From positions 7,059 to 71,058 of the forward strand of contig QWIH01000009.1 in assembly GCA_021405315.1 (NCBI GenBank): 64,000 bases of DNA. Reading direction: 5' to 3'. Shown piece by piece: positions 1 to 64,000 of this stretch. A program made the translations under genes and the position numbers. Below the pieces are notes generated by a model. That model had not been told where the DNA came from and did not search any database. It saw only the letters and a program-made list of their open reading frames with translations. Numbering within the stretch: position 1 is the stretch's first letter; the number at the start of each line of letters is the position of its first letter. Origin of the DNA: Leptolyngbya sp. PLA1. Its GTDB lineage: Bacteria > Planctomycetota > Phycisphaerae > Phycisphaerales > UBA1924.

Positions 1-348
1 CGGGTGGTGACGAACCTGGTGAACAACGCGCTCGAGGCCTCGGCGGGTGGGGAGGCGGGGGTGGAGGTGCGCACGTTCCGGAAGCCGCGGCCCGACGGGG
101 GCGTGGCGGTGTGCCTTGAGGTCAAGGACAGCGGGCCGGGCATTCCGGCGGAGCTGCTCCCGCGGGTCTTCGAGCCGTTCGTCTCATCGAAGGGTCCGGG
201 TCGGGGGCTGGGGCTGTCTGCGGCGCTGGGCATTGTCCGGGCGTGCGGCGGGACGATCGAGGTGGAGTCCGAGCCCGGGAAGGGCGCCACGTTCCGCGTG
301 GAGCTGCCGGGTGACACGGGCACCGCGCCGAGCCACGGCGCGACCTAA
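1..348 (+). CDS. Sensor histidine kinase, C-terminal HATPase domain (5' truncated by window)
   Basis: N box VTNLVNNALEAS, G1 DSGPGI, F box FEPF, G2 GRGLGL, C-terminal GATFRVELP; frame is open from base 1. Confidence 0.9.
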   Translation, partial: RVVTNLVNNALEASAGGEAGVEVRTFRKPRPDGGVAVCLEVKDSGPGIPAELLPRVFEPFVSSKGPGRGLGLSAALGIVRACGGTIEVESEPGKGATFRVELPGDTGTAPSHGAT

Positions 349-361
349 CGTCTCGTCGCGC

Positions 362-1558
362 ATGTCACTGGCTCTGTTCATTCCGAAGGTGCATGAGTCG
401 CGGTACTCACTGCTGGGGACGATGGCGGCGGAGCTCGCGGACACGTTTTCGCGGGCGGGCTCGCACGTGAACCCGACGGAGCCGGTGTCGGTGCGCGGCG
501 CCGTGTACCTGTTCCTGAACATGCCCTCGTCGCTGGCGCAGCTCTGGGCGTGGGCCGGGGTGGACGAGCAGAGGCGTCCCCGGCAGCGTTCGGCGCTGCT
601 GCAGTTCTTCGTGGATCATCCGCTGGGGCTGGACCCGGCGTTGCTGGACGCGCTCTCCGGGGCGCCGCACTATCGGCTGCTGATGCCGTGCGCGGACGAC
701 GTGCACTGGTTCAGGCTTCGGTTTCCGGGGCTGAGGCACCTGAGGTGTCCGCACGGTGTGCCGGAGTGGGCGCTGTGCGAGGCGGGGGCGGTGGAGTCCT
801 CGCACGCGGAGGGGCGGGAGCTGGGGGTGCTGGTGACCGGGTCGATCCACACGCGGGCGGAGCTCGTGAAGCTTCGGGAGGCGGTGCCGAGCCCGGTGCG
901 GGCGGCGTGCGAGGACCTGGTGGAGTTTCAACTGCGGAACCCGTGGGCCTCGTTCGGGCAGGCGTTCGAGCTGACCATGCCGCAGGGCGTGTACGCGTCC
1001 GACCATTGGCGGCTGATGCAGGTGGTGTGGCGGTACACGACGGCGTCGCTGAACCGGGCGAGGCGGACGGGGATCGTGCGGGCGCTGCAGGGGCTACCGG
1101 TGACGATCATCGGGTCGGAGGCGTGGAAGGAGTTTGCGACGGGGACGATCACGCACCGGGGCGAGGCGGCGTACGCGGAGCTTCCGGCGTGGTTCTCGCG
1201 TGCGAAGGTGAGCCTGGCGTGGGGGCCGACGCAGTTTGTGCACAGCTACAGCGAGCGGGTGCTGCTGGCGCTGGCGGGGGGCTGCCCGTGCGTGGCGGAC
1301 GACCGAGCGCTGCTGAGGGCGGAGGTGGGAGAGGTCTGCCGCGTGTTTGATGCGGCGGATCCCGGGCAGGCGGCGTCGCAGGCGGAGGAACTGCTGAACG
1401 ACAGCGAGGCGCGGGTGAGGCTTGGGCGAGAGGGGCGGGAGCTGGTGGAGCGGTCGCACCTGTGGAAGCATCGGCTGGAGGTGCTGGTGTCGGTGGCGCT
1501 GGACGCGATGGGGATCGAGCCGGAGGCGGGGGGCGGGGCGGGCGGGGAGGCCTCCTGA
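362..1558 (+). CDS. Glycosyltransferase, CgeB/Glyco_trans_1_2-like (398 aa)
   Basis: Start refined to ATG 362. C-terminal GT-B signature YSERVLLALAGGCPCVADD...GREGRELVERSHLWKHRLE. Confidence 0.7.
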   Translation: MSLALFIPKVHESRYSLLGTMAAELADTFSRAGSHVNPTEPVSVRGAVYLFLNMPSSLAQLWAWAGVDEQRRPRQRSALLQFFVDHPLGLDPALLDALSGAPHYRLLMPCADDVHWFRLRFPGLRHLRCPHGVPEWALCEAGAVESSHAEGRELGVLVTGSIHTRAELVKLREAVPSPVRAACEDLVEFQLRNPWASFGQAFELTMPQGVYASDHWRLMQVVWRYTTASLNRARRTGIVRALQGLPVTIIGSEAWKEFATGTITHRGEAAYAELPAWFSRAKVSLAWGPTQFVHSYSERVLLALAGGCPCVADDRALLRAEVGEVCRVFDAADPGQAASQAEELLNDSEARVRLGREGRELVERSHLWKHRLEVLVSVALDAMGIEPEAGGGAGGEAS

Positions 1559-1568
1559 GGGCCGGGGC

Positions 1569-1574
1569 TACGCT
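1569..1574 (+). promoter_or_regulatory. -10-like hexamer TACGCT 7 nt before ATG 1582 (leaderless candidate)
   Basis: TANNNT, no SD. Confidence 0.45.
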
Positions 1575-1581
1575 ACCGGCC

Positions 1582-2751
1582 ATGCTGCACCTTCTGCTGA
1601 GCGTGTTGTCGTGCGTGGCGGTTCCGGACCCGGACGCGGCGAGGCTCGGGATTGAGTCACAACTGCGGGTGATGGAACAGGCGATGCTGAAGGGGGACGC
1701 GGCGGCGTACCTGTCGGCGGTGTCGGAGGCGGACAGCGAGTTTCTGCATGAGCAGCGGTACTTCGCGAACGACTTCGCGAAGAAGCCGCCGGCGGAAGTG
1801 ACGGTGTCGCTGGGCGAGCTGAAGGAGTCGGACGGGGCGGCGACCTCGAAGCTGACGTGGACGTGGTCGATGCCGGGGGCGAAGGCCCGGGAGGTGGCGT
1901 TCGAGGCGAGGTTCATCGAGGTCGACGGGAAGTGGCTGTACGCGGGTGAGGTGTGGGAGCGGCACGAGGCCCCCGGCGTGATGGTGCTGTTCGATCCGGG
2001 GCTGGAAGAGGTGGCGAGGAACACGGTGGAGGCGTTCACCGCGGTGCGGGCGAAGGTGGAGGAGAGCTTCGGGCTGGAGAAGTCGGCGCTGCCCGGTCGG
2101 ACGCAGAAGATCAAGCTGTACGGGTCGATGAAGCACCTGCAGCACTCGATCTGCCTGAGCTACACGGACGGGCTGGGTGGCTGGAACGAGCCGAAGGAGT
2201 CGGTGAAGATCCTGGCGGGGCGGAGTTCGCGTGTGAACCAGTTGAAGGGGCTGCTGTCGCACGAGTACGGGCACGTGGCGACGTTCGAGCTTGGGCCGAA
2301 GTCGAACGTGATGCCGTGGTGGGTGCTGGAGGGTGTGGCGGAGCTTTCGTCGGAGGTTGCGGTGCACGGGCGGCGGCCGCGGGCGACGGTGGAGCGGTGG
2401 GCGCGGGCCGGGCGGATCGCACCGTGGGACTCGCTGGCGGACTTCGAGCGCTGCGAGGACCGCTGGAAGGGCCACGTGTACACGCAGGGCCATCACATGA
2501 TCGGCTACATCGCCGACACGTTCGGGCGTCCGAGGCTCAACGCGTGGATGACAGAGATGTCGCAGGGGGCGACGATCGACGGGGCCAGCGAGAAGGTGCT
2601 GGAGCGTCCCTTTGCCCGGCTCGCGGCGGAATGGCGTGCGGCGCTCCCCGAGGAGGGCGCTGAGGAGCCCGCGCCGGAAGAGGGGCCGAAGAAGGAAGAG
2701 CCCTCGAAGGACGGCACCGCGAAGCAGGAGCCCGCGGCGGCGCCGAAGTAG
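1582..2751 (+). CDS. Secreted zinc metallopeptidase (peptidase MA/gluzincin-like) with N-terminal NTF2-like domain (389 aa)
   Basis: Hydrophobic N-terminus from ATG 1582; HEYGH zinc motif followed by PWWVLEGVAE; YTQG downstream. Confidence 0.75.
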   Translation: MLHLLLSVLSCVAVPDPDAARLGIESQLRVMEQAMLKGDAAAYLSAVSEADSEFLHEQRYFANDFAKKPPAEVTVSLGELKESDGAATSKLTWTWSMPGAKAREVAFEARFIEVDGKWLYAGEVWERHEAPGVMVLFDPGLEEVARNTVEAFTAVRAKVEESFGLEKSALPGRTQKIKLYGSMKHLQHSICLSYTDGLGGWNEPKESVKILAGRSSRVNQLKGLLSHEYGHVATFELGPKSNVMPWWVLEGVAELSSEVAVHGRRPRATVERWARAGRIAPWDSLADFERCEDRWKGHVYTQGHHMIGYIADTFGRPRLNAWMTEMSQGATIDGASEKVLERPFARLAAEWRAALPEEGAEEPAPEEGPKKEEPSKDGTAKQEPAAAPK

Positions 2752-2756
2752 TGCGG

Positions 2757-2954
2757 TCAGGCCCGCTTCTTTGAGGCGGGCTTCGCGGCTGCCCTGGCGG
2801 ACTTCTTGGAGCGGGCCGTCCGGGCCTGCTCTGTAAGGTGAGAGGGCTCGACGCGGCTGCCCTTGTGCGCGGGACGGGTTGCGGAGCGCTTCTTGCTCCC
2901 GCCGGCGCTGGGTGAGCGCTTTTTGGCGGCGGTGGCGTTGCGGAGGGTGCCCAT
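2757..2954 (-). CDS. Small Lys/Ala/Arg-rich basic protein (65 aa), histone H1-like composition
   Basis: ATG 2954 preceded by GGAG; sequence AAKKRSPSAGGSKKRS...AAAKPASKKRA; fills the gap between two real genes. Confidence 0.55.
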   Translation of the reverse strand: MGTLRNATAAKKRSPSAGGSKKRSATRPAHKGSRVEPSHLTEQARTARSKKSARAAAKPASKKRA

Positions 2955-2972
2955 GTGCGATACTCCAGTGAC

Positions 2973-2999
2973 CGTGCGGCGCACGAGGCGCGCCGCACG
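2973..2999. other. Perfect 10-bp GC-rich inverted repeat (hairpin) between the 3033-4247 gene and the small basic protein gene
   Basis: CGTGCGGCGC (2973-2982), 7-nt loop, GCGCCGCACG (2990-2999); no clear U-tract. Confidence 0.45.
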
Positions 3000-3032
3000 T
3001 TCATGACATGATATCTCGGTTTGCGTGGGCGC

Positions 3033-4247
3033 CTAATGACCGCTCTTGGTGGTCTTGGCGTGCGGGTCGGCCTTCTTCGCGTCCGGCTTCTTGGCGGCGG
3101 ACTTCTTCTCTGTGCCGTGTGCGCCGGACTTGGCCTTCGGGTCTGCGCCGTGCGTGGCTTCCTGCTTGTGGTCTTCGGTGCTGTCGGCGTTCTTTGATCC
3201 GGGGCCGGGCTCGGGGACGGCGGGTACCTCGTCGTGGGCGAAGTCGAAGGTGCCATCCGTGTGCGCGACCTTGGGGTCGGGCCTGAAGAACTCGATGTAG
3301 ACCCACAGGCAGGCGCCGAGGAAGACGGTGTTGGCGGCGACCCAGCCCAGGGATTCTCGCACGACCTTTGGCTTCGATGCGAACGGCGCGCTGAGCGGCG
3401 TGAGCGCTCGGGCCAGGACGTCGGCGAGACGCCGGGCCGGCGGCGGCGGGGCGGGCGATGCAACGGAAGCCGACGTCGCTGAGGGGGTGGTCGTCGCAGC
3501 GGGCGCCTGGGCCGACGCCGCGTGCGTGGCGGCGGAAGGCACTGGAGTGGCGTGCGGCGCGGAGGGAGCTGAAGGTGCCGCGGCATCGGGGCGCGAGGGC
3601 GCAGGGGGCGCGGGCGAACTCTTCGATGCTTGGACGGCGGGCGTGGTCGCGGGAACGGCGCGCGGAGTTTCGGCGGGGTTGGACGCGGCCTGCTGGAGGA
3701 GCTGATCGATCTGTGAGGAGAGGCCGGCTTCGGGGGTGGCCGGCTGGACGCCGGCGGGCGCCCGGGCGCCGGGAGCGGTGGCGGTTGGGATGGACCTTGC
3801 GTCGGGGGGGACTTCGGAAGGCGGGTCGCCGGGAGTGCCGGGCTGGGGAACGACGGACTTGGAAGGCTGGACGGGGGTCGCGGACGGAAGGGGAGCGGAG
3901 CTGGCCTGCGTTCCTCGCGGCGTGTGGGCGTCCGCCGCCCCGGGAGGGATGTCGGCCTTGGCTTCGGATGTCGGAGCCGGAGGGACGGACGCGCCGGCCT
4001 CGCGGAGCAGTTCGTTGAGTTCCTTGTCGATCTCCGAGGTGGGGATCGGCGTCTGTGGCGCGGTCGGTGGGGGAGAGGTCAGCGCTGCGGCCTGTTGTTC
4101 GAGGCGGCTGCGGCCGAGGTCGATCTCGGCGAGGAGGGAGTCGATCTGGTTGGTGAGGTCGCTGTCCGAAGGAGGCGCGGGGGGAACGGCGCCCGTCTCG
4201 GGCGGGGTCTGCAGCGGTGTTGGGGTTGTGGTTGAAGGGTCGGACAT
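3033..4247 (-). CDS. Pro/Ala-rich low-complexity membrane-anchored protein (404 aa) with Lys-rich C-terminal tail
   Basis: ATG 4247 (MSDPSTTTP); one TM segment GWVAANTVFLGACLWVYIEFF; repeated short helical motifs LTNQIDSLL, IDKELNELL, LSSQIDQLL. Confidence 0.7.
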   Translation of the reverse strand: MSDPSTTTPTPLQTPPETGAVPPAPPSDSDLTNQIDSLLAEIDLGRSRLEQQAAALTSPPPTAPQTPIPTSEIDKELNELLREAGASVPPAPTSEAKADIPPGAADAHTPRGTQASSAPLPSATPVQPSKSVVPQPGTPGDPPSEVPPDARSIPTATAPGARAPAGVQPATPEAGLSSQIDQLLQQAASNPAETPRAVPATTPAVQASKSSPAPPAPSRPDAAAPSAPSAPHATPVPSAATHAASAQAPAATTTPSATSASVASPAPPPPARRLADVLARALTPLSAPFASKPKVVRESLGWVAANTVFLGACLWVYIEFFRPDPKVAHTDGTFDFAHDEVPAVPEPGPGSKNADSTEDHKQEATHGADPKAKSGAHGTEKKSAAKKPDAKKADPHAKTTKSGH

Positions 4248-4360
4248 CGCGTGTGGCGCGAGGAGGCGCCGGTCCACATATCGTCCGGGCCGGGGCCCGG
4301 CTGCACGCGGGTACCGTACCACGGCCGATCCATGACGGATCGGGGAGATCCGGATAACCG

Positions 4361-5068
4361 ATGAGCCAGCACCGAATCTACTTTCCGGACCAACTGCCCG
4401 AGGTGGGAGGGCGTGTCGCGCTGGGGGGCGAGGAGGCGCAGCATGCGTTTCGGGTGAAGCGGGTGGAGCCGGGGGAGTTGGTGGCGCTTCACGATGGCCG
4501 GGGCGGGGTCGCGGTCGCGGGGGTCGTGGGTGTTTCGAAGCGGCGAGGGGAGTGGACGCTCGAGCTCGAAGTTCGGGAGGTGGAGCTGCGCGCGAGGCCG
4601 GAGCCCCGGCTGACGGTGCTGGCGTCGGCGCCGAAGGGGGATCGTCTGGAGGCCATGGTGGACGGGCTGGCGCAGGTGGGCGTGGAGCGATTCTCGCCAC
4701 TGGTGACCGCGCGGACGGTGGTGGAGCCCCGGCAGGGCAAGCTGGACCGGCTAGCGAGGGTCGCGGTTGAGGCGATGAAGCAGAGCGGGGGCGCGTATCT
4801 GCTGGACGTCGGCGGGCCGGTGGCCCTGGCGGACGCGCTGAAGCGCGAGGGGGCCGTGATCATGGCGGATGCGAGCGGCGAGTCCTGGCGAGGGCCGATC
4901 GCGTCGCGCGTGACGCTGCTGGTGGGGCCGGAGGGGGGCTGGACGCCTGAGGAACTGGAGGAAGCCCGCGGGGCGGGGGCACGCGTCGCGCGGTTCGGGG
5001 CCTTCACGATGCGCGTGGAGGTGGCGGCGGTGGTATCGGCGGGGATCCTGATGCAGGCGGGGGGCTAG
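4361..5068 (+). CDS. rsmE: 16S rRNA m3U1498 methyltransferase RsmE
   Basis: QHAFRVKRVEPGE, KGDRLEAMVDGLAQVGV, LLVGPEGGWTPEE, MRVEVAAV SPOUT motifs. Confidence 0.93.
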   Translation: MSQHRIYFPDQLPEVGGRVALGGEEAQHAFRVKRVEPGELVALHDGRGGVAVAGVVGVSKRRGEWTLELEVREVELRARPEPRLTVLASAPKGDRLEAMVDGLAQVGVERFSPLVTARTVVEPRQGKLDRLARVAVEAMKQSGGAYLLDVGGPVALADALKREGAVIMADASGESWRGPIASRVTLLVGPEGGWTPEELEEARGAGARVARFGAFTMRVEVAAVVSAGILMQAGG

Positions 5069-6333
5069 GCGGTGGCGCGGACGGACTGCTCGCGGCCGAG
5101 TTCCTCGCGAAGGGCGAGGGCGAGCATCTCGTACTGCTCGACGCGGTTGTAGAGGAAGGCGGAGATGCGCACGACGCGGCGGTTCTGCGGGCCCCAGCGC
5201 CAGATCGGGGCGACGATGCGGTGACGCTCGTAGAGGGCGTCCTGGAGCGCGTCGTCGTAGGCGGTCGGGCGGTCCAGGAGGTGCGGGGCGGGGTCCGGGA
5301 TGGGGAGCGTGGCCATGGTCCCGACGAGGGCCTCGGGCGTCGGGGGCTCGATGTCGAGGGAGGCGGAGACGACGCGCCGGCCCCGCATGATGAGGTCGTG
5401 GTTGGCGCGCATGAGGGCGGGCCAGCCGCCGGGGAGCAGGCTGCCGGTGGCTTCGAGCGCGCTGGGGAGGCTGAGGGTGGGCGTGTAGTCGTTGGTGCCC
5501 ATGTAATCGAAGTCGCGGAGGAAGAGGGGTCGCTCCGGGCGGACCTTGTGCGCGCGGCTGGAGAGCGCGAGGGAGCGGAGGCGGCCCTGTCGGTCGGGCC
5601 TGACGTGCATGAAGCCGGTGCCCTTGGGGGCGCCGAGCCACTTGTGCCCGCTGCCGACGTAGTAGGTGGCGTGCATGGCGCCGACATCGAGGGGGATCTG
5701 GCCCGGGGCGTGGGCGCCGTCAACGAGGGAGTCGATGCCGAGCTCGTTGAGTGCGCGGACGATGGCGGCGGCGGGGAAGATGAGGGAGGTGGCGCTGGTG
5801 ATGTGCGGGATGATGGCGAGGCGGGTTCGGGGCGTGACGCAGGCGAGGTAGCGGGCGAGGATCTCGTCGCTGTCGCGGACGGGGAAGGGGATGGTGGCGG
5901 TGACGAGCTTCGCGCCGGTGCGTGCGCAGATGCGGGCGAGCTCGTTGGTGACGCTGGTGTACTCGTGATCGGTGACGAGGACCTCATCGCCGGGGGAGAG
6001 GTCGGCGGCGTTGAGGATGGTGCAGATGGCGACGGTCGCGTTGGCGACGAGGGCGAGGTCGGCGGGCCGGCAGTTGAGGAAGGCGCCGAGGCGTTCACGG
6101 ACGCCGTCGGTCAGGGGCTCGAGGTCGACCTTGAAGAAGCGGACGGGGTCGCGCTCCATTCGTTCACGGATGGCGGACTGGGCCTGGAGGACGGGCCGGA
6201 GGACGGAGCCGTAGCTGCCGTGGTTGAGGAAGACGAGGGAGGGGTCGAGGGGCCAGGGCCCCGGCGCGAGGGGGCCGGCGGGCTGGTGGTCCTTTGGTGC
6301 GATCCTCGCCGTGTGTACAGATCGGGTTGACAT
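5065..6333 (-). CDS. PLP-dependent class V aminotransferase (isopenicillin N epimerase/cysteine lyase-like)
   Basis: FLNHGSYG, VDGAHAPG, GSGHKWLGAPKG (PLP lysine). Confidence 0.88.
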   Translation of the reverse strand: MSTRSVHTARIAPKDHQPAGPLAPGPWPLDPSLVFLNHGSYGSVLRPVLQAQSAIRERMERDPVRFFKVDLEPLTDGVRERLGAFLNCRPADLALVANATVAICTILNAADLSPGDEVLVTDHEYTSVTNELARICARTGAKLVTATIPFPVRDSDEILARYLACVTPRTRLAIIPHITSATSLIFPAAAIVRALNELGIDSLVDGAHAPGQIPLDVGAMHATYYVGSGHKWLGAPKGTGFMHVRPDRQGRLRSLALSSRAHKVRPERPLFLRDFDYMGTNDYTPTLSLPSALEATGSLLPGGWPALMRANHDLIMRGRRVVSASLDIEPPTPEALVGTMATLPIPDPAPHLLDRPTAYDDALQDALYERHRIVAPIWRWGPQNRRVVRISAFLYNRVEQYEMLALALREELGREQSVRATA

Positions 6334-6527
6334 CGGGTGTGAGGTATCGGCCTTCGGGGCGGCGCGGGGTCAATCATCGGTGCGGGATCGTGAACGTAGC
6401 CGGGTGGGCGGGCGGACCAACCGACACACCCCCATCGGAGTGCGAACCCGGGGCTGTGGGTGCGCCCGGGTGAAGTGGCGGTACGATGGCGCACGGGGCG
6501 GAGTCGCCCTCATCGGGAGGCAACGGG

Positions 6528-7925
6528 ATGTCACACGCGAGTCGGTGCGCGGAGGGCGTGGGGTGGGGGCGGTCGGGAGCAACGGTTCGGCGGGTGGGGT
6601 CGCTGGTGGGCGCGGCGGTGCTGGGCGCGATGATGGGCGGGTGCCCGGCGAAGCCGCCGGCGCCGCCGCCGGCGCCTGCACCGACTCCTGCGCCGCCTGC
6701 GAAAGTGGTGAAGGACCCGTCCAAGGTTCTGGAGGCATCGCGGAAGGCGCTGGGGGAGGCGGTGGCGCTGAGTTATTCGGCGGGGGTGGAGGGGCAGGGG
6801 GCGCTGAAGGACAAGGTGGATGCGTACACGGCGCAGGTGATCGCGGCGAAGGTGCAGGCGGAGGGCGGCGGCTGGAAGCTGTATCTCAGGGGCGCGTGCC
6901 GTCCGGCGGACCCGCAGACCCTCCCGAGCGAGTTTGAGATCGGGTACGACGGGTCGACGGTTCGGAGCCTGCGCCCGCTGGAGCAGGCGGTGTACGAGCG
7001 TGACAACGTGGTGGAGATGGATGAACTGGCGGTGTTTCTGGGCGGGCAGTCGGTGAAGCCCCCGGTGGCGTGGGAGCTGCTGGGGGAGGTTCCGCTGGAT
7101 GCCAAGGGCGGGACGCTGGCGTTTGAGGGGCAGGAGAAGGCGGACGGGGTGATATGCGACGTGGTGCGGATCACGCCGGCGGCGGAAGGAGGGGCGCCCG
7201 CTGCGGGGGACACGTCCGAGCGAGAGGCCGGGTTGCGGGTGTACATCGCGGAGCACGACCACTTGCCACGGCGGATCGAGCGGCTGGTGACGCTGGCGGG
7301 CGTGGACGGGGCGAGGGTGCTGAAGTTGGACGAACTGAAGGTGACCACGCCGGAGCGGGCGGAGGTGTCGATGGTGTCGTTCGTGCTGGAGGCACCGTCG
7401 GACTTCACGCACCGGACGGTGCAGGCGGCGCTGAACAAGCCGGCGGGCGGGGATGCGGAGCCGGAGCCATCGGATCTGGACCTGGCGATGGAGCCGCTGG
7501 CGGTGGGCACGCCCGCGCCGGACTGGACGCTGCCGATGCCGGACGGGTCGAAGGTGAGCCTGTCGAGCCATGCTGGAAAGGTGGTGGTGCTGGACTTCTG
7601 GGGCACGTGGTGCCCGTTCTGCCTGAAGGCGATGCCTCAGATCCAGAAGCTGCACGACGCGTACAAGGACAAGGGGGTGGTGGTCCTGGGGCTGAACACG
7701 GAGAACGACCCGTCGGCGGACCCGGCGGGGTTCATGAAGCAGAAGAAGTACACGTACGGGCTGGTGCTGAATGCGGAGAAGGTGACGAGGCCGTACCGGG
7801 TGTTCGGCTTTCCGACGCTGTACGTGATCGGGCGTGACGGGAACATCGCGTTGGTGGAGCAGGGGGCGAAGCCGGATCTGTACGAGACGGTGTCTCGCGT
7901 GATCGACGAGGAACTGGGGCTGTGA
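6528..7925 (+). CDS. Lipoprotein with LolA-like N-terminal domain and C-terminal TlpA/redoxin domain (465 aa)
   Basis: GGGAGG RBS before ATG 6528; lipobox-like LGAMMGGC; VVVLDFWGTWCPFC and GFPTLYVIGRDG thioredoxin motifs. The LolA-like call is a pattern impression. Confidence 0.8.
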   Translation: MSHASRCAEGVGWGRSGATVRRVGSLVGAAVLGAMMGGCPAKPPAPPPAPAPTPAPPAKVVKDPSKVLEASRKALGEAVALSYSAGVEGQGALKDKVDAYTAQVIAAKVQAEGGGWKLYLRGACRPADPQTLPSEFEIGYDGSTVRSLRPLEQAVYERDNVVEMDELAVFLGGQSVKPPVAWELLGEVPLDAKGGTLAFEGQEKADGVICDVVRITPAAEGGAPAAGDTSEREAGLRVYIAEHDHLPRRIERLVTLAGVDGARVLKLDELKVTTPERAEVSMVSFVLEAPSDFTHRTVQAALNKPAGGDAEPEPSDLDLAMEPLAVGTPAPDWTLPMPDGSKVSLSSHAGKVVVLDFWGTWCPFCLKAMPQIQKLHDAYKDKGVVVLGLNTENDPSADPAGFMKQKKYTYGLVLNAEKVTRPYRVFGFPTLYVIGRDGNIALVEQGAKPDLYETVSRVIDEELGL

Positions 7926-7941
7926 GCGGGGGTGTTCGGGC

Positions 7942-8754
7942 GTGACGCTGGCGCGGAAGTTCGTGATCGCGGGGCAGGTCTGGCTGGTGCTGGGCGTGCT
8001 GGTGTGGATCGTGTGCGCGGTGCTGTGGCAGTCGGCGGAAGCTCACGACCCGGCGTCGCTCGTGGCGATCCCGAGGTGGGACGAGGTGGTGGGCACGCTG
8101 GTCGATCCGGAGTATGTGGCGTGGGTGGTGGGGTGCACGCTGGGGATGGCGCTGCTGCAGACGGTGTTTCTGTGGCCGGTGCGGAAGCCGACGAGGAAGG
8201 ACGCGTCGGGGTTGTCGGTGTTTCTGAGCCTGGCGGCGGCGGGGGTGATGATCGGGGCGCTGCTGCTGGCGGCGGGGCTGGCGGCGGGGCAGTTTCTGTG
8301 GAACTACGCGGAGGACCTTCGGGCGTTTGAGTCGATCGGGCGGGTGGTGGTGATCGGGACGGCGGTGGCGGGCTGGCTGGTGGGGACGTGGGTTCTCGTC
8401 GCGTTCTGCCACCGGGGCACGCGCGAGTCGATGGTCGGGCGTCTGGCGGCGAAGCTGCTGCTGGGGACGATCGTGGAGACGGCGGCGATCATTCCGCTGG
8501 ATGTTCTGGTGAGGCGGAAGGAGTCGTGCTACTGCCTGGCGGGCACGTACTGGGCGCTGCTGATCTGTGGCGCGGTGGGGCTGGTGGTGCTTGGGCCGGC
8601 GATCCTGCTGCCGGTGCTGATCCGGCGGCGGAAGCGCTGGTATGGGAACCGCTGCGACGCGTGCGGGTTTGACCTGACGGGGCTGGTGAACCCGGAGCGG
8701 TGCCCCGAGTGCGGGGCGGGGTGGAGGCCTGCCGGGGGCGAGGTCAGAGCTTGA
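7942..8754 (+). CDS. Multi-pass membrane protein with C-terminal zinc ribbon
   Basis: About 6-7 hydrophobic segments; C-terminal CDACGFDLTGLVNPERCPECG (CxxC-x12-CxxC). Confidence 0.7.
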   Translation: MTLARKFVIAGQVWLVLGVLVWIVCAVLWQSAEAHDPASLVAIPRWDEVVGTLVDPEYVAWVVGCTLGMALLQTVFLWPVRKPTRKDASGLSVFLSLAAAGVMIGALLLAAGLAAGQFLWNYAEDLRAFESIGRVVVIGTAVAGWLVGTWVLVAFCHRGTRESMVGRLAAKLLLGTIVETAAIIPLDVLVRRKESCYCLAGTYWALLICGAVGLVVLGPAILLPVLIRRRKRWYGNRCDACGFDLTGLVNPERCPECGAGWRPAGGEVRA

Positions 8755-9796
8755 GCGGGATGCCCTCGGTGCGGTATTTCTCGACGAGGAGCTGGAGCTC
8801 GATCAGGACCTTGTCGAGGCGTTCGGCGGCGCTGCGGACGGAGTTATAGAGGTCGGGGTTCTGCATGAGCTGCCCGACGGTGCCGGGGCCGGTGGTCGCC
8901 TGCTCGAGGGCGGTGGTGAGGGCACCGGCTGCGTCCTGGGCGGTGGTGAGCATGGCGACGGCCTGGGCTGCGACCTCTCGGACGCTGCCCGTTGTCTCGT
9001 CGGCGACTTCCTGGACGCGGGTGAGCGCGCCGTCGGCCTTTTCGGCGGTGGCGGTCCAGCGTTTGGCGAGCTCGGAGACATCGGCGAGGGCGGTGTCGGC
9101 CCGGGCGACGAGGTCGTTGGCGCGGGTGCGGAGCTGTTCGTCACCGAGCCACTTGTCGGCGCCGGCGAGGGCCTTGTCGAGGCGTGCGAGGGTGCTACGG
9201 ACGTTGGGGTCCTTGCCGTGCTCGACGTCCTCGGGCGTGCGTGGTTCGAGCATCTCGTTGAGGCGTTCGCCCACGCGGGTGTAGGTGGCGGCCATCTTCT
9301 CGATCTCGTCTGCGGTGGCGGTGAGGCGCTGGAGGGGCTTTTCGAGCGTGCTGGTGATGCGCTCGATCATGGTGAGGGGCGACCCGCCGTCGAAGACCTC
9401 ATCGGGCTGGATGACGGCGGCGAGAGAGGCGGGGTCGGCGGCGGGGTCGAGGACGAAGTCGAGGCTGGCGTCGCCGACAAAGCCCTTGTCGATGCTGACG
9501 GTGGCGGCGCGGGGGATGTGGATGGAGCGTTTGACTTCGACGAGGAGTTCGACGCCGACGCCGGGCGGGGTGCGGACCTTGGCGGACTTGATCTGGCCGA
9601 CCTTGACGCCGTTGAGGCGGACTGGGGAGGTTTCGCCGAGGCCGGCGGAGTTGCCGAGGACGACGGTGAAGCGGTAGTTGCGTTCGAGGATGTTGGCGGT
9701 CTCGCCGAAGAGCATGAGCGTGGCGGCGAGGCCGACGAGCGCGGCGAGTGCGAAGAGGCCGGTGAGGAACTCTCTGAACAGGTTGGTGTCTCTCAT
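8744..9796 (-). CDS. mlaD: MlaD/MCE-family lipid transport substrate-binding protein
   Basis: N-terminal TM, then SAGLGETSPVRLNGVKVGQI MCE motif, long helical C-terminus, GTVGQLMQNPDLY. Confidence 0.88.
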   Translation of the reverse strand: MRDTNLFREFLTGLFALAALVGLAATLMLFGETANILERNYRFTVVLGNSAGLGETSPVRLNGVKVGQIKSAKVRTPPGVGVELLVEVKRSIHIPRAATVSIDKGFVGDASLDFVLDPAADPASLAAVIQPDEVFDGGSPLTMIERITSTLEKPLQRLTATADEIEKMAATYTRVGERLNEMLEPRTPEDVEHGKDPNVRSTLARLDKALAGADKWLGDEQLRTRANDLVARADTALADVSELAKRWTATAEKADGALTRVQEVADETTGSVREVAAQAVAMLTTAQDAAGALTTALEQATTGPGTVGQLMQNPDLYNSVRSAAERLDKVLIELQLLVEKYRTEGIPLKL

Positions 9797-10644
9797 GGCC
9801 GATCCGGTGAGTCTGGGTCCTGGGGTGATTCGTCGGAGCCGCGGTCTTCGTCGCGGTCGTAGACGCCCCTGAGGAAGTGTTGGACGCGTGGGTCTGTGCA
9901 GGCGCGGAGGGTGGCGAAGGAGCCCTGAGCGGCGACGCGGCCCTGGAGGAGCATGACGGCGGTGTCGGCGACTCGCTCGGCGCTGGTGAGGTCGTGGGTG
10001 ACGACGATGTTGGTGACGCCGAGGGTGCGGCGGAGCTTGAGGATGAGGCCGTCGATGCCGGCGGCGCGGATGGGATCGAGGCCGGTGGTGGGCTCGTCGT
10101 AGAGGACGACGCGCGGGCGGAGGACGATGGCGCGGGCGAGGGCAACGCGTTTGCGCTGGCCTCCGGAGAGCTGAGCGGGGAGTCGCTGCTCGAAACCGAG
10201 CATGTCGACGACTTCAAGGGCCTCGGCGATGCGGCGATCACGCTGGGCGGCGGTGAGGGAGGTGTGCTCCCGGAGGGGGAACTCGACGTTCTCGGCGACG
10301 GTCATGGAGTCGAAGAGGGCGCTCATCTGGAAGAGGAGGCCGATGTCCTGGCGGATGGGTCCCCAACGGCGTTCGGAGAGGCGGTCGACGCGGAGGCCGT
10401 CGTAGTAGACGGCGCCGGCGTCGGGCCTGAGGAGCCCGATGATGTGCTTGAGCATGACGGACTTGCCGCAGCCGGAGGGGCCCATGATGACGGTGGTCTT
10501 GGCCTCTTCGAAGGAGAGCGTGACGCCGTCGAGAACGACCTGAGACCCGAAGCGTTTTTCGAGGGCTTCAAGACGGATGATGGGGCTCGCGGCGAGCGCG
10601 GCGGGCCTGGACGGGTTCCGTGCTGTGTCGACCCCACTGGTCAC
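9793..10644 (-). CDS. mlaF: MlaF/Mkl-family ABC transporter ATP-binding protein
   Basis: Walker A GPSGCGKS, signature LSGGQRKRVALARA, YDEPTTGLDP, IVVTHD; overlaps mlaD start. Confidence 0.9.
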   Translation of the reverse strand: MTSGVDTARNPSRPAALAASPIIRLEALEKRFGSQVVLDGVTLSFEEAKTTVIMGPSGCGKSVMLKHIIGLLRPDAGAVYYDGLRVDRLSERRWGPIRQDIGLLFQMSALFDSMTVAENVEFPLREHTSLTAAQRDRRIAEALEVVDMLGFEQRLPAQLSGGQRKRVALARAIVLRPRVVLYDEPTTGLDPIRAAGIDGLILKLRRTLGVTNIVVTHDLTSAERVADTAVMLLQGRVAAQGSFATLRACTDPRVQHFLRGVYDRDEDRGSDESPQDPDSPDRP

Positions 10645-10664
10645 GCGGCGGCTGCTCCGATTGG

Positions 10665-10670
10665 TACGAT
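10665..10670 (+). promoter_or_regulatory. -10-like hexamer TACGAT 6 nt before NUDIX ATG 10677
   Basis: TANNNT, no SD. Confidence 0.5.
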
Positions 10671-10676
10671 CCTGGC

Positions 10677-11231
10677 ATGTTAGGCGATACGAACTTGCCT
10701 CCCAGAGTGGCCCGCGAGGTTCTGGTACGCGGCGCGAAGTTTTCGATCGAGCGTGTGAGCGTGCCCGGGGACCCGACGTTTCCGCCGCGGGAGGTGGTGA
10801 GGCACCCGGGCGCGGTGATCGTGCTCCCTCTGGTGGAGGGGTCGGCGGGCTTGGAGGTGGTACTGATCCGGAACTGGCGGATCAGCGTGGAGGCGAGTCT
10901 GTGGGAACTGCCGGCGGGGACGATGGAGCCTCCGGAGCCGCCCCTGGAGTGCGCGAGACGGGAGTTGCAGGAGGAGACGGGATTTCGGGCTGCAACCGTG
11001 GAGCCGATGTTCCGGTTCCACACGTCGCCGGGCCTGTCGGACGAGGTGATGCACGCGTTCGTGGCCCGCGGGCTGGTCGGGGGTGAGAGCGAGCTTCAGG
11101 CGGACGAGCGTGTCACGGCGCACCCGACTCCGGCGTATGAGTGTCTGAGGATGATCGAGGATGGGGTGATGACGGACGCGAAGTCGATGCTGGTGCTTCT
11201 GCGTGCGAAGGCGATGGGGCTGCTCGGGTGA
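10677..11231 (+). CDS. NUDIX hydrolase (ADP-ribose pyrophosphatase-like, 184 aa)
   Basis: Nudix box ELPAGTMEPPEPPLECARRELQEETG; VVRHPGAV. Confidence 0.9.
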   Translation: MLGDTNLPPRVAREVLVRGAKFSIERVSVPGDPTFPPREVVRHPGAVIVLPLVEGSAGLEVVLIRNWRISVEASLWELPAGTMEPPEPPLECARRELQEETGFRAATVEPMFRFHTSPGLSDEVMHAFVARGLVGGESELQADERVTAHPTPAYECLRMIEDGVMTDAKSMLVLLRAKAMGLLG

Positions 11232-11301
11232 TCAAGTGAGACAGACTTTGCCTGACATCCCCGGGCCGACGTCGCACGAGCGTCGCTCGCTGGCTGAGTT
11301 G

Positions 11302-12222
11302 ATGCTGGGCTTGGGTGAAGATCCGGTGGCGTGGTCGTTCCCTCTGGTGAGGCTTGGGGCGACGCGGCTGCGGGTGCACTGGTTCGTGCCCCTGTGGGTG
11401 GGCGCGGAACTGCTGGCGTGGCTCCCGGAGCACGCGCTTGGGTTGGCGCACGTGGTGGCGGTGGTGGGGGCGCTGATGCTACTGGCGGTGATTCGAGAGG
11501 GCGCGAGAGTGGGGGTGGCGCGCTGGCTGGGGTCGGAAGCGGACACGACGGCGGTGTGGCCGCTGGGCGGGCTCACGCCCGTGAGTGTCCTTGGAACGCC
11601 CCGTCCCCTTCTGGCGGACCTGGGAGGGCTGCTGGCCGGGCTGTGCCTGCTCCCCGTGCTGGCGTGGGCGTGCGTGAAGGTGGGGTGCGTGGCGGAGGCG
11701 CTGGCGCCGGACCTGCTGTTGCCCCGCGTGACGGCGGCGACGTTGCGGACGCCGGAGCAGGTCGCGGTCTGGTGGGTGTACTACGCCACCATGCTGCAGA
11801 TCGCCGCGAACCTGGTGCCTGCGGGACCGTTTGATGCGGGTCGGGCGGTGGGTGCGCTGGCGCGCGGGAGGCTGGGCAGCCGCGGGGCGCTGGTGGCGGC
11901 GCGGATCGGGCTTCTGGCGAGTGCCGGGCTGTTTGTGTATGGGTGTGCGGCTGGGGAAACGCGGTTGATCCTTGTGGCGGCGTTCGCGGGCTTTGTGACG
12001 TTCATGGACTTCAGGAGGCAGGAGTTCCTGGCGGCTCCGAGCTTGGTGGCCGAGGCGCCGGCGAGGCCGCCGCCGGTGGTGCACCGACCTTCGGCCGAGT
12101 CGCGTGCTGAGCCGAGCCTGGATGAGGTGCTGGGGAAGATCTCGCGGCTGGGCATGGCGAGCCTGACCCCCGGGGAGCGCGAGGTGCTCGCGCGCGAGAC
12201 CGACCGACGAAGGCGCCCCTAG
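11302..12222 (+). CDS. Site-2 protease (M50)-like membrane protein with degenerate metal site and short C-terminal helical (DUF6576-like) tail
   Basis: WPLGGL and NLVPAGPFDAGR motifs retained; HExxH position reads REGAR; tail LDEVLGKISRLGMASLTPGERE. Confidence 0.65.
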   Translation: MLGLGEDPVAWSFPLVRLGATRLRVHWFVPLWVGAELLAWLPEHALGLAHVVAVVGALMLLAVIREGARVGVARWLGSEADTTAVWPLGGLTPVSVLGTPRPLLADLGGLLAGLCLLPVLAWACVKVGCVAEALAPDLLLPRVTAATLRTPEQVAVWWVYYATMLQIAANLVPAGPFDAGRAVGALARGRLGSRGALVAARIGLLASAGLFVYGCAAGETRLILVAAFAGFVTFMDFRRQEFLAAPSLVAEAPARPPPVVHRPSAESRAEPSLDEVLGKISRLGMASLTPGEREVLARETDRRRRP

Positions 12223-12273
12223 CATCCGCGGCCCCGCGACAGGACGCGGGGAACGCCGAAGCACGAGGGGCCC

Positions 12274-13389
12274 ATGGGCATCTATGACCGCGAGTACGTC
12301 TTCCGCAAGCCGGCACGGATGGGCCGGCCCGGGCTCTTTTCGGTCAACACGTGGATCATCCTGATCAACGCGGCGGTGTTCTTCGGCGGATTCATGTTCA
12401 AGAACCTGAGTGTGCCGGTGTACATCGACACGCGGGTGGCGGACCCGTCGGTGCCGGCGACGGTGAGGCTGGAGCCCGCCGGGCCCTACCTGAGCACGAG
12501 AGGGGCGGGGGTGGGGTCTCCGGCGACGACGCGGGAAGTGCACACCCCGGGGGCCGAGCTGGCCAAGGCCGTGGTCCGCGCGGACACGAAGGAGCCGGTG
12601 AACGGGATTGCCCGGTACAGGGTGGAGTACCCGTTCCACGCGTACGGGCATTTCTCGACGTACACCCTGTTCAAGCTGGAAGTGTGGCGGGCGGTCACGT
12701 TCCAGTTTCTGCACGCGAGCATCACGCACCTGCTGTTCAACATGCTGGGGCTGTATTTCTTCGGCGGGATGGTCGAGCAGTATCTCGGCTCCAAGCGGTA
12801 CCTGGCGTTCTACCTGGTGTGCGGCATCGCGGGGGCGCTGGCGTATCTCCTGTTGAACGTGGCGGGGTACGTGGCGCTGGATTTCTTCGGCACCACGAAG
12901 ATTCCCGGTCTGCTGTACAACGCCTCGACCACGCCCCTGGTGGGTGCCTCGGCGGGGGTCTTCGGGGTGATCCTTGCCTGCGCGTTCATCTCGCCCAACT
13001 CGATCGTGCAGCTCATCTTCCCGCCGATTCCCATGAAGCTGAGGACGATGGCGTTCGTGTACGTGGGGATCGCGGTGCTGACGGTGCTGTTCGGGGGGCA
13101 CAACGCGGGCGGCGAAGCGGCGCACCTGGGCGGGGCGGTCGCGGGCTTCTTCCTCATCCGCAGGCCTCACCTGCTGCGGGATTTCTTCGACGTGTTCACG
13201 GACTCGCGGAAGAAGAGCCCGGAGCGGCCGCCGGAGGTGCGGGCGACGGCGGCTCGCCCCCCCGTGCGTGATGAAGAGGTGGACCGCATCCTGGCGAAGG
13301 TATCGGCGGAGGGGCTCCACAGCCTGACGGCGGCGGAGCGGGAGTCGCTCCGGCGGGCGTCGGAGTCCAGGCGGGCGTCCGGTTCGTGA
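12274..13389 (+). CDS. Rhomboid intramembrane serine protease with DUF6576-like tail
   Basis: WR motif, FLHASITHLLFNM, GASAG catalytic Ser, AHLGG catalytic His; tail EVDRILAKVSAEGLHSLTAAERE. Confidence 0.9.
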   Translation: MGIYDREYVFRKPARMGRPGLFSVNTWIILINAAVFFGGFMFKNLSVPVYIDTRVADPSVPATVRLEPAGPYLSTRGAGVGSPATTREVHTPGAELAKAVVRADTKEPVNGIARYRVEYPFHAYGHFSTYTLFKLEVWRAVTFQFLHASITHLLFNMLGLYFFGGMVEQYLGSKRYLAFYLVCGIAGALAYLLLNVAGYVALDFFGTTKIPGLLYNASTTPLVGASAGVFGVILACAFISPNSIVQLIFPPIPMKLRTMAFVYVGIAVLTVLFGGHNAGGEAAHLGGAVAGFFLIRRPHLLRDFFDVFTDSRKKSPERPPEVRATAARPPVRDEEVDRILAKVSAEGLHSLTAAERESLRRASESRRASGS

Positions 13390-14606
13390 GCGCGATCTCC
13401 TTCCAGATCACGGCGAGGTCCGCCAGTTCCGGGGCGAGGGTCGGGAGGGTGGCGACGCCTCACGGCTGGTTCGACACGCCGGCGTTCATGCCCGTGGGGA
13501 CGCGCGGGTCGGTGAAGGGCATCCACCCGAGCGACGTTGCGGCGACGGGAGCACAGATTCTCCTGAACAACACGTACCACCTGCTGCTGAGGCCGGGTCC
13601 GGAGCTGATCAGCCGCCTGGGGGGCGTGCATCGGTTCATGAACTGGGATGGACCGATCCTGACGGATTCGGGCGGGTACCAGGCGTTCTCGCTGGCGGAC
13701 GCGAACTCGGTGGACGACGACGGGGTGACGTTCAAGAGCCATGTGGACGGGGCGAGCGTTCGACTGACGCCGGAGCGGGCGATCGAGGTGCAGAACCTGC
13801 TGGGCCCGGACATCATCATGGCGTTTGATGATTGCCCGCCGCCGATTGCGGAGGATGATCCCGGGGCACCGGTGGACCCGAGGCGTACGGCGGCGGCGAG
13901 GCGTGACTCGAGGCGGGGCGTGTACGACCACGGGGCGCGGCTGGATGTCGCCAACGAGCGGACGATCCGATGGCTGGAGCGGTGCGTGAGGGCGCATCGG
14001 AGGCCTGACGAGCAGGCGTTGTTCGGGATCGTTCAGGGCGGGGCGGACCTGGGGCGGCGGGAGTGGTGTGCCGCGAGGGTGTGCGGGTTGGATCTTCCCG
14101 GGTATGCGATCGGGGGTGTGGCGGTGGGGGAGCCGCCGGAGGAGATCGCGCGGATCGTGCGGCACACGGCGCCGCTGTTGCCGGGGGACCGCCCGCGATA
14201 CTTGATGGGGGTCGGGTACGAGCGGGACCTTCTGGCGGCGGTTCGGGCAGGGGTGGACATGTTCGATTGCGTGCTGCCGACGCGGAACGGGCGGAACGCG
14301 AACGCGTTCACGCGGACGGGGCAGGTGCGGCTGCGGAACCTGAGGTTTGCGGACGATCCGCTGCCGATTGAGCCTGGGTGCGACTGTGCGGCGTGTGATC
14401 CCGGGCGGCACGGATGGAGGGGGCACTTCTCGCGGGCGTACATTCGGCACCTGTTCCAATGCGAGGAGATGCTCGGGCCGATCCTCGTCAGCCTGCATAA
14501 CCTACGCCACTTCCAGCGGTTCATGGCCGAGCTCCGCCAGACGATCACGACGGACGACTGGGAGGGCTTTGTCACCCGCTACCCCGTGGCGGCTCCTGGG
14601 CTCTAG
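13386..14606 (+). CDS. tgt: tRNA-guanine transglycosylase
   Basis: TPAFMPVGT, NTYHL, LTDSGGYQ, GIVQGG, GGVAVGE, DMFDCVLPTRNGRN, Zn site CDCAAC...HN. Confidence 0.96.
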   Translation: MSAISFQITARSASSGARVGRVATPHGWFDTPAFMPVGTRGSVKGIHPSDVAATGAQILLNNTYHLLLRPGPELISRLGGVHRFMNWDGPILTDSGGYQAFSLADANSVDDDGVTFKSHVDGASVRLTPERAIEVQNLLGPDIIMAFDDCPPPIAEDDPGAPVDPRRTAAARRDSRRGVYDHGARLDVANERTIRWLERCVRAHRRPDEQALFGIVQGGADLGRREWCAARVCGLDLPGYAIGGVAVGEPPEEIARIVRHTAPLLPGDRPRYLMGVGYERDLLAAVRAGVDMFDCVLPTRNGRNANAFTRTGQVRLRNLRFADDPLPIEPGCDCAACDPGRHGWRGHFSRAYIRHLFQCEEMLGPILVSLHNLRHFQRFMAELRQTITTDDWEGFVTRYPVAAPGL

Positions 14607-14672
14607 CCCGCCGTGCCTCCCGGGGCGTTCCCGGGGGTTGCCCAAGGTGATTTCTTCTTGAGACTGACACAC

Positions 14673-15125
14673 ATGATGATGAACGAGTACGTCGCGACGA
14701 TCGCGTTCCAGGATGGCGCCGCACCGATTCAGGCCGTGGGGGTTCCGGGGGCGCAGGCCCCGACCGTGACGGGGGCGCCGGGGGCACCCGGAGGAGCACC
14801 GGCGGCGCAGGGCCCCGGGGGGATGGGGGCGATCTTCTGGCTGCTGCCTGCGATGCTGCTGGTGATGGTGCTGCTGCAGGTCACGGGCGCGCGGAAGGAG
14901 AAGAAGCGTCGGGCGGAGATGATGGCGCAGATCAAGAAGGGCGAGAAGGTTCAGACGGCGGGGGGGCTGATCGGCACGATCATGGAAGTCGGGGAGACGG
15001 ACGTGGTGCTTCGGCTCGAGGAGGGCCGGGCGCGGGTGCTGAAGTCGTCGATCGCGCTGGTGACGGGGGCGAAGCCCGCGAACGGCACGGTGGAGGCGAA
15101 GCCGGACGTGAAGGCGACCGTCTGA
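14673..15125 (+). CDS. yajC: Preprotein translocase subunit YajC (150 aa, with G/P/A-rich N-terminal extension)
   Basis: TM helix then KKGEKVQTAGGLIGTI; tgt-yajC-secD synteny. Confidence 0.9.
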   Translation: MMMNEYVATIAFQDGAAPIQAVGVPGAQAPTVTGAPGAPGGAPAAQGPGGMGAIFWLLPAMLLVMVLLQVTGARKEKKRRAEMMAQIKKGEKVQTAGGLIGTIMEVGETDVVLRLEEGRARVLKSSIALVTGAKPANGTVEAKPDVKATV

Positions 15126-15200
15126 GCCCGCCGGAGAACGAGGATCGCCCCGAAACCTGACCAGGCCCCGCCAACCGCCATACGGCCCGCTGCTGCTGCC

Positions 15201-18200
15201 ATGAACTCGATCATCCGCAACTCGATCTTTACCATCGTCGCCACCGCGCTGGCGCTTCTGTGCCTTCTGGTCCCGAAATCACCGATCCGGCTGGGCAAGG
15301 ACCTGCAGGGCGGGGTGAGCCTGGTGTACGGGATCAGCATCGAATCCGGCGAGAACGCGGACGAGGTGATCCCGAAGGTGATCGACGTGCTGAAGCAGCG
15401 CGTGGACCCGAACGGGCTGACCGAGATCTCGATCGTGCGTCAGGGACGGGATCGCATCGAGATCACGATGCCCCTTCCGAACGACAAGGTGAAGCGGCTG
15501 AAGCAGGAGTTCGAGTCGCAACTGGCGAACCTGACACAGACGCAGCTCACGGGCTCTCGCGTGGATCAGGCGCTGGCGCTCGCGGCGGCGGAGCGAGAGG
15601 CGGCGCTGTCGGCGATGGCGGGGGGCCCGGGGCCGAGGCTCGAGGCGCTGAAGTCGCTGGCGTCGGCGTACGACCTGATGAGGCAGAAGCAGGAGGCGAT
15701 CCGGGCGGCGCAGGATCCCGCGGCCCGCGAGGCGCTGGCGCCGGAGGTGGCGCAGGCCGAGATCGCGTTCGAGACGGCCCGCTCGGCGGCGCTCACACGG
15801 ACGGTGGCGGCGGAGGACATCCGGCGCGTGGTGCTGGCGTCGACGCGGACAAGGACGATCCGCGATGGCAAGGAGGTCATCACGCTCGACAGCCCGCGCC
15901 AGGTGGCTGAGAGGGCGCTGTACCAACAGTTCCCGGAATCCAAGGAGGCGATCGACCGCGCGCTGGCGGCGTGGGCGGCGTACTCGGAGGAGCGGGGCGG
16001 TCTTGACGACCCGCAGGACCTGATCCGGATGCTGAAGGGCGCGGGCGTGCTGTCGTTCCGGATCACGGTGGACCCCGGGGCGCACCCGCAGGAGCAGCGG
16101 CTCCGGGCGGAGGTCGCGGAACTGGGGCCGGCGAACGTGAAGGCCTCCGACGCCCGGTGGATGAAGATCAACTCCATCGAGGGGTGGATCAAGACCAAGG
16201 CGGACGCGGACGCGTTCGCGAGCGACCCGGGGTACTCGCGTGTGTTCTTCGGGCGGATGGGCTTCGTGGTGGAGCCCTACGCGGGCGACTACTACATGCT
16301 GTGCTGGGACACGGCGACGGCGCGTCTGACGCAGCACGAGGGCGCGTGGGCGGTGTCGAGGGCGTTCCCGGGTGCGGACAACATCGGTCGTCCGGCGATC
16401 CACTTCAACATGAACGCGCCGGGCTCGGTGAAGCTGGGCAACCTGACCCGGGCGCACGTGAACGACAAGATGGCGGTGCTGCTGGACGACGAGGTGTACA
16501 CGGCGCCGAGGCTCAACTCGGAGATTTCGTCGGGCGGGATCATCGAGGGCGACTTCGACCCCTCGGAGATCCAGTACATCGTGCGGGTGCTGGGCGCGGG
16601 CTCCCTGCAGGGCAAGCTGACGCCGGAGCCCATCAGCATCAACTCGGTGGGCCCGGACCTGGGCGCCGACAACCTCGACAAGGGCCTGCTCTGCGGGATC
16701 TACTCGATCATCATCGTCGCGGCGTTCATGATCCTGTACTACTTCGGGTGCGGGGCGGCGGCGGTGTTCGCGCTGGCCGTCAACTCGGTGCTGATCATGG
16801 GCGCGATGGCGCTCTCCAAGGCGGCGTTCACGATGCCGGGCATCGCGGGTGTGATCCTGACGTTCGGCATGGCGGTGGACTCGAACGTGCTGATCTACGA
16901 GCGCATGCGTGAGGAGCTGTCGCGTGGCGCGGACCTGCGGACGGCGGTGAGGCTGGGCTTTGACCGGGCGCTGGCGTCGATCGTGGACGGCAACGTGACG
17001 AACCTGATCGTGTGCGTGGTGCTGTACCAGTTCGGCACGCCGGAGATCAGGGGCTTTGCGATCACGATGGGCATCGGCGTGGTGTCGACGCTCTTCGCGG
17101 CGCTGATCGTGACGCGGCTGCCCCTGGACCTGGCGGTGGCGATGGGATTCAAGAGTGCGCCGATGCTGCCCAGCGTCATCCCCGGGCTGCAGCGGATGCT
17201 GACCCCGACGGTCGGATGGATCAGGTTGCGGTGGATCTTCATCGGCATCTCGGCGGTGTATGTCGGGCTCGGGCTGTTCGCGGTGTTCTACCAGGGTCCG
17301 AAGATGCTGGACACGGAGTTCGTGGGCGGCACGGCGGTCACGCTGGAGTTCAAGGCGGGCGCCGACGGGCAGCGGCTGACGCTCACGCGAGAGGACGTGC
17401 AGAAGCGGGTGCAGAAGGTCGCCGAGGCGGCGCCGGAGGGGACGGAGCTTCGGAACCTCTCCAACGCGGACGTCATCCCGATCAACCCTGCGGACGACGG
17501 GGTGACATCGGGGCGGTTCACGCTGAAGGTTCGGACCAAGAACCTGACGGGGCCTGAGGTTCTGGAGGCGGTGATTCCAGCGTTCCAGGACCTGCTGCCC
17601 GACAACCCGAGGCTGACGTTCAAGGGCGACGATGAGACGCAGAGGCAGACGGTGCCGGCGTATCCGATCGACAGGCCCGTGCTGGGGCCGAACATCGATC
17701 GTCCGGAGTGGCGGGAGGACGTGCGGAAGTTCCTGGGAGGGGTTGCGATCGTGGCGGAGGGGATCACGCCGCCGCAGTCGCTGGAGGCCCTGCAGGCGCG
17801 GTGGCAGGCGGAGCGGCAGTCCTCCACGTTCGCGGACACGCTCGGGCGCACGACGGGCGTGGTGATTCTGGACGGGACGGAGTCGGAGGTGAAGTCGGCG
17901 GTGTTCCTGGTGAAGGATGACCAGGCGACGTTCTTCGACAATGAGGGGCGGTGGGATGCGCAGGTCCGCTCGAGGGAGTGGTCGCTGCTGCACGATGCGC
18001 TGACGCGGGCACGGCTGCCGGCGAGCGTGCAGTCGTTCAGCCCGTCGATCGCGAGCACGTTCCAGCGGGACGCGCTCCTGGCGACGGTGGTGAGCTTCAT
18101 CTTCATCGGCATCTACATCTGGATCCGGTTCAAGACGCCGCGGTACTCGATCGCGGCGATCGTGGCGCTGGTGCACGACGTGCTGACGGTTCTGGGGCTG

Positions 18201-18644
18201 CTTGCGCTGGCGGAGATTCTGTGCGAGCACCCGGCGACGCGGGACTTTGCGTACTCGATCGGGCTGCTGCCGTTCAAGATCGACCTGAACACGGTGGCGG
18301 CGCTGCTGACGATCGCGGGGTATTCGCTGAACGACACGGTGGTGGTGATGGACCGGATCCGCGAGAATCGGGGCAAGCTGCCGGCGGCGACGGCGCGGAT
18401 CATCGACGACTCGGTGAACCAGACGTTCAGCCGCACGATCATCACGGGCGGGACGACGATGCTCTCGTGCCTGATTCTGTACACCTACGGCGGCGAGGGG
18501 ATGCGGGCGTTCGCGTTCTGCCTGCTGACGGGGCTGATCGTGGGAACGTACTCGTCGGTGGCGGTGGCGGCGCCGATCGTGTGGTCTCGGAAGTTCGACC
18601 GGGAGTTGGCCGGGATGGGCGGGATCGTGGCCCGGCCCGCGTGA
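15201..18644 (+). CDS. secDF: Fused protein translocase subunit SecDF (1147 aa)
   Basis: LGKDLQGG, MAVLLDD, GMAVDSNVLIYERMREE (SecD); EFVGG, GYSLNDTVVVMDRIREN, SRTIIT (SecF). Confidence 0.96.
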   Translation: MNSIIRNSIFTIVATALALLCLLVPKSPIRLGKDLQGGVSLVYGISIESGENADEVIPKVIDVLKQRVDPNGLTEISIVRQGRDRIEITMPLPNDKVKRLKQEFESQLANLTQTQLTGSRVDQALALAAAEREAALSAMAGGPGPRLEALKSLASAYDLMRQKQEAIRAAQDPAAREALAPEVAQAEIAFETARSAALTRTVAAEDIRRVVLASTRTRTIRDGKEVITLDSPRQVAERALYQQFPESKEAIDRALAAWAAYSEERGGLDDPQDLIRMLKGAGVLSFRITVDPGAHPQEQRLRAEVAELGPANVKASDARWMKINSIEGWIKTKADADAFASDPGYSRVFFGRMGFVVEPYAGDYYMLCWDTATARLTQHEGAWAVSRAFPGADNIGRPAIHFNMNAPGSVKLGNLTRAHVNDKMAVLLDDEVYTAPRLNSEISSGGIIEGDFDPSEIQYIVRVLGAGSLQGKLTPEPISINSVGPDLGADNLDKGLLCGIYSIIIVAAFMILYYFGCGAAAVFALAVNSVLIMGAMALSKAAFTMPGIAGVILTFGMAVDSNVLIYERMREELSRGADLRTAVRLGFDRALASIVDGNVTNLIVCVVLYQFGTPEIRGFAITMGIGVVSTLFAALIVTRLPLDLAVAMGFKSAPMLPSVIPGLQRMLTPTVGWIRLRWIFIGISAVYVGLGLFAVFYQGPKMLDTEFVGGTAVTLEFKAGADGQRLTLTREDVQKRVQKVAEAAPEGTELRNLSNADVIPINPADDGVTSGRFTLKVRTKNLTGPEVLEAVIPAFQDLLPDNPRLTFKGDDETQRQTVPAYPIDRPVLGPNIDRPEWREDVRKFLGGVAIVAEGITPPQSLEALQARWQAERQSSTFADTLGRTTGVVILDGTESEVKSAVFLVKDDQATFFDNEGRWDAQVRSREWSLLHDALTRARLPASVQSFSPSIASTFQRDALLATVVSFIFIGIYIWIRFKTPRYSIAAIVALVHDVLTVLGLLALAEILCEHPATRDFAYSIGLLPFKIDLNTVAALLTIAGYSLNDTVVVMDRIRENRGKLPAATARIIDDSVNQTFSRTIITGGTTMLSCLILYTYGGEGMRAFAFCLLTGLIVGTYSSVAVAAPIVWSRKFDRELAGMGGIVARPA

Positions 18645-18668
18645 TGTCTGAAAGGTCACGGAGGCGCG

Positions 18669-19313
18669 ATGCACTCCGGCTCTGCAAGGCTCGCGACCGG
18701 ACTCCTGCTGCTGGCGGGGCTGTGGATCTTTGTCTACTGGTGGTGGCCGTCGGCGCCGCCGGTGACGTTCGCGGGCCCCGAGACCTCCGGGGCGGCGGAG
18801 CATGTGCAGCGCCCGGACGGGGAAAGCCCGCCGGCGCCGGAGGGCGGCTCACAGGCGCCCGAAGTGCCCGCGCCCGAGCCTTCGAGGGCGGAGCGGCCGG
18901 AGCCCGTGCCGCCGGCGGTGATTCCGCCGGAGTTCTTCGATCACACGGTGGCCAAGGGCGAGACGCTGGAGGACATTTCGAAGCGGTACTTCGGGACGAC
19001 GCGGCACGCGGGGGCGATCGCGCGGAGCAACCCGCTGCTGAGCCCGGCGAACATCCGCGAGGGCCGGGTGATCCGGGTGCCCCGCGATCCGGAGAACATC
19101 CAGGGCATCCCGACGGTCCCCGAGGCGCCGGCCCCGGCGGGCCGGACGTATGTGGTGAAGGCCGGCGACTCGCTGTCGAAGATCTCGAAGGCGATGTACG
19201 GGACGACGCGTCACGCGAGGCTGATCTTTGAGGCCAATCGGGATCAGTTGAAGGACGAGGATTCGATCAGCCTGGGACAGACGCTGGTGATTCCGCCTCA
19301 GCCGAAGGAGTAG
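18669..19313 (+). CDS. Membrane-anchored protein with two LysM peptidoglycan-binding domains
   Basis: HTVAKGETLEDISKRYFG and YVVKAGDSLSKISKAMYG...IFEAN; N-terminal TM. Confidence 0.9.
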   Translation: MHSGSARLATGLLLLAGLWIFVYWWWPSAPPVTFAGPETSGAAEHVQRPDGESPPAPEGGSQAPEVPAPEPSRAERPEPVPPAVIPPEFFDHTVAKGETLEDISKRYFGTTRHAGAIARSNPLLSPANIREGRVIRVPRDPENIQGIPTVPEAPAPAGRTYVVKAGDSLSKISKAMYGTTRHARLIFEANRDQLKDEDSISLGQTLVIPPQPKE

Positions 19314-19316
19314 GAG

Positions 19317-20321
19317 ATGGCCGTGCGGACATTCATCGTGACCGGCGGGGCGGGGTTCATCGGCTCGAACGTTGCGGCCGAGCTCGGGCGGCGCGAGCCC
19401 GGGGCGAGGGTGGTGGTGGTGGACTCGTTCCGGTCGGGCTCGTTCGCGAACATCGTGGAGGCGTGCGCCCGGCGGGGCATGGGCGGGTTTACGGGCGAGG
19501 TGCTGCCGGAGTCCTCGGCGAGGGTGCACTGGCAGTTCCAGGTCGATCGGCTGAAGCCCGCGGCGGTGTTTCACCTGGGGGCGATCACGGACACCACGGT
19601 CGCGGACGAGGCGCTCATGCTCCACGAGAACGTGGCGGGCTTCGCGGCGATGCTGGCGGCGTGTCAGGAGGCGAGGGTGCCGGTGGTGTACGCGTCGTCC
19701 GCGGCGACCTACGGGACGCCGCCCCACGCGGGACGGAGAGAGGCGTTCCCCGAGGCGGCGGCGGGGCAGCCCTCGAACGTCTACGGCTTCTCGAAGTGGC
19801 TGATGGAGCAGGAGCACGCGACGTTCCAGGGCACGTATCCACGGGCGCACGTGGTGGGGCTTCGGTACTTCAACGTGTTCGGGCCGGGGGAGAGCCGCAA
19901 GGCGCACATGGCGTCGATGATCTATCAGCTCACGCGGCAGTTGCTGAGCGGGAAGGCGCCGAGGCTGTTCAAAGACGGCACGCAGTCGCGCGATCACGTG
20001 AGCGTGCACGACGTGGTGGACTGCACGATCCACGCGAGCGGGGTGTTCGGCGGGTGCCCGAAGCCGGGGGTGTACAACCTGGGGTCGGGGGTGGCGACCT
20101 CGTTCAATCGGGTGCTGGAGGCGGTGCGGGGGGCGATCGGGGTGCCGGAATCGAGCCTGCCCACGGAGTACTTCGAGATGCCGGAAGCGGTGCGGAGGTT
20201 CTACCAGGATTTCACGCTCGCGGACATGAGCCGGACGGCGGCGGGCCTCGGCTGGCGGCCCGCCCGTGAGCCGGCGGAGGCGATCGGCGAGTACGCGAGG
20301 TGGCTGAAGGAGCAGGGCTGA
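19317..20321 (+). CDS. hldD: NAD-dependent epimerase, ADP-L-glycero-D-manno-heptose 6-epimerase-like
   Basis: VTGGAGFIGSN, FHLGAITDTT, VYASSAATYG, NVYGFSK, RYFNVFGPGE..K..MAS. Confidence 0.78.
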   Translation: MAVRTFIVTGGAGFIGSNVAAELGRREPGARVVVVDSFRSGSFANIVEACARRGMGGFTGEVLPESSARVHWQFQVDRLKPAAVFHLGAITDTTVADEALMLHENVAGFAAMLAACQEARVPVVYASSAATYGTPPHAGRREAFPEAAAGQPSNVYGFSKWLMEQEHATFQGTYPRAHVVGLRYFNVFGPGESRKAHMASMIYQLTRQLLSGKAPRLFKDGTQSRDHVSVHDVVDCTIHASGVFGGCPKPGVYNLGSGVATSFNRVLEAVRGAIGVPESSLPTEYFEMPEAVRRFYQDFTLADMSRTAAGLGWRPAREPAEAIGEYARWLKEQG

Positions 20322-20360
20322 CGCTCGCGTGCGGTCGCGGGCGCCAATGATGCTCGCGGC

Positions 20361-21335
20361 ATGAAACTACGCAGGATTCTCGTCACCGGCGGCGCCGGGT
20401 TTCTCGGCTCTCACCTGTGCGACCGGCTGGTCGAGCAGGGGCACGACGTCATCTGCCTGGACAACCTGTTCACGTCGCAGAAGCTGAACATCCAGCACCT
20501 GCTGCCCAGGCCGAACTTCGAGTTCATCAGGCACGACGTGACGCGGGAACTCTGGCTCGAGGTCGATGAGATCTACAACCTCGCGTGCCCCGCGGCGCCG
20601 GGGCACTATCAGTACAACCCGATCAAGACGATGAAGACCTCCGTCATGGGCGCGATCAACATGCTGGGCATGGCGAAGCGGTGCCGGGCGAAGATCCTCC
20701 AGGCGTCCACGTCCGAGGTGTACGGGGATCCGGCGGTGCACCCACAGCCCGAAACCTACCGGGGGAACGTGAACCCCATCGGCCCGCGGGCATGCTACGA
20801 CGAGGGCAAGCGGGCGGCGGAGACGCTGTTCTTTGATTATCACCGGTCGAACAAGGTGAACATCCGCGTGGTGCGGATTTTCAACACCTACGGGCCCCGC
20901 ATGCACCCCTTTGACGGGCGGGTGGTGTCGACGTTCATCCGGCAGGCGCTGTCCGGGACGGACATCACGCTCTTCGGCGACGGGAGCCAGACGCGGTCGT
21001 TCTGCTACGTGAGCGACCTTGTGGACGGGCTGCTGCGGATGATGGCCGCACCGGACGAATGCACTGGGCCGATCAACATCGGCAATCCGCAGGAGTGCAC
21101 GGTGCGTGAGCTCGCGCGGCTCGTCATCGAGCTGGTCGGCAGCAGGTCGAAGCTCGCGTGCCTCGCGCTGCCGGCGGATGATCCCGTGCAGCGCCAGCCG
21201 GACATCACGCTGGCGGAGCAGAAGCTGGGGTGGAAGCCGACGGTGGGGCTGCGGGATGGTCTGCTGAGGACCATCGAGTACTTCCGGACGATCGACATGC
21301 ACAGCTTCAGGCCGCCCACGCCGAACTATTCGTGA
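20361..21335 (+). CDS. UDP-glucuronic acid decarboxylase (UDP-xylose synthase family)
   Basis: [60 protein letters not shown]. Confidence 0.92.
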
Positions 21336-21344
21336 GTCGGCGCG

Positions 21345-22574
21345 TCAGTCGGGCTCGGTGACGGTGTAGGCGATGACGACGGACGCGACGGCGGTGCTGC
21401 TGCCCTGCCAGTTGCTGCACCAGCCGCTGACGAAGTAGGTGTAGGCGGTATTGTCAACGACGGGGTTCTGCGGGGAGAAGCCGGGATAGGCGACCGGGTC
21501 GGCGGAGGCGGTCACGGAGTTGGCGTCGGTCATGACTTCGGTGACGCGGAAGGGAATGGGGCGGCGGAGCAGGGCTCCGCGGACGCTGGCGGCGGAGGTT
21601 GAGTCGACGAGGTGGAAGGTGACGGCGGTGATGGTGGCGCCGTGGGGGAGGTGCACAGGTGCGACGATGTAGCCGGAGTTGACGGAGGCGTCGAGGTAGG
21701 CGAAGTCGCTGATGGGCTCGCCGCCGAAGTTGCCGGGGGTGCCGGCGATCATGGGCCGGAAGTCCTCCGGGCCGAGGGTGAGGTAGCGGGTGCGCGGGGC
21801 GGAGTAGGTGTGGTTCGGCGCGGTCATGGTGCCGGTGGAGGCGATGGCCCCGCTGACCTGGAGGGCCTCGGCGCCGACGGGGCTGGCACCGATACCGAGC
21901 TTGCCGGTGTTGGAGACGATGATGCGGTCGCCTCCGACGTTGAGGCGCCAGGAGCCATCGGTGCCGTGAACGTAAGTCCAGGCCCTCGCGAGGTTGTTGG
22001 TGGCGTAGCCGTAGAAGGGGAGCCCGGTGCCCGACTGCGTCTCGATGTACATCCCGCCGTAGTTCCCCGGGCCGGATGGAGTGCTGACGTTGAAGAAGTC
22101 GGCGCCGCTGATGGCGCTGGACCGGTTGAGGAAGACGGCGTTGCCGAGGGCGGGATCGTTGGTAGTGGAGGTCGGTCCGGCTTCCTTCCAGCGGTCGCTG
22201 AGGGAGCGGAGGGCGTAGGGGGTTGGGGTGACCTTCTGACGCGGGAGGAGGATGGTGTAGGAGCCGACTCCGGCTGGCCTGACGGCGATCTGCAGCCAGC
22301 GGTCCGGGCCGGTGAAGATGCCCGGGCCGGGGGAAACTGTGGCTGTGAACCTGCCGTTGTCCGGGGTGACGTTGGTTGCGGTTGTGACGGCGCCGACGGA
22401 CGCACCGCCGCTGGCGACGGTGTAGACGGCGAACTGGAAGTCCTGAGGCGTGGTGATCGGATTGCCGGATGAGTCGGCGAGGTGGCCCTGGTAGGTGAAC
22501 GACTGGGCGTGAGCGAGGGCCGCACCGAGCCCGAGCACGACGGCGATGGACGCGGTGATCACGGAGCGCATCAT
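21345..22574 (-). CDS. Secreted beta-rich protein with N-terminal TYQG...PRQ..T..PYA domain (409 aa)
   Basis: AGGAGG RBS; signal peptide ending AHA-Q; QSFTYQGHL...PRQKVTPTPYAL; Thr/Gly/Ser-rich. Confidence 0.75.
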   Translation of the reverse strand: MMRSVITASIAVVLGLGAALAHAQSFTYQGHLADSSGNPITTPQDFQFAVYTVASGGASVGAVTTATNVTPDNGRFTATVSPGPGIFTGPDRWLQIAVRPAGVGSYTILLPRQKVTPTPYALRSLSDRWKEAGPTSTTNDPALGNAVFLNRSSAISGADFFNVSTPSGPGNYGGMYIETQSGTGLPFYGYATNNLARAWTYVHGTDGSWRLNVGGDRIIVSNTGKLGIGASPVGAEALQVSGAIASTGTMTAPNHTYSAPRTRYLTLGPEDFRPMIAGTPGNFGGEPISDFAYLDASVNSGYIVAPVHLPHGATITAVTFHLVDSTSAASVRGALLRRPIPFRVTEVMTDANSVTASADPVAYPGFSPQNPVVDNTAYTYFVSGWCSNWQGSSTAVASVVIAYTVTEPD

Positions 22575-22647
22575 GAGATTGTCCTCCTGACCAGAGTGTA
22601 CAGGACGCGCCAAGTGGGGTATGAGGGAGGGGGCGGGATCGAGGCGG

Positions 22648-23625
22648 TCAGCGGATGCCGTGGACGAACGGGTCGGAGTCGTCCAGGACGAGGGAGGACT
22701 CGCCGGTGACCCAGGCCCCGCCGCGGATGGTGGGGATGAGGAGGTCGCCCCTGAGGTGGACGGAGCCGACGAAGCGGCTGGCGATGATGCTCTCCTGCCT
22801 CCACTGCTGGCGTTCGCGGAGTTTTCCGTCGGCGAAAAGGCAGGCCATTTTGGCGCTGGTTCCCGTGCCGCAGGGTGAGCGGTCGTAGGCGCCGCCGGGG
22901 CAGAGGACGTAGTTGCGGCTGTCGCAGTCGGCGCGCGTGGGGGGGCCGAAGAGCTCGATGTGGTCGATCTCTCCGCGCCCGAGGGAGGGATCGGCGCGGA
23001 TGCCCGCGTGGTCGATGCCCGCGCGGAGTGCGAGGCAGTAGGCACGGAGGGTGTCCAGGTTTCGGAGGGAGAGGTCCTGCCCGTGGTCCTGCGCGAGGAA
23101 GAACCAGTTGCCGCCCCAGGCGATGTCGCCTGTGACACGGCGCTGCTCGCCGAACAGGGAGAAGGGGACTTCGACGCCGGCGGCGTATCGGAAGGCTGGG
23201 ACGTTCTCGATGGAGATTCCACCCTGGGGGTCGAGTTGGACGGCGACGGAGCCGACGGGGGTCTCGATCGTGTGGGTACCGACGCCGATTCTGCCGAGGT
23301 GGCGGAGGGTGGCGGCGAGGCCGATGGTGCCGTGCCCGCAGGCATTGAGGAGGCCGACGTTGTTGAAGAAGATGACGCCGCAGACGGCGTCCGGGAGCGC
23401 GGGCGGGACCAGCAGCGCCCCGACGAGGGCATCGTTTCCTCGGGGCTCGTTGCAGACGGCGGCGCGGAACCAGTCGAAGCGGTCGCGCATGACCTGTGCC
23501 TGGGCGGCGACGGATGGGCGAGGACCGCCGGCGTGGCGAGCGAGATCCGGTCCGCCGTCGAGGACGACGCGTGTGGGCTCGCCCTCGGTGTGGGAGTCGA
23601 TGACCTGCACGCGGGCGTGGGGCAT
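22648..23625 (-). CDS. Proline racemase family enzyme (4-hydroxyproline 2-epimerase-like, Cys/Cys dyad)
   Basis: VIDSHTEGEPTRVV, EPRG, NACGHGTIG, DRSPCGTGTSA; ATG overlaps the upstream TGA. Confidence 0.9.
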   Translation of the reverse strand: MPHARVQVIDSHTEGEPTRVVLDGGPDLARHAGGPRPSVAAQAQVMRDRFDWFRAAVCNEPRGNDALVGALLVPPALPDAVCGVIFFNNVGLLNACGHGTIGLAATLRHLGRIGVGTHTIETPVGSVAVQLDPQGGISIENVPAFRYAAGVEVPFSLFGEQRRVTGDIAWGGNWFFLAQDHGQDLSLRNLDTLRAYCLALRAGIDHAGIRADPSLGRGEIDHIELFGPPTRADCDSRNYVLCPGGAYDRSPCGTGTSAKMACLFADGKLRERQQWRQESIIASRFVGSVHLRGDLLIPTIRGGAWVTGESSLVLDDSDPFVHGIR

Positions 23626-25094
23626 CACTTCACCTTGGCGAGGGCCCGCTCGATGACGGCGAAGACCCGGGGCCAGTCGGAGTCCTTGAAGACGCCGAGC
23701 GGCGGGAGGAGGCGGAGGTGATAGGGGCCGTGGCCGCAGTAGAAGACGATGACGCCTTCGTCGAGGCAGGCCTTGCAGGCGGCGGTGATCCTGGCCTTGT
23801 CGCCTCCGAAGGCGGTGAGGCGCATCATGCCACCGACGCCTCCCGCGAGGCGGTCGCCGCCCCCGCCGAGCGCGGGCACGGGGGGGAACCAGTCTGGATG
23901 TCGTGCGATGAGGTCGGCGGCGAGTCGGCGGAAGAGGGCGTGGTGTCGCGCGTTGGAGCCCGAGTCGCCGTAGAACGCGCCGTCGCGGAGTCGTTGAAGG
24001 ACGCGGGTTCCGACGCGGAAGGAGACGGTTTCTCCCGTGAAGGTGCCGGAGAGGAGGCCGGCCTTCGGGTTGTATTCCGGGGTGAAGAGGGTGGCGCAGC
24101 ACTGGGTCATCTTGCCGACGGTGAGGACGTCGACGAGGTCGCCGACGCCCATGAGCTCGTAGGCGAACATGCGGGGCGTCCGGCCGAAGGTCTGGATTTC
24201 ATCGTCCCAGACTGCGATGCGGTGCTTTTTGCAGCACTCCATGAGAGCGCGGGCCCATTCGGGGTCGGCGATGTTGAAGCCGCCCTCGCCCTGGATGAGC
24301 TCGAAGATGAAGCAGGCGTGCTGACCGGGGTAGCGGTGGATGAAGTCCTCAAGCCGGGCGACGCTGGCGGCGATGTAGGCGGCCTTGCCCTGGCGCTCGG
24401 CCTCGACGGGGTCGAAGAAGGGCATGTAGTCCACGAGGGTGTTGAGGGGGAGGCCCTGGCGGTAGTCCGGGGCGTCTCCGATCTGGGACATGGTGGTGCT
24501 TCGGCCCATGAAGCAGTCGCGGAAGGCGATGACGCGGCTGGCGGGTGAGTGCTTCTGGAAGCAGATCTTGAGGGCATTCTCGTTGGCCATGGCGCCGCTG
24601 GTGGCGAGGTAGCAGTGGCGGAGCGCGCTGTTGGCGGAGGCGAGGCTGACAAGGAGCGAGGAGAACTCGTAGGCGTCGGCGTTGGAGGTGAGGTTCCCGT
24701 GCTTGACGACATCGTCGAGGCCGGCCTCGATGGCGGCGCGGGTGAGGTCCGGGTCGCTGTGCCCGAAGAAGTTGACGCCGATGCCGCAGACCATGTCCCA
24801 CTTCACGCTTCCGTCGGCGAGCTCGACGAGGGCGCCGTTGCCGAGGCCGGAGCCGATGAAGGGGTAGAGGAGCGCGCGGCCCCGGACGTCGGAGGCGCGT
24901 GCGAGGAGGGCGTCGTAGGACTCCTTGAGCCCCGGATTCGGCGGGCGTTCCGCGGTGAGGGCGGCGGAGGCGCGGGCGAGTTCGGCGAGGATGGTGTCGA
25001 CGGCGGTACGGACCGCGGGGCTGCTCCTCAGGCCGGCGCCGAGCGTGGTGGACGGGATAGTTGCGGGCTGAGCCGGGGAGTGAGCGGTGGTCAT
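23625..25094 (-). CDS. Class III PLP aminotransferase (ornithine/acetyl- or succinylornithine-like)
   Basis: GGAGG RBS before ATG 25094; SGAMANENALK, FELIQGEGG, DDEIQT, TVGK, SGTF. Confidence 0.88.
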   Translation of the reverse strand: MTTAHSPAQPATIPSTTLGAGLRSSPAVRTAVDTILAELARASAALTAERPPNPGLKESYDALLARASDVRGRALLYPFIGSGLGNGALVELADGSVKWDMVCGIGVNFFGHSDPDLTRAAIEAGLDDVVKHGNLTSNADAYEFSSLLVSLASANSALRHCYLATSGAMANENALKICFQKHSPASRVIAFRDCFMGRSTTMSQIGDAPDYRQGLPLNTLVDYMPFFDPVEAERQGKAAYIAASVARLEDFIHRYPGQHACFIFELIQGEGGFNIADPEWARALMECCKKHRIAVWDDEIQTFGRTPRMFAYELMGVGDLVDVLTVGKMTQCCATLFTPEYNPKAGLLSGTFTGETVSFRVGTRVLQRLRDGAFYGDSGSNARHHALFRRLAADLIARHPDWFPPVPALGGGGDRLAGGVGGMMRLTAFGGDKARITAACKACLDEGVIVFYCGHGPYHLRLLPPLGVFKDSDWPRVFAVIERALAKVK

Positions 25095-25160
25095 GGTGCC
25101 TCCGTGCTGGTGCACCACTGTAGATCGGCCCGCGCGGGCTCGTGTCTGCGTGAAAGTGAG

Positions 25161-26393
25161 CTAGGCCGAGATCCCGCGCTCGGAGAGTCTCGCGATGAGG
25201 ACGGCGAGGAGTTGGCAGCGCTCGACGAGGCTGGCGACCTCGATCCACTCCGAGGGGGTGTGGAGCCCCCCGCCGCGCACGCCCAGAGTGTCGATCGTGG
25301 GCAAACCCGCGGCCTGGAGGTTGTTCCCGTCGCAGACGCCGCCGGTGGTGCCGAAGGGGAGGCGCTGACCGAGGGAATCCGCGGCGGCTCTGGCGGCGTT
25401 GGCGAGTGCGGTGACGCCGTGCATCTGGGGCTTGGCCGGGCGGTTGAGCACGCACTCGACGGAGACGCGGAGACCGGGCTCGCTCCGGCACATCGCGAGA
25501 AGGGAGGCGCGCATGGCCTCTCCGTCGGGCTCTGTGCGGAACCGGATGTTTCCCCAGCCGGTGGCGCTGGGTGCAACGACGTTGGTGGCGGTGCCGCCGC
25601 GGATGACGCCGAGGCTCGCGATTCGGCCGGCGGGGAGGTCTACGAGCTCGGAAACCCTGCGGGCGCACTCGGCGAGCGCGAGGATGGCGGAGCGACCGGA
25701 GGCGAAGTCCCTCCCGACGTGCGCGGGCGTGCCCTCGCAGTCGATGCGGAACTGGCCGCTGCCGGGTCGCTCGATCACGAGCGAACCGTCGGGAAGAGCG
25801 GGCTCCATGACGAGCCCGACGTCATAGCCGCGAGCCTCACGCCTGAGAGCGGCGTCGGAGTGGAAGGAGCCGGTCTCTTCATCGCTGTTGAGGGCGAATC
25901 CCCAGGAGGTCGGCACGCCGCAGGACTCGAGGGCCTCGAGGGCGGCGAGGGCGATGACGAGCCCGCCCTTCATGTCGACGCATCCCGGGCCGGTGGCGCG
26001 GGTGCGGTCCGGGCTGAGGGTGAGGGAGCGGAAGGGTCCGGCGGGGTCGTGCACGGTGTCGAGGTGCCCGCAGAGCAGGATGCGGCATCGAGAGGCGGGG
26101 GCGAGGCGGGTGCAGATGGCGGTGGGAGGCGGGGCGGCCCCACGGGGGGCTGCCATCTCGGAGCTCTCGGCGAGCCATTGGGGCCTGAGGTCACCGGGGT
26201 GGAGCGTGAGGGTGCCGCCGAGGGCGACGAGCCGGTCGGTGAATCGCTGTCGGCATTCGTCGAGGCCGGGTGTGTGGCCCATGCCCGTGGGGATCGAGAC
26301 GTGGAGGGCGAGGTCCGCGAGCAGGTCGTCGGCGCGAGCGGCGATGGCGGCGCAGAGGCGTTGCTCAGGGGCGGAGAGGCCGGGGGGAGTCAT
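25161..26393 (-). CDS. M20/M25/M40-family metallo-hydrolase (410 aa)
   Basis: GHLDTV, DMKGG, SDEETGS, HVGRD, GGVCDGN, GGGLHT; ATG overlaps upstream TGA. Confidence 0.88.
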   Translation of the reverse strand: MTPPGLSAPEQRLCAAIAARADDLLADLALHVSIPTGMGHTPGLDECRQRFTDRLVALGGTLTLHPGDLRPQWLAESSEMAAPRGAAPPPTAICTRLAPASRCRILLCGHLDTVHDPAGPFRSLTLSPDRTRATGPGCVDMKGGLVIALAALEALESCGVPTSWGFALNSDEETGSFHSDAALRREARGYDVGLVMEPALPDGSLVIERPGSGQFRIDCEGTPAHVGRDFASGRSAILALAECARRVSELVDLPAGRIASLGVIRGGTATNVVAPSATGWGNIRFRTEPDGEAMRASLLAMCRSEPGLRVSVECVLNRPAKPQMHGVTALANAARAAADSLGQRLPFGTTGGVCDGNNLQAAGLPTIDTLGVRGGGLHTPSEWIEVASLVERCQLLAVLIARLSERGISA

Positions 26394-27835
26394 GCGGCGG
26401 GTCCTCCGAGCAGGAGTGGCGCGAGGGCCAAGACCACGCCGGCGCCGAGCACGGCGGCGGTGGCGAGCTTGATCCGCCACACGGTGCGGTCGATGGGCAG
26501 CGAGGCGTGGCGGCGGCCCTCGAGGTCGGTGAGTCGGCGCTGGCGTTCGGCGACGGAGCCGTGGCGGAAGTCGAAGCGTCGCCGCGGGAGGCCGTTGAGG
26601 TCTGCGACGGCGCCGAGCGCGCTGCTCATGGCCATGATGGCCTCCGGGGTGATGACCGCGGTGCCGTCGGAGTCGCTGGGAAGGGTGGAGCTGAGGTGTC
26701 GTGCGGCGAAGGCGTCGGCCTGCCACTCGAAGCGGCGGCTGATCCAGCCGAAGACCAGCAGCGTCAGGCCGAGCGTGGCGAGCGTGAGGGGGAGCGTCGC
26801 GTGTGCGGTCTGGATCTCCGGCACCGCGCGGGCGGCGAAGTCCGCCGCGGCGCCGAGGAGTACGACGCAGGCCACGACGCCGGCGCCCATCCATGGGACG
26901 TGTCGGAGGCGGACGTGCGCGACCTCGTGGGCGACGACGCCCTCGAACTGCGGGCCGCTGAGGCGTTCGATGAGGGCATCGGTGAAGAGGAGGTAGCGAA
27001 AGGGCCAGAGGAGGCCGATGACGGCGCCGTTGAGCATCGAGCCGTGGGTGCGCCAGAGGAGCGGGCCGCGGACGCGGACGCGGTATCGGGTGATGACGCG
27101 GCGGACGCGCTCGTGCGTGGTGCCCGTATCGATGGGAACGGTGTCCCAGGCGATGCACATGAGGGCGGGGGCAACGACCAGGCAGGCGAGCACGCCCAAC
27201 CAGGTGACGGGCCCCTCGGCGGCCGCCCACCAGCCCGAGGGAGCGTCGCCTCCGGTTCCGGCCAGTCCGAGGACTCGGGCGCCGGCGGGCACGAGCTCTT
27301 CCCACGCGTTGATGAGGCTCAGGGGTAGGAGCGAGAGGAGCACCTCGTGCCTGAAGTGGGACCACACGAAGCCGGCACGACCGAGCGGCGGGTGCATGGG
27401 CCAGCCCTCGTCGAGGGCTCGCAGCATGACGGCTTCCTTGACCCGGCGCTCGAGCGAGTAGGTCGAGGCCCAGGTGAGGGTGAGGAAGAGGAGAAGAGGC
27501 GAGATGGCCGCGAGTTCATCAAGGAGAACCCAGTTCCCGATGCTGTCGCGGACGGTCTCCAGCCAGCCAAGGAAGAGGATGGAGTAGCCGACGGCGCCCG
27601 CGGCGAGGAGACGGGATGCGGAGGTCACGCGGTCGCTGAGCGCGAAGGCGGCGAGATTGCCCGTGCGGTCCAGGGTTCGCCCGCTGAGCGTGCTCGTGCC
27701 GTGGACGATGAGCCAGAGCACGGGGAGAAGGGCGAGTGGCCAGGCGGCGTGCGGGTCGCCGGGAGCGACATCCCCTGCCACTGCTTCACGCAGGTGCATG
27801 GTGATGAACACGGCGATGACCAGCACGGGAACCAC
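26390..27835 (-). CDS. M48-family (Ste24/HtpX-like) membrane metalloprotease
   Basis: Multiple TMs; NGAVIG, LFTDALIERL, HEVAH, EWQAD; GTG start supported by TACCTT 6 nt upstream. Confidence 0.88.
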   Translation of the reverse strand: MVPVLVIAVFITMHLREAVAGDVAPGDPHAAWPLALLPVLWLIVHGTSTLSGRTLDRTGNLAAFALSDRVTSASRLLAAGAVGYSILFLGWLETVRDSIGNWVLLDELAAISPLLLFLTLTWASTYSLERRVKEAVMLRALDEGWPMHPPLGRAGFVWSHFRHEVLLSLLPLSLINAWEELVPAGARVLGLAGTGGDAPSGWWAAAEGPVTWLGVLACLVVAPALMCIAWDTVPIDTGTTHERVRRVITRYRVRVRGPLLWRTHGSMLNGAVIGLLWPFRYLLFTDALIERLSGPQFEGVVAHEVAHVRLRHVPWMGAGVVACVVLLGAAADFAARAVPEIQTAHATLPLTLATLGLTLLVFGWISRRFEWQADAFAARHLSSTLPSDSDGTAVITPEAIMAMSSALGAVADLNGLPRRRFDFRHGSVAERQRRLTDLEGRRHASLPIDRTVWRIKLATAAVLGAGVVLALAPLLLGGPAA

Positions 27836-27841
27836 GCGGTG

Positions 27842-27847
27842 AAGGTA
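27842..27847 (-). promoter_or_regulatory. -10-like hexamer TACCTT 6 nt before M48 GTG 27835
   Basis: TANNNT, no SD. Confidence 0.5.
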
Positions 27848-27877
27848 GGCCCCGGCGGAAGGAGGGCGTGCGGTTGT

Positions 27878-28534
27878 TCAGCGTCGCCCGGTGCGGGACG
27901 GGCCGATGCCAAGCCCTGCGTCGATCAGAAGGGATTCCCAGCGGGCGATCGCGGCGGCGGCCTGGGGCAGCGTGCTCGCCCGGTCGGCCCACCACGCGGC
28001 TTCAACGGGCGCGGCGAGGTCCGCGGCGAGTTCGGCGAGTTGGAGGTCGGTGAGGTCGGCGACGGGCGTCTGGATGGTGAACTGGTCTCCGGACACGCCG
28101 CGGGCTTCGAGGGAGACGAGTCGAGAGATGAGGGCTGCGCGGTCTTGAATCTGGGCGAGCCTGTCGATGTCGACGGCATCGCCCCGGCCGGCGTGCGCGG
28201 GCCAGACGAGGGAGTTGCACCCCAACGCCGCGGCGACAAAGGCGGCGGCCATCAGATCGTGGCACTCGGACTCACCCACGGTTCGGGCGGCGATGGGGGC
28301 GGGCGGGGGAGCGATGCGGAAAGAGAGCAGTTCCGCGATGCGGAGGCAGGCCGGCTCCCGCGCCTGAGTGAGCGGGTCGCTGGCCGGGAAGGGCATGAGG
28401 AGGGGCCAAGGGGTGTCCGGGGCGGAGGGCTCGCCCTCGCGCGTGGCGGCGGCGGCGACGATGCCCGGGAGATCGGCGTCGCAGAGCACCAGCGTGGTGG
28501 GGCGCGTCAAGAGGGATTGCTCCGGGGTCGCCAT
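27878..28534 (-). CDS. Hypothetical protein with degenerate QueC/adenine-nucleotide alpha-hydrolase-like features
   Basis: TLVLC at the PP-loop position, LMAAAFVAAALGCNSLVWP, IQTPVADLTDLQLAELAADLAAPVEAAW; no SGGxDS and no Zn cysteines. Confidence 0.5.
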   Translation of the reverse strand: MATPEQSLLTRPTTLVLCDADLPGIVAAAATREGEPSAPDTPWPLLMPFPASDPLTQAREPACLRIAELLSFRIAPPPAPIAARTVGESECHDLMAAAFVAAALGCNSLVWPAHAGRGDAVDIDRLAQIQDRAALISRLVSLEARGVSGDQFTIQTPVADLTDLQLAELAADLAAPVEAAWWADRASTLPQAAAAIARWESLLIDAGLGIGPSRTGRR

Positions 28535-28540
28535 CCGCGG

Positions 28541-28546
28541 AGGATA
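28541..28546 (-). promoter_or_regulatory. -10-like hexamer TATCCT 6 nt before ATG 28534
   Basis: TANNNT, no SD. Confidence 0.5.
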
Positions 28547-28570
28547 TCGGCCCGCGGCCTCTCGCGACTG

Positions 28571-30901
28571 TCAGGCGGGCTGCTCCGGGGGTGTGTCGGG
28601 GTTTGGAGGCTCCGGGGGCGCGGGCGGCGCGTTCCGGGCGTCCAGCACCGCCGCGAATCGCTGGTAGACGACCGTGACGGCGATGAGCAGGAGGCCCAGC
28701 CCGATGAAGCTCGCGACCCGCCAGATCGCGGGGACGGAGGCGAGGTCGAGGATGACGGCCTTGAGTGAGGCAACGCCGAGGAGGGCGAGGCCCACGTTTC
28801 GGGCCGAGGTGATGCGCTTGGAGAAGCCGAAGACGATGGCGCCGAATCCCAGGAGGCCCCACCAGATGGAGAGGGCCGCACCACGGACAGCGGGGTCGGA
28901 CGCGAGGTTGGTGGCGACGCGGGAGGTTTCGAGGCTGGTGGAGGTGAATCCCATCACGAGGGCGGACAGGAGCAGCGCGAGCCGCCCGTGGCCCAGTGCG
29001 AGCGCCAGCCACGAGCGTGCGGCGATCGAGACGGCGGCCCACGCGAGCCCGCCCCACAAGCCCGGGTAGGCGAGGGGTGCGCCGGGTCTGTCGGGCCATT
29101 CCCAGGCGGGGAACGCGACCAGCCACGCGACGAGCGTCAGCAGGAGTGCTGCGAGGGCGCCGGCGACCAGGGGCGTGTGCGAGCGTGCGGCGGCGATGAG
29201 GCCGGAGGTCAGCAACAGCCACGCGAAGAAGAGCGAGGTGACGTCGACCTCGCGCGAGAGCAGGCCCATGAGGAGGAGCACGCAGCCGAGGGTCATGCAG
29301 GCGTGAGAGACGAAGACCCAGAAGGCGCCCACGCGCTGCTGTGCGCGATTGAGGGCGCCGATGAGCGCGGAAGTCGCGCCCCAGGCGGCGGCCCCGAGGA
29401 ACATGAGCAGCGTCCAGGTGCTGATCTCCAGACCCACGATGAGCGCGGGGTTGGCACGGAGGGCGGGTTGCCAGGCGTCGTAGGTGGCGAGGCGGGCGGT
29501 GGCGATGATCATCGCGACCAGGGCGTAGACGCAGAAGGCGCGGGCGCGGAGCCAGAGCCCTGTCGCCGCGGCGCCCACACCCAGCACCAGCCAGCAGACC
29601 ACCTCGATGTTTCCCTGGAGGCCCAGGGCGACGGCGACGAGCAGCAGTCCCATGGCCTGGACGAGGTGAGACGCGCCGAGCCTCTGGGAGTCGGTCTCCG
29701 GCACGTCGCGCAGGATGGTGAGATTTCCGGCGAGCATGTGGCCCGCCATCGCGCTCAGCACCATCGCGGCGGCGGGGGCCATCCACTCCGGGTACGAGAG
29801 CGTCCGCAGCACCACGGAGGCCAGCGCCACCGACCACACGGTGGTGGAGACGCTGGAGGTGAGCGGGCGCCACGCCGACCAGCGAACGGCTGCGGAGGAG
29901 AACGAGGCCGGGAGCGGCGGTGGGGTCGAGATGAGCCCGCGGCGGAGCGCCGACCAGACCAGTTCGCCCTGGAACGCGGCGTAGGTCGCGGCGACAAACC
30001 CCAGGGAGTACCAGGCGGTCGGGGCGTTCTGCCTCAGGGCCCACACGCTGCCCAGGATGACGGTGCCGAACCAGGCGAGGGTGCGGAGGAACACGAAGGT
30101 GCCGCCGAGCCAGCCCGCGAGCACGAGGCCGATCGCCATCAGGGTGAGGAGGTAGCACGGGAGGACCGCGGGGTGACCGTCCACGTCGGCGAAGAGGAGC
30201 GGGACGATGTAGCCGGCGACGAGCGAGACCGCGCCGACCGCGGCGAGACGGGAGCGCCACGCGACCCCGACGCCGAGGGCCGCGACGCACGCGAGGGCGG
30301 CGAAGGCGATGCCGGGATGGAGCAGGTTGAAGAGCCTGTAGGCGACGTAGACAGAGGTGAAGACTGTGCCGAGACCCGCGGCGTAAGCGCCGAACGCGGC
30401 CCAGGCGTTGATGCGCTTGCGGAGGAACTCTCCGCCCAGGATGAGGGCCAGGCCCAGGAGCACGCCGGAGATGCAGCGCCAGGCCGGCGAGATGCGGAGG
30501 TAGCCGTTGTCGTAGGCCCACTTGAATCCCAGACCGATGCCGATGACGAGGATGATGGCGCCGGCGACGGCGTACCAGCGGCCGCCGAGCAGGCGTTCAA
30601 GGTCGAAGCCGCTCTCGGCCTTGGCGCGCACCGGCCTGATGGGTCGTGGCGCCGGCATGGGAGGCTGCCAGGCCGGCGGTATGGGGGGTGGTGCGCCGGG
30701 TGAGCCTGTGTTGGCGGCGGGGATCGGGGGTGGGAGCGTCGAGGGAATGGTGGGGGGGGTGGTGGGCGGCGAGGCGGCGGCGACGGGCGGCGCGGACGGA
30801 GGCGGGGTGACAGAGAGCGGGGCGATCCCCAGCCTCTGTTCGATGCGGAGGAGGCGTGCCTCGAGTTCCGTCAGCCTGTCGGAGTGGTCCGGTGTCGACA
30901 T
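28571..30901 (-). CDS. DUF2339-like polytopic membrane protein (776 aa)
   Basis: N-terminal RLTELEARLLRIE coiled coil, Pro-rich linker, LERLLGGRW..AGAIILVIG; C-terminal LASVPAIWRVASFIGLG. Confidence 0.85.
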   Translation of the reverse strand: MSTPDHSDRLTELEARLLRIEQRLGIAPLSVTPPPSAPPVAAASPPTTPPTIPSTLPPPIPAANTGSPGAPPPIPPAWQPPMPAPRPIRPVRAKAESGFDLERLLGGRWYAVAGAIILVIGIGLGFKWAYDNGYLRISPAWRCISGVLLGLALILGGEFLRKRINAWAAFGAYAAGLGTVFTSVYVAYRLFNLLHPGIAFAALACVAALGVGVAWRSRLAAVGAVSLVAGYIVPLLFADVDGHPAVLPCYLLTLMAIGLVLAGWLGGTFVFLRTLAWFGTVILGSVWALRQNAPTAWYSLGFVAATYAAFQGELVWSALRRGLISTPPPLPASFSSAAVRWSAWRPLTSSVSTTVWSVALASVVLRTLSYPEWMAPAAAMVLSAMAGHMLAGNLTILRDVPETDSQRLGASHLVQAMGLLLVAVALGLQGNIEVVCWLVLGVGAAATGLWLRARAFCVYALVAMIIATARLATYDAWQPALRANPALIVGLEISTWTLLMFLGAAAWGATSALIGALNRAQQRVGAFWVFVSHACMTLGCVLLLMGLLSREVDVTSLFFAWLLLTSGLIAAARSHTPLVAGALAALLLTLVAWLVAFPAWEWPDRPGAPLAYPGLWGGLAWAAVSIAARSWLALALGHGRLALLLSALVMGFTSTSLETSRVATNLASDPAVRGAALSIWWGLLGFGAIVFGFSKRITSARNVGLALLGVASLKAVILDLASVPAIWRVASFIGLGLLLIAVTVVYQRFAAVLDARNAPPAPPEPPNPDTPPEQPA

Positions 30902-31030
30902 TCCCGTCCTTTGGGGAACCGGGCGGTCGCCCGGGTGCGTCACTCAATGCGTCATCCGCTCGCCCGAACGCCAAGATGCCGAGGGTGTGAAGCCTATCAG
31001 ACCGGGTGGGAGGCTGCCCGCGTTGTCCGG

Positions 31031-31036
31031 TACACT
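31031..31036 (+). promoter_or_regulatory. -10-like hexamer TACACT 7 nt before acs ATG 31044
   Basis: TANNNT, no SD. Confidence 0.5.
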
Positions 31037-31043
31037 CCGTGAA

Positions 31044-33140
31044 ATGAGCACGAACAACTCCCAGGGCACGATCGACAACCTGCTGCATGAGAATCGGGTC
31101 TTTCAGCCCCCGAAGCACGGGCCGGGCCCCTGGCACCTGGCGTCCATGGACGAGTATCGGCGTCTGCACCGGCGGAGCGTGGAGAACCCCGAGGCCTTCT
31201 GGGCGGAAGAGGCGGAGAGGCTGGCGTGGTTCCGCAGGTGGGACAGGGTGCTGGAATGGAACGCGCCCGATGCAAAGTGGTTCGGGGGCGGGACGCTGAA
31301 CGCCTGCTACAACTGCGTGGACCGGCACGTGCAGGCGGGCCACGGCGAGCAGACGGCGCTGGTGTGGGAGGGTGAGCCGGTGGGGCCGGCGACGAGCCAC
31401 GAGGTGTCCTCGTCGGCGTATTCCCGCGAGCCGCAGATCCGCAGGCTGACGTATCGGGCGCTGCAGCAGGAGGTGAGCCGGTTCGCGAACGTGCTGAAGG
31501 GGCTGGGGGTGGGTCGTGGGGACGTGGTCACGATCTACATGCCGATGGTGCCGGAACTGGCGGTGGCGATGCTGGCGTGCGCCAGGATCGGCGCGGCGCA
31601 CAGCGTGATCTTCGGCGGCTTTGCGGCGACGGCGATCAGCGAGCGGGCGATCGACGCGAAGAGCCGCGTCGTGGTGACCTCGGACGGGGGCAACCGACGG
31701 GGGGAGGTGCTCAAGCTCTCGCGAACGGTGGAGGAGGCGGTGTCGCTGGCGGCGTCGCACGGGCACTCGATCGCGGACGTGGTGGTGCTGCGCCACACGG
31801 CGCACGAGAAGCCGAGCGAGCGGTTCAGGACCGGGGAGGTGCGTCACGGGGCCCGCATGCACTGGTGGCACGATCTGGCGGCGGGGGTGAGCGACGCCTG
31901 CCCGTGCGAGGCGATGGACAGCGAGGCGATGCTGTTTCTGCTGTACACCAGCGGGAGCACGGGCAAGCCCAAGGGCATCGTGCACACCACGGCCGGGTAC
32001 CTGGCCTTCGTGCAGATGACGGCGAGGCTGACATTCAACCTGATCCCCGACTGCGGGCAGTTGTTCTGGTGCACCGCGGACATCGGGTGGATCACGGGGC
32101 ACTCGTACGTGCTGTACGGGCTGCTGATGAACCGGGTCACGACGCTGATGTACGAGGGCGCCCCGAACTACCCGGCGCAGGATCGGTTCTGGGACATCAT
32201 CGAGAGGCACCGGGTCACGCAGTTCTACACGGCGCCCACGGCGATCCGGACGTTCATGAAGTGGGGCGACGAGCTGCCGGCGAAGCACGACCTGTCCTCT
32301 CTGCGGATTCTGGGGACGGTGGGCGAGCCGATCAACCCCGAGGCGTGGATGTGGTATCACCGGCATATCGGGCGGGACGCGTGCCCGATCGTGGATACGT
32401 ACTGGCAGACGGAGACTGGCGGGCACGTGTGCACACCCTTGCCCGGCGCGGTTCCGACGAAGCCCGGGTCGTGCACCGTCCCGATGCTGGGGATCGACGC
32501 GGTGGTGGTGAACGAGAAGGGGGAGGTTCTGCCGCCGGACAAGGGCGGGCTGCTGGCGATCCGACGGCCCTGGCCCGGGATGCTTCGAGGCGTCTTCGGG
32601 AATCGCGAGCGGTTCGTCTCGAACTACTTCGGACGGCTGAAGGACCCCGCGACCGGCACGCCGTACTACTTCAGCGCTGACGGAGCCCGGCGGGACGGGG
32701 ACGGGTACTTCTGGGTGATGGGGCGTGTGGACGATGTGATCAAGGTGAGCGGGCACCTGCTGGGAACGATGGAGGTGGAGAGCGCGCTGGTGAGCCACCC
32801 GGCGGTGGCGGAGGCGGCGGTGGTGGGCGTGCCTCACGAGATCAAGGGGAACGCGATCCACGCGTTCGTGAGCCTGAAGCCCCAGTGGCTGAAGGCGAAC
32901 GCCCGTCACGCGGACGACTCGCTGAAGGCGGAACTGGTGGGGCACGTGTCGAAAGAGGTGGGGGCGCTCGCGAAGCCGGACGTGATCCGGTTCGCGGAAG
33001 GGCTGCCCAAGACGCGTTCGGGCAAGATCATGAGACGACTGTTGCGGGACGTGGCTTCAGGGGTGGAGAAGATCACGCAGGACACAACCACGCTGGAGGA
33101 CTTCAGCGTGGTGGCAAAGCTGCGGGAGGACGACGAGTAG
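31044..33140 (+). CDS. acs: Acetyl-CoA synthetase (acetate-CoA ligase), 698 aa
   Basis: LYTSGSTGKPKG, DIGWITGHSY, GEPINPEAW, IVDTYWQTETGG, GRVDDVIKVSGHLLG, PKTRSGKIMRR. Confidence 0.96.
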   Translation: MSTNNSQGTIDNLLHENRVFQPPKHGPGPWHLASMDEYRRLHRRSVENPEAFWAEEAERLAWFRRWDRVLEWNAPDAKWFGGGTLNACYNCVDRHVQAGHGEQTALVWEGEPVGPATSHEVSSSAYSREPQIRRLTYRALQQEVSRFANVLKGLGVGRGDVVTIYMPMVPELAVAMLACARIGAAHSVIFGGFAATAISERAIDAKSRVVVTSDGGNRRGEVLKLSRTVEEAVSLAASHGHSIADVVVLRHTAHEKPSERFRTGEVRHGARMHWWHDLAAGVSDACPCEAMDSEAMLFLLYTSGSTGKPKGIVHTTAGYLAFVQMTARLTFNLIPDCGQLFWCTADIGWITGHSYVLYGLLMNRVTTLMYEGAPNYPAQDRFWDIIERHRVTQFYTAPTAIRTFMKWGDELPAKHDLSSLRILGTVGEPINPEAWMWYHRHIGRDACPIVDTYWQTETGGHVCTPLPGAVPTKPGSCTVPMLGIDAVVVNEKGEVLPPDKGGLLAIRRPWPGMLRGVFGNRERFVSNYFGRLKDPATGTPYYFSADGARRDGDGYFWVMGRVDDVIKVSGHLLGTMEVESALVSHPAVAEAAVVGVPHEIKGNAIHAFVSLKPQWLKANARHADDSLKAELVGHVSKEVGALAKPDVIRFAEGLPKTRSGKIMRRLLRDVASGVEKITQDTTTLEDFSVVAKLREDDE

Positions 33141-33145
33141 GGGCT

Positions 33146-33862
33146 TCAGGCGCCGGGCCCGGGCGCGAGCAGCGGGTGCGTCTCGGGCTGGAAGGGGAGC
33201 CAGGGGACGGGATGGTCCCGGAGCTCACCGAGCAGGCGCAGGTAGCGGGGCTGAGAGATCTCGTGGCAGCCGAACTGGGCGAGGTGCTCGTTGGTGAGCT
33301 GGGCATCGAGGAGCGAGAACCCGCGCGAGCGCAGATGGTGGACGAGGTGGACGAGGGCCACCTTGCTGGCGTCGGTCCCGCCCGACTCGGGCGATGAGAA
33401 CATGGACTCGCCGCAGAAGACCCCGCCGAGGGCGAGGCCATAGAGGCCGCCGACGAGCCGTGGCGCGGTGGTCGCGGAATCGTGGAGCCAGACTTCGAGG
33501 GAGTGGGCGTGTCCGGCGGCGTGGAGGAGCTCGAAGAGCTCGATGATCTCGTCGGAGAGCCAGGTTTGCTCGCGGCCTCGCGCGGGGGCCGCGCAGCGGC
33601 GGATGACGTCGGCGAAGGCGCGGTCGGTGGTGAGGACGAACCCGCGATTTCTGACGGCGGCGCGGAGCGATCGGCTGGTGCGGAATGCGTGGGGCTCCAG
33701 CGGGAGGATGCCCCGATTCCTGGGCTGCACCCATTGCACTTCCCCTGTATCCTCGTCGTGCATCGGGAACCAGCCTTCCCGGTACAAGCTGAGCACGGCG
33801 TCGACCAGTCTCTGCTGCTCGGGGCTGAGTGATCGAAGGGGTGGCGGTGCGTCGGGGGACAT
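33146..33862 (-). CDS. aat: Leucyl/phenylalanyl-tRNA--protein transferase
   Basis: YREGWFPM, AHSLEVW, LVGGLYGLALGGVFCGESMFS, DASKVAL, LLDAQ. Confidence 0.93.
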   Translation of the reverse strand: MSPDAPPPLRSLSPEQQRLVDAVLSLYREGWFPMHDEDTGEVQWVQPRNRGILPLEPHAFRTSRSLRAAVRNRGFVLTTDRAFADVIRRCAAPARGREQTWLSDEIIELFELLHAAGHAHSLEVWLHDSATTAPRLVGGLYGLALGGVFCGESMFSSPESGGTDASKVALVHLVHHLRSRGFSLLDAQLTNEHLAQFGCHEISQPRYLRLLGELRDHPVPWLPFQPETHPLLAPGPGA

Positions 33863-33883
33863 GGGTTCCGGCTGAGAGGGTAT

Positions 33884-34708
33884 GTGATGAAGGACCGGGC
33901 GTATGTCATCCTTGTGTCTTGGCCGACCGATCGCGAAGAAGAAGGCTGCGTGCGGGCGGTGCGTGCGGCCGTGGGGTGCGATGAGTACACGGCGAGGCTG
34001 ATCGCGAGGCGGCGGGTGCCGTGCATCGCGGCGCGGGCGGAGTCGGGGTCGGAGGCGCAGAGGGTGGTGGGGCGGCTGCTGGGCGAGGGCGTCGGCGCCC
34101 TCAGTCTGACATGGGAGCAGATCGCCTCGGGGCTGGAGCCGCCGCTGCTGCGGAGCCTGGCGTGGGCGGAAGGCGCTCCGGCGCCGATGTACCTCGCGAG
34201 CCGGGTTGACGGAGGCGTCGAAGGGCTGAAGGCGGCGGACCTGAGGCTGCTGGTCCGCGGAAAGGTACGGATCTCGAAACGGGAGGCGATGCCCAACGCG
34301 AACATCGGGGAGTTTGCGCGGACGCCGGTGGACCCGATCCTGGGCGTGCCGGTTCCGGCGGACCCGACGCGGGCGAAGGTTCTGCTGAAGACGGTGGAGG
34401 TGCTCGACCTGCACCTGCTGGACGGGACGCAGTTGCGGTGCGACGGGTCGCGATTCTCGTTTCTGTCGACGGGCGGATCGCTGGGGATCTCGGACACCGA
34501 GAACATGGACAGGCTGGCCATGAAGCTTGCGGGTGAGGCTCCGCGGGCGGTGGTGGACACCGGGTTTGGCGAGGCCAGGTTTCTGTCGGAGTACATGGCC
34601 GACTTCATGAGCGTGCGCGGGTCGCTCCAGGGTGGAGACCCGCGGGGCATGGTCGCGCTCTCGATCTACAGCCGCATGATGGCGGGCGTCCGTGCGTGGA
34701 TGGGCTGA
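33884..34708 (+). CDS. Hypothetical protein (274 aa)
   Basis: Host-like codon usage, fills the gap between aat and dnaB, globular composition; no family recognised. Confidence 0.7.
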   Translation: MMKDRAYVILVSWPTDREEEGCVRAVRAAVGCDEYTARLIARRRVPCIAARAESGSEAQRVVGRLLGEGVGALSLTWEQIASGLEPPLLRSLAWAEGAPAPMYLASRVDGGVEGLKAADLRLLVRGKVRISKREAMPNANIGEFARTPVDPILGVPVPADPTRAKVLLKTVEVLDLHLLDGTQLRCDGSRFSFLSTGGSLGISDTENMDRLAMKLAGEAPRAVVDTGFGEARFLSEYMADFMSVRGSLQGGDPRGMVALSIYSRMMAGVRAWMG

Positions 34709-34714
34709 GGGGAG

Positions 34715-36403
34715 TCAGAGCCCTTCTTCGAAGTCTGAATCGCGGTCTGGCCCGCCGCCGTCGCGGTGGCCTTCGACTGGCCCGCTGCGGGGCTTGTTGC
34801 CGAAGGAACTGCCGGGGGACGGATTGAAGGGCGGGGGCTCCTTGACCTCGGTGGACTGGGTCCAGGGGCGGGACCCGCCTGGGGAGGATGGGCCTCCCGC
34901 GGGCGGCTTGTGCGTGGGTGCGAAGTGGCGGTCGAGATCGGCGGGTGCGCGGCTGCTGGCGTCGTAGGTGCGGAACCGCGTGGATCGGTTGTCCCAGGCG
35001 AGCTTCACGACGCCTGTCGGGCCGTTTCGTTGCTTGGCGATGATGAGCTCGGCGAGGCCCACCTTGTCGGGGTTTTCGGAGGCCCAGTCGGGGTTGTGGA
35101 CGTGGTAGTAGTCCTCGCGGTGCAGGAGCATGATGACGTCGGCGTCCTGCTCGATGGAGCCTGACTCGCGGAGGTCGGACATGCGGGGCCTGTTGCCCTC
35201 GCGCTGCTCGCTGGCGCGGTTGAGCTGGGAGAGACAGACGATGGGGATGTTCAGCTCGCGGGCGAGCGCCTTGACGCCCCGAGAGATCGTGGAGACCTCG
35301 ACCTGTCTGGACTCGCGAGCGGCCCCGGGCGCGGACATGAGCTGGAGGTAGTCGATCATGATGACGCGCACGCCGTGCTGGGCGACCATGCGCCGCGCCC
35401 TGGCGCGGAGGTTGAGGACCGAGAGGTTGGGGGTATCGTCGATGAAGATCGGTGCGGCCTTGAGGTCCTCGGCGGAGAGCATGAGGCGGCGGAAGTCGTC
35501 GTCGGGGATCTTGTGCCCGCCCCGGAGGGCCTGGCTGGAGACGCCGGACCGGGCCGAGAGCAGTCGCTGCACGATCGCGTTCTTGGACATCTCCAGCGAG
35601 AAGAGCCCGACCGGGGAGGTCGAGTTGCCGTGCGCGCCGGGGATGCCCGGCCCGCCGACGGCCATCTGCTCCGCGAGGTTCAGCGCGAGCGCGGTCTTGC
35701 CCATGGAAGGACGTGCGGCGAGGATGACCATCTCGCCGGGCTGGAGGCCCCGGAGGAGTTCGTCAAGGTCCGAGAAGCCGGTGGAAACGCCGGTGAGGCC
35801 GCCTCCCTCGAAGTCCATGGCCTCGATGCGCTTCATCTCGAGGTCGAGAAGGCCGGCGAGCGATTCCGGGTCTGACGCGGACTGCTCCTGTGCGATCTCG
35901 AAGACGCGCATCTCGGCGCTATCGAGCACTTCGCGGGCGCCCTCGGCCCCAAGGTCTCCGACGTGGTAGCAGTCGTAGAGGATCTGGCCCGCGGCATCGA
36001 TGAGCCTGCGGAGCTTGGCCTTCTCGGCGACGATTCGGGCGAAGTGGGGGGCGTTCACCGCGGTCGGGACGGCCTCCGCGAGCGAGAGGAGGTAGTCCGG
36101 TCCTCCGACGGCGTCGAGGACTCCGCGGTCCTTGAGGAGCTCGGAGAGCTGCACGAGGTCGCCGCTGTGGCGGGCGTCGTAGACATCGACGATGGCCTGG
36201 TAGATCTGGCCGTGGGCCTCGCGATAGAAGTCCCCGGCGCCGCGAACGACGCCGAGGACGTCCGGGATGACGTTCGGATCGAGGATGAGGGAACCCAGGA
36301 GGGACATCTCCGCCTCCGGGCTGGCGGGGGGCTGCCTCTCGAAGAGCGCCTGGGCCGAGATCGGTGCGGAGCGCTCTCGTCGTGCTGGGAAGTCGCGGGC
36401 CAT
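34715..36403 (-). CDS. dnaB: Replicative DNA helicase DnaB (562 aa)
   Basis: PPASPEAEMSLLGS, AARPSMGKT, FSLEM, IDYLQLM, LSQLNR, RPRMSDLRESGSIEQDAD, AKQRNGPTG. Confidence 0.97.
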   Translation of the reverse strand: MARDFPARRERSAPISAQALFERQPPASPEAEMSLLGSLILDPNVIPDVLGVVRGAGDFYREAHGQIYQAIVDVYDARHSGDLVQLSELLKDRGVLDAVGGPDYLLSLAEAVPTAVNAPHFARIVAEKAKLRRLIDAAGQILYDCYHVGDLGAEGAREVLDSAEMRVFEIAQEQSASDPESLAGLLDLEMKRIEAMDFEGGGLTGVSTGFSDLDELLRGLQPGEMVILAARPSMGKTALALNLAEQMAVGGPGIPGAHGNSTSPVGLFSLEMSKNAIVQRLLSARSGVSSQALRGGHKIPDDDFRRLMLSAEDLKAAPIFIDDTPNLSVLNLRARARRMVAQHGVRVIMIDYLQLMSAPGAARESRQVEVSTISRGVKALARELNIPIVCLSQLNRASEQREGNRPRMSDLRESGSIEQDADVIMLLHREDYYHVHNPDWASENPDKVGLAELIIAKQRNGPTGVVKLAWDNRSTRFRTYDASSRAPADLDRHFAPTHKPPAGGPSSPGGSRPWTQSTEVKEPPPFNPSPGSSFGNKPRSGPVEGHRDGGGPDRDSDFEEGL

Positions 36404-36411
36404 GAGGGCTG

Positions 36412-36417
36412 ACCGTA
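36412..36417 (-). promoter_or_regulatory. -10-like hexamer TACGGT 8 nt before dnaB ATG 36403
   Basis: TANNNT, no SD. Confidence 0.4.
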
Positions 36418-36500
36418 CGGGGGCAGAGCGACGGGGGGGTGTTGGGGGCGTCGCAAATGGGCGGTTCTGGCGGGTAGTGTGGACCCGTTGTCGGTTGGGC

Positions 36501-36516
36501 GTTCTGGGACCAGAAC
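36501..36516. promoter_or_regulatory. Palindrome GTTCTGG-N2-CCAGAAC in the dnaB/HDOD divergent intergenic region (candidate operator)
   Basis: Perfect 7-bp arms; a third GTTCTGG copy at 36464-36470. Confidence 0.35.
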
Positions 36517-36629
36517 CCGCCCGGAGAGGGGTCCTGAACGCGAGGCCGGCTGATTCGGGGCTGGGCGTTGGTCGATTTGGAGGGTAACCGCCCCGAACGG
36601 GGCGGCGTCTCCCGGAGGACAGCAGGCGG

Positions 36630-37856
36630 ATGAAACCTCGCGCACTCCAGACCGCCCAGGAAGTCGAGCGGACAGCCGCGATGCTGGACCAGAAGCTCGA
36701 GAGCATCGGCCTGGCGAGCCAGCCGGAGGTGGTGCTCCGGCTGCTGAAGATGATCAGCGACCCCGGGTCGCAGATTCAGGACTTCGCGAAGGTGATGCGG
36801 ACGGATCATGCGATCGCGGGGCGGGTTCTGAAGCTGGCAAACTCCGCGATCTTCGCGCAGCGGACCCCGGTGACGACGCTGGAGCGGGCGTGCCTGGTCC
36901 TGGGGCTGGAGCGGCTGAAGTATCTCGCGGTCGGGTTCCATCTCAGCCGCGGGGCGACCGGCGGCACGGCGACGGCGGGGCTGGAACGCTCGCTCTGGGG
37001 CGCGTCGGTCCTTCGCGCGTGCATGGCCTCGGAGCTGGCGCGCGTGGTGGCGCCCTCGTCGGTGCCGGAGTCGTTCGTGGTCGGCCTGATGATGGACGCG
37101 GGCCAACCCCTGATGCTGAGGCTGCTGGGTGAGCAGTACCAGTCGATGCTGCTGGAGTATCCCGAGCCGGGGCGGCTGTTCCTGCGAGAGGGCGAGTCTC
37201 TCGAGTTTACGCATGTGGACATGATCGGCGCACTGGCCCGGCGCTGGCGCTTCCCGGACCTGCTCGCCAAGCCTCTGGCCTGGCACCACACGCGCCCGCC
37301 CGAGGTGCCCGCGGGGGATGCCGTGAGCCGGCTCCACCGGCTTTCGTACGTGGTGGGCATGATGAACCTGGGCTCCGTCATGGAACCGAGGCTCACCGAC
37401 ACCTCTCCGGGGCTCGACGCGGGCGCGAGGCTGCTGGGCCTCTCGCGGAAGGACCTGGATGGCGTGGTGGCACGCTGCACCCACGAGTACGGAGTGACGT
37501 CCACGATGTTCTCCGACGTCGCGGCTTCGCTTGGAGAGGGGGAGCAGCTCGCGGCGCTCATCGAGCGAAGCCTGGAGCAGGCCATCGAGATCGAGGTGCA
37601 GCGGAGCCTCGAGGAGGAGCAGTCGCGGGCGCCGCGGCGCATCTCCTTCTGCGGGCAGACCATCGAGATCGAGACCGAGCCCGCCGGAACGCTCGTCGCC
37701 TATCTCTACGACTGCCAGGGCCAGAGGCTGATCAGCCACCGGATGCTGCCCGGCGGGGTCAACCTCTCGAGCCTTCTGGATGGGCTGGGGCTTCCGCCCG
37801 CCGGCCCTGAGGACGCGGCGAGGCTCGAGGACTATCTGCGCAAGGTCGCGGCGTAG
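36630..37856 (+). CDS. HDOD domain-containing signal transduction protein
   Basis: DHAIAGRVLKLANSA, TLERACLVLG, FVVGLMMDAG, HVDMIGALARRWRFP, WHH. Confidence 0.88.
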   Translation: MKPRALQTAQEVERTAAMLDQKLESIGLASQPEVVLRLLKMISDPGSQIQDFAKVMRTDHAIAGRVLKLANSAIFAQRTPVTTLERACLVLGLERLKYLAVGFHLSRGATGGTATAGLERSLWGASVLRACMASELARVVAPSSVPESFVVGLMMDAGQPLMLRLLGEQYQSMLLEYPEPGRLFLREGESLEFTHVDMIGALARRWRFPDLLAKPLAWHHTRPPEVPAGDAVSRLHRLSYVVGMMNLGSVMEPRLTDTSPGLDAGARLLGLSRKDLDGVVARCTHEYGVTSTMFSDVAASLGEGEQLAALIERSLEQAIEIEVQRSLEEEQSRAPRRISFCGQTIEIETEPAGTLVAYLYDCQGQRLISHRMLPGGVNLSSLLDGLGLPPAGPEDAARLEDYLRKVAA

Positions 37857-37861
37857 GCCCC

Positions 37862-39490
37862 TCAGTCCGCGATGCTGCTTCCCGTGACCGAGCCCTCGAA
37901 CCGCCTGTGCAGACGCCACAGGTCCGCGACGGAGAGCGGCTTCGCACCCGCGCGGCGACGCTCCGCGCCGAGCCTGTAGAGGCGGTCCCACACCCCGTAG
38001 AGCACGCCGTAGGCCCAGATGGTGGACCTCGCGGGGTCGTAGAGATTCGCGGATTCGCTCGTGACGCCGTTGAGCTCGATGACCCCCAGCCCCTCGCCCC
38101 GCTTCAGGGCGTCCTCGTCGGGGCAGCGGATGTCGAAGCGCCCCAGATCAAGCCCACCCGCGAAGCCGGCGGCGAGTTGGTTGATGGTTCGCTCCAGCGC
38201 GGGAGTGATGAGGTCCGCGCCGTCGGAGAAGAGGGTTCCCTGGGCGTGGTTGCCCGAGAGCGAGAGACGGACGGCCTGACCGGGCGGTGGGACGCGGATG
38301 CACTCGTCGCCGAGCCGGGTAAGAAAGACCTCCGCCTGGAGACTGAAGCGGGGGTGGGTCGCGATGAGTTCCTCGACGGTGTGCGCCCCGTCTCCGTGCA
38401 GCACCGGAAAGGTCTTGCGGTTGATGGAGTAGATGTGACCGGACGCCGCGGAGCCGGGCGTCCTGGTCCACATCACGCCGAACTCCGCGGGGCCGGGGTG
38501 ATAGGGCTGGCACACGGCGGGAGCGGTCATGACCGAGAGATAGGCGAGGGCGTCAGCGGGCGTGCGGACGAGCTTGACGGCGTGGCCCCGCTGCCCCGCA
38601 TCGGGTTTGAGGATCACGGGGAAGTCGAACGGGCGCGGGAGCGACCTCAGACCCTGGAGGAGACCGGCGAGTCTGTCTTCGGGTGCGCCCGGGGGGATGA
38701 GGATGGTTGCCAGCACGGCGGGGTGGTCGCCCAGGGCCCTCATGATCGCGTGCTTGCTTTCGCCGACCCAGCCCCCGCCATTCTCGATCCCGGGATTGCA
38801 GCACGTGAACACGGTGGCGCCGCGATGGCGGAATCCGAGGAGCACGAGATAGGGCAGGAGCGGCAGGTACCAGATCCAGGCGGGCCACCACTCGTGATGG
38901 CGCATCCGAGTGAACGCGACCCGGAGCCGGCGGCGGCCATCGGGGGTCAGGGCTGCCGGAGCGAGCGTCACGACGATCAGCGACGGGGCGATGCACCAGG
39001 GCCAGAGGGACTCGGAGTGAAGGGGTGCGAGTGCCAGCCCCGCACCCCGCGCCAGGGTGTGGGTCAGGAGGGTTGCGAGTGCCGCCCACACGACCTGCCC
39101 GAGCGCGAGCGCGACGAGGGCCGTTCGGCCTGCCTGCCGGGGCGTGAAGTGCGCCCGGGCGAGCGAGGGGAGGGCAGATCTCTGCCCCGCGAGCGCCGCG
39201 GCGAGCAGACCGGAGCGGAAGGGCGATGCTGCGAGTCGTCGTGGCCAGTAGACGCCGCAGGCACCGGTGCGGACCGCGGCGTGCGGGCGTGCGGCCCGCG
39301 CCATGTCCCGGGAGATGGCACCCGCTGCAACCACCACGGGCGCGAGCCAGGGGGTCGAGACGAGGACGAAGGGTGACACGACGGCGCCGAGTCTGCGGCT
39401 GAGGCAGGAGAGCGCGAGCATGGCCGCGGCGAGGAGGGCCAGCGGGGGCTGATCAGCCGAGACGGCAGGGGAGAGCATCGTCGCGTCCAT
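37862..39490 (-). CDS. ATP-grasp (D-Ala-D-Ala ligase-related) protein with N-terminal membrane (VTT/DedA-like) region
   Basis: HHEWWP, CNPGI..GG..GESK, PVILKPDAGQRG, GRFDIR, VIELNGVTSES. Confidence 0.72.
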   Translation of the reverse strand: MDATMLSPAVSADQPPLALLAAAMLALSCLSRRLGAVVSPFVLVSTPWLAPVVVAAGAISRDMARAARPHAAVRTGACGVYWPRRLAASPFRSGLLAAALAGQRSALPSLARAHFTPRQAGRTALVALALGQVVWAALATLLTHTLARGAGLALAPLHSESLWPWCIAPSLIVVTLAPAALTPDGRRRLRVAFTRMRHHEWWPAWIWYLPLLPYLVLLGFRHRGATVFTCCNPGIENGGGWVGESKHAIMRALGDHPAVLATILIPPGAPEDRLAGLLQGLRSLPRPFDFPVILKPDAGQRGHAVKLVRTPADALAYLSVMTAPAVCQPYHPGPAEFGVMWTRTPGSAASGHIYSINRKTFPVLHGDGAHTVEELIATHPRFSLQAEVFLTRLGDECIRVPPPGQAVRLSLSGNHAQGTLFSDGADLITPALERTINQLAAGFAGGLDLGRFDIRCPDEDALKRGEGLGVIELNGVTSESANLYDPARSTIWAYGVLYGVWDRLYRLGAERRRAGAKPLSVADLWRLHRRFEGSVTGSSIAD

Positions 39491-39506
39491 GCGTGGTGGG
39501 GGTCGC

Positions 39507-40670
39507 TCACGCGGAGATGGTGAGGTCCACCGGGCGGCGTTTGCGGATCGCCTCGGACCCGAGCTGGCCGCAGGCGCCCATCATGCTCCGGCCCTTGGTG
39601 CGGCGTCGCTTGGCGAAGACGCCGAGTTCGATGAGCCTCTGGAGGAACGCGTCCACGGCGTCCTCTGTGGGGGCGGGCCAGGGCGAGTTGCGTCTTGGGT
39701 TGTACGGGATGAGGTTCAGCACCGCCATGATGGGTTGACCGGCGATGCGCCCGGCGGCGAGGAGGCCGAAGGGCCGGAAGAAGTCGGCGATCTGCGTCGC
39801 GTGCGCGGGGGAGTCGTTCACGCCCGGGATGAGCACGTACTCGATGCAGACCTTGTTGCCCGACCTCTGGGGCCAGGCGAGCAACGCCTCCTGGAGGGAC
39901 GCGAGTGGCCACTTGCGGTTGAGGGGCATGATGGCGGAGCGATCGGTGTCGTTGGGGGCGTTGAGCGAGAGGGCGAGCCCAAGCCGATGCCACCCGGGCT
40001 GCTTTACGTGCTCCGCGAGCGCACGGATGCCGTCCACGCGTCCGGAGGTTGACACGGTGATCTGCGAGACCGGGACGTGGGGGCCGTTGTGATCCTTGAG
40101 CACCGCGATGGCCTGGAGCACATTGGGCAGGTTGTCAAGGGGTTCCCCCATGCCCATGAACACGATGTTCTTCGGACGGATGCCGAGGACGTGTGTCGCG
40201 GCGTACCACTGCCCGACGATTTCCGCGGGCGAGAGGGAGCGGATGAGGCCCATCTGAGCGGTCTCGCAGAAGGTGCAGCCCATCGCGCAGCCGATCTGGC
40301 TCGAGACGCACAGGGTGTAGGACCGCTCGCCCCGCGAGCTGATCATGGGGATCAGCACGGACTCTGTTCGGAGGTCGGGGAAGGCGGGGCGTGCGGCGTG
40401 GTTGCCGGATTCGGCGCCCGGGCTCGGGCCAACGCCCGGCACCCGCTGGGTGAACTTGATGACCGTGCCTTCGGGTGATTCCTCGCGCACCTCTGTTCCG
40501 ATCTCGGGCACGCTCGCGCGGGCGACGCCTGCGGCGAGGGTGCCATCGCGGAAGCATGCGCGGTACGCGGCGAGCGCCGCGGGCGTGCGCACGCCCAGAG
40601 GCCTGGCCAGGGCGACGAACTCCTCGCTGGTGTGGGAGAGGGGGTTGAGGGAAGGGGTCGGGGCGGTCAC
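39507..40670 (-). CDS. rlmN: 23S rRNA m2A2503 methyltransferase RlmN (radical SAM)
   Basis: CVSSQIGCAMGCTFC, NIVFMGMGEP, LSLNA, IEYVLIPGVNDS, GACGQL. Confidence 0.9.
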   Translation of the reverse strand: MTAPTPSLNPLSHTSEEFVALARPLGVRTPAALAAYRACFRDGTLAAGVARASVPEIGTEVREESPEGTVIKFTQRVPGVGPSPGAESGNHAARPAFPDLRTESVLIPMISSRGERSYTLCVSSQIGCAMGCTFCETAQMGLIRSLSPAEIVGQWYAATHVLGIRPKNIVFMGMGEPLDNLPNVLQAIAVLKDHNGPHVPVSQITVSTSGRVDGIRALAEHVKQPGWHRLGLALSLNAPNDTDRSAIMPLNRKWPLASLQEALLAWPQRSGNKVCIEYVLIPGVNDSPAHATQIADFFRPFGLLAAGRIAGQPIMAVLNLIPYNPRRNSPWPAPTEDAVDAFLQRLIELGVFAKRRRTKGRSMMGACGQLGSEAIRKRRPVDLTISA

Positions 40671-40676
40671 GGGGCG

Positions 40677-40682
40677 ATCGTA
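40677..40682 (-). promoter_or_regulatory. -10-like hexamer TACGAT 6 nt before rlmN GTG 40670
   Basis: TANNNT, no SD. Confidence 0.5.
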
Positions 40683-40706
40683 TGGGGCCCCGGGGCCGCG
40701 AGGCGT

Positions 40707-42209
40707 TTATCGGCGTGCTTCCTGGAGGGCAATGAGGGAGTACGCGGTGATGAGGACGGGATCGTTCTCCATCCAGCGGTCGTCGACGGGTCTGAAGGAG
40801 CCGTCGGGTTGCTGGAGGCCCGTGAGCCGTGCGACGAGGTCCGCCCGCCAATCGCGTGGGGCGCCGCCGTCGGGCGAGGGAACGGAGTCGAGGCCGGAAG
40901 CGCTGAGTGCTCGGGCGAAGACGAGGAAGTAGTAGTAGAGCCCGTCGGATCCGACGCCGGGGTTCTCTTCGAGGGTGTAGTTCCGGGCGATCCAGCCCTG
41001 CGCCGCCTTGACGCGTGGGTCGTTGGCGGTCAGCCCGGCGTAGAGGTACGACTTGAAGCCGGAGTAGGACATGGAGCCATAGGCCCGGAGGCGGCTCTCA
41101 CCCTGCCAGTGGGCCACGGGCGTGGCGACGAGGGAGCCGGGATCGACGGAGTCACGGAACGCCGCGAGCACGAACTCCGATGCGGCGATGGGGTCGGGGG
41201 TGGCCGTTCTGACTTCGAAGGCGGCGCTCTTGCCACCGGACATTCCCGGTCCGAGGAGGACGATGAAGTCCTGCCTGGAGCCGCCGCTCGCGAGAACCTG
41301 CTTCTGCTTCTCGAGGAGTGCGGTGCACTCGTCGCGGGACAGCGTCATGGGAGCGCCGTCCGCGCCGGGCTTGAGGGAGAAGGTGACCGAGGCGCCGGGC
41401 GGTCCGGAGAGCGACTCCGCGATCTCTCCGGCGAAGGACTGTCCGCTGCCGACGCGGTCCTTGTTCTCGCTGGTTGCGTAGACGAACCCGCCCTGAGTGG
41501 AACCCTTGGCGTAGGGCATGTCGTTGGCGTCGCCGGAGGGGAGGTCGAGCATCTGGCAGCGGCGGAGGAAGACGAGCGCGCGTTGGAAGGCGGCGTCATT
41601 CTCGGGCAGGCCGGAGGCGTGCAGGGCCTCGATGGCGAAGCTGGAGTTGGAGAGATCAGGGCGGCCGTGGTTGCCGTAGCCCCACGCGCCGTAGAACGGG
41701 TCGTCCCTGCCCACGACTCTTGCGGTTTCACCGGACTCGTAGGCCACGGCGCCCTCGCCGAACTGCAGGGTCTTGAGATACGCCTGCGCCTTGGCCACGG
41801 CGGCGGTGATCCTCGCGTCCGGGTTCGGCACCTTCGCGAGCGCGGTGAGCGCGATCGCGGTGTTGTACGTGGGGAGGATGCGGTCGTAGATGCCGCCATT
41901 CTCCTGCTGATGAGAGAGGAGGAAGGTCACGGCCCGCGCGATGGCGGGGTCGTTCAACGAGGCGCCCGGGCGGTCGAGAAGCCCCTGGAGGGCGAGAGCG
42001 GTGATCGCGGGGAAGACCGGACGACCGGGGGAAACGCCCCAGCCGCCCGTCGCCGGGTCTTGCCTGGAGAGCAGGAAGGCCGCGGCCTTGTCGGCGGCTT
42101 CGGCGCGGGCGTCGGCGGGATGTGGATGGGTCGGCGGCGCATCGCCCGGCTGCGTGAGGGCGGCTGGGCTTGAGAGAGACATTAGGAAGGCGAGCGCGAT
42201 TGGGTGCAT
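40707..42209 (-). CDS. Secreted prenyltransferase/squalene-hopene-cyclase-repeat protein with ~100-aa internal insert
   Basis: Signal peptide; QW-like repeats LLSRQDPATGGW, LLSHQQENGGI, LTGLQQPDGSF; RAYGSMSYSGFKSYLYAG, DPRVKAA, GLYYY. Confidence 0.82.
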   Translation of the reverse strand: MHPIALAFLMSLSSPAALTQPGDAPPTHPHPADARAEAADKAAAFLLSRQDPATGGWGVSPGRPVFPAITALALQGLLDRPGASLNDPAIARAVTFLLSHQQENGGIYDRILPTYNTAIALTALAKVPNPDARITAAVAKAQAYLKTLQFGEGAVAYESGETARVVGRDDPFYGAWGYGNHGRPDLSNSSFAIEALHASGLPENDAAFQRALVFLRRCQMLDLPSGDANDMPYAKGSTQGGFVYATSENKDRVGSGQSFAGEIAESLSGPPGASVTFSLKPGADGAPMTLSRDECTALLEKQKQVLASGGSRQDFIVLLGPGMSGGKSAAFEVRTATPDPIAASEFVLAAFRDSVDPGSLVATPVAHWQGESRLRAYGSMSYSGFKSYLYAGLTANDPRVKAAQGWIARNYTLEENPGVGSDGLYYYFLVFARALSASGLDSVPSPDGGAPRDWRADLVARLTGLQQPDGSFRPVDDRWMENDPVLITAYSLIALQEARR

Positions 42210-42215
42210 GCGCGC

Positions 42216-42221
42216 ATGATA
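42216..42221 (-). promoter_or_regulatory. -10-like hexamer TATCAT 6 nt before ATG 42209
   Basis: TANNNT, no SD. Confidence 0.5.
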
Positions 42222-42325
42222 GCGAGCGGCCCAGATTGAGGAAAAGCCGCAGGAATCGTGGTGTTATTCGAGAAGTAGCGGGGCGGGCGTGTCGATCCAG
42301 ACTGGACCCGGACATGGAGGCTCGC

Positions 42326-43222
42326 ATGCAATCGAAGAAGACCGCCGCCCTGATCGCCCTCACGACGCTCGCGCTGAGCACCGCCGCCGAGCCGCCCTCG
42401 CACGGCGAGCCCGCGGCGACCGGGAGCAAGCCGACCGCGGTATTGAAGACCACGCCGCCGGGTCCGAGGACTCAGAACGCGACCGCGAAGACGGCGGCGA
42501 AGGCGGCAGCCGAGGACCGCACCTATACCGCCGATGAGGCCCTGTCGATGCTGATGGAGGGCAACGAGCGCTGGGTCTCCAATCGAGTGGACGCGCCGTC
42601 GACCAGCCCGGAGCGGCGCGAGGCCACGACGTCGGGCGGGCAGCACCCGTTCGCGACGATCATCACGTGCGCGGACTCACGCCTGCCGGTGGAGCGGCTG
42701 TTTGACCGCGGCGTGGGGGAGCTGTTCGTAACCCGAGTTGCGGGCAACATCGCCGGCCCGAGCGAGACGGGCACCATCGAGTACGGGGTGGGCCACCTGC
42801 ACACCCCTCTGCTGGTGGTGATGGGCCACGCCAAGTGCGGCGCCGTCGCCGCGGCGGCCGCGGACGCGAAGGTCCATGGGCAGGTCGCGGGCATCCTGGC
42901 GAAGGTCGGCCCCGCGGTCGAGCGAGCCAAGCGGCAGAATCCCTCGCTGAAGGGGGACGAACTGGTGGCGGCGGCGGTGAAGGAGAACGTGTGGCAGACC
43001 GTCTTTGACCTGCTCAAGCAGAGCGACGGCCTGCGCACTCAGGTGCAGCAGGGCCAGCTCCGGATCGTCGGCGCCGTGTGCGATATCAGCACGGGGCGCG
43101 TGGAGTTCATGGGCGAGCACCCCTGGCAGGCGGAGCTCATGACCGCGCTGAACGTGCCGGCGGGGCAGGCGACCGCCGTCGCCCCTGAGTCGCACGATGA
43201 TGATGCGCCCGGCGGGCACTAG
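42326..43222 (+). CDS. Secreted beta-class carbonic anhydrase (298 aa)
   Basis: GGAGG RBS; signal peptide; CADSR, RVAGN, EYGVGHL, GHAKCGAV zinc ligands. Confidence 0.92.
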   Translation: MQSKKTAALIALTTLALSTAAEPPSHGEPAATGSKPTAVLKTTPPGPRTQNATAKTAAKAAAEDRTYTADEALSMLMEGNERWVSNRVDAPSTSPERREATTSGGQHPFATIITCADSRLPVERLFDRGVGELFVTRVAGNIAGPSETGTIEYGVGHLHTPLLVVMGHAKCGAVAAAAADAKVHGQVAGILAKVGPAVERAKRQNPSLKGDELVAAAVKENVWQTVFDLLKQSDGLRTQVQQGQLRIVGAVCDISTGRVEFMGEHPWQAELMTALNVPAGQATAVAPESHDDDAPGGH

Positions 43223-43236
43223 GCCCGTCGGCGGGG

Positions 43237-44775
43237 CTACTTCAGGCCATAGACCTGCGCGGCCTTCTTGCGGAGGTGCCGGAGGAGCGGCTCGGCGCTG
43301 AGAGGCGCGCCCGTGACACGGGTGCAGAGTTCCGCGGCCCGGAATCGCCTCCCGTGGCGATGGATGTTCTTCACGAGCCAGGCCTTGAGCTGGGCAAAGT
43401 CACCCTTGGCGACCTGGGCGGAGAGGTCGGGGATGTCCTGATTGACCTTCTCCCAGAACTGCGCGGCGTAGAGGTTGCCGAGCGTGTACGTGGGGAAGTA
43501 GCCGATGAGCCCGGCGGACCAGTGCACGTCCTGCAGGCAGCCCCGTGCGGCGTCCGGCACCTTCAGGCCGAGGTAGGCGTGGTAGCGGTCGTTCCACTCC
43601 TTCGGGATCTGCTTGACCGTCATGGAGCCGGAGAAGAGCGCCCGCTCGATCTCGAAGCGGATCATGACGTGCATGTTGTACGTGCCCTCGTCGGCCTCCA
43701 CCCGGATGAACGAGGGCCTGATGGTGTTGGTCGCGGCGAAGAAGTCCTTCGCGTCGTACTTGGAGAGGGCCTTGCCCACGTGCTTCCGGCTCTTGGGGAG
43801 GAGCCACTTCCAGAACGACTTCGATCGGCCGACGAAGTTCTCCCACATGCGGCTCTGGCTCTCGTGGATGCCGAGGGAAACAGCCTCTGCGAGGGGCTGG
43901 CCCGGGTGGGTGGCCTTGGGGAGCCCCTGCTCGTAGAGGCCGTGGCCCATCTCGTGCAGCGTGCCGTAGAGGGCATCGGTGAACCGCGACTCGCGGTAGC
44001 GCGTGGTGAGGCGGGTGTCGCCGGGTCCGAAGCCGTCGCAGAAGGGGTGGGTGGTTGTGTCGAGGCGACCGGCGTCGAGATCAAAGCCCATCTGCCGGAT
44101 GACCCAGAGCCCGAGGGCGTGCTGGCGATCGGGCTCGATCTCCACGTCGAGGCACTTGGTGCTCACCTTGGTCCCGGAGGCGCGTACCTCCTCGAGCAGG
44201 GTCGTGAGGCTCCGGCGCAGCGGCGTGAAGGTGGCTTCGACCTGCGAAGCGCGCATCTCCGGCTCGTAGAGGTCCAGCAGCGCGTCGTAGCGCTCTCCAC
44301 CGGCGGGGACGCCGAGGCAGTCGGCCTTGCGGCCGGTGAGCGTGAGCACCTTCTCGAGCATCGGGGCGAAGGACGCGAAGTCGCTCCGCTCGCGTGCGGA
44401 CTTCCACGCCTGCTGGGCCAGGGTCGTGGTCTTCGCGAGTTCCTCGACGAGGTCGCCCGGGAGCTTCGTGGCAAGGTCGTAGTCCCGCTTCAGTTCGCGC
44501 AGGTTCGCGGCGATGGCGGGGTCGCCGGTCAGTTCGGTGTCGGCGAGGCACTGCTGGATCAGTTCGCCCAGCCGAGGGGAGGTGTGCCGTTCGTGCACCA
44601 GCCCGACGATCACCGCCGTCTGGTCGCTGCGCATGGGGTAGGCGGCGGGGGGCATGTAGACCTCCTGGTCCCAGGAGAGGAGCCTCGACATGCCCTCGAG
44701 GAGCGAGGTCTTGCGGACGTACTCGCGGAGTTCGGTGTAGCGGGGGTGCTCGGCTCGGGCGGGCGGCTTGGTCAT
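43237..44775 (-). CDS. Carboxypeptidase M32 (Taq-like)
   Basis: HPF, HEMGH, HESQSR, IRVEADE, GCLQDVHW, GYFPTY. Confidence 0.95.
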   Translation of the reverse strand: MTKPPARAEHPRYTELREYVRKTSLLEGMSRLLSWDQEVYMPPAAYPMRSDQTAVIVGLVHERHTSPRLGELIQQCLADTELTGDPAIAANLRELKRDYDLATKLPGDLVEELAKTTTLAQQAWKSARERSDFASFAPMLEKVLTLTGRKADCLGVPAGGERYDALLDLYEPEMRASQVEATFTPLRRSLTTLLEEVRASGTKVSTKCLDVEIEPDRQHALGLWVIRQMGFDLDAGRLDTTTHPFCDGFGPGDTRLTTRYRESRFTDALYGTLHEMGHGLYEQGLPKATHPGQPLAEAVSLGIHESQSRMWENFVGRSKSFWKWLLPKSRKHVGKALSKYDAKDFFAATNTIRPSFIRVEADEGTYNMHVMIRFEIERALFSGSMTVKQIPKEWNDRYHAYLGLKVPDAARGCLQDVHWSAGLIGYFPTYTLGNLYAAQFWEKVNQDIPDLSAQVAKGDFAQLKAWLVKNIHRHGRRFRAAELCTRVTGAPLSAEPLLRHLRKKAAQVYGLK

Positions 44776-44831
44776 GGCTTCCTCGGCGTCAGCGGGCGGT
44801 CGGGTGCTGGGGTAGGAGCGGGGGGCAGGTC

Positions 44832-45951
44832 TCAGGCACGTGGACGTTCCTGCTCGGCGCGGCGGCGCTGCAGTTCGGCATTGATGAAGTCCGCGATCTC
44901 GCCGCGGAGCACGGCCTCGTAGTTCCTGGACTCGTGGTTGGTGCGGTGGTCCTTGACGCGGTTGTCGTAGAAGACGTAGGAGCGGATCTGGGTGCCCCAG
45001 CCCTGTTCTAGGGCGCCGCCCTGGGCAGCGGCGATCTCTCGCTCACGCTTCTCCTCTTCGATCTGCTCGAGCTTGGCCATGAGGATGGTGAGGGCCTGCT
45101 TGCGGTTCTGGGGCTGGTCGCGGTAGGTGGAGGCGACGACCTGAAGGCCGGTGGGGATGTGGGTGACGCGGATGGCGCTGGCGACCTTGTTGACGTTCTG
45201 GCCGCCGGGACCGCTGGCGCGGACGAAGGGCTCGATCTTGAGGTCCTTCTCGGGAACGTTGAGTTCGGTCTCTTCGAACTCCGGCGCGACCTCGACGGTG
45301 GCGAAGGAGGTCTGGCGTTTTCCCTGGGCGTTGAAGGGGCTGACGCGTGCGAGGCGGTGCGTGCCTCGCTCGCACTTGAGATAGCCGAAGGCGTAGGGCC
45401 CGCGGATGTGGAGGGTCACGGAGTCGATGCCGACTTCGGCGCCGAAGCCCTTGTCGACTTCCTCCATCTCGAAGCCCATCTTCTCGCAGTAGTAGATGTA
45501 CATGCGGAGGAGCATGTCGGCCCAGTCGTTGGCCTCGGTGCCGCCCACGCCGGCGGAGATGGTGAGGAAGCAGTTTCGGTGGTCGTGCCGCCCGGAGAGG
45601 AGGGAGCGCAGTTCGAGGCGCTCCATGCGTGCGACAAGATCGAAGAGCTTGGCGTCGGCCTCGGCGAGCATGTCCTTGTCGCCGGACTCCTTGTAGAACT
45701 CGTAGGCGGTCTTGGCGTCCGCGAGGTCGGTCACGATGGAACGGAGGGGGTCGAGCTGGGCCTTGAGGAGCTTGACCTCCCCGACGATCTTCCGGGCGCG
45801 GCCCTGGTCCTCCCAGAACGACGCGTCGTTCATGAGTGCTTCGAGTTCGCGCTGGCGGACGTCCCGCTGCTCGTAGTTAAAGAGAGTCGCGGATCGTCAA
45901 GATCCGCGCCTCGAGATCCGAGATCACCGGCTGATGGGCGTCGTAGTGCAT
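44832..45951 (-). CDS. prfB: Peptide chain release factor 2, expressed by +1 programmed frameshift (about 372 aa)
   Basis: 24-codon ORF (MHYDAHQPVISDLEARILTIRDSL) ends CTT TAA C; the +1 frame continues NYEQRDVRQ...; RVSPF anticodon motif and GGQ present. Confidence 0.95.
45876..45882 (-). other. prfB: prfB +1 frameshift site CTT-TAA-C
   Basis: Direct reading of the reverse complement; frame arithmetic joins the two ORFs. Confidence 0.9.
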
Positions 45952-46007
45952 GGGGCTCCCTTCGAGCGGGCATCGTAGTCGGCACTCCGGGCCGCGCACA
46001 CCCGGTC

Positions 46008-46013
46008 TATTCT
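46008..46013 (+). promoter_or_regulatory. -10-like hexamer TATTCT 7 nt before tauE GTG 46021
   Basis: TANNNT, no SD. Confidence 0.5.
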
Positions 46014-46020
46014 GGGGTCC

Positions 46021-46854
46021 GTGGATTCCCTGACCTTCACCCTCGTCGTGTGCGGAGCCTCGGTGCTCGCCGGGCTCTTCGGCGCGCTGACCGGGCTGGG
46101 CGGGGGCGGCATTCTCACGCCCATCCTGGTGCTCGCCCTGGGCGTGGACATCCGCTATGCGATCGGCGCGTCGCTGGTGGCGGTCATCGCGACCAGTTGC
46201 GGGAGCGCGGGGGCCTTCCTCCGCGAGGGATTCGTGAATGTTCGCGTCGCGTTTCTGCTGGAGGTCGCGACGGTGGTCGGAGCGATCGGCGGGGCCGTCA
46301 TCGCCTCTCACGTGCCGGCGGGAGCTCTCGGAGGCGTCTTTGGCGTGGTGATGATCTGGACCGCGTGGAACAGCCGCAGGGTCCCCGAACCGACCCCCGG
46401 CGACACCAAGCCGGACGCGGTGGCTGATCGGCTGTCGCTGGGCGGGACGTTCCCGGGGCCGGAGGGGCCGAGGGCGTACTCGGTTCACCGGGTGCCCGCG
46501 GGCTTCGGGGTGATGCTGGGCGCCGGCGTGCTGAGCGCACTGATCGGCATCGGGAGCGGGGTTTTCAAGGTTCTGGCGATGGACCGGCTGATGAGGATGC
46601 CGTTCAAGGTGTCGACCACCACGAGCAACTTCATGGTTGGCGTGACCGCCGCGGCGAGCGTGGCGGTCTATCTCCACCGGGGGCAGGTCCACGCGGGGCT
46701 CGCGATGCCGGTGGCGGTGGGGGCCCTCGTAGGCTCGGCGCTCGGCGCGAGGCTCCTGAAGCGGTTCAACGTGTCGACGCTGCGGCTGATCTTCGCGGTG
46801 GTCCTTTCCGTCATCGGGGTCCAGATGATCATCCGTGGAGTGAGGGCACTCTGA
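46021..46854 (+). CDS. Sulfite exporter TauE/SafE family membrane protein
   Basis: GLFGALTGLGGGGIL, AIGASL, GIGSG, STTTSNFM. Confidence 0.9.
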   Translation: MDSLTFTLVVCGASVLAGLFGALTGLGGGGILTPILVLALGVDIRYAIGASLVAVIATSCGSAGAFLREGFVNVRVAFLLEVATVVGAIGGAVIASHVPAGALGGVFGVVMIWTAWNSRRVPEPTPGDTKPDAVADRLSLGGTFPGPEGPRAYSVHRVPAGFGVMLGAGVLSALIGIGSGVFKVLAMDRLMRMPFKVSTTTSNFMVGVTAAASVAVYLHRGQVHAGLAMPVAVGALVGSALGARLLKRFNVSTLRLIFAVVLSVIGVQMIIRGVRAL

Positions 46855-47246
46855 CCACGCCCGCACCAACCCCGCAGCCCCACCCACGCGCGCTCGAACT
46901 CGCGCTGGCGCGCGTGCTGCGCGGGGGCGTGTGGACGGCCTCCGCCCTCGCGCTCGTCGCCGGCGTGGCGTACCTGCGGGGGCACGGCTCGGAGCGCACG
47001 GACCTCTCGACGTTCGCGGGAGAGCCGCACGGGCTCGACAGCGCGACGGCGGTCGTTCGTGGCGCGGCGGCGTGGGAGCCCGCGGCGTGGATGCAGTTGG
47101 CGGTGCTGATCCTGGTCGCGGCACCTGTCGCCTGCGTCGGGCTGGCGCTGCTCCACTATGTCCGGCGACGGGACTGGGTGTTCGTGGCTGCGTGCGCCGT
47201 GGTGCTCGCCGGGCTGGGCGCCGGGATGGCGGGCCTGATCGATTAG
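46851..47246 (+). CDS. DUF1634-like membrane protein; start probably non-canonical CTG 46851 (first GTG at 46914)
   Basis: LELALARVLRGGV..S, MQLAVLILVAAPV; typical TauE partner; start uncertain. Confidence 0.72.
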   Translation: MTTPAPTPQPHPRALELALARVLRGGVWTASALALVAGVAYLRGHGSERTDLSTFAGEPHGLDSATAVVRGAAAWEPAAWMQLAVLILVAAPVACVGLALLHYVRRRDWVFVAACAVVLAGLGAGMAGLID

Positions 47247-47278
47247 CCGGCTTGTCCGCCGCTACTATTTCCCCTCCC

Positions 47279-47737
47279 ATGGAAGAGCCGGTTGACAGCC
47301 TGAATGCCCCGCTCGCGGCCCGCGTGACCCCGTACCGATGGGGCTTGGCCGGCGTGGGTGTGTGCTGCTTCGCGTTGGGCGGCGTCGGCGCGGTCACACC
47401 CCTGCTGCCGACCACCATTTTCCTGCTCATCGGTTCGTTCTGCCTCATCCGGAGCTGCCCAAAGCTGGAGGACTGGTTCTTCCAGCGGCGGCTGTTCGCC
47501 AGATATGCCGGATTCATCCGCTCCAAGGAGCCGATGCCGGCGGTGGTCCGCCGAACCGCACTGGCCATGATGTGGCTTTCGCTGTCGGTGTCCGTGGCGA
47601 TCCTTGCGGTCGCGGGCCGGTTGACGCTGGTGATGGGTGCGGTGGCCGCGGCGCTCGGCCTCGGCGGCACCATCGCGATCCTGCTCTTTCGCAGGCCTCC
47701 CCGTGGCGGGGCTCGCCGTTCCGGGCCCGTACACTGA
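47279..47737 (+). CDS. YbaN/DUF454 family inner membrane protein (152 aa)
   Basis: LGGVGAVTPLLPTTIFLL....C..RSCP. Confidence 0.88.
   Translation: MEEPVDSLNAPLAARVTPYRWGLAGVGVCCFALGGVGAVTPLLPTTIFLLIGSFCLIRSCPKLEDWFFQRRLFARYAGFIRSKEPMPAVVRRTALAMMWLSLSVSVAILAVAGRLTLVMGAVAAALGLGGTIAILLFRRPPRGGARRSGPVH
47730..47735 (+). promoter_or_regulatory. -10-like hexamer TACACT 6 nt before lipoprotein ATG 47742
   Basis: TANNNT embedded in the last codons of ybaN; no SD. Confidence 0.5.
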
Positions 47738-47741
47738 CGGC

Positions 47742-49211
47742 ATGAACGAACTTCGCCGGGTGTCCGTTGCGATCATTGGTCTCGCTTGGCTCGGCGCGCT
47801 GCTCGCGGGGTGTGCCGGGCCGCAGGGCAACGCCCTCGAGCACATGCAGAGCCGGGGCAGCGCGCCGCGCTCGCGGATCGATGCGATCCCCCTTGCGAAG
47901 GCCCAGGCGGGGAGCAGCGAAGCGGCGGTGGCCGGGTGGCGGACGGCGCTCGCGCGCCTTGCGTGGGACACGACGGAGGTGCCGTCGGTAAGGGCGGCGG
48001 CGATCAAGACGATCTTCGCGGAGCCGGAGAGCGAGTTCAGATCGGTCTGCCGGGAGACCGCGATGCGCGTGCTGCCGAAGGAGAGCTCACGCGAGGTTGT
48101 GCTCGCGCTCTGCGAGGTGGCCTCATCTCAGGGCTGGACGGACTTCGGCCCCGCGATCGTGAGGTCGTACTCGCGCAAGGTCCCGATGGTGCCCGAGGAA
48201 AAGGACCGCGCGGAACGTGCGGCGCTGGTCGCGCTCTTCCCGGGCCAGAGCGTGGAGGAGACGGCGTTCGGGGTGTTTCTGACCGGAGGCCCGATCGACA
48301 CCACGTCCACGGATCGGACCCGGCTGGATGCGTGGGATTTGCTGGCACGGCTCGATCCGTCCGGGGCGACGCACCGGAGGTTGATCGAGGGTGCATCTGT
48401 GGACGACGCGGATATCAGAGTCCTGAGGGCGGGGATGACCGACCTGCGGGCCGTTGCGCTCAGCGGAGAGCAGTTGCTCTGGCTCAAGCGACTGCGCGGG
48501 CCCGAGAATGCCGCGTGGTGGCAGGAGGTCAGCTCGGTGATCGCGGGGTTTGCCGACCCGGCCCCTCTGGGTCTGCGGCACGCGGAGCACCTGCGCTGGA
48601 CCGCCGCCAACCGGCCGGAGCGGCTGACGCAGACGCGCGAGGCGCTGCTGGCGGAGCTGTCGGGGAGGATCGCGGGTCGGCAACACTTCGAGCGCACCGC
48701 GGAGGCACAGAACACCAGGCCCCGCGAGGCGCTGAGCCAGGTCGGGCCGCGGCTTTCACGGGCGGACCTGATCAGCATCCTCGCGCTCGACGACGCCCTG
48801 CAGGCGCCCGGGCTCGGCGTGCACCTGTGCGAGCAGGTGAGGCTCGACCGGAAGGACCAGACAACGGAGTACGGCGGGCTGGTGCGGCTGGAGGCGAACG
48901 GTCCGCGGACCGACGCCGCGTGGGCGCTGTTCCCTCCCCGGCCCGGGGAGAGGCAAGGGGACAACCGTTTCATCGCGTCGCCGGACATGATCGTGCGGAG
49001 CGACACCGCCGCCGCCCATTTCCACTTCCACGGGCAGACCTGGCGGAATCACGACCTCGCGGGTCCGAGCCCGGCGGACCTCGAGTACGCCGCCAGATTC
49101 GGACGGGCGTGTCTGGTAATGACGACCGTTGGTGAGTGCGTGCTCTCGGTAGACTATTACCAGCCCGATGGGGTGGTTGTGGACCTCGGGACGATCTCAG
49201 GCGTCAAATGA
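47742..49211 (+). CDS. Lipoprotein (489 aa) with helical N-terminal region and C-terminal JAB/MPN-like metal motif
   Basis: Lipobox LLAG-C; TEYGGLV ... HFHFH-x-GPSPAD. Confidence 0.7.
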   Translation: MNELRRVSVAIIGLAWLGALLAGCAGPQGNALEHMQSRGSAPRSRIDAIPLAKAQAGSSEAAVAGWRTALARLAWDTTEVPSVRAAAIKTIFAEPESEFRSVCRETAMRVLPKESSREVVLALCEVASSQGWTDFGPAIVRSYSRKVPMVPEEKDRAERAALVALFPGQSVEETAFGVFLTGGPIDTTSTDRTRLDAWDLLARLDPSGATHRRLIEGASVDDADIRVLRAGMTDLRAVALSGEQLLWLKRLRGPENAAWWQEVSSVIAGFADPAPLGLRHAEHLRWTAANRPERLTQTREALLAELSGRIAGRQHFERTAEAQNTRPREALSQVGPRLSRADLISILALDDALQAPGLGVHLCEQVRLDRKDQTTEYGGLVRLEANGPRTDAAWALFPPRPGERQGDNRFIASPDMIVRSDTAAAHFHFHGQTWRNHDLAGPSPADLEYAARFGRACLVMTTVGECVLSVDYYQPDGVVVDLGTISGVK

Positions 49212-49355
49212 GCGGCTGCCCGTCACGGGCGGCTCGCGGGACGAATCCCGCGTTCATGCCGGTGCAATAGACGGGCGGGGCGGGCGTTTGACTGGTGAAA
49301 CGAAGGGCGCGGAGAGTCCGCGCATGAACGATCGAACTCAGGAAAGGCGACAATC

Positions 49356-50654
49356 ATGCTGACCAAGTTTCTGGGCGGATTCTCTCGGATGGCGGCCGCG
49401 CTCGCCCTCGTTGCCGGGCTTGCGCTGGTGGCGTCTGACGCCCTGGCTCAGCCGGGCGCGGGCGGCGGGGGCGGACCCGGTGGGCGGATGGGCGGCGGGC
49501 CGGGCGGCGGCATGGGGGGCCGGATGGGCGACTTCAACGCGCCCGCCATCGAACGCCGCAACATGGACAAGTACGCGAGCGTGCTCGCGCTGACGCCCGA
49601 CCAGAAGGAGGTCGCGGAGTCGCTGCTCGAGGGCTACGAGCAGCAGACGCGTGAGCTGCGCGAGTCGATGCGTGCGAAGATGGAAGAGATCCGCGACAAG
49701 GCCCGCGAGACCGGCGACATGTCGGTCTGGGGCGAGATGCGCGAGATCGGCGAGAAGGCTCAGGCCGACCGCAAGAAGCTCGACGCGTCGCTGATGACGG
49801 ACCTGAGGAGCATCCTCTCCCCCGAGCAGGAGGCACGCTGGCCCGTCTTCGAGCGTGCGCAGCGGCGCGACCAGAGCCTCCGTCGAGGGTTCGTGAGCGG
49901 CGAGCGTGTCAACCTCTTCGAACTTGTCGAGCGAGCGGAGCTCGAGCCCGCGCAGAAGCAGGCGCTGGACCCCCTCCTGGGCGAGTACGACGTCGAGCTG
50001 GATCGCGCCCTTCAGGCCCGCAACGCTGCGTACGAGGCCGCGTTTGGTCAGTTCGGGCGCATGTTCGGCGGCGAGGGCGGGCCCGATATGGAGAAGGCGC
50101 AGGAGGCGATGGACAAGGGGCGTGAGGCGGCGTTCCGGGTTCGCGACGTGAACCGGCGCTTCGCCCGGCAGATCGGCGAGGCGCTTCCCGAGGACAAGCG
50201 GGCGGGCTTTGAGAGCGCGTTCCTCCGAGAGAGCTTCCCCGAGGTCTACCGGCCGACACAGGCGAGCCGATCGATCGAGGCGGCGCTGGGCCTGGCAGAC
50301 CTGACCACCGAGCAGAAGGAGAGCGTGAGCGCCCTGCGGGAACGCTACACGCGCTCGCTCGAGACCGCCAACGCCAAGATGCGCGAGGCCATCGAGAAGC
50401 AGGAGAGCGAGGCGACGATCGCGGGCATGATGCAGAGGTTCGGCCGGGGTGGACAGGGCGAGGACCCGATGGCCGACATCCGACGCGAGCGCCGCGAGCT
50501 GGGCGACAGCACGGTGGAGTCCCTCAAGAAGATCCTGACCCCTGAGCAGGCGGAGCGGCTCCCGACTGCGGAAGACCGGGGAGGCCAGAATCGCGGGGGT
50601 GAAGATGCACCCGCGCCCCGCCGCCGCAACCGCCCGGCGCAGGACCCCACCTGA
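49356..50654 (+). CDS. Secreted Spy/CpxP-like (LTxxQ-repeat) helical protein, paralog 1 (432 aa)
   Basis: Signal peptide ALA-Q; LTPDQ, LSPEQ, LTTEQ, LTPEQ; Met/Glu/Arg-rich. Confidence 0.72.
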   Translation: MLTKFLGGFSRMAAALALVAGLALVASDALAQPGAGGGGGPGGRMGGGPGGGMGGRMGDFNAPAIERRNMDKYASVLALTPDQKEVAESLLEGYEQQTRELRESMRAKMEEIRDKARETGDMSVWGEMREIGEKAQADRKKLDASLMTDLRSILSPEQEARWPVFERAQRRDQSLRRGFVSGERVNLFELVERAELEPAQKQALDPLLGEYDVELDRALQARNAAYEAAFGQFGRMFGGEGGPDMEKAQEAMDKGREAAFRVRDVNRRFARQIGEALPEDKRAGFESAFLRESFPEVYRPTQASRSIEAALGLADLTTEQKESVSALRERYTRSLETANAKMREAIEKQESEATIAGMMQRFGRGGQGEDPMADIRRERRELGDSTVESLKKILTPEQAERLPTAEDRGGQNRGGEDAPAPRRRNRPAQDPT

Positions 50655-50784
50655 GGCCCTTCGGGCTTCTGACGGGTTCTGCCGGGTCGGACATCTAGAG
50701 TGAGCACAGCCAGCGCCCCGGCGTCAGACACCCGGGGCGTTGTGCTGCGCCGGTCGTGCCGGCGAGATCAACCGGAGCTCTGCC

Positions 50785-52044
50785 ATGAAGAACAGTCACG
50801 GTGTTCGGATCGGGGTTGGCCTGACCGCGATGGTGCTGATGGTGCTCGCCGGAGCGCCGGAGCGGGCGGCGGCGCAGCAGACGATGTCCGTGCGGGCGAC
50901 GAGCCCATTGGGGGGTCGGGGTGGGGGCCAGGTGACGAGGCGGAGCATGGAGCGCTACGCGGACATTCTGGGCCTTGACCAGACTCAGCGCGAAACCGCG
51001 ATGGCCATTTTCGAGGGGTACAGCGCGACCTGCGACCAGGCTCGCAAGGCGCAGCGGGACGCCATGGAGGAACTCCGGCGGAGCGCGGAGGACACGGGCG
51101 ACCACGGCGTCTTCATGGAGAAGATGCCCGCGATCCAGAAGAAGAGCCGAGAGGCGACCCAGGGCGCGGAGAAGTCCCTCTTCGCCGACCTGAGGTCTCT
51201 CCTCACGAGCGAGCAGGAGGCGCGTTGGGCCCGCGTCGAGCGGATGCGCCGGCGCGAAACCGGGCTGAGGGGCGGGCTGAGCGGGGAGAGCCTGGACCTC
51301 GCGGACGTGGTGCACACCATGAAGCTGCCCGCCGAGCCGGCCCAGCTCGTGGCGCCGATGATCGAGGACTACGAGTCCGCGATGGACGTGCACCTCAGGG
51401 CGAAGGAAGCGGCCCAGTCGGAGGCGCCCGCCTTCGAGCCCGGGAAGCCGATGGACGTCGAGGCGATGCAGAAGCAGATGGAGGCCTCGCGCCAGATGGG
51501 TGAGAAGATCGTGCAGCTCAACGCGACGGCGGCGGAGAAGATCAAGGCCGCGCTCCCCGAGGATCTTCAGCAGAAGTTCGCGGACGAGGTGAGGCGTCGT
51601 TCGTTCCCGACGGTGTACCGGGAGAGCCGCGTGGCGAAGGACCTCGACGCGGCGCTGGGCCTTGGCGATCTCGACGAGTCCCAGCGGGAGCGGCTGAAGG
51701 AGATCAAGGCCGCGTACGCGCGAGAGATCGGCCCGCTGAACGATCGCTGGGCGGACGCGATCCGGGAGGCCGAGCGGAGCGGTCAGGAGGGGGGAATGGC
51801 CCTGGGCGGGGGCGGGTTCATCTCCATGCGAATGGGCGAGGAGCCCGAGGCGCTGCGCGAGGCCCGAAAGGCGCGGCGCGAGATGGACGAGAAGGCCCGC
51901 GAAAGGCTGAAGTCTGTTCTCAGGCCTGAGCAGCAGGAGAAGCTGCCCAAGGCTTCCCCCGGCGGCGACGAGGAGATGGGCGACGGGGAGCCCAAGATGA
52001 TGTTCGTGGTCGAGGAACGCTCCGACGCCCCGCCTCCCAAGTAG
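50785..52044 (+). CDS. Secreted Spy/CpxP-like helical protein, paralog 2 (419 aa)
   Basis: Signal peptide AAA-Q; LDQTQ, LTSEQ, LDESQ, LRPEQ; shares DLRSLL..EQ.A.W..VER.RRR and FP.VYR blocks with neighbours. Confidence 0.72.
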   Translation: MKNSHGVRIGVGLTAMVLMVLAGAPERAAAQQTMSVRATSPLGGRGGGQVTRRSMERYADILGLDQTQRETAMAIFEGYSATCDQARKAQRDAMEELRRSAEDTGDHGVFMEKMPAIQKKSREATQGAEKSLFADLRSLLTSEQEARWARVERMRRRETGLRGGLSGESLDLADVVHTMKLPAEPAQLVAPMIEDYESAMDVHLRAKEAAQSEAPAFEPGKPMDVEAMQKQMEASRQMGEKIVQLNATAAEKIKAALPEDLQQKFADEVRRRSFPTVYRESRVAKDLDAALGLGDLDESQRERLKEIKAAYAREIGPLNDRWADAIREAERSGQEGGMALGGGGFISMRMGEEPEALREARKARREMDEKARERLKSVLRPEQQEKLPKASPGGDEEMGDGEPKMMFVVEERSDAPPPK

Positions 52045-52139
52045 TGCAACATCGCGGGAGCCGGGGTGTATAGAGAGCGGAGGCGGCGGGGGTCGTACAC
52101 TCCGGCGGGTCGGGTTCGTTGCAATGAAAGGGGTTGCGC

Positions 52140-53381
52140 ATGTGGAGCCGCGTGAAGAAGGCCGGCCGCGTGGTGCTGGCGGTGCTTTCGCTTGGTGTCG
52201 CCGTGCATGTCGGGGGTCCGGAGGCCCGCGCGCAGGGGTTTGGCGGGCCCGACATGATGGGGATGATGTCCATCAGCAAGCGGTCGCTGGACTCGTACGC
52301 GGCGAAGCTGAAGTTCACCCCGGAGCAGGCCGAGGCGCTCAAGGCGCTGCACGAGGGCTATCGGTCGGAGGCGAAGAAGGCCGCCGACGAGTTCGGCAAG
52401 GCGCAGCGGGAGGCGATGCGAGAGGCGCAGGAGGAGCAGGACTGGGGCGCCATGGGCAAGGTCATGGCCCAGGAGGGCGCGAAACTGCAGGAGCGGATGC
52501 AGGCGGCGGAGAAGCAGTTCCTCGATGACTTCCGGTCGCTGTGCACGGAGGATCAGGCCGCGAAGTGGCCGTCCGTGGAGCGGGCCCGGCGTCGTGACCA
52601 GTTCATGCGCGTCGGCATGGTGAGCGGCGCCGGGGTGGACGTGCTGGCGGCGGCCGACCGGACAAAGACGGCCATGACCGGCAACGAGGCGTACGACGCC
52701 GTCGCCGATCAGTACGAGCTTGAGATCGACCGCAAGCTCACGGAGTTCAAGCGGGTCCAGGAGGAGATGCAGGCGGCCCAGATGAAGCAGGCGGAGGAGG
52801 GCTTTGACTTCAGCAAGATGCAGGAGATGATGGCCAAGGCCCAGGAGATGCTCAAGCCGATCGTCGAGATCTCCACGTCCCTCCGGGACACCAACCGCGA
52901 GTACGCCCGCAAGCTGGCTGACCTCATGCCCGAGGCGGACCGGGCCAAGTTCAACGCCGAGATCGAACTGCGGACGCACCCGCGGGTCTACCGCGTATCC
53001 CACACTGCCAAGTCCCTGGATGCCGCGCTCAAGCTGAAGGACCTCACCCCCGAGCAGACGGAGCAGGTCCGTGGGCTCCGCGATTCCTACGCCGCGGACG
53101 CCCGAGGGCTCAACGCCCGCTGGGCGAGCGCGATCGAGGAGCAGGAAGCCAAGAACGGCGGTACGTTCGGCGTGATGACCATGGGATTCATGGGGGGTGG
53201 CAACGAGGGCGAAGACCCCGTCCGCGACGCCCGCAAGGCGCGGCGCGATCTGGACAAGCAGGTCCTTGAACGCCTCAAGGGGGTGCTCACAGAGGCACAG
53301 CGCGAGCAACTGCCTGCTCGCGACGAGGAGCCGTTCAACCCCATGGCGGACTTCATGGTCATCGAGCCGGACGCAGAATGA
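52140..53381 (+). CDS. Secreted Spy/CpxP-like helical protein, paralog 3 (413 aa)
   Basis: Signal peptide ARA-Q; FTPEQ, CTEDQ, LTPEQ, LTEAQ; same shared blocks. Confidence 0.72.
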   Translation: MWSRVKKAGRVVLAVLSLGVAVHVGGPEARAQGFGGPDMMGMMSISKRSLDSYAAKLKFTPEQAEALKALHEGYRSEAKKAADEFGKAQREAMREAQEEQDWGAMGKVMAQEGAKLQERMQAAEKQFLDDFRSLCTEDQAAKWPSVERARRRDQFMRVGMVSGAGVDVLAAADRTKTAMTGNEAYDAVADQYELEIDRKLTEFKRVQEEMQAAQMKQAEEGFDFSKMQEMMAKAQEMLKPIVEISTSLRDTNREYARKLADLMPEADRAKFNAEIELRTHPRVYRVSHTAKSLDAALKLKDLTPEQTEQVRGLRDSYAADARGLNARWASAIEEQEAKNGGTFGVMTMGFMGGGNEGEDPVRDARKARRDLDKQVLERLKGVLTEAQREQLPARDEEPFNPMADFMVIEPDAE

Positions 53382-53448
53382 CCGAGAATCACGGCAAGGA
53401 ACGTGCGGCTGCGGCGTTCGGCGCGTGCGGCAAGGAGATGTAGGACGC

Positions 53449-55029
53449 ATGATCGAGACCCGCCAGGAACCCCGGGCGCCCGACGCGGGGCCACCGACGC
53501 TCGCCAAGAAGCCCGACATCGATCTGGCGGTCGCCACTCTCATCGCGCCGGAGCACGCGGTGCGTCTGCGGGCGATCCCTTTCGCGAGGGAGGCCGGCCG
53601 GGTGCGCATCGCCATGCTCGACCCGGCGGACCTTGCCGCGTCTGATGAACTCGCGGTGCTCTGCTCGGCGCCGGTCTCGCGCATCGGGGCGACGCGGGAT
53701 GTCTTCGCCGAGATGCTCCGCGAGGGGTATGGGATCACGGCGGCGCAGATGGCCGCACGACTCGGCGGCGGGGCCGGCGACGATGAACTCGCGAGCAACC
53801 TCGAAGCGATCGAGGCGGATGACCTGCATCGGATGGCCGAGCAGCCCAGCCTGATCAACCTCGTCAATCTGATCATCCTGGAGGGCATCCGCGCCCGCGC
53901 GAGCGATGTGCACCTCGAACCGTTCGAGAAGAAGCTCGCGGTCAAGTATCGAATCGACGGCATGCTGGTGGAGCAGGAGCCGCCGCCGAAGCAGCTCCAG
54001 CCGGCCATCACCAGCCGCGTGAAGATCATGGCGGGGATGAACATCGCCGAGCGGTTTGCGCCGCAGGACGGGCATATCTCGCTCCGGTTCGAGGGGCGCA
54101 AGATCGACATCCGCGTGTCGACGGTCCCCACGCTGTACGGCGAGAGCGTGGTGATGCGAATCCTGGACAAGGAAGCGATCCAGCTCGATCTGCAGGCACT
54201 CGGCATGGGCCAGGCGGACCGGGACGGGATGCAGAAGCTGATCGACCTGCCCCACGGCATGGTGCTGGTGACGGGGCCGACGGGGAGCGGCAAGACGACG
54301 ACTCTCTACGCGGCGCTCACCAAGCTCTACGACCCGTCGCTGAAGATCATCACGATCGAGGACCCGGTGGAGTACGAGCTCTCGGGCGTGAACCAGATCC
54401 CGGTGAACCCCAAGCGTGGCGTGTCGTTCGCCGACGGGCTGCGGAGCATCCTCCGTCAGGACCCGGATGTGATCATGGTCGGCGAGATTCGCGACTACGA
54501 AACCGCCGAGATCAGCGTGCGGGCCGCCCTGACGGGCCACCTGCTCTTCAGCACGCTCCACACGAACAACGCGATCTCCGCCGCGGGACGCCTGATGGAC
54601 ATGGGCGTGGAGCCCTTCCTGCTGAGCAGCGTGCTCGAGGGCGTGCTGGCGCAGCGGCTGGGGCGGCGGTTGTGCCAGACGTGCAAGAAGCGGGCCCCCA
54701 TCGCGGAGGCGCTGGCCCACCGGCTCGCCCCGGCGGAGGCCGCCATGTTCCCGGGCGGGCAGGGGTTCGTCGGGGCGGGGTGCGAGGCGTGCGGCGGGCG
54801 CGGGATGAAGGGCCGGGTCGGGTTCTTTGAGCTCATCCTCACCACGCCGGCCATGCGTTCGGGTATCTCCTCGCGCATGGGGATGCAGGAACTGGCGCGC
54901 ACCGCGCCGTTCACCACGATGCGGCGCGACGGAATCCTGAAGGCGGCGGCCGGGTTCACGACGGTGGACGAGGTGCTCCGCGCCACGCAGGACGCCGAGG
55001 AAGCCGTGGACGCCGGGAGGGCGGGCTGA
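53449..55029 (+). CDS. gspE: Type II secretion ATPase GspE/PulE (526 aa)
   Basis: RASDVHLEP, GPTGSGKTTT, IITIEDPVE, LRQDPDVIMVGEIRD, TGHL..STLH, CxxC...CxxC. Confidence 0.95.
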   Translation: MIETRQEPRAPDAGPPTLAKKPDIDLAVATLIAPEHAVRLRAIPFAREAGRVRIAMLDPADLAASDELAVLCSAPVSRIGATRDVFAEMLREGYGITAAQMAARLGGGAGDDELASNLEAIEADDLHRMAEQPSLINLVNLIILEGIRARASDVHLEPFEKKLAVKYRIDGMLVEQEPPPKQLQPAITSRVKIMAGMNIAERFAPQDGHISLRFEGRKIDIRVSTVPTLYGESVVMRILDKEAIQLDLQALGMGQADRDGMQKLIDLPHGMVLVTGPTGSGKTTTLYAALTKLYDPSLKIITIEDPVEYELSGVNQIPVNPKRGVSFADGLRSILRQDPDVIMVGEIRDYETAEISVRAALTGHLLFSTLHTNNAISAAGRLMDMGVEPFLLSSVLEGVLAQRLGRRLCQTCKKRAPIAEALAHRLAPAEAAMFPGGQGFVGAGCEACGGRGMKGRVGFFELILTTPAMRSGISSRMGMQELARTAPFTTMRRDGILKAAAGFTTVDEVLRATQDAEEAVDAGRAG

Positions 55030-55032
55030 CCT

Positions 55033-56262
55033 ATGGCGAGTTTCGTCTACCGAACCGCCGCCATGGGCGCACGAGCCGCCGGAGCGACGATCGAGGCCCC
55101 CGACCGGGCCGCGGCGGTCCGCGAACTGGTCCGCCGGGGGGAGACTCCCCTCTCGGTCGATCCGGTCACGCAGCCGGGTGCGGCCGAGGTTCCCGGGGCG
55201 GTGTCGCGCTCGTGGCTGCCGGTGATGTCGCGCGTTGAGATGGCCTCGATGATCCGCGAGCTGTCGGTCGCGCTCACGGCGGGGCTGCCTCTGGTGCAGG
55301 CGCTCCGGACCATCGCGAGGCAGGGGCGGTCCGCGGGGCAGAAGGAGATGCTGCGATCCGTCATCGAGCAGGTGGAGGCCGGGAAGAGCCTGGCGGACGC
55401 GATGGCGGCGTGGGGAGCGCCGTTCCAGGACCTCACCATCAACCTCACGAGGGCGGGCGAGGCCTCGGGCAAGCTGGCGGAGGTGCTGAGCCACGCGGCG
55501 GAGCTGCTGGACAAGGACGTGAAGCTGCGTCGCTCGCTGCTGGGCGCGACGCTGTACCCGATGATCATCCTGGCGCTGGTGGTCATCGCGATCATCGTGG
55601 TCGTGACGGTGATCGTGCCCGGCATCCTGAAGCAGCTCTCAGGGGCCGCGACCACGCTGCCCTGGCCGACCCAGATCGTGAAGGGCTTTTCCGATTTCTT
55701 CGCGGGGTACTGGTACGTCATCATCCCGGGGGTTCTGGTGGCGGTGCTGGCGGCGCATCGGTACTACCGAACCCCCGAGGGTCGCATGGCTGTGGACGAG
55801 AAGCTGCTGAAGCTCCCGATCATCGGGAGGCTGCTCCGCGACGTCGCGGTCGCGCGGTTCACGCGGACGCTGGGCACGCTGACGAGCTCGGGCGTCCCGA
55901 TCGTGCAGGCGTTGCGGATCACGCGGGGCACACTGGGCAACGTCGCGATGGAGCGCGTCATCGACCAGGTCGTGGAGCAGGTCTCCGCCGGCAAGACCAT
56001 CGCCGATCCCATGGAGCAGAGCGGCTACTTCCCTCCCATGCTCGTGCAGATCGTGAACCTCGGCGAGCGGTCGGGACGGCTCGACGAGATGCTCATGAAC
56101 GCCTCCCGCGCGTTCGAGGAGAAGACCGAGCAGAGCATCAAGCTCTTCACGACCGCGCTCCCGCCCATCCTCGTTGTCATGCTCGCCTGCGTCGTCGGCT
56201 TTGTCGTGCTCGCCATTCTCATGGCGCTGCTTCAGGTCCAGGATGCGGCGATGGCCGGCTGA
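55033..56262 (+). CDS. gspF: Type II secretion inner-membrane platform protein GspF
   Basis: AGLPLVQAL, GEASGKL, ATLYPMII, FTRTLGTL..SGVPI, GERSGRLDEML. Confidence 0.95.
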   Translation: MASFVYRTAAMGARAAGATIEAPDRAAAVRELVRRGETPLSVDPVTQPGAAEVPGAVSRSWLPVMSRVEMASMIRELSVALTAGLPLVQALRTIARQGRSAGQKEMLRSVIEQVEAGKSLADAMAAWGAPFQDLTINLTRAGEASGKLAEVLSHAAELLDKDVKLRRSLLGATLYPMIILALVVIAIIVVVTVIVPGILKQLSGAATTLPWPTQIVKGFSDFFAGYWYVIIPGVLVAVLAAHRYYRTPEGRMAVDEKLLKLPIIGRLLRDVAVARFTRTLGTLTSSGVPIVQALRITRGTLGNVAMERVIDQVVEQVSAGKTIADPMEQSGYFPPMLVQIVNLGERSGRLDEMLMNASRAFEEKTEQSIKLFTTALPPILVVMLACVVGFVVLAILMALLQVQDAAMAG

Positions 56263-56291
56263 GTCTCGATCCTCTTTTTCGGAGTCCTTCC

Positions 56292-56735
56292 ATGAAGCCC
56301 AGGTTCAACCGCCCCAACCACGCCCGGCGCGCCTTCACGATCATCGAGGTCATCGTCATCGTCGTCATCCTGGGCGTGCTGGCGGCGCTCATCGCGCCGC
56401 GTCTCCTCGGGCGCATCGGCCAGAGCCGCCAGGCCGTTGCCCGCGCGAACGCCGAGTCGCTCGCCACCCAGATGAAGCTCTTCATCGCCGATCACTACAT
56501 GCCGGACTCCGGCGCGTCGATCGAGATTCTCTTCGTGAAGCCCGCCAACATCGAGTCCGACAAGTGGCACCCCTATGTCGACAACCTCGACGCCCTCAAG
56601 GACCCCTGGGGCAACCTCTTTGCCCTTCGCATCCCCGGCGAGGTCAACGTGGACTTCGACATCGTCAGCTACGGTGCCGACGGTCAGCTCGGTGGCGAGG
56701 GTGAAGCCGCAGACATCGTGAACGGAAGGAAGTAG
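56292..56735 (+). CDS. gspG: Major pseudopilin GspG (147 aa)
   Basis: RRA|FTIIEVIVIVVILGVLAALIAP; KWHPY, DPWGN, SYGADGQLGGEG. Confidence 0.93.
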   Translation: MKPRFNRPNHARRAFTIIEVIVIVVILGVLAALIAPRLLGRIGQSRQAVARANAESLATQMKLFIADHYMPDSGASIEILFVKPANIESDKWHPYVDNLDALKDPWGNLFALRIPGEVNVDFDIVSYGADGQLGGEGEAADIVNGRK

Positions 56736-56757
56736 TCCCCGCCCGGCAGGATTCGTG

Positions 56758-57351
56758 ATGCAAGCGACCCCCATGCCCGCCCGACGACGCGCCTTCTCGA
56801 TGGTCGAGATGGTCGTCGTCGTCGTGATCCTGGGCGTGCTCGCGATGGCGGTGGTGCCCCGCATGGTTTCAACCCGGGGCAGGGAGGTGCAGGCGAGCGC
56901 GCTCCGCCTCGCGGATCTCCTCACGGTCGCCGCCAGACGCGACTCGCTCCTCAGCCAGCGGATCGCCGTCGAGTACGACGCCCGCGACGGGCAACTCCGC
57001 CTCATGACGCTGTCCGTGCCCGAGCCTGAGTCGGGCGCGGCGGCGGTCTGGAAGGCCGACGCCCTCGCCCCCGCGGCGGACATCGGGAACGCCCGCGTGC
57101 TCGAGGCATGGATGGACGGGTCTTCACTCGACCCCAAGCAGTGGCGTGTGGAACTGCCCCAGAACCAGATGAGGCCGGCGATCTCGATGCTCCTCTCCGA
57201 CGCCAGCGGGCAGAACCTCTGGCGTGTCGACCTCGCCCCCCGCGCGACGCGGGCGGTGGTGACGGCCGGGCAGCAGCCCGCGCGCGACGGCGTGGAGGGT
57301 TCGGAGTTCATCGATCTCGACGCGAGCGGGCAGGGGGTGACCCCGTGGTAG
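56758..57351 (+). CDS. gspH: Minor pseudopilin, GspH-like
   Basis: RRA|FSMVEMVVVVVILGVLA; position after gspG. Confidence 0.75.
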   Translation: MQATPMPARRRAFSMVEMVVVVVILGVLAMAVVPRMVSTRGREVQASALRLADLLTVAARRDSLLSQRIAVEYDARDGQLRLMTLSVPEPESGAAAVWKADALAPAADIGNARVLEAWMDGSSLDPKQWRVELPQNQMRPAISMLLSDASGQNLWRVDLAPRATRAVVTAGQQPARDGVEGSEFIDLDASGQGVTPW

Positions 57352-57806
57352 CCCGGCCTCGGCTCGTGTCTCGGCGCGGGGCGCTCCTCGTGGATGTGCT
57401 CGTGGGCGTCGTCATGCTCGGGGTGGCGCTGGCGGTCATGATCGGGCTTTCCGCGCGGGCGGTCTCCGCCCAGCGGGCCGGGGAGAACCTCCAGATCGCC
57501 GCGATGCTCATCGATGAGCGGCTCAACATGGTGCTCGCCAAGGGGCCGGAGGATTACGCGACGGCCTTCGGGGCGCTCGACGGGCCGTGTGACGAGCCGT
57601 ATGCGCGCTTCCGGTACTCGCTCAGCATCCAGGAAGGCTCGGCGGGTCAGCCCTTCCGCGTGTCGTGCACCGTGACGTGGACCGAGAGCGGCAAGCCCCG
57701 CAGCGAGACCGTCCACACCCTGATCGCCCCGAGGCTCGGCGACGAGCCGGACCCCGACCGCAAGCCCCCGGAGACCACCGACCGCCTCGCGGGGGTGCTG
57801 CCATGA
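57345..57806 (+). CDS. gspI: Minor pseudopilin, GspI-like (153 aa)
   Basis: RRG|ALLVDVLVGVVMLGVALAVM (Asp at +5); V.CTVTWTE; start uncertain (GTG 57345). Confidence 0.7.
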   Translation: MVARPRLVSRRGALLVDVLVGVVMLGVALAVMIGLSARAVSAQRAGENLQIAAMLIDERLNMVLAKGPEDYATAFGALDGPCDEPYARFRYSLSIQEGSAGQPFRVSCTVTWTESGKPRSETVHTLIAPRLGDEPDPDRKPPETTDRLAGVLP

Positions 57807-58492
57807 GGCGCCGCGCATTCACCCTGGTGGAACTCATCGTGACGTCCGTCATCGGCGTGCTCGTCGCCGGCGCGGTGGTCACCAGCGTCTCCAGCCTCCA
57901 GCGGGCGAGGGCGTCGTCGTTCGCGCGTCAACAGGCCTTCGGCCGGAGCGACGCCGCCGCGTCTCGCATCGCCCTGGACCTGTCCAATGTGGTGAGGCAC
58001 TATGAGCTGACGTTCGCCAGGGTGCTCGTGGTCAATGGCGGGGCGCCGGGGGCTGAGACCGACGAGCTGCTCATCCTCGCGAACGCCGCCAGACCCGTCC
58101 GCGGGGAGGACGGAATCGCCGAGGGCCCCGAGGTCGAGGTGCAGTACCGCATCCGGCCGGGCGCGGCGGTCGGGGCTGCCTCCCTCTGGCGGCGCACCGA
58201 TCCGGCGTTCGATCTCTATCTCGATGCCGGCGGCGTGGCCTCCACCGTCGCTTCCGGCGTCACGTCGCTCTCCATCCAGGCCTTCGACGGCTCGGCGTGG
58301 GTCGACTCGTGGGACTCAGACTCAGACGGCATGCCTCACGCGATTCGCGTGGCGGTCGCCGCGGCCTCGGACGACAGGCGGACCACGTCCGTCGCGCGCC
58401 GGCTGGTCGCCATCGACCGCGTGCCGATCCCGCTCGAATCAACCGACGAGGACGCGAGCGGCGGCACCACACCCGCGGGAGGCGCCCGATGA
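57803..58492 (+). CDS. gspJ: Minor pseudopilin, GspJ-like (229 aa)
   Basis: RRA|FTLVELIV; RIALDLSN; FDGSAWVDSWDS; MPHAIRV. Confidence 0.8.
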   Translation: MRRRAFTLVELIVTSVIGVLVAGAVVTSVSSLQRARASSFARQQAFGRSDAAASRIALDLSNVVRHYELTFARVLVVNGGAPGAETDELLILANAARPVRGEDGIAEGPEVEVQYRIRPGAAVGAASLWRRTDPAFDLYLDAGGVASTVASGVTSLSIQAFDGSAWVDSWDSDSDGMPHAIRVAVAAASDDRRTTSVARRLVAIDRVPIPLESTDEDASGGTTPAGGAR

Positions 58493-59820
58493 GCCGCCCC
58501 CGACACACCCGGCGGGGCTTCGCGACCCTGATGGTCTTCGCCGTCATCGCGCTGGCGGCGATCATCATCGGCATGATCCAGACCAGCGCCTTCGGGCAGG
58601 CGTCGGCGGGTCGCGAGGCGCTGGCCCGAGTTCGGGCCCACTGGGCCGCCCGCGCGGGGCTGGAGTCCATGATCGCGACGCTGGAGTGGAGCACCGAGAA
58701 TCCGGACCTCGGCAGCGCGTTCACCCTGATGGATGATTTCGTCGCCGTCTCAACGGGCGACCTGGACGGCGCCACGTACCGCATCGCGACCTTCGACGAA
58801 TCCCGCGAGGTGCTCGGGCCGGCCGATGCGCACTCCAGACTGAACATCAACCGGCTCACCAGGGACCAACTCCTCACCATCGAGCCCCTCATGTCGGAGG
58901 ACGTTGCGGACTCAATCCTCGACTGGATCGACTCCGACGATGACACGAACCCCCTGGGGGCGGAGATCGGCTATTACGCGGGGTTGCCCTACCCCTACGA
59001 GCCCCGGAATGCCCCCATGCGCAGCATCCTCGAACTGGAGCTGGTCGCGGGGGTGGACGCGCGCGACGTCCGCGGCGAGGACTGGAATCTCAACGGTCTG
59101 CTGGACCCCAACGAGGACGACGGGGACGAGAGCTGGCCCCCCGACAACGCGGACGGCATTCTCGATCGCGCGTGGTCGGGCGTCCTCACGGCGGGCAGCC
59201 TCGACGGCGCCCTCGCGCCCTCCGGACAGCCAAAGATCGATCTCCAGAGCGCGAACGCCGGGGAGATCGTGCAGCGCGTCAAGACCGACAGCAACCAGGC
59301 GCAGGCCATTGTTGATTACATCGCGAGCAACCCCAACGCCACGATGCGGGACTTCATCGTGCGCGACCTGCGTCAGCTCGCTCAGCAGGCCGGGGGGGAC
59401 GGCGGGCAGACTGTGCGCATCGAGAACCTCACGAGGGAGCAACTCGGCCTGCTGCTCGACGAGGCGACCGTCGGCCCGGCGGAGTCCGGGGCCTACATCC
59501 CGGGCAAGCTGAACATCAACACCTGCCCGGCCAAGACGCTTGAGTACCTCCCCCAGATCACGCCCGAGGTGGCTGATGCCATCATCGCCGAGCGCTCCGC
59601 AAGGCCGGACGGGTTCGTGAGCCTCGCGGACCTCCTCAGCGTGCCGGGGATCGGCAGGCGCCAGCTCGCCGCGATCTATGAGTTGCTGTGCGTACGGTCC
59701 AACGTGTACGAGGTGACCTGCCGCGGGCGTGACTCGAGGACGGGCATCGAGTCGGAGATTCACGCGGTGCTGGACCGTTCGACCTTGCCGGTAGTGCTTC
59801 AGGAGGTGAGCGTGCGATGA
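58489..59820 (+). CDS. gspK: Minor pseudopilin GspK (443 aa)
   Basis: RRG|FATLMVF; SRLNIN, ILDWIDSDD, PRNAPM.S..EL.LV.G, LNINT, HhH LLSVPGIG. Confidence 0.88.
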   Translation: MSRPRHTRRGFATLMVFAVIALAAIIIGMIQTSAFGQASAGREALARVRAHWAARAGLESMIATLEWSTENPDLGSAFTLMDDFVAVSTGDLDGATYRIATFDESREVLGPADAHSRLNINRLTRDQLLTIEPLMSEDVADSILDWIDSDDDTNPLGAEIGYYAGLPYPYEPRNAPMRSILELELVAGVDARDVRGEDWNLNGLLDPNEDDGDESWPPDNADGILDRAWSGVLTAGSLDGALAPSGQPKIDLQSANAGEIVQRVKTDSNQAQAIVDYIASNPNATMRDFIVRDLRQLAQQAGGDGGQTVRIENLTREQLGLLLDEATVGPAESGAYIPGKLNINTCPAKTLEYLPQITPEVADAIIAERSARPDGFVSLADLLSVPGIGRRQLAAIYELLCVRSNVYEVTCRGRDSRTGIESEIHAVLDRSTLPVVLQEVSVR

Positions 59821-61583
59821 GTCGATTGACCTCCCAAGGCCGGTCGAAGGAGGCCCGCGGGGCTGTCGCGGGCGTCCACGAGTCGGGTGACTCGGTGTGC
59901 GTCGTGGTGCTTTCCCCACAGGACGGGGCGCACAGTGTGTCGCAGTCGCGGACCATGACCCGGAGCGAGGCTGAATCGGTGCTCCCCGGTCTGCTCTCTG
60001 GTGTGACGCGCGTGGTGCGGGTCACTCCGCTGCGAGAGACGATCTGCCGCGTCACCACGCTGCCCCTGGCCGGCACCGCGGACAACGACGACCAGACCGC
60101 GGGCGCCGTCTCGCTGCTGGGTGAGGCGGAACTCCCCGCCGTGGCGCCGGCCCATCGGCGTGGGTCGGGGGTGGTTGGTCTGCCCATGGCGGACGGAGCC
60201 CGCCACGTGCTGGTGACCGCCTGGACCGGTGCCGCTCGCGACCCGCTCGGAGACATCGACGAGGTCTGGGCCACGCCCGTGGCCGCGCTCGCCGCCCTGT
60301 GGGCCGGCAAGGGGGAGCAGGCGGTGTATGTCGGTGAGCGTGAGGGCGGCGTCGCCGTGTTGGTGCAGTCCCCCTCGCGGCTGGTGGCCAGGGTCGTGCC
60401 CACGGAGGTCGGGCCCGCGGCGGGCGAGGAGGCGGAGCAGGTGCTGCGTGAAACCTGCGCCGCGGCTGAAGCGGAAGAGCCCGGGCGATTGCCCGGCGGT
60501 CGGGCGCTGGTGCTCAGCGATGCCGCCAGGGCCGGGCTGCGTGCCAAGGTCCGCGGCGTGCGCGATGAGGTGGCGTGGATGGACGCGCACGGTCTGGCGC
60601 TCGGTGCCGCGCTGCTCGCGCTCGAGCCGAGACGGTCGGTGAGCGCCCTCGCGGCGCTGAGGTCGGTTCCTCCCAGGGAGAAGTTGTCGATCCCCGCTCG
60701 CATCGGTACGGCGCTCACGAACCCCCGGACGGCATGGCTCACAGCCGGCGCCGCGGTCGTGCTGCTCCTTGGGGCGCCGATCGCGCTCGCCGCGGGCAGG
60801 GCGGCGATCCTCGGCGCGCGGGTGCGGGAGATCGAGAGCCGCGTGGGAGGGCAGAAGGAGCTGGAGGACCGCGCCGCCCTGTACCAGCAGCTCGAGGGCA
60901 GCCGGTGGCCTCTCACCAAGCTCCTGAATGATCTTTCCACGCTTGCGCCCGTGGGCGTGACCGTCAGCAGCATGCGCGTCAACGCCGGCCAGGACGTCAA
61001 CCTGCGGGGCACCGCCAAGTCGCAGGAGCTCGTCACACGCTTCGGGGCGGCGCTGGTGGATTCGAAGGTCTTTTCGAAATCGACGATCAACCGCACCGAG
61101 TTCAAGGACGGGGGCGTCGACTTCGACATGACGCTCCAGGTCGGTCAGCCGTTCGCCCGCGTCCCCGTCAGCAAGGATCCCGACGCCGCCAAGAACACGG
61201 ACTACGCCGCGCTGCCGCTCGCCAGACGGCTCTACGGCGAGGGAGCCAGCAACGACTCGGTGGCGAGCGCGGATCGGCCCTCTCGCTCGCGCCGCGGTGG
61301 CGCGACCTCCGGATCCCCGGGCGGATCGGCGTCCGGCAGCCCGACGGCGGCCGCGACCGAGCGACGGCCCTCGCCCAGCGAGGTCGTCCCCCCGCCGGTG
61401 TCCGATGCAGACATCGCGAAGATGGACAGGGCCACCGCGATGTCGGAGTGGGTGAAGCGAAAGACCTACCCGCAGAAGAACCCCAAGCTGGACGCCGTCA
61501 CGAAGCAGCGTCTCGAGGAGGAGTGGCCCAAGATCAAAGCCCGATTCGACCAGTTGAAGTCGACCGAGGGAGGTGGCTCGTGA
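59817..61583 (+). CDS. gspL: GspL / PilM-PilN-like assembly platform protein (588 aa)
   Basis: Degenerate actin-like N-terminus, single TM, coiled coil, PilN-like VNLRGTAKSQELVTRF; position in the operon. Confidence 0.65.
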   Translation: MSRLTSQGRSKEARGAVAGVHESGDSVCVVVLSPQDGAHSVSQSRTMTRSEAESVLPGLLSGVTRVVRVTPLRETICRVTTLPLAGTADNDDQTAGAVSLLGEAELPAVAPAHRRGSGVVGLPMADGARHVLVTAWTGAARDPLGDIDEVWATPVAALAALWAGKGEQAVYVGEREGGVAVLVQSPSRLVARVVPTEVGPAAGEEAEQVLRETCAAAEAEEPGRLPGGRALVLSDAARAGLRAKVRGVRDEVAWMDAHGLALGAALLALEPRRSVSALAALRSVPPREKLSIPARIGTALTNPRTAWLTAGAAVVLLLGAPIALAAGRAAILGARVREIESRVGGQKELEDRAALYQQLEGSRWPLTKLLNDLSTLAPVGVTVSSMRVNAGQDVNLRGTAKSQELVTRFGAALVDSKVFSKSTINRTEFKDGGVDFDMTLQVGQPFARVPVSKDPDAAKNTDYAALPLARRLYGEGASNDSVASADRPSRSRRGGATSGSPGGSASGSPTAAATERRPSPSEVVPPPVSDADIAKMDRATAMSEWVKRKTYPQKNPKLDAVTKQRLEEEWPKIKARFDQLKSTEGGGS

Positions 61584-62188
61584 ACGGGTTCAAGCAGACC
61601 TGGCAGCGACTGCCCCGCGCGGGGCGCTGGCTCGGGGTGTTCCTGTTGTTCCTCGCGCTGTACTTCCTCGTCGTGGAGCCCGGCGTAGACGTCTACCTGA
61701 AGTACGCGGCGCTGGGCGACGTGCACCGCGCCACCCTCGCGAAGTACGCCGAGGCGAAGGACGAGGTACGCCGCGCCGACGATGTCGTGAAGCTCGGCGT
61801 GGCCCACTTCGGCACGGTCGAGTTCCCGGGCGACTACAACCAGCGCACCCGTGAGCTGAACACCGCGATCGACGGCATCCTCGCGACCAACGGGGTGGAG
61901 GGGTACACCGGCACCACGCGCACCGTGGCGATGGGGCAGGGACTCCTGACCAAGCGCCTGCCCGAGGATTCACGCGTCGAGCGGCTCACCCGGACCATCG
62001 ACTTCACGGGGCACCCCGCGGCGGTCGCGGGTGTCCTCGCGGACCTCGAACAGACCCCCGTGGTCTCGACCATCTCCTCGGTCCAGCTTCGCCAGGTGGA
62101 AGGCCGCGACGGCGAGTCCGGCCGGCTTCTCAACGCCATCATCACCATCGAAACCTGGGTGACAGCCAAGAAGGGAACCAGCCGGTGA
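61580..62188 (+). CDS. gspM: GspM / PilO-like protein (202 aa)
   Basis: WQRLP...TM, coiled coil, ferredoxin-like IDFTGHPAAVAGVLADLE. Confidence 0.65.
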   Translation: MNGFKQTWQRLPRAGRWLGVFLLFLALYFLVVEPGVDVYLKYAALGDVHRATLAKYAEAKDEVRRADDVVKLGVAHFGTVEFPGDYNQRTRELNTAIDGILATNGVEGYTGTTRTVAMGQGLLTKRLPEDSRVERLTRTIDFTGHPAAVAGVLADLEQTPVVSTISSVQLRQVEGRDGESGRLLNAIITIETWVTAKKGTSR

Positions 62189-62820
62189 CAGCACCCACGG
62201 ACATGAGGACGGTCTGGCGCGGCCTGGGGACCCCGGGCAAGGTCGCCGCGGCGGTCGCGTGCGTGGCGGGGCTCGTTGTGCTGCCGCAGGTGTGGTCGTT
62301 CCTGGATGCGATCGTCAGGCCCAGGCCCGAAGTGCCTGCCCGCGTGGCCAGCGAGGCCTCCGAGCAACGCGCCGAGCAGTTCGAGCTGTACATCGCGCAG
62401 GTTGACGGCCGGTCGCTCTTTCATGTGCCCGCCGCGCCGGGTACGCAGGCGGCCCCGCCCCCGCCCCCCGGTCCGCCCGCGCCGCCACCGCCTCCGTCGA
62501 GTTACGGCGGGCCGGCGATCATCGCCATGGTCAACGGCGAGGTCTGGTTCGCGGATGGCAAGCGTCTGAGGCCGGGAGATGCCGAGTCCGAGGGCGTCTC
62601 GGTTTCGTCCCTGAATGCGCCGTGGGAAGCGACGCTGAAATGGCGTGGGGTGGAGTTCAAGGTCCCGCTCTTCGCGAGGGAGAACCTCGTCTGGGCTCCG
62701 CAGCCGGAGTCCAAGAAGGAGCCCCCGCCCCAGCCACCCCCGGCGGACCCGCCAAATCCCGGCTCCGCGGGTGATGGTGGGGCCGGCGGCGAGCCCACGG
62801 GTAATGGCCTAGGCGGTTGA
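62185..62820 (+). CDS. Single-TM Pro-rich protein with GspC/PilP HR-like beta domain
   Basis: TM, poly-Pro linker, EVWFADGKRLRPGD...GVSV...EATLKWRG; lies just before the secretin. Confidence 0.5.
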   Translation: MTAPTDMRTVWRGLGTPGKVAAAVACVAGLVVLPQVWSFLDAIVRPRPEVPARVASEASEQRAEQFELYIAQVDGRSLFHVPAAPGTQAAPPPPPGPPAPPPPPSSYGGPAIIAMVNGEVWFADGKRLRPGDAESEGVSVSSLNAPWEATLKWRGVEFKVPLFARENLVWAPQPESKKEPPPQPPPADPPNPGSAGDGGAGGEPTGNGLGG

Positions 62821-62873
62821 CAGACTTCGATGATCCTCGCGTCTCTCCAGTAGGGTTCAGCACAAGGAACGAC

Positions 62874-64000
62874 ATGAACAAGCACGCACAGTTTCGCGTG
62901 ATGACCGCCTCGGCCCTCGTGGCGCTCGCGGGCCTGGGGCTCTCTGCCCCGGCTCAGGACGCCCAGCCCACCGGGCCCTCCGGCCGCCGCCCCGTGGAGG
63001 GCGAGCCCACGCCCCTGGCCTTCAAGCAGGTCACGGTTGAGAAGCTGATCGACTTCATCGTCCAGGCGACGGGGAAGGTGGTCATCCCGCAGCAGGACGT
63101 GATGACCCGCAAGATCACGGTCCTCAACGACCGGCCCATCCCGCGGGAGCAGGCGCTGGACCTGGTGTTTCAGGCGTTGGCGCAGAACGGCGTGGGTGTG
63201 GTCGAGAACGAGCACGTCATCACGCTCCGCGCGATCGAGGAGGTCTCCAAGCACGACGTGCCGGTGATCCCGCCCAACGAGAGCGTGCTCAACCGCCGCG
63301 ACAGCGGCACCCTGGTGCAGAAGGTCTTTGCCCTGCGCAACTCCACGGCCAAGGCGCTGGGAGACGTCATCAAGGACGCGGTGCCGGACTACGCGAAGCT
63401 CAACATCGACGAGGAGTCCAATCAGGTCGCCATCATCGGCCCCATCTCGCTGCAGCAGCGCATGGAGCGGCTGATCACGAGCCTCGATCGTCCCTCTTCC
63501 GCGGCGCTCCAGACCGAGACCTTCAGGCTGCGCTACGCGGACGCCGAGGCGGTGAAGGCCAACATCGAGGAACTCTTCCAGGGCGGCTCCGCCGCCGCGG
63601 GGGGCAACAACCGGCGAGCCAACCAGAACAACCAGAACAACCAGGGTCCGGGCGGCTTCTTCAGGTTCGCGGGGGTTTCAGGCGGCGGCGGCGAGGGCGG
63701 CACCTCCGCCAGCACCGAGGTTCGCGTCACCGCCAACGCGCAGCAGAACGCGGTCACGGTCGTCGCGGACCCGACGATCCTCGACCAGATCCGCGCGCAG
63801 ATCAACGAGTACTGGGACAAGCAACTCCCGGAAGAGGCCGTTGTCCCCAAGGTCTACGACCTCAAGAACAGCGATCCCATCAAGATCCGCGACGCGCTGG
63901 AGGGGATGTTCGGGCGTGCCAACCCGCAGGCGGGGCGCACGAACCAGGGCGGGGGTGGGCAGCAGGGCGGGAACACCGGGTCCACGTCGACCTCCCAGGG
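62874..64000 (+). CDS. gspD: Secretin GspD, N-terminal part (3' truncated; missing from the ORF track because no stop is in the window)
   Basis: ATG 62874 after AAGGA; my translation: signal peptide, LAFKQVTVEKLIDFIVQATGKVVIP (N0), KVFALRNSTAKAL, TFRLRYADAEAV, KVYDLKNSDP repeats; frame open to 64000. Confidence 0.9.
   Translation, partial: MNKHAQFRVMTASALVALAGLGLSAPAQDAQPTGPSGRRPVEGEPTPLAFKQVTVEKLIDFIVQATGKVVIPQQDVMTRKITVLNDRPIPREQALDLVFQALAQNGVGVVENEHVITLRAIEEVSKHDVPVIPPNESVLNRRDSGTLVQKVFALRNSTAKALGDVIKDAVPDYAKLNIDEESNQVAIIGPISLQQRMERLITSLDRPSSAALQTETFRLRYADAEAVKANIEELFQGGSAAAGGNNRRANQNNQNNQGPGGFFRFAGVSGGGGEGGTSASTEVRVTANAQQNAVTVVADPTILDQIRAQINEYWDKQLPEEAVVPKVYDLKNSDPIKIRDALEGMFGRANPQAGRTNQGGGGQQGGNTGSTSTSQ

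Follow-up and report, generated by a model that had tools for sequence, protein, structure and literature searches.

Our analyses strongly support genuine and ancient homology between a domain of an exported-type toroid protein encoded in the window (the whole stretch of 64,000 nucleotides analysed) and the P4 domain of the SecF periplasmic region, in its planctomycete form. We consider it probable that the best explanation as a whole is the copying of P4 from a SecDF gene into a hairpin of the toroid, where the domain now likely forms a periplasmic platform or lid. The initial annotation had proposed the shuffling of a SecF-type domain into a secreted (α/α)6 protein. This proposal is supported by a profile match, by a search of 1.84e9 proteins, by the predicted P4 topology and by orthologs without the insert at the same locus.

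The gene of the toroid protein appears in the ORF list at positions 40707..42209 of the window, on the reverse strand and including the stop codon. It codes for a 500-residue protein of the prenyltransferase/squalene-oxidase-repeat family, with Pfam matches to PF13249 (32.1 bits) and PF13243 (29.3 bits) (SQHop_cyclase_N and _C) that are both slightly over the cut-off. The AlphaFold2 model of the full protein (pLDDT 92.1, pTM 0.89) has 12 helices plus the insert, and the modelled fold is a single (α/α)6 toroid of ~400 residues in addition to the insert. The N-terminus is hydrophobic in this protein and in all aligned homologs. As read from the sequence, it forms a putative signal-peptide-like segment of about residues 1-22 (MHPIALAFLMSLSSPAALTQPG; 42144..42209, reverse strand), of which residues 1-16 are unstructured in the model (pLDDT <50). 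Export and a periplasmic location are predicted from this hydrophobic N-terminus. The model has no transmembrane helices apart from that segment and thus suggests a soluble toroid. According to the model and the invariant columns of the family, the N-terminal part of the toroid (residues 33-268; 41406..42113, reverse strand) ends in a hairpin strand, 262-268, with the invariant E265. At the start of the C-terminal part (residues 371-500; 40710..41099, reverse strand) are the strand that completes the hairpin, 369-374, and an invariant block, RLRAYGSM.Y.GFKSY.

The structural relatives of this protein are the single-domain (α/α)6 toroids of the terpenoid cyclase/prenyltransferase superfamily, represented by squalene-hopene cyclase (2SQC), the myxobacterial ‘SHC’ (8PAJ/8PAK), MstE (6SBE) and the PF13243/PF13249 families. 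Like them, it has the repeat motifs and 12 helices in one toroid, and they are its best structural matches, with a Foldseek probability of 1.00 to SHC, 8PAK and MstE. Nevertheless, the relationship is a very distant one, at 10-16% identity with Foldseek E values of 3e-5 to 1e-3, and the host protein differs from them by its signal-peptide-like N-terminus and by the absence of the DxDD motif. As far as we have seen, none of the matched toroid structures harbours a ferredoxin-like insert. The label ‘enzyme’ given to the protein in the initial annotation is putative at best. Class II cyclases have a catalytic DxDD motif, which is missing here: a motif scan of the host protein found neither DxDD nor D.D[DE] strings, and DxDD occurs somewhere in five of 120 homologs, never at a conserved position. 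With the NCBIfam models of squalene/oxidosqualene or hopene cyclases, the host scored 34.9 bits (cut-off 851), 34.7 bits (cut-off 322.7) and 21.2 bits (cut-off 431.1). Its single toroid also contrasts with the two-domain βγ architecture (~630 residues) of class II cyclases.

The initial annotation had noted ~100 extra residues between SFAGEIAESLS and ESRLRAYGSM, where a short loop was expected. Alignment to insert-less orthologs indeed delimits an insert of 102 residues (269-370; 41100..41405, reverse strand), with SFAGEIAESLS starting at residue 258 and ESRLRAYGSM at residue 371. In the AlphaFold2 model it caps a β-hairpin on the surface of the toroid. Its core, predicted to be ferredoxin-like or porter-domain-like from AlphaFold2 models of the insert alone and in context and from hhalign, spans residues 272-365 (41115..41396, reverse strand). 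It is made of β1 (272-279), α1 (292-307), β2 (315-319), β3 (330-335), α2 (340-354) and β4 (361-365). Modelled alone (pLDDT 87.3, pTM 0.80), the insert has strands at 9-16, 52-56, 67-72 and 98-102 and helices at 29-44 and 77-91, in insert-model numbering. The topology, β1-α1-β2-β3-α2-β4, is the same alone and within the full protein. It is also the published topology of P4 and the porter domain, an α/β sandwich with a four-stranded antiparallel sheet (PMC8277102). The predicted fold of the insert matches that of SecF P4 in this respect, as the initial annotation anticipated.

At least 1304 homologs of the host protein were found, and the 120 closest were surveyed. The insert is present in 114 of these 120, in frame and in many independent assemblies, with conserved motifs and a mean mutual identity of 41%. 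The other six, together with 75 of 80 loci from species-representative genomes, have a hairpin turn of ~9 residues instead (...EETLDDGTKVSRLRAYGSM), which corresponds to the short loop expected from the outset. Two loci, L011 and L017, appeared to carry the insert based on length but lack it at the site. The insert is confined to a Phycisphaerae subset of the toroid family, and the outgroups are devoid of it. The insert-bearing and insert-less forms share the same genomic neighbourhood, with conserved synteny with an M32 peptidase. They are interleaved in a neighbour-joining tree of the toroid part, whose internal branches are very short, and this tree does not separate a single gain followed by losses from several events.

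The counterpart of the insert in the window is found in a SecDF fusion gene (15201..18644, forward strand; 1147 residues; Pfam SecD_SecF_C, SecDF_P1_head and SecD_1st) downstream of tgt and yajC. Its product matches the SecDF chains 3aqp, 5xan and 5mg3_F of the PDB, and its closest homolog, 93% identical, is named Phycisphaerales SecD. We call P4a the segment comprising the GG motif (residues 709-710) and the first ferredoxin-like unit of SecF P4 (residues 710-806; 17325..17618, forward strand). It was delineated as the homolog of the insert by BLASTP, Smith-Waterman, hhalign and the insert HMM, and lies outside the Pfam matches of the SecDF.

The ungapped alignment of SVTFSLKPGADGAPMTLSRDEC in the insert with AVTLEFKAGADGQRLTLTREDV in the SecDF (residues 712-733; window 17334-17399) has 10 of 22 identical residues. 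This match and the later blocks quoted along with it in the initial annotation were recovered, the blocks falling within a single BLASTP alignment to SecDF residues 710-797 (34.3 bits, E 1e-6, 25/88 identical). The comparison with shuffled sequences that had been proposed gave a Smith-Waterman score of 85, far over the 34.9 ± 4.7 of insert shuffles (n=2000, max 60; z = 10.6, Gumbel p ~1e-6). Aligned by hhalign to a profile of Phycisphaerae SecF P4, the insert profile reached, across 92-97 columns, a probability of 98.5-98.9% and an E value of 1.6e-15 to 2.6e-17. Its scores of 91-99 (94 in the comparison with E 2.6e-17) compare with 13.0 ± 2.6 for column shuffles (n=100, max 25.6) and 13.3 for the reversed profile. 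Insert positions 9-98 fall on SecDF residues 710-806, in register across all six secondary-structure elements, including a glycine of the GG motif. That glycine, the invariant G272 (G9 in the insert alignment), is the only one of the motif kept in the insert. Most of the residues that the insert has in common with P4a are structural, being located in the core or in turns. A weak BLASTP match of the insert at SecDF residues 871-905 (E 0.2) was dropped, and P4b, the second part of the planctomycete P4 region (residues 813-945), was rejected as a second copy, given that its hhalign scores of 13-15 against both P4a and the insert are at background level.

An HMMER search with the insert profile over 1.84 billion representative proteins yielded 34 matches at E <= 1e-3, consisting of members or fragments of the toroid family, long SecDF/SecF proteins and two repeat-type proteins. 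The latter (P0255 and P0267), with multi-stretch matches and low per-domain scores, were judged spurious. In the SecDF/SecF proteins, of roughly 1150-1205 residues, the matches are in P4, at about residues 720-848, with E values down to 1.2e-9, and all ten of those tested have SecD_SecF_C. The insert HMM matches P4a in 127 of 127 long SecDFs (median 29.9 bits) and in the window SecDF scores 37.0 bits at residues 710-803.

The sequence link of the insert to SecF appears to run through planctomycete SecDFs only. Searched against PDB sequences, the insert profile found no SecDF and gave only weak matches to designed ferredoxin folds, and its similarity to E. coli SecF and SecD is undetectable (SecF score 13.6). 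P4a does share an alignable GG motif and β1 with the SecF of E. coli and the SecDF of T. thermophilus. When the P4a profile was compared with PDB sequences and the P4a and insert profiles with E. coli SecF/SecD, nothing beyond TM7, the GG motif and β1 was recognisable, and canonical P4 is too diverged in sequence to bridge to planctomycete P4. The planctomycete P4 is also unusually large, about 235 residues vs about 100 in E. coli, and the region is poorly conserved, only two matches being returned when the P4 segment was searched by itself for homologs. Among the best 50 Foldseek matches of the insert model in the PDB (best E 2e-3, TM <= 0.51) there was no SecDF chain, only generic ferredoxin-like proteins, namely dimeric α+β barrels, PII-like proteins, ribosomal S6 and M20 dimerisation domains. 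Of the checks proposed at the start, profile comparison thus produced the match to SecF P4, and the Foldseek search did not.

The insert resembles the P4 domains of T. thermophilus (3AQP/5YHF), D. radiodurans (5XAN) and E. coli (5MG3) SecF, which have the porter-domain (PD) fold of RND-superfamily transporters, in its topology, its start at the GG-motif glycine and its predicted periplasmic location, and it has profile similarity to planctomycete P4. It differs from SecF P4 in being embedded in a loop of a soluble toroid rather than between TM7 and TM8 of a 12-TM SecDF/RND protein, with no P1 base in cis, and its sequence similarity to solved or E. coli P4 is undetectable. A porter-domain-like fold in a soluble periplasmic protein not involved in transport has been described for MzrA (PDB 4PWU; PMC8277102), which is a precedent for this fold outside transporters. 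Nevertheless, MzrA is a small stand-alone protein, whereas the insert is a domain inside another domain with demonstrable sequence homology to SecF. MzrA was absent from the sequence and fold matches of the insert.

The ferredoxin-like fold is very common, the Foldseek matches of the insert are generic and canonical SecF sequences are not matched by it, all of which would fit chance resemblance or convergence between ferredoxin-like domains that share no ancestor. However, profile-profile E values of 1e-15 to 1e-17, about 30 standard deviations over column shuffles, speak against this reading. Despite the abundance of ferredoxin-like domains, SecDF P4 was the sole match outside the toroid family in the search of representative proteins, the two spurious ones aside. 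With the register kept over the six elements and the GG-motif glycine, we regard convergence as effectively refuted and very improbable. That the insert is a discrete block, present or absent at one exact site, might also suggest an artefact of assembly, frameshift or gene calling, or a mobile or selfish, intein-like element. The homolog survey refutes this, the least probable of the alternatives, since the insert recurs in frame across independent assemblies with its motifs conserved, and its divergence points to long-term maintenance. Moreover, AlphaFold2 predicts a confident fold for it both alone and in context, and it has no repeats, intein motifs or Pfam match.

As for the direction of transfer, we infer that the SecDF gene was the donor and the toroid gene the recipient, because P4a retains the GG motif and the position ancestral to SecF and occurs in all the long SecDFs examined, while the insert is narrowly distributed. 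The copied segment starts at the GG motif that comes after TM7 in SecDF, with the second G of the motif aligned to the invariant glycine of the insert, and covers one complete β1-α1-β2-β3-α2-β4 unit. The transfer probably took place within Phycisphaerae, after planctomycete P4 had split from the P4 of other phyla. The size of planctomycete P4 and its lack of detectable similarity to canonical P4 past β1 could instead indicate that planctomycete SecDF took P4a from the toroid insert, or that both came from a lost third source. This is hard to reconcile with the ancestral GG motif and β1 with which P4a opens, at the ancestral post-TM7 position, or with an insert restricted to part of a single toroid family and absent from its outgroups. 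No third family matching the insert profile was found among the 1.84e9 representatives, apart from the two spurious repeat-type matches, and we hold either of these origins to be highly unlikely.

The P4 copy in the toroid is old, as no significant DNA similarity is left: nucleotide identity is 45.5% over 82 aligned codons, and blastn gave no significant match. The initial annotation had argued for an old protein-level homology rather than a recent DNA copy, which stands, on the grounds that shared residues use different synonymous codons, which is true of 12 of the 25 identical residues between insert and SecDF and not of the other 13, where the codons are the same.

Regarding function, the high pLDDT and pTM of the model suggest that the insert packs on the toroid. 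The domain would be held rigidly on the hairpin, at whose base are the residues most strongly conserved in the family (E262, E265, Y377, G378, Y382 and G384); D185 and R183 also belong to the conserved face. Given this rigid placement above the most conserved residues, its most likely role would be that of an added periplasmic interaction platform or lid beside the functional face of the toroid. The surface used may be the exposed four-stranded sheet, which in SecDF joins P4 to the P1 base in an eight-stranded sheet or barrel. We tentatively rank first a role in cis, on the toroid's own site, with somewhat less than even chances. Homodimerisation through sheet pairing comes next as a lesser possibility, followed by the rather unlikely binding of another periplasmic partner, SecDF included, and then by a purely structural or neutral role, which we find more unlikely still.

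The initial annotation had suggested that the P4-like domain docks the toroid onto SecDF/YajC or that it binds unfolded exported polypeptides. Docking could occur, for instance, by addition of the β-sheet of the domain to the P1-base/P4 sheet. As a docking module, the domain would use β-sheet pairing to bring a periplasmic toroid protein, whether an enzyme or a binding protein, to the base of SecDF on the periplasmic side or to another sheet of the P4/P1-base type. The solid homology to P4 and the predicted periplasmic location of both proteins are consistent with this idea, and in SecDF P4 pairs edge-to-edge with the pseudo-symmetric P1 base (PMC8277102, PMC5974789). Nevertheless, the edge through which the P1 base pairs is already filled by the P4 present in cis, preproteins are bound by the P1 head of SecDF and not by P4 (PMC5974789), and what the insert shares with P4a is mostly structural. 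The majority of the toroid family, like every outgroup, works without the insert. In the window the gene is 22 kb from secDF, and its neighbours in other genomes are housekeeping genes; an operon link to sec genes was rejected from these contexts. Both forms of the docking proposal, including substrate binding, are improbable in our view. If docking were true, the toroid activity would be physically coupled to the exit of the Sec translocon, and the protein would be the first soluble client or partner to mimic a domain of a translocon subunit.

Literature searches on SecF-domain fusions, on the host protein family and on 8PAJ/8PAK gave nothing relevant, in agreement with the initial statement that no such fusion was known. 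The combination of P4 with a toroid was in no paper or Pfam model searched, and it is apparently a real and undescribed domain shuffle. It represents a clean, datable domain capture, in which a loop of an unrelated, soluble protein of the periplasm received a copy of a membrane-transporter ectodomain (the P4/porter domain of SecF), and it indicates that P4 is able to fold and persist outside SecDF. Should the insert merely decorate the structure, the interest of the finding would be limited to that of a curiosity of evolution. Of the periplasmic parts of SecDF, P4 is understood least. A relative of P4 that is soluble and folds well, and for which orthologs without the insert provide natural controls at one and the same locus, offers a tractable test of the surfaces that P4 uses. 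Finally, the insert and P4a together make up a sequence family without a Pfam match, which could improve the annotation of the planctomycete SecDFs of about 1150 residues and of the numerous proteins from PVC bacteria described as ‘prenyltransferase/squalene oxidase repeat’.

The 500-residue product of the ORF at 40707-42209 (-), a member of the prenyltransferase/squalene-oxidase-repeat family that we call the toroid protein, contains a SecF-like insert of about 100 residues. The insert comprises 102 residues (aa 269-370; window 41100-41405, minus strand) and separates the segments SFAGEIAESLS, from residue 258, and ESRLRAYGSM, from residue 371. BLASTP comparison with the 1147-aa SecDF fusion protein encoded in the same window (15201-18644, +) gave one clear alignment (34.3 bits, E 1e-6, 25/88 identities, SecDF 710-797). 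All three blocks aligned in the initial annotation fall inside it, and the SecDF segment quoted there begins at residue 712, i.e. at window position 17334 as given. The Smith-Waterman score was 85, against 34.9 ± 4.7 (maximum 60) for 2000 shuffles of the insert (z = 10.6). We therefore regard the resemblance as genuine; it lies far outside what chance would give.

Profile comparisons point to common ancestry with P4, the SecF periplasmic domain. A profile of 57 aligned inserts (alignment A2) matched that of the P4 regions cut from 119 full-length SecDF homologs over 92 columns (probability 98.5%, E 1.6e-15), and an independent 23-sequence alignment of TM7 and the first P4 unit (A4) over 97 columns (hhalign, 98.9%, E 2.6e-17). 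The true alignments scored 91.5-94.3, compared with 13.3 for the reversed insert profile and 13.0 ± 2.6 (maximum 25.6) for 100 column shuffles. Against the complete SecDF alignment, the sole significant match was to residues 710-806 (P4a). Conversely, the insert HMM detected P4a in 127/127 long SecDFs with a median of 29.9 bits, reaching 37.0 bits at 710-803 in the SecDF of the window.

The insert profile was also run by hmmsearch, exhaustively, over 1.84 billion representative proteins, of which 34 matched at E <= 1e-3. Members and fragments of the toroid family ranked first, followed by proteins of 1150-1205 aa matching at about 720-848, with E values as low as 1.2e-9, and by some shorter ones. 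The Pfam SecD_SecF_C domain was present in 10/10 of the non-toroid matches tested, and each of the remaining short matches is a fragmentary SecDF or toroid-family protein. Two multi-stretch matches that look like repeat artefacts were set aside. In this library, the SecDF/SecF P4 regions are thus the insert's only detectable relatives. Profile scores far over the controls and the library-wide search support the initial proposal that a SecF-type domain was shuffled into the toroid protein.

The AlphaFold2 model of the insert, built from the insert alignment (pLDDT 87.3, pTM 0.80), shows the element order β-α-β-β-α-β. P4 has the classic β1-α1-β2-β3-α2-β4 porter-domain fold (PMC8277102), and the predicted topology therefore agrees with it. 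Foldseek searches of the PDB with this model yielded generic ferredoxin-like proteins and nothing else (best E 2e-3, TM <= 0.51), with no SecDF chain in the top 50. The structural evidence thus supports the fold class of the insert, not SecF specifically.

The matched SecDF segment begins at a GG motif after TM7, whose second G pairs with the invariant glycine of the inserts, G272. This motif and the first strand of the planctomycete P4 align with T. thermophilus SecDF 3AQP and E. coli SecF, and we read them as the ancestral start of P4. The P4 region is long in Phycisphaerae SecDF (about 235 residues, versus about 100 aa in E. coli), and the insert matches its first unit only. The rest, P4b (SecDF aa 807-945; window 17619-18035, +), shows conservation across the 119 homologs; no Pfam family matched it, and residues 813-945 have no detectable similarity to P4a or the insert. 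In profile comparisons, P4a past β1 was unrecognizable against E. coli SecF and PDB SecDF sequences, and the insert profile likewise failed to detect these. This argues that the donor was a planctomycete-type SecDF, copied after the P4 of that lineage had diverged. The aligned codons of insert and SecDF are 45.5% identical and blastn found no significant DNA match between them, which points to an old copying event. The initial annotation had dated it so from differing synonymous codons; the age stands, but the same codon is used at 13/25 identical residues.

The tgt-yajC-secDF order of the window (13386-18644, +) is the tgt-yajC-secD-secF order of E. coli K-12. Enlargement is likewise marked in the periplasmic P1 region of SecD (window 15201-16900), where about 480 residues precede the end of the P1-head match at aa 470. 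Part of this region, from about aa 100 to 260, is a helical stretch rich in Ala and Glu that no Pfam model matched. For comparison, T. thermophilus SecDF totals 741 aa.

The insert is present in 114/120 of the best database homologs. In the other six, which are 409-425 aa long, just a tight turn occupies its exact site (EETLDDGTKVSRLRAYGSM), in line with the short loop initially expected there. When each species was represented by a single genome, the insert was found at only 5 of the 80 best loci (L001-L005); the 75 without it include every match labelled Planctomycetia, Planctomycetaceae, Isosphaeraceae or Verrucomicrobiota. This distribution argues that the insert-less state is ancestral, and the insert marks part of the Phycisphaerae (labelled Phycisphaerales or Tepidisphaeraceae). 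A neighbour-joining tree of the toroid columns, with very short internal branches, interleaves the two forms and does not separate a single gain followed by losses from several events. An M32 (Taq-type) carboxypeptidase gene adjoins the toroid gene in the window (43237-44775, -) and at 20 of the 80 related loci. It lies beside insert-bearing genes in the window, L001 and L084, and beside insert-less ones at 19 loci plus L086, which indicates that the two forms are orthologs at one locus rather than distant paralogs. This adjacency could be a matter of synteny alone or could reflect a functional connection. In a few insert-bearing homologs (P0090, 597 aa; P0057, 548 aa; P0066, 550 aa), the P4-like domain itself contains a nested insertion of 40-65 residues past helix α2, which brings the insert to 149-175 aa.

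Elsewhere in the window, the prfB (release factor 2) ORF (44832-45833, -) matches the TIGR00020 profile from position 32 onward only. Such a pattern would arise if the N-terminal portion were encoded in a different frame, as in the well-known programmed +1 frameshift of prfB. A β-class carbonic anhydrase family protein (NF011765; 42170-43222, +) has an N-terminal extension of roughly 100 residues containing a hydrophobic, signal-like stretch, which suggests that it may be exported.

As for the host protein, the Pfam SQHop_cyclase_N and _C models match just over threshold, and the NCBIfam cyclase models score far under their cut-offs. Class II terpene cyclases have a DxDD motif; none occurs in the toroid protein, so we did not assign it to them. 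The nearest structures are all remote (squalene-hopene cyclase, the single-domain 8PAJ and 8PAK, MstE, AprG and some GH76/PL10 toroids). The N-terminus of the protein and its homologs looks like a signal peptide. In the full-length model (pLDDT 92.1, pTM 0.89), twelve helices form one (α/α)6 toroid, and the insert, from β1 (272-279) to β4 (361-365), is held between hairpin strands 262-268 and 369-374. Conservation within the family is highest around this hairpin (QGGF.Y upstream, E262 and E265 in the first strand, RLRAYGSM.Y.GFKSY downstream), and the insert therefore adjoins the probable functional face of the toroid.

No Pfam model matched the insert alone, and no Pfam match of SecDF falls on P4a. 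Our literature search found no description of a fusion of SecF P4 with a toroid protein. Outside transporters, the porter-domain fold already has precedents among soluble periplasmic proteins, MzrA being one (PMC8277102). The kind of domain is therefore known; what appears to be new is this architecture, together with its demonstrable SecF ancestry.

Two roles proposed initially for the P4-like domain are unsupported. Docking of the toroid protein on SecDF/YajC finds no support in gene context: the toroid gene lies among rlmN, β-carbonic anhydrase, M32 peptidase and prfB genes in the window, and likewise among housekeeping genes in other genomes. Binding of unfolded exported substrates fits poorly with the literature, which ascribes preprotein binding in SecDF to the P1 head (PMC5974789). 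Binding of another partner, SecDF included, ranks as less likely in our view. Ahead of it we place sheet-to-sheet homodimerization, which would mimic the P1-base/P4 pairing, in which the sheets of P4 and the P1 base combine into one of eight strands, closing to a barrel in the Super-F form (PMC8277102; PMC5974789). The P4-derived domain, rigid in the model, sits on a hairpin by the conserved face of a putatively exported toroid and may add an interaction surface there; a cis role in handling the toroid's own ligand, whether as lid or as platform, ranks first among these options.

Follow-up and report, generated by a model that had tools for sequence, protein, structure and literature searches.

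Exported proteins with three LTXXQ-type modules encoded in front of gspE in a Phycisphaerae-type type II secretion cluster

Introduction

What are three tandem genes for exported proteins doing at the head of a type II secretion system (T2SS) cluster? The question arises from a 64,000-nucleotide stretch of planctomycete DNA (the window), in which a sequence-only reading had noted three Met-rich, all-helical paralogs of about 415-430 aa, diverged at the DNA level and lying 67 nt upstream of gspE on the same strand. That reading took each chain for a roughly tripled Spy-like module, proposed that the proteins serve the T2SS as chaperones, adaptors or cargo, and raised the possibility of a heterotrimer. 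Here we follow up these proposals with a computational analysis of the locus, the proteins and their relatives in other genomes.

Results

All genes described here lie on the + strand. The three open reading frames encode paralog A (49356-50654, 432 aa), paralog B (50785-52044, 419 aa) and paralog C (52134-53381, 415 aa), close to the sizes first given. The open reading frame list starts B at TTG 50740 (434 aa); we took ATG 50785 as its start because that codon gives a proper signal peptide. The stop of C at 53381 and the ATG of gspE at 53449 leave a spacer of exactly 67 nt (53382-53448). From there a complete T2SS cluster runs on: gspE, the ATPase gene (53449-55029; Pfam T2SSE, 1.4e-127, plus MshEN), is followed by gspF for the platform protein (55033-56262; T2SSF, 7.9e-60), gspG for the major pseudopilin (56292-56735; T2SSG and N_methyl) and a block of three minor pseudopilin genes with N_methyl and T2SSJ matches (56755-58492), namely H-like (56755-57351), I-like (57348-57806, assigned by position alone) and J (57803-58492). 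Next come gspK (58489-59820; T2SSK_1st, T2SSK and HHH_3) and a block of assembly-platform genes (59817-62820), which encodes an L-like protein of 588 aa with a PilN domain match (59817-61583), a 202-aa protein (61580-62188) and a Pro-rich GspC-like protein of 211 aa (62185-62820). Because a Pfam search gave no match for the last two, their roles are assigned from position and synteny. The N-terminal part of the gspD secretin gene (62874-64000; Secretin_N, 5e-21, plus GspD N0) continues past the end of the window.

The paralogy of A, B and C goes far beyond chance: in BLASTP, A and C match with E = 3e-61 and 36% identity across 380 aa, and B and C with E = 2e-49. Every motif block listed earlier recurs in the same order in all three proteins, and the DNA is indeed diverged, reaching about 70% identity just in stretches shorter than 100 nt. 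The signal peptides end before Gln, as had been predicted (ALA↓QPG in A, AAA↓QQ in B, ARA↓QG in C). In an alignment of 40 family members, Ala -3 and Gln +1 are conserved to at least 90%, as is Ala -1 among C orthologs, and AxA↓Q likewise occurs in the majority of distant single-copy relatives. Met accounts for 4.2-6.0% of residues. In the mature chains there are 0-3 His (none in A, three each in B and C) and 0-1 Cys, and no hydrophobic segment was detected (maximum 19-residue hydropathy at most 1.1). Outside the shared blocks, A has a Gly/Met-rich linker and a basic, Gly/Arg-rich C-terminal tail, B ends in an acidic/Gly linker followed by the short hydrophobic motif KMMFVVEER, and C carries an NPMADFM motif before an acidic end, a tail motif conserved among its orthologs. 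The tails of the family are long, disordered and low in complexity.

Membership of the three proteins in the Pfam family LTXXQ is borderline: A alone exceeds the gathering score (27.0 bits against a cut-off of 24.3), and B reaches 18.5 bits. Across the family, LTXXQ is nevertheless the sole recurrent Pfam hit (13 of 40 members, best E = 9e-9), accompanied by weak matches to Metal_resist; a PDB profile search likewise gave weak Spy matches (E of about 0.03), and Pfam scans of A, B and C detected no enzymatic or adhesin domain. The family comprises about 1,374 clusters at 50% identity, and we found neither a paper on it nor a family-specific annotation.

Profile comparisons show A, B and C each to be an internal triplication of an LTXXQ-type module of about 120 aa, in line with the tripled architecture proposed at the outset. 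With hhalign, the N-terminal and C-terminal modules of C match at 98% probability (E = 3.6e-14), the N-terminal and middle modules at 94% (E = 8.7e-8), and the middle and C-terminal modules at 83%. Four L[TSD]xxQ motifs recur in corresponding places in every paralog (residues 79, 154, 316 and 394 in A; 64, 140, 296 and 379 in B). In C, the N-terminal module (52269-52631, residues 46-166) consists of short-long-long-short helices with two LTXXQ-type motifs. The middle module (52632-53003, residues 167-290) repeats the helix pattern with degenerate motifs, having LMPEADR in place of LTxxQ and the conserved (F/H)PRVYR junction at its end, and the C-terminal module (53004-53333, residues 291-400) contains LTPEQ, LTEAQ and a conserved ARKARRDLD helix.

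An AlphaFold model of whole C is confident and all-helical, as anticipated (pLDDT 87, pTM 0.82), and the N-terminal module modelled alone reaches pLDDT 91.6. Foldseek searches with the module alone returned almost exclusively CnrX, STV, NccX and Spy (probability 0.8-1.0), the top 16 matches all being CnrXs or STV (TM 0.50-0.73). Against CnrX, NccX and STV the alignments have TMq 0.50-0.68, TMt 0.55-0.73, rmsd 2.5-4.7 Å, probability 0.91-1.0 and 11-17% identity, and Spy (6owz_B) aligns with TMt 0.65. Since the Foldseek E-values are non-significant (0.12 or more), the assignment to a fold of the Spy/CnrX type is based on TM-scores and on the fact that no other folds appear among the top matches.

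A single metatranscriptome contig spans 53278-53499 and bridges the junction between C and gspE, which is weak evidence for a shared transcript. The intervening spacer shows no significant hairpin (fold z-score -0.66) and includes a Shine-Dalgarno-like AAGGAG before the gspE ATG; stable hairpins follow A and B (z about -2).

Homologs in other genomes are tightly linked to gsp clusters. Among 45 GTDB species loci, all from Phycisphaerae or Planctomycetota metagenome-assembled genomes (MAGs), 39 have one to seven tandem family copies directly 5' of gspE-F-G. The reverse test, starting from GspE, found one to three copies in front of gspE in all 29 metagenome loci whose GspE is at least 59% identical, and in none of those at 54% or below. 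In NCBI and JGI MAGs, three copies precede gspE though the upstream neighbours differ, and in one NCBI locus (L001) the C gene as called (10001-11233) runs into the called start of gspE (11230). Counting upstream from gspE, the copies fall into position-specific clades, C first, B second and A third; the order A-B-C-gspE is therefore ancient. In many related lineages gspE is preceded by just one copy or two. Some genomes have B apart from the gsp cluster, and unlinked family copies occur at loci L006, L010, L044, L045, L047, L049 and L055. C orthologs are about 24-48% identical in the GTDB species loci, where GspE is 63-82% identical; in the near-identical MAG L012 the values are 89% and 97%.

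Discussion

We consider it highly probable, at roughly 0.9, that A, B and C represent a T2SS-coupled family with three LTXXQ-fold modules. Its architecture, fold type, export signal, operon position and strict two-way linkage with one GspE lineage are shown by the results above. The family is large and uncharacterised, made up of Sec-exported, soluble proteins in which a single chain carries three 'hooked-hairpin' modules of the Spy/CpxP/CnrX type, and in Phycisphaerae-type type II secretion systems it supplies the first gene or genes of the gsp operon. A known fold family is met here in a new context. Because it stands directly in front of T2SS genes at the related sites examined, it is probably an undescribed accessory part of the T2SS. 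The suggested heterotrimer fares less well: with just one copy in many lineages, and two in others, a complex of three proteins is unlikely to be ancestral or obligatory.

As to function, our tentative preference, held at a little short of even odds and by analogy, is for a chaperone or adaptor working in the periplasm over cargo or a scaffold. Among the closest known systems are Spy, CpxP and ZraP (Pfam LTXXQ, PF07813), the ATP-independent periplasmic chaperones and the Cpx adaptor of Enterobacteria. Like them, A, B and C are exported and soluble, share the all-helical module of short-long-long-short helices with two LTXXQ motifs, and have many basic residues and Met on their surfaces; the Pfam match and the weak PDB profile matches cover the same region. 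Sequence similarity is marginal, however, and where Spy, CpxP and ZraP are dimerising monomers of about 100-140 aa from the Cpx/Bae stress regulon, A, B and C are encoded in a gsp operon and fuse three modules into a chain of about 415 aa, with a middle module that has lost its motifs, low-complexity N-terminal linkers and clade-specific C-terminal tails. After Sec export, we infer, they would remain periplasmic and serve this T2SS as its dedicated holdases or adaptors, independently of ATP. Their putative clients, kept unfolded or assembly-competent, would be secretin monomers, pseudopilins or an exoprotein, bound on Met- and Arg-rich helical surfaces as in Spy, in which Met residues matter to chaperone function (PMC12503329) and which protects outer-membrane proteins (PMC8546600). 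The lineage-specific tails, basic in A, ending in a short hydrophobic strand in B, and NPMADFM-acidic in C, would be docking peptides for each other or for components of the secretion machine.

The nearest known precedent for a dedicated helical chaperone in a T2SS pathway is the lipase-specific foldase LipH/Lif, an all-helical periplasmic steric chaperone required by a T2SS substrate before export (PMC13381987). LipH/Lif differs in its unrelated fold, membrane anchor and single copy, and is encoded with its client lipase rather than with gsp genes. Pilotins and other secretin helpers (GspS/PulS, AspS, PilF/PilW/Tgl) offer another comparison, being accessory proteins, several of them all-helical, that escort the secretin across the periplasm and are sometimes encoded in or near gsp or pil operons. 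They are, however, outer-membrane lipoproteins with a lipobox Cys, whereas A, B and C have signal-peptidase-I sites and lack a TPR or PulS fold. To our knowledge, classical T2SSs function without such proteins, which counts against a dedicated chaperone.

The serious rival, though on balance unlikely, is that A, B and C are dedicated T2SS cargo or surface-displayed proteins. They would reach the periplasm through Sec, fold there, pass out through GspD and take on an extracellular role, perhaps as chaperones, as a coat or as polyanion binders via the Gly/Arg tails. The gene for SslE (YghJ), a T2SS substrate, heads the T2SS-beta operon of E. coli, and SslE has a Sec signal peptide, as does PulA, encoded next to pulC-O; the operon-head position of A, B and C and their nearly invariant Gln +1, compatible with a protective N-terminal pyroglutamate, recall such substrates. 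One to seven copies plus unlinked ones are not the usual pattern of a fixed part of the machine and would fit cargo too, as would the disordered, low-complexity tails, and the hairpins after A and B could cause these two to be expressed more strongly than the machine genes. Yet SslE and PulA are large enzymes or lipoproteins of narrow lineages, whereas A, B and C have no detected catalytic domain and their family's adjacency to gspE persists in 29/29 informative loci down to 59% GspE identity; substrates are usually more variable. Homology also points to periplasmic chaperone and sensor families.

Less likely still is a structural role, in which the proteins would form a helical scaffold or spacer joining the inner-membrane platform to the secretin, and so compensate for the short GspC-like protein, in which Pfam detected no PDZ domain, and for a missing pilotin, no pilotin-like gene being found in the stretch of the cluster from A to gspD. 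A part of this kind is consistent with the family's strict co-occurrence with a single GspE lineage, the fixed gene position and clade-specific terminal peptides resembling docking motifs. The variable copy number and the displacement of B argue against it, as does the faster evolution of the family than of core parts such as GspE, and proteins of this fold family are known to bind clients or ligands transiently rather than to build scaffolds.

It is improbable that A, B and C have a general role in envelope stress or metal handling, like ZraP, CnrX or Spy, and that a common operon is all that connects them with gsp. The best single-module matches are indeed the periplasmic Ni/Co sensor domains CnrX and NccX, with the Salmonella STV protein of the same structural superfamily, and the Metal_resist matches and Met-rich composition point the same way. 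The CnrX-type metal ligands are nevertheless absent, a cleavable signal peptide replaces the membrane anchor, three modules replace one, and there is no CnrY/CnrH partner; from the upstream lipoprotein gene to gspD, neither ECF sigma/anti-sigma genes nor genes for metal efflux were identified. Two-way linkage to gspE is not expected of a general stress protein either. In one lineage an unlinked B-clade copy directly follows znuA-znuC-znuB, but this is a single evolutionary event, the two loci (L045 and L049) being near-identical.

A tripartite pore-forming toxin of the alpha-helical AhlABC, SmhABC or Nhe type is barely credible: three tandem secreted helical paralogs of about 400 aa look superficially alike in gene organisation, and AhlB and SmhB appear in the whole-chain Foldseek list, but with just TM 0.10-0.14 and probability 0.02-0.04, and the chains, three LTXXQ modules rather than a ClyA-type bundle, show no hydrophobic head or beta-tongue and occur as one copy in many lineages.

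Directly upstream of A lies a gene for a predicted lipoprotein of 489 aa (47742-49211; LAGC), for which family searches gave no significant match. The gene is conserved in this place, just before A, in 14 of 45 GTDB loci, in the NCBI locus L001 and in four metagenome loci, at 41-87% identity. This lipoprotein could be one more member of the unit in three-copy lineages, and conceivably a pilotin.

Three diverged exported paralogs lead into gspE

Three tandem + strand genes stand upstream of gspE: A (49356-50654; 432 aa), B (from the ATG at 50785; 419 aa) and C (52134-53381; 415 aa). The region has ~69% G+C, and all three ORFs show coding-type GC3. For B, the mechanical ORF start is a TTG at 50740; we set the start at the ATG because a normal signal peptide results from it. 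The sequence-only reading had described the three as diverged paralogs sharing an ordered set of motif blocks, with signal peptides cleaved before Gln and with C close to gspE, and on each of these points it was correct. In BLASTP, A matches C with E = 3e-61 (36% identity over 380 aa) and B matches C with E = 2e-49, and every motif block is found in all three proteins in identical order. At the DNA level ~70% identity is reached only in stretches of <100 nt, so the copies are old and without ongoing homogenisation. The stop codon of C lies 67 nt ahead of the gspE ATG.

The signal peptides are classical, with an AxA↓Q site in each (ALA↓Q in A, AAA↓Q in B and ARA↓Q in C). Gln at +1 is nearly invariant across the family of A/B/C-type proteins and would permit an N-terminal pyroglutamate. 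After cleavage, no hydrophobic segment is left in A, B or C (maximum 19-residue hydropathy of the mature chains <=1.1). The mature chains have 0-3 His, 0-1 Cys and 16-23 Met; Met makes up 4.2-6.0% of the full-length chains. Their C-terminal tails are characteristic of the clade to which each copy belongs. A tails are basic and rich in Gly/Arg, B tails consist of an acidic/Gly linker and, at its end, three hydrophobic residues with Arg or Glu (MMIRR, VIIRR; MMFVVEER in the window), and in C tails an acidic end comes after NP(M/W)ADFM. Short terminal motifs that are conserved in this way are usually docking peptides. Judged by their opposite charges, the A and C tails could bind each other.

The family accompanies one lineage of GspE

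As had been noted from the sequence, a T2SS cluster follows C on the same strand, and it is a complete set with gspE, gspF and gspG. After gspG come three further pseudopilins, gspK, an L-like protein that has a PilN domain, and a pair of small proteins, of which one is Pro-rich and GspC-like (62185-62820, separate from A/B/C); in the window the cluster ends with the N-terminus of the GspD secretin, which includes its N0 domain. The Pfam matches in the cluster are T2SSE, T2SSF, T2SSG, T2SSJ, T2SSK, Secretin_N and GspD N0. No PDZ domain was detected in the GspC-like protein, and no pilotin-like gene lies within the cluster between A and gspD.

Homologs of C were found in Phycisphaerae MAGs. Three independent MAGs with unlike upstream neighbours have three ~400-aa paralogs directly 5' of gspE; one of these has a called C gene that runs into the called start of gspE. 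When one genome per GTDB species was scanned with C orthologs as query, 45 loci came up, all labelled Phycisphaerales, Phycisphaeraceae, Phycisphaerae or Planctomycetota. In 39 of the 45, 1-7 tandem copies stand directly 5' of gspE-gspF-gspG, a linkage that the sequence-only reading had proposed to check. The linkage also holds in the reverse direction. Among 80 metagenome loci picked by GspE similarity alone, the family lies directly before gspE in all 29 in which GspE is at least 59% identical and sufficient upstream sequence is present, and in none of those with GspE <=54% identical. The number of copies falls with GspE identity, from three (75-77%) through mostly two at intermediate values to one (59-66%). 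Single-copy proteins are ~420-490 aa long, most with the AxA↓Q cleavage site, and come from contigs of 45-69% G+C.

An exhaustive profile search (E <= 1e-30, clustering at 50% identity) put the size of the family at 1,374 clusters; the best 150 of these are all 363-504 aa long and align along their whole length. In a neighbour-joining tree of 113 copies, three large clades correspond to the third, second and first position upstream of gspE, and the deeper branches have two genes. Because the clades coincide with position, the order A-B-C-gspE is ancient and stable.

Several loci depart from this arrangement. Unlinked family copies occur in five loci (L044, L045, L047, L049 and L055). Where unlinked B copies occur in genomes whose gspE retains C alone, B has moved rather than disappeared; in loci L019 and L023 gspE is preceded by a C-type gene only, and a B-clade copy lies elsewhere in the same two MAGs. 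In L049 (4958-9089), the B-clade copy is directly 3' of znuA-znuC-znuB on the same strand, and the fetched sequence of L045 has only a partial ORF upstream of its B-clade copy (L049 and L045 come from MAGs SZAS-3 and AAO_H125.45). These two copies are near-identical and therefore represent one evolutionary event. Locus L043 (2744-12001; MAG Desfum bin_1, JACVCL010000021) has seven tandem family genes 5' of gspE, a local expansion far above the usual one to three copies. Upstream of gspE, a more distant lineage (L008, 8396-16960; JGI 3300003968) has two family genes, the second of which is followed by a DinB-like gene, and also a 594-aa relative, which is separated from gspE by a gene with a SOUL haem-binding domain. 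No gsp genes lie near a further relative of 605 aa (L006) or near one tandem pair (L010).

A tripled module with a Spy-type fold

LTXXQ (PF07813) is the sole recurrent Pfam family: A scores 27.0 bits, C 22.0 and B 18.5 against a gathering cut-off of 24.3, and 13 of 40 family members match at E <= 0.01 (best 9.2e-9). A PDB profile search with the family matched Spy weakly (E ~0.03), and an NCBIfam search with A/B/C found no family. We divided a 40-sequence family alignment into three equal parts and aligned their profiles with one another. The N module matched the C module with 98% probability (E = 3.6e-14), N matched middle with 94%, and middle matched C with 83%; by these internal matches, each protein consists of one ~110-125-residue module in triplicate. 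The motif L[TSD]xxQ occurs at residues 79, 154, 316 and 394 of A and at 64, 140, 296 and 379 of B, and the equivalent sites of C, at 61, 137, 304 and 385, are FTPEQ, CTEDQ, LTPEQ and LTEAQ. The N and C modules carry two LTXXQ-type motifs each, and those of the middle module are degenerate.

An AlphaFold2 model of C, built from the alignment, is all-helical (pLDDT 87, pTM 0.82), with a short-long-long-short helix pattern repeated three times. In a whole-chain Foldseek search against the PDB, matches to TGA, a designed bundle, AhlB and SmhB were dropped (TM <= 0.2). Because the whole chain was informative only through local matches to CnrX and STV, we modelled the N module of C alone (pLDDT 91.6). 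Its top 16 PDB matches are all CnrXs or Salmonella STV (TMq 0.50-0.68, TMt 0.56-0.73, probability 0.94-1.0), followed by NccX and then Spy (TMt 0.65). Over the CnrXs, STV, NccX and Spy matches together, TM-scores are 0.55-0.73 and probabilities 0.8-1.0, with weak E-values of 0.12-1.4, as is usual for helical hairpins. The assignment therefore relies on the TM-scores, the exclusive hit list and the agreeing LTXXQ/Spy signals in the sequence, and by these the modelled N module has the four-helix 'hooked hairpin' fold. The idea of a tripled Spy cradle, put forward from sequence, thus stands as to the tripled module and the Spy-type fold, and the cradle is a proposed shape only.

Transcription and spacers

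The genome was detected in bioreactor and activated-sludge metagenomes, with 100% of the sampled words present in bioreactor samples from the study of run X1. Four metatranscriptome runs yielded a few short contigs (~200 nt) in A, B, C and the gsp genes, with a depth of 2-5, which indicates low-level transcription only. One 222-nt contig (53278-53499) runs from the end of C across the spacer into the first part of gspE. It is compatible with co-transcription of C and gspE, for which it is weak evidence because of the low coverage and possible DNA carry-over. Contigs from one run (X20) contain 'joints' that skip 49-9,213 nt in the gsp region (48934/58148, 54158/54472 and others), with short sides of 21-29 nt only; rather than real RNA processing, these look like assembly chimeras between related strains.

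A scan of the + strand for terminators and promoters gave nothing convincing. The spacers after A (50655-50784) and B (52045-52133) form stable GC-rich hairpins with a fold z of about -2 (for example GCGCCCCGG…CCGGGGCG, then TTGTG), and folding of the C-gspE spacer RNA gave no stable hairpin. As partial terminators or RNA stabilisers, the hairpins could keep the dose of A and B above that of the machine genes; as a sign of attenuation they are suggestive, not proof.

Likeness to known systems and possible function

As a fold, the family is a member of the known Spy/CpxP/CnrX superfamily. What is new is its single-chain triple-module architecture, its clade-specific tails and its membership of the gsp operon, found in every informative locus examined. 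We are highly confident that these are exported, soluble three-module proteins of the Spy/CpxP/CnrX fold, encoded in the gsp operon of one T2SS lineage. Spy and CpxP are small single modules (~100-150 aa) that form a homodimeric cradle, whereas A, B and C have 415-432 aa and three modules per chain. CnrX and NccX have a His/Glu/Met metal site, an N-terminal membrane anchor and partner genes for an anti-sigma and an ECF sigma factor; A, B and C have a cleavable signal peptide and lack the CnrX ligands, and no sigma or anti-sigma gene was found among the genes tested downstream of C, which are gsp genes. Pilotins of the GspS/AspS type have a lipobox Cys, in contrast to the cleaved AxA↓Q and 0-1 Cys of the mature A, B and C chains. 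GspC has a TM helix, an HR and a PDZ or coiled-coil region, whereas A, B and C have no TM beyond the signal peptide and no PDZ or HR match. None of the features that define CnrX sensors, pilotins or GspC is present in the family.

The T2SS accessory factors known so far comprise pilotins, which are lipoproteins, together with GspAB and foldases specific to one client; we know of no earlier description of a soluble Spy-type chaperone encoded in a gsp operon. Our literature searches found no LTXXQ or DUF4890 proteins described in T2SS clusters or in Phycisphaerae, and as far as libraries and these searches show, the family is large and undescribed.

We favour, at slightly under even odds (roughly 0.45), a role as a periplasmic ATP-independent holdase or adaptor dedicated to the T2SS. 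This reading is based on the Spy-type fold family and the Met- and Arg-rich composition, on the strict linkage to gspE, and on the lack of a pilotin-like gene from A to gspD together with a GspC-like protein without PDZ. It also draws on precedents from Spy, whose Met residues are functionally important (PMC12503329) and which protects outer-membrane proteins (PMC8546600).

More tentatively, the family may be a hitherto unrecognised, lineage-defining class of T2SS component. Such a soluble periplasmic set would assume pilotin-like or GspC-PDZ-like tasks and would escort the secretin, pseudopilins or substrates. It would have started as one self-associating protein and later subfunctionalised into an A-B-C complex, joined or docked by the complementary tails (basic Gly/Arg, hydrophobic strand and NPMADFM-acidic). 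A heterotrimer, as raised in the sequence-only reading, is possible in three-copy lineages; as the ancestral form it is ruled out by related lineages with single or two copies.

The proteins might instead be dedicated cargo of this T2SS or surface proteins, a serious rival that we consider less likely; its arguments are the position at the head of the operon, the conserved +1 Gln, the varying copy number and the disordered tails. A, B and C also have a signal peptide, which T2SS substrates need for Sec/Tat export ahead of their gsp-dependent release. We regard a structural scaffold of the secretion machine as improbable. For a general stress or metal protein merely co-located with the gsp genes, the CnrX-like fold matches, the Metal_resist matches and the one unlinked copy behind znuABC are weak evidence; the metal ligands are missing, the linkage to gspE runs both ways and the znuABC adjacency is a single event, so we give this very little credence. 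A tripartite pore-forming toxin was rejected: AhlB and SmhB match with TM 0.10-0.14 and probability <= 0.04, the mature hydropathy maximum is <= 1.1, and ClyA-type toxins are elongated bundles with a hydrophobic head or beta-tongue, neither of which A, B or C has.

The importance of the family hinges on telling a chaperone or component from cargo. Envelope biology in Planctomycetota is unusual and poorly studied, and a family of ~1,400 sequence clusters, tied to one GspE lineage and present in all informative loci examined (on contigs of 45-69% GC), offers a concrete way into the assembly or feeding of secretion machines in this phylum. With its proposed cradle, the family would be a natural single-chain, multi-module version of Spy/CpxP, relevant to chaperone mechanism and engineering. 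If the proteins are cargo, they would constitute a conserved, abundant exoprotein family with a chaperone-like fold in wastewater and aquatic Phycisphaerae, which would also be new.

Neighbouring genes

Directly upstream of A, on the + strand, lies a gene for a 489-aa predicted lipoprotein (47742-49211; …LLAGC↓AG). It is kept in this position in 14 of the 45 GTDB loci, in one NCBI locus (L001) and in 4 metagenome loci; the homologs are 41-87% identical and all come from two- or three-copy lineages, with none seen in single-copy lineages. Searches of Pfam and PDB gave no significant match (only UPF0758_N, E = 0.18), and its C-terminal 'HFHFHGQ…GPSPADL' is JAB/RadC-like by eye. The lipoprotein may form one functional unit with A/B/C.

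The gene in the GspL position (59817-61583, + strand; 588 aa) has a PilN-type domain at residues 369-442 and encodes an unusual L/M-type platform protein. It has a long Ser/Pro/Ala-rich C-terminal extension, and its length is kept (576-580 aa) in related loci. GC skew is +0.25 to +0.30 over the first ~12 kb of the window and falls steadily, reaching ~0 beyond ~56 kb, though the genes mostly stay on the + strand.
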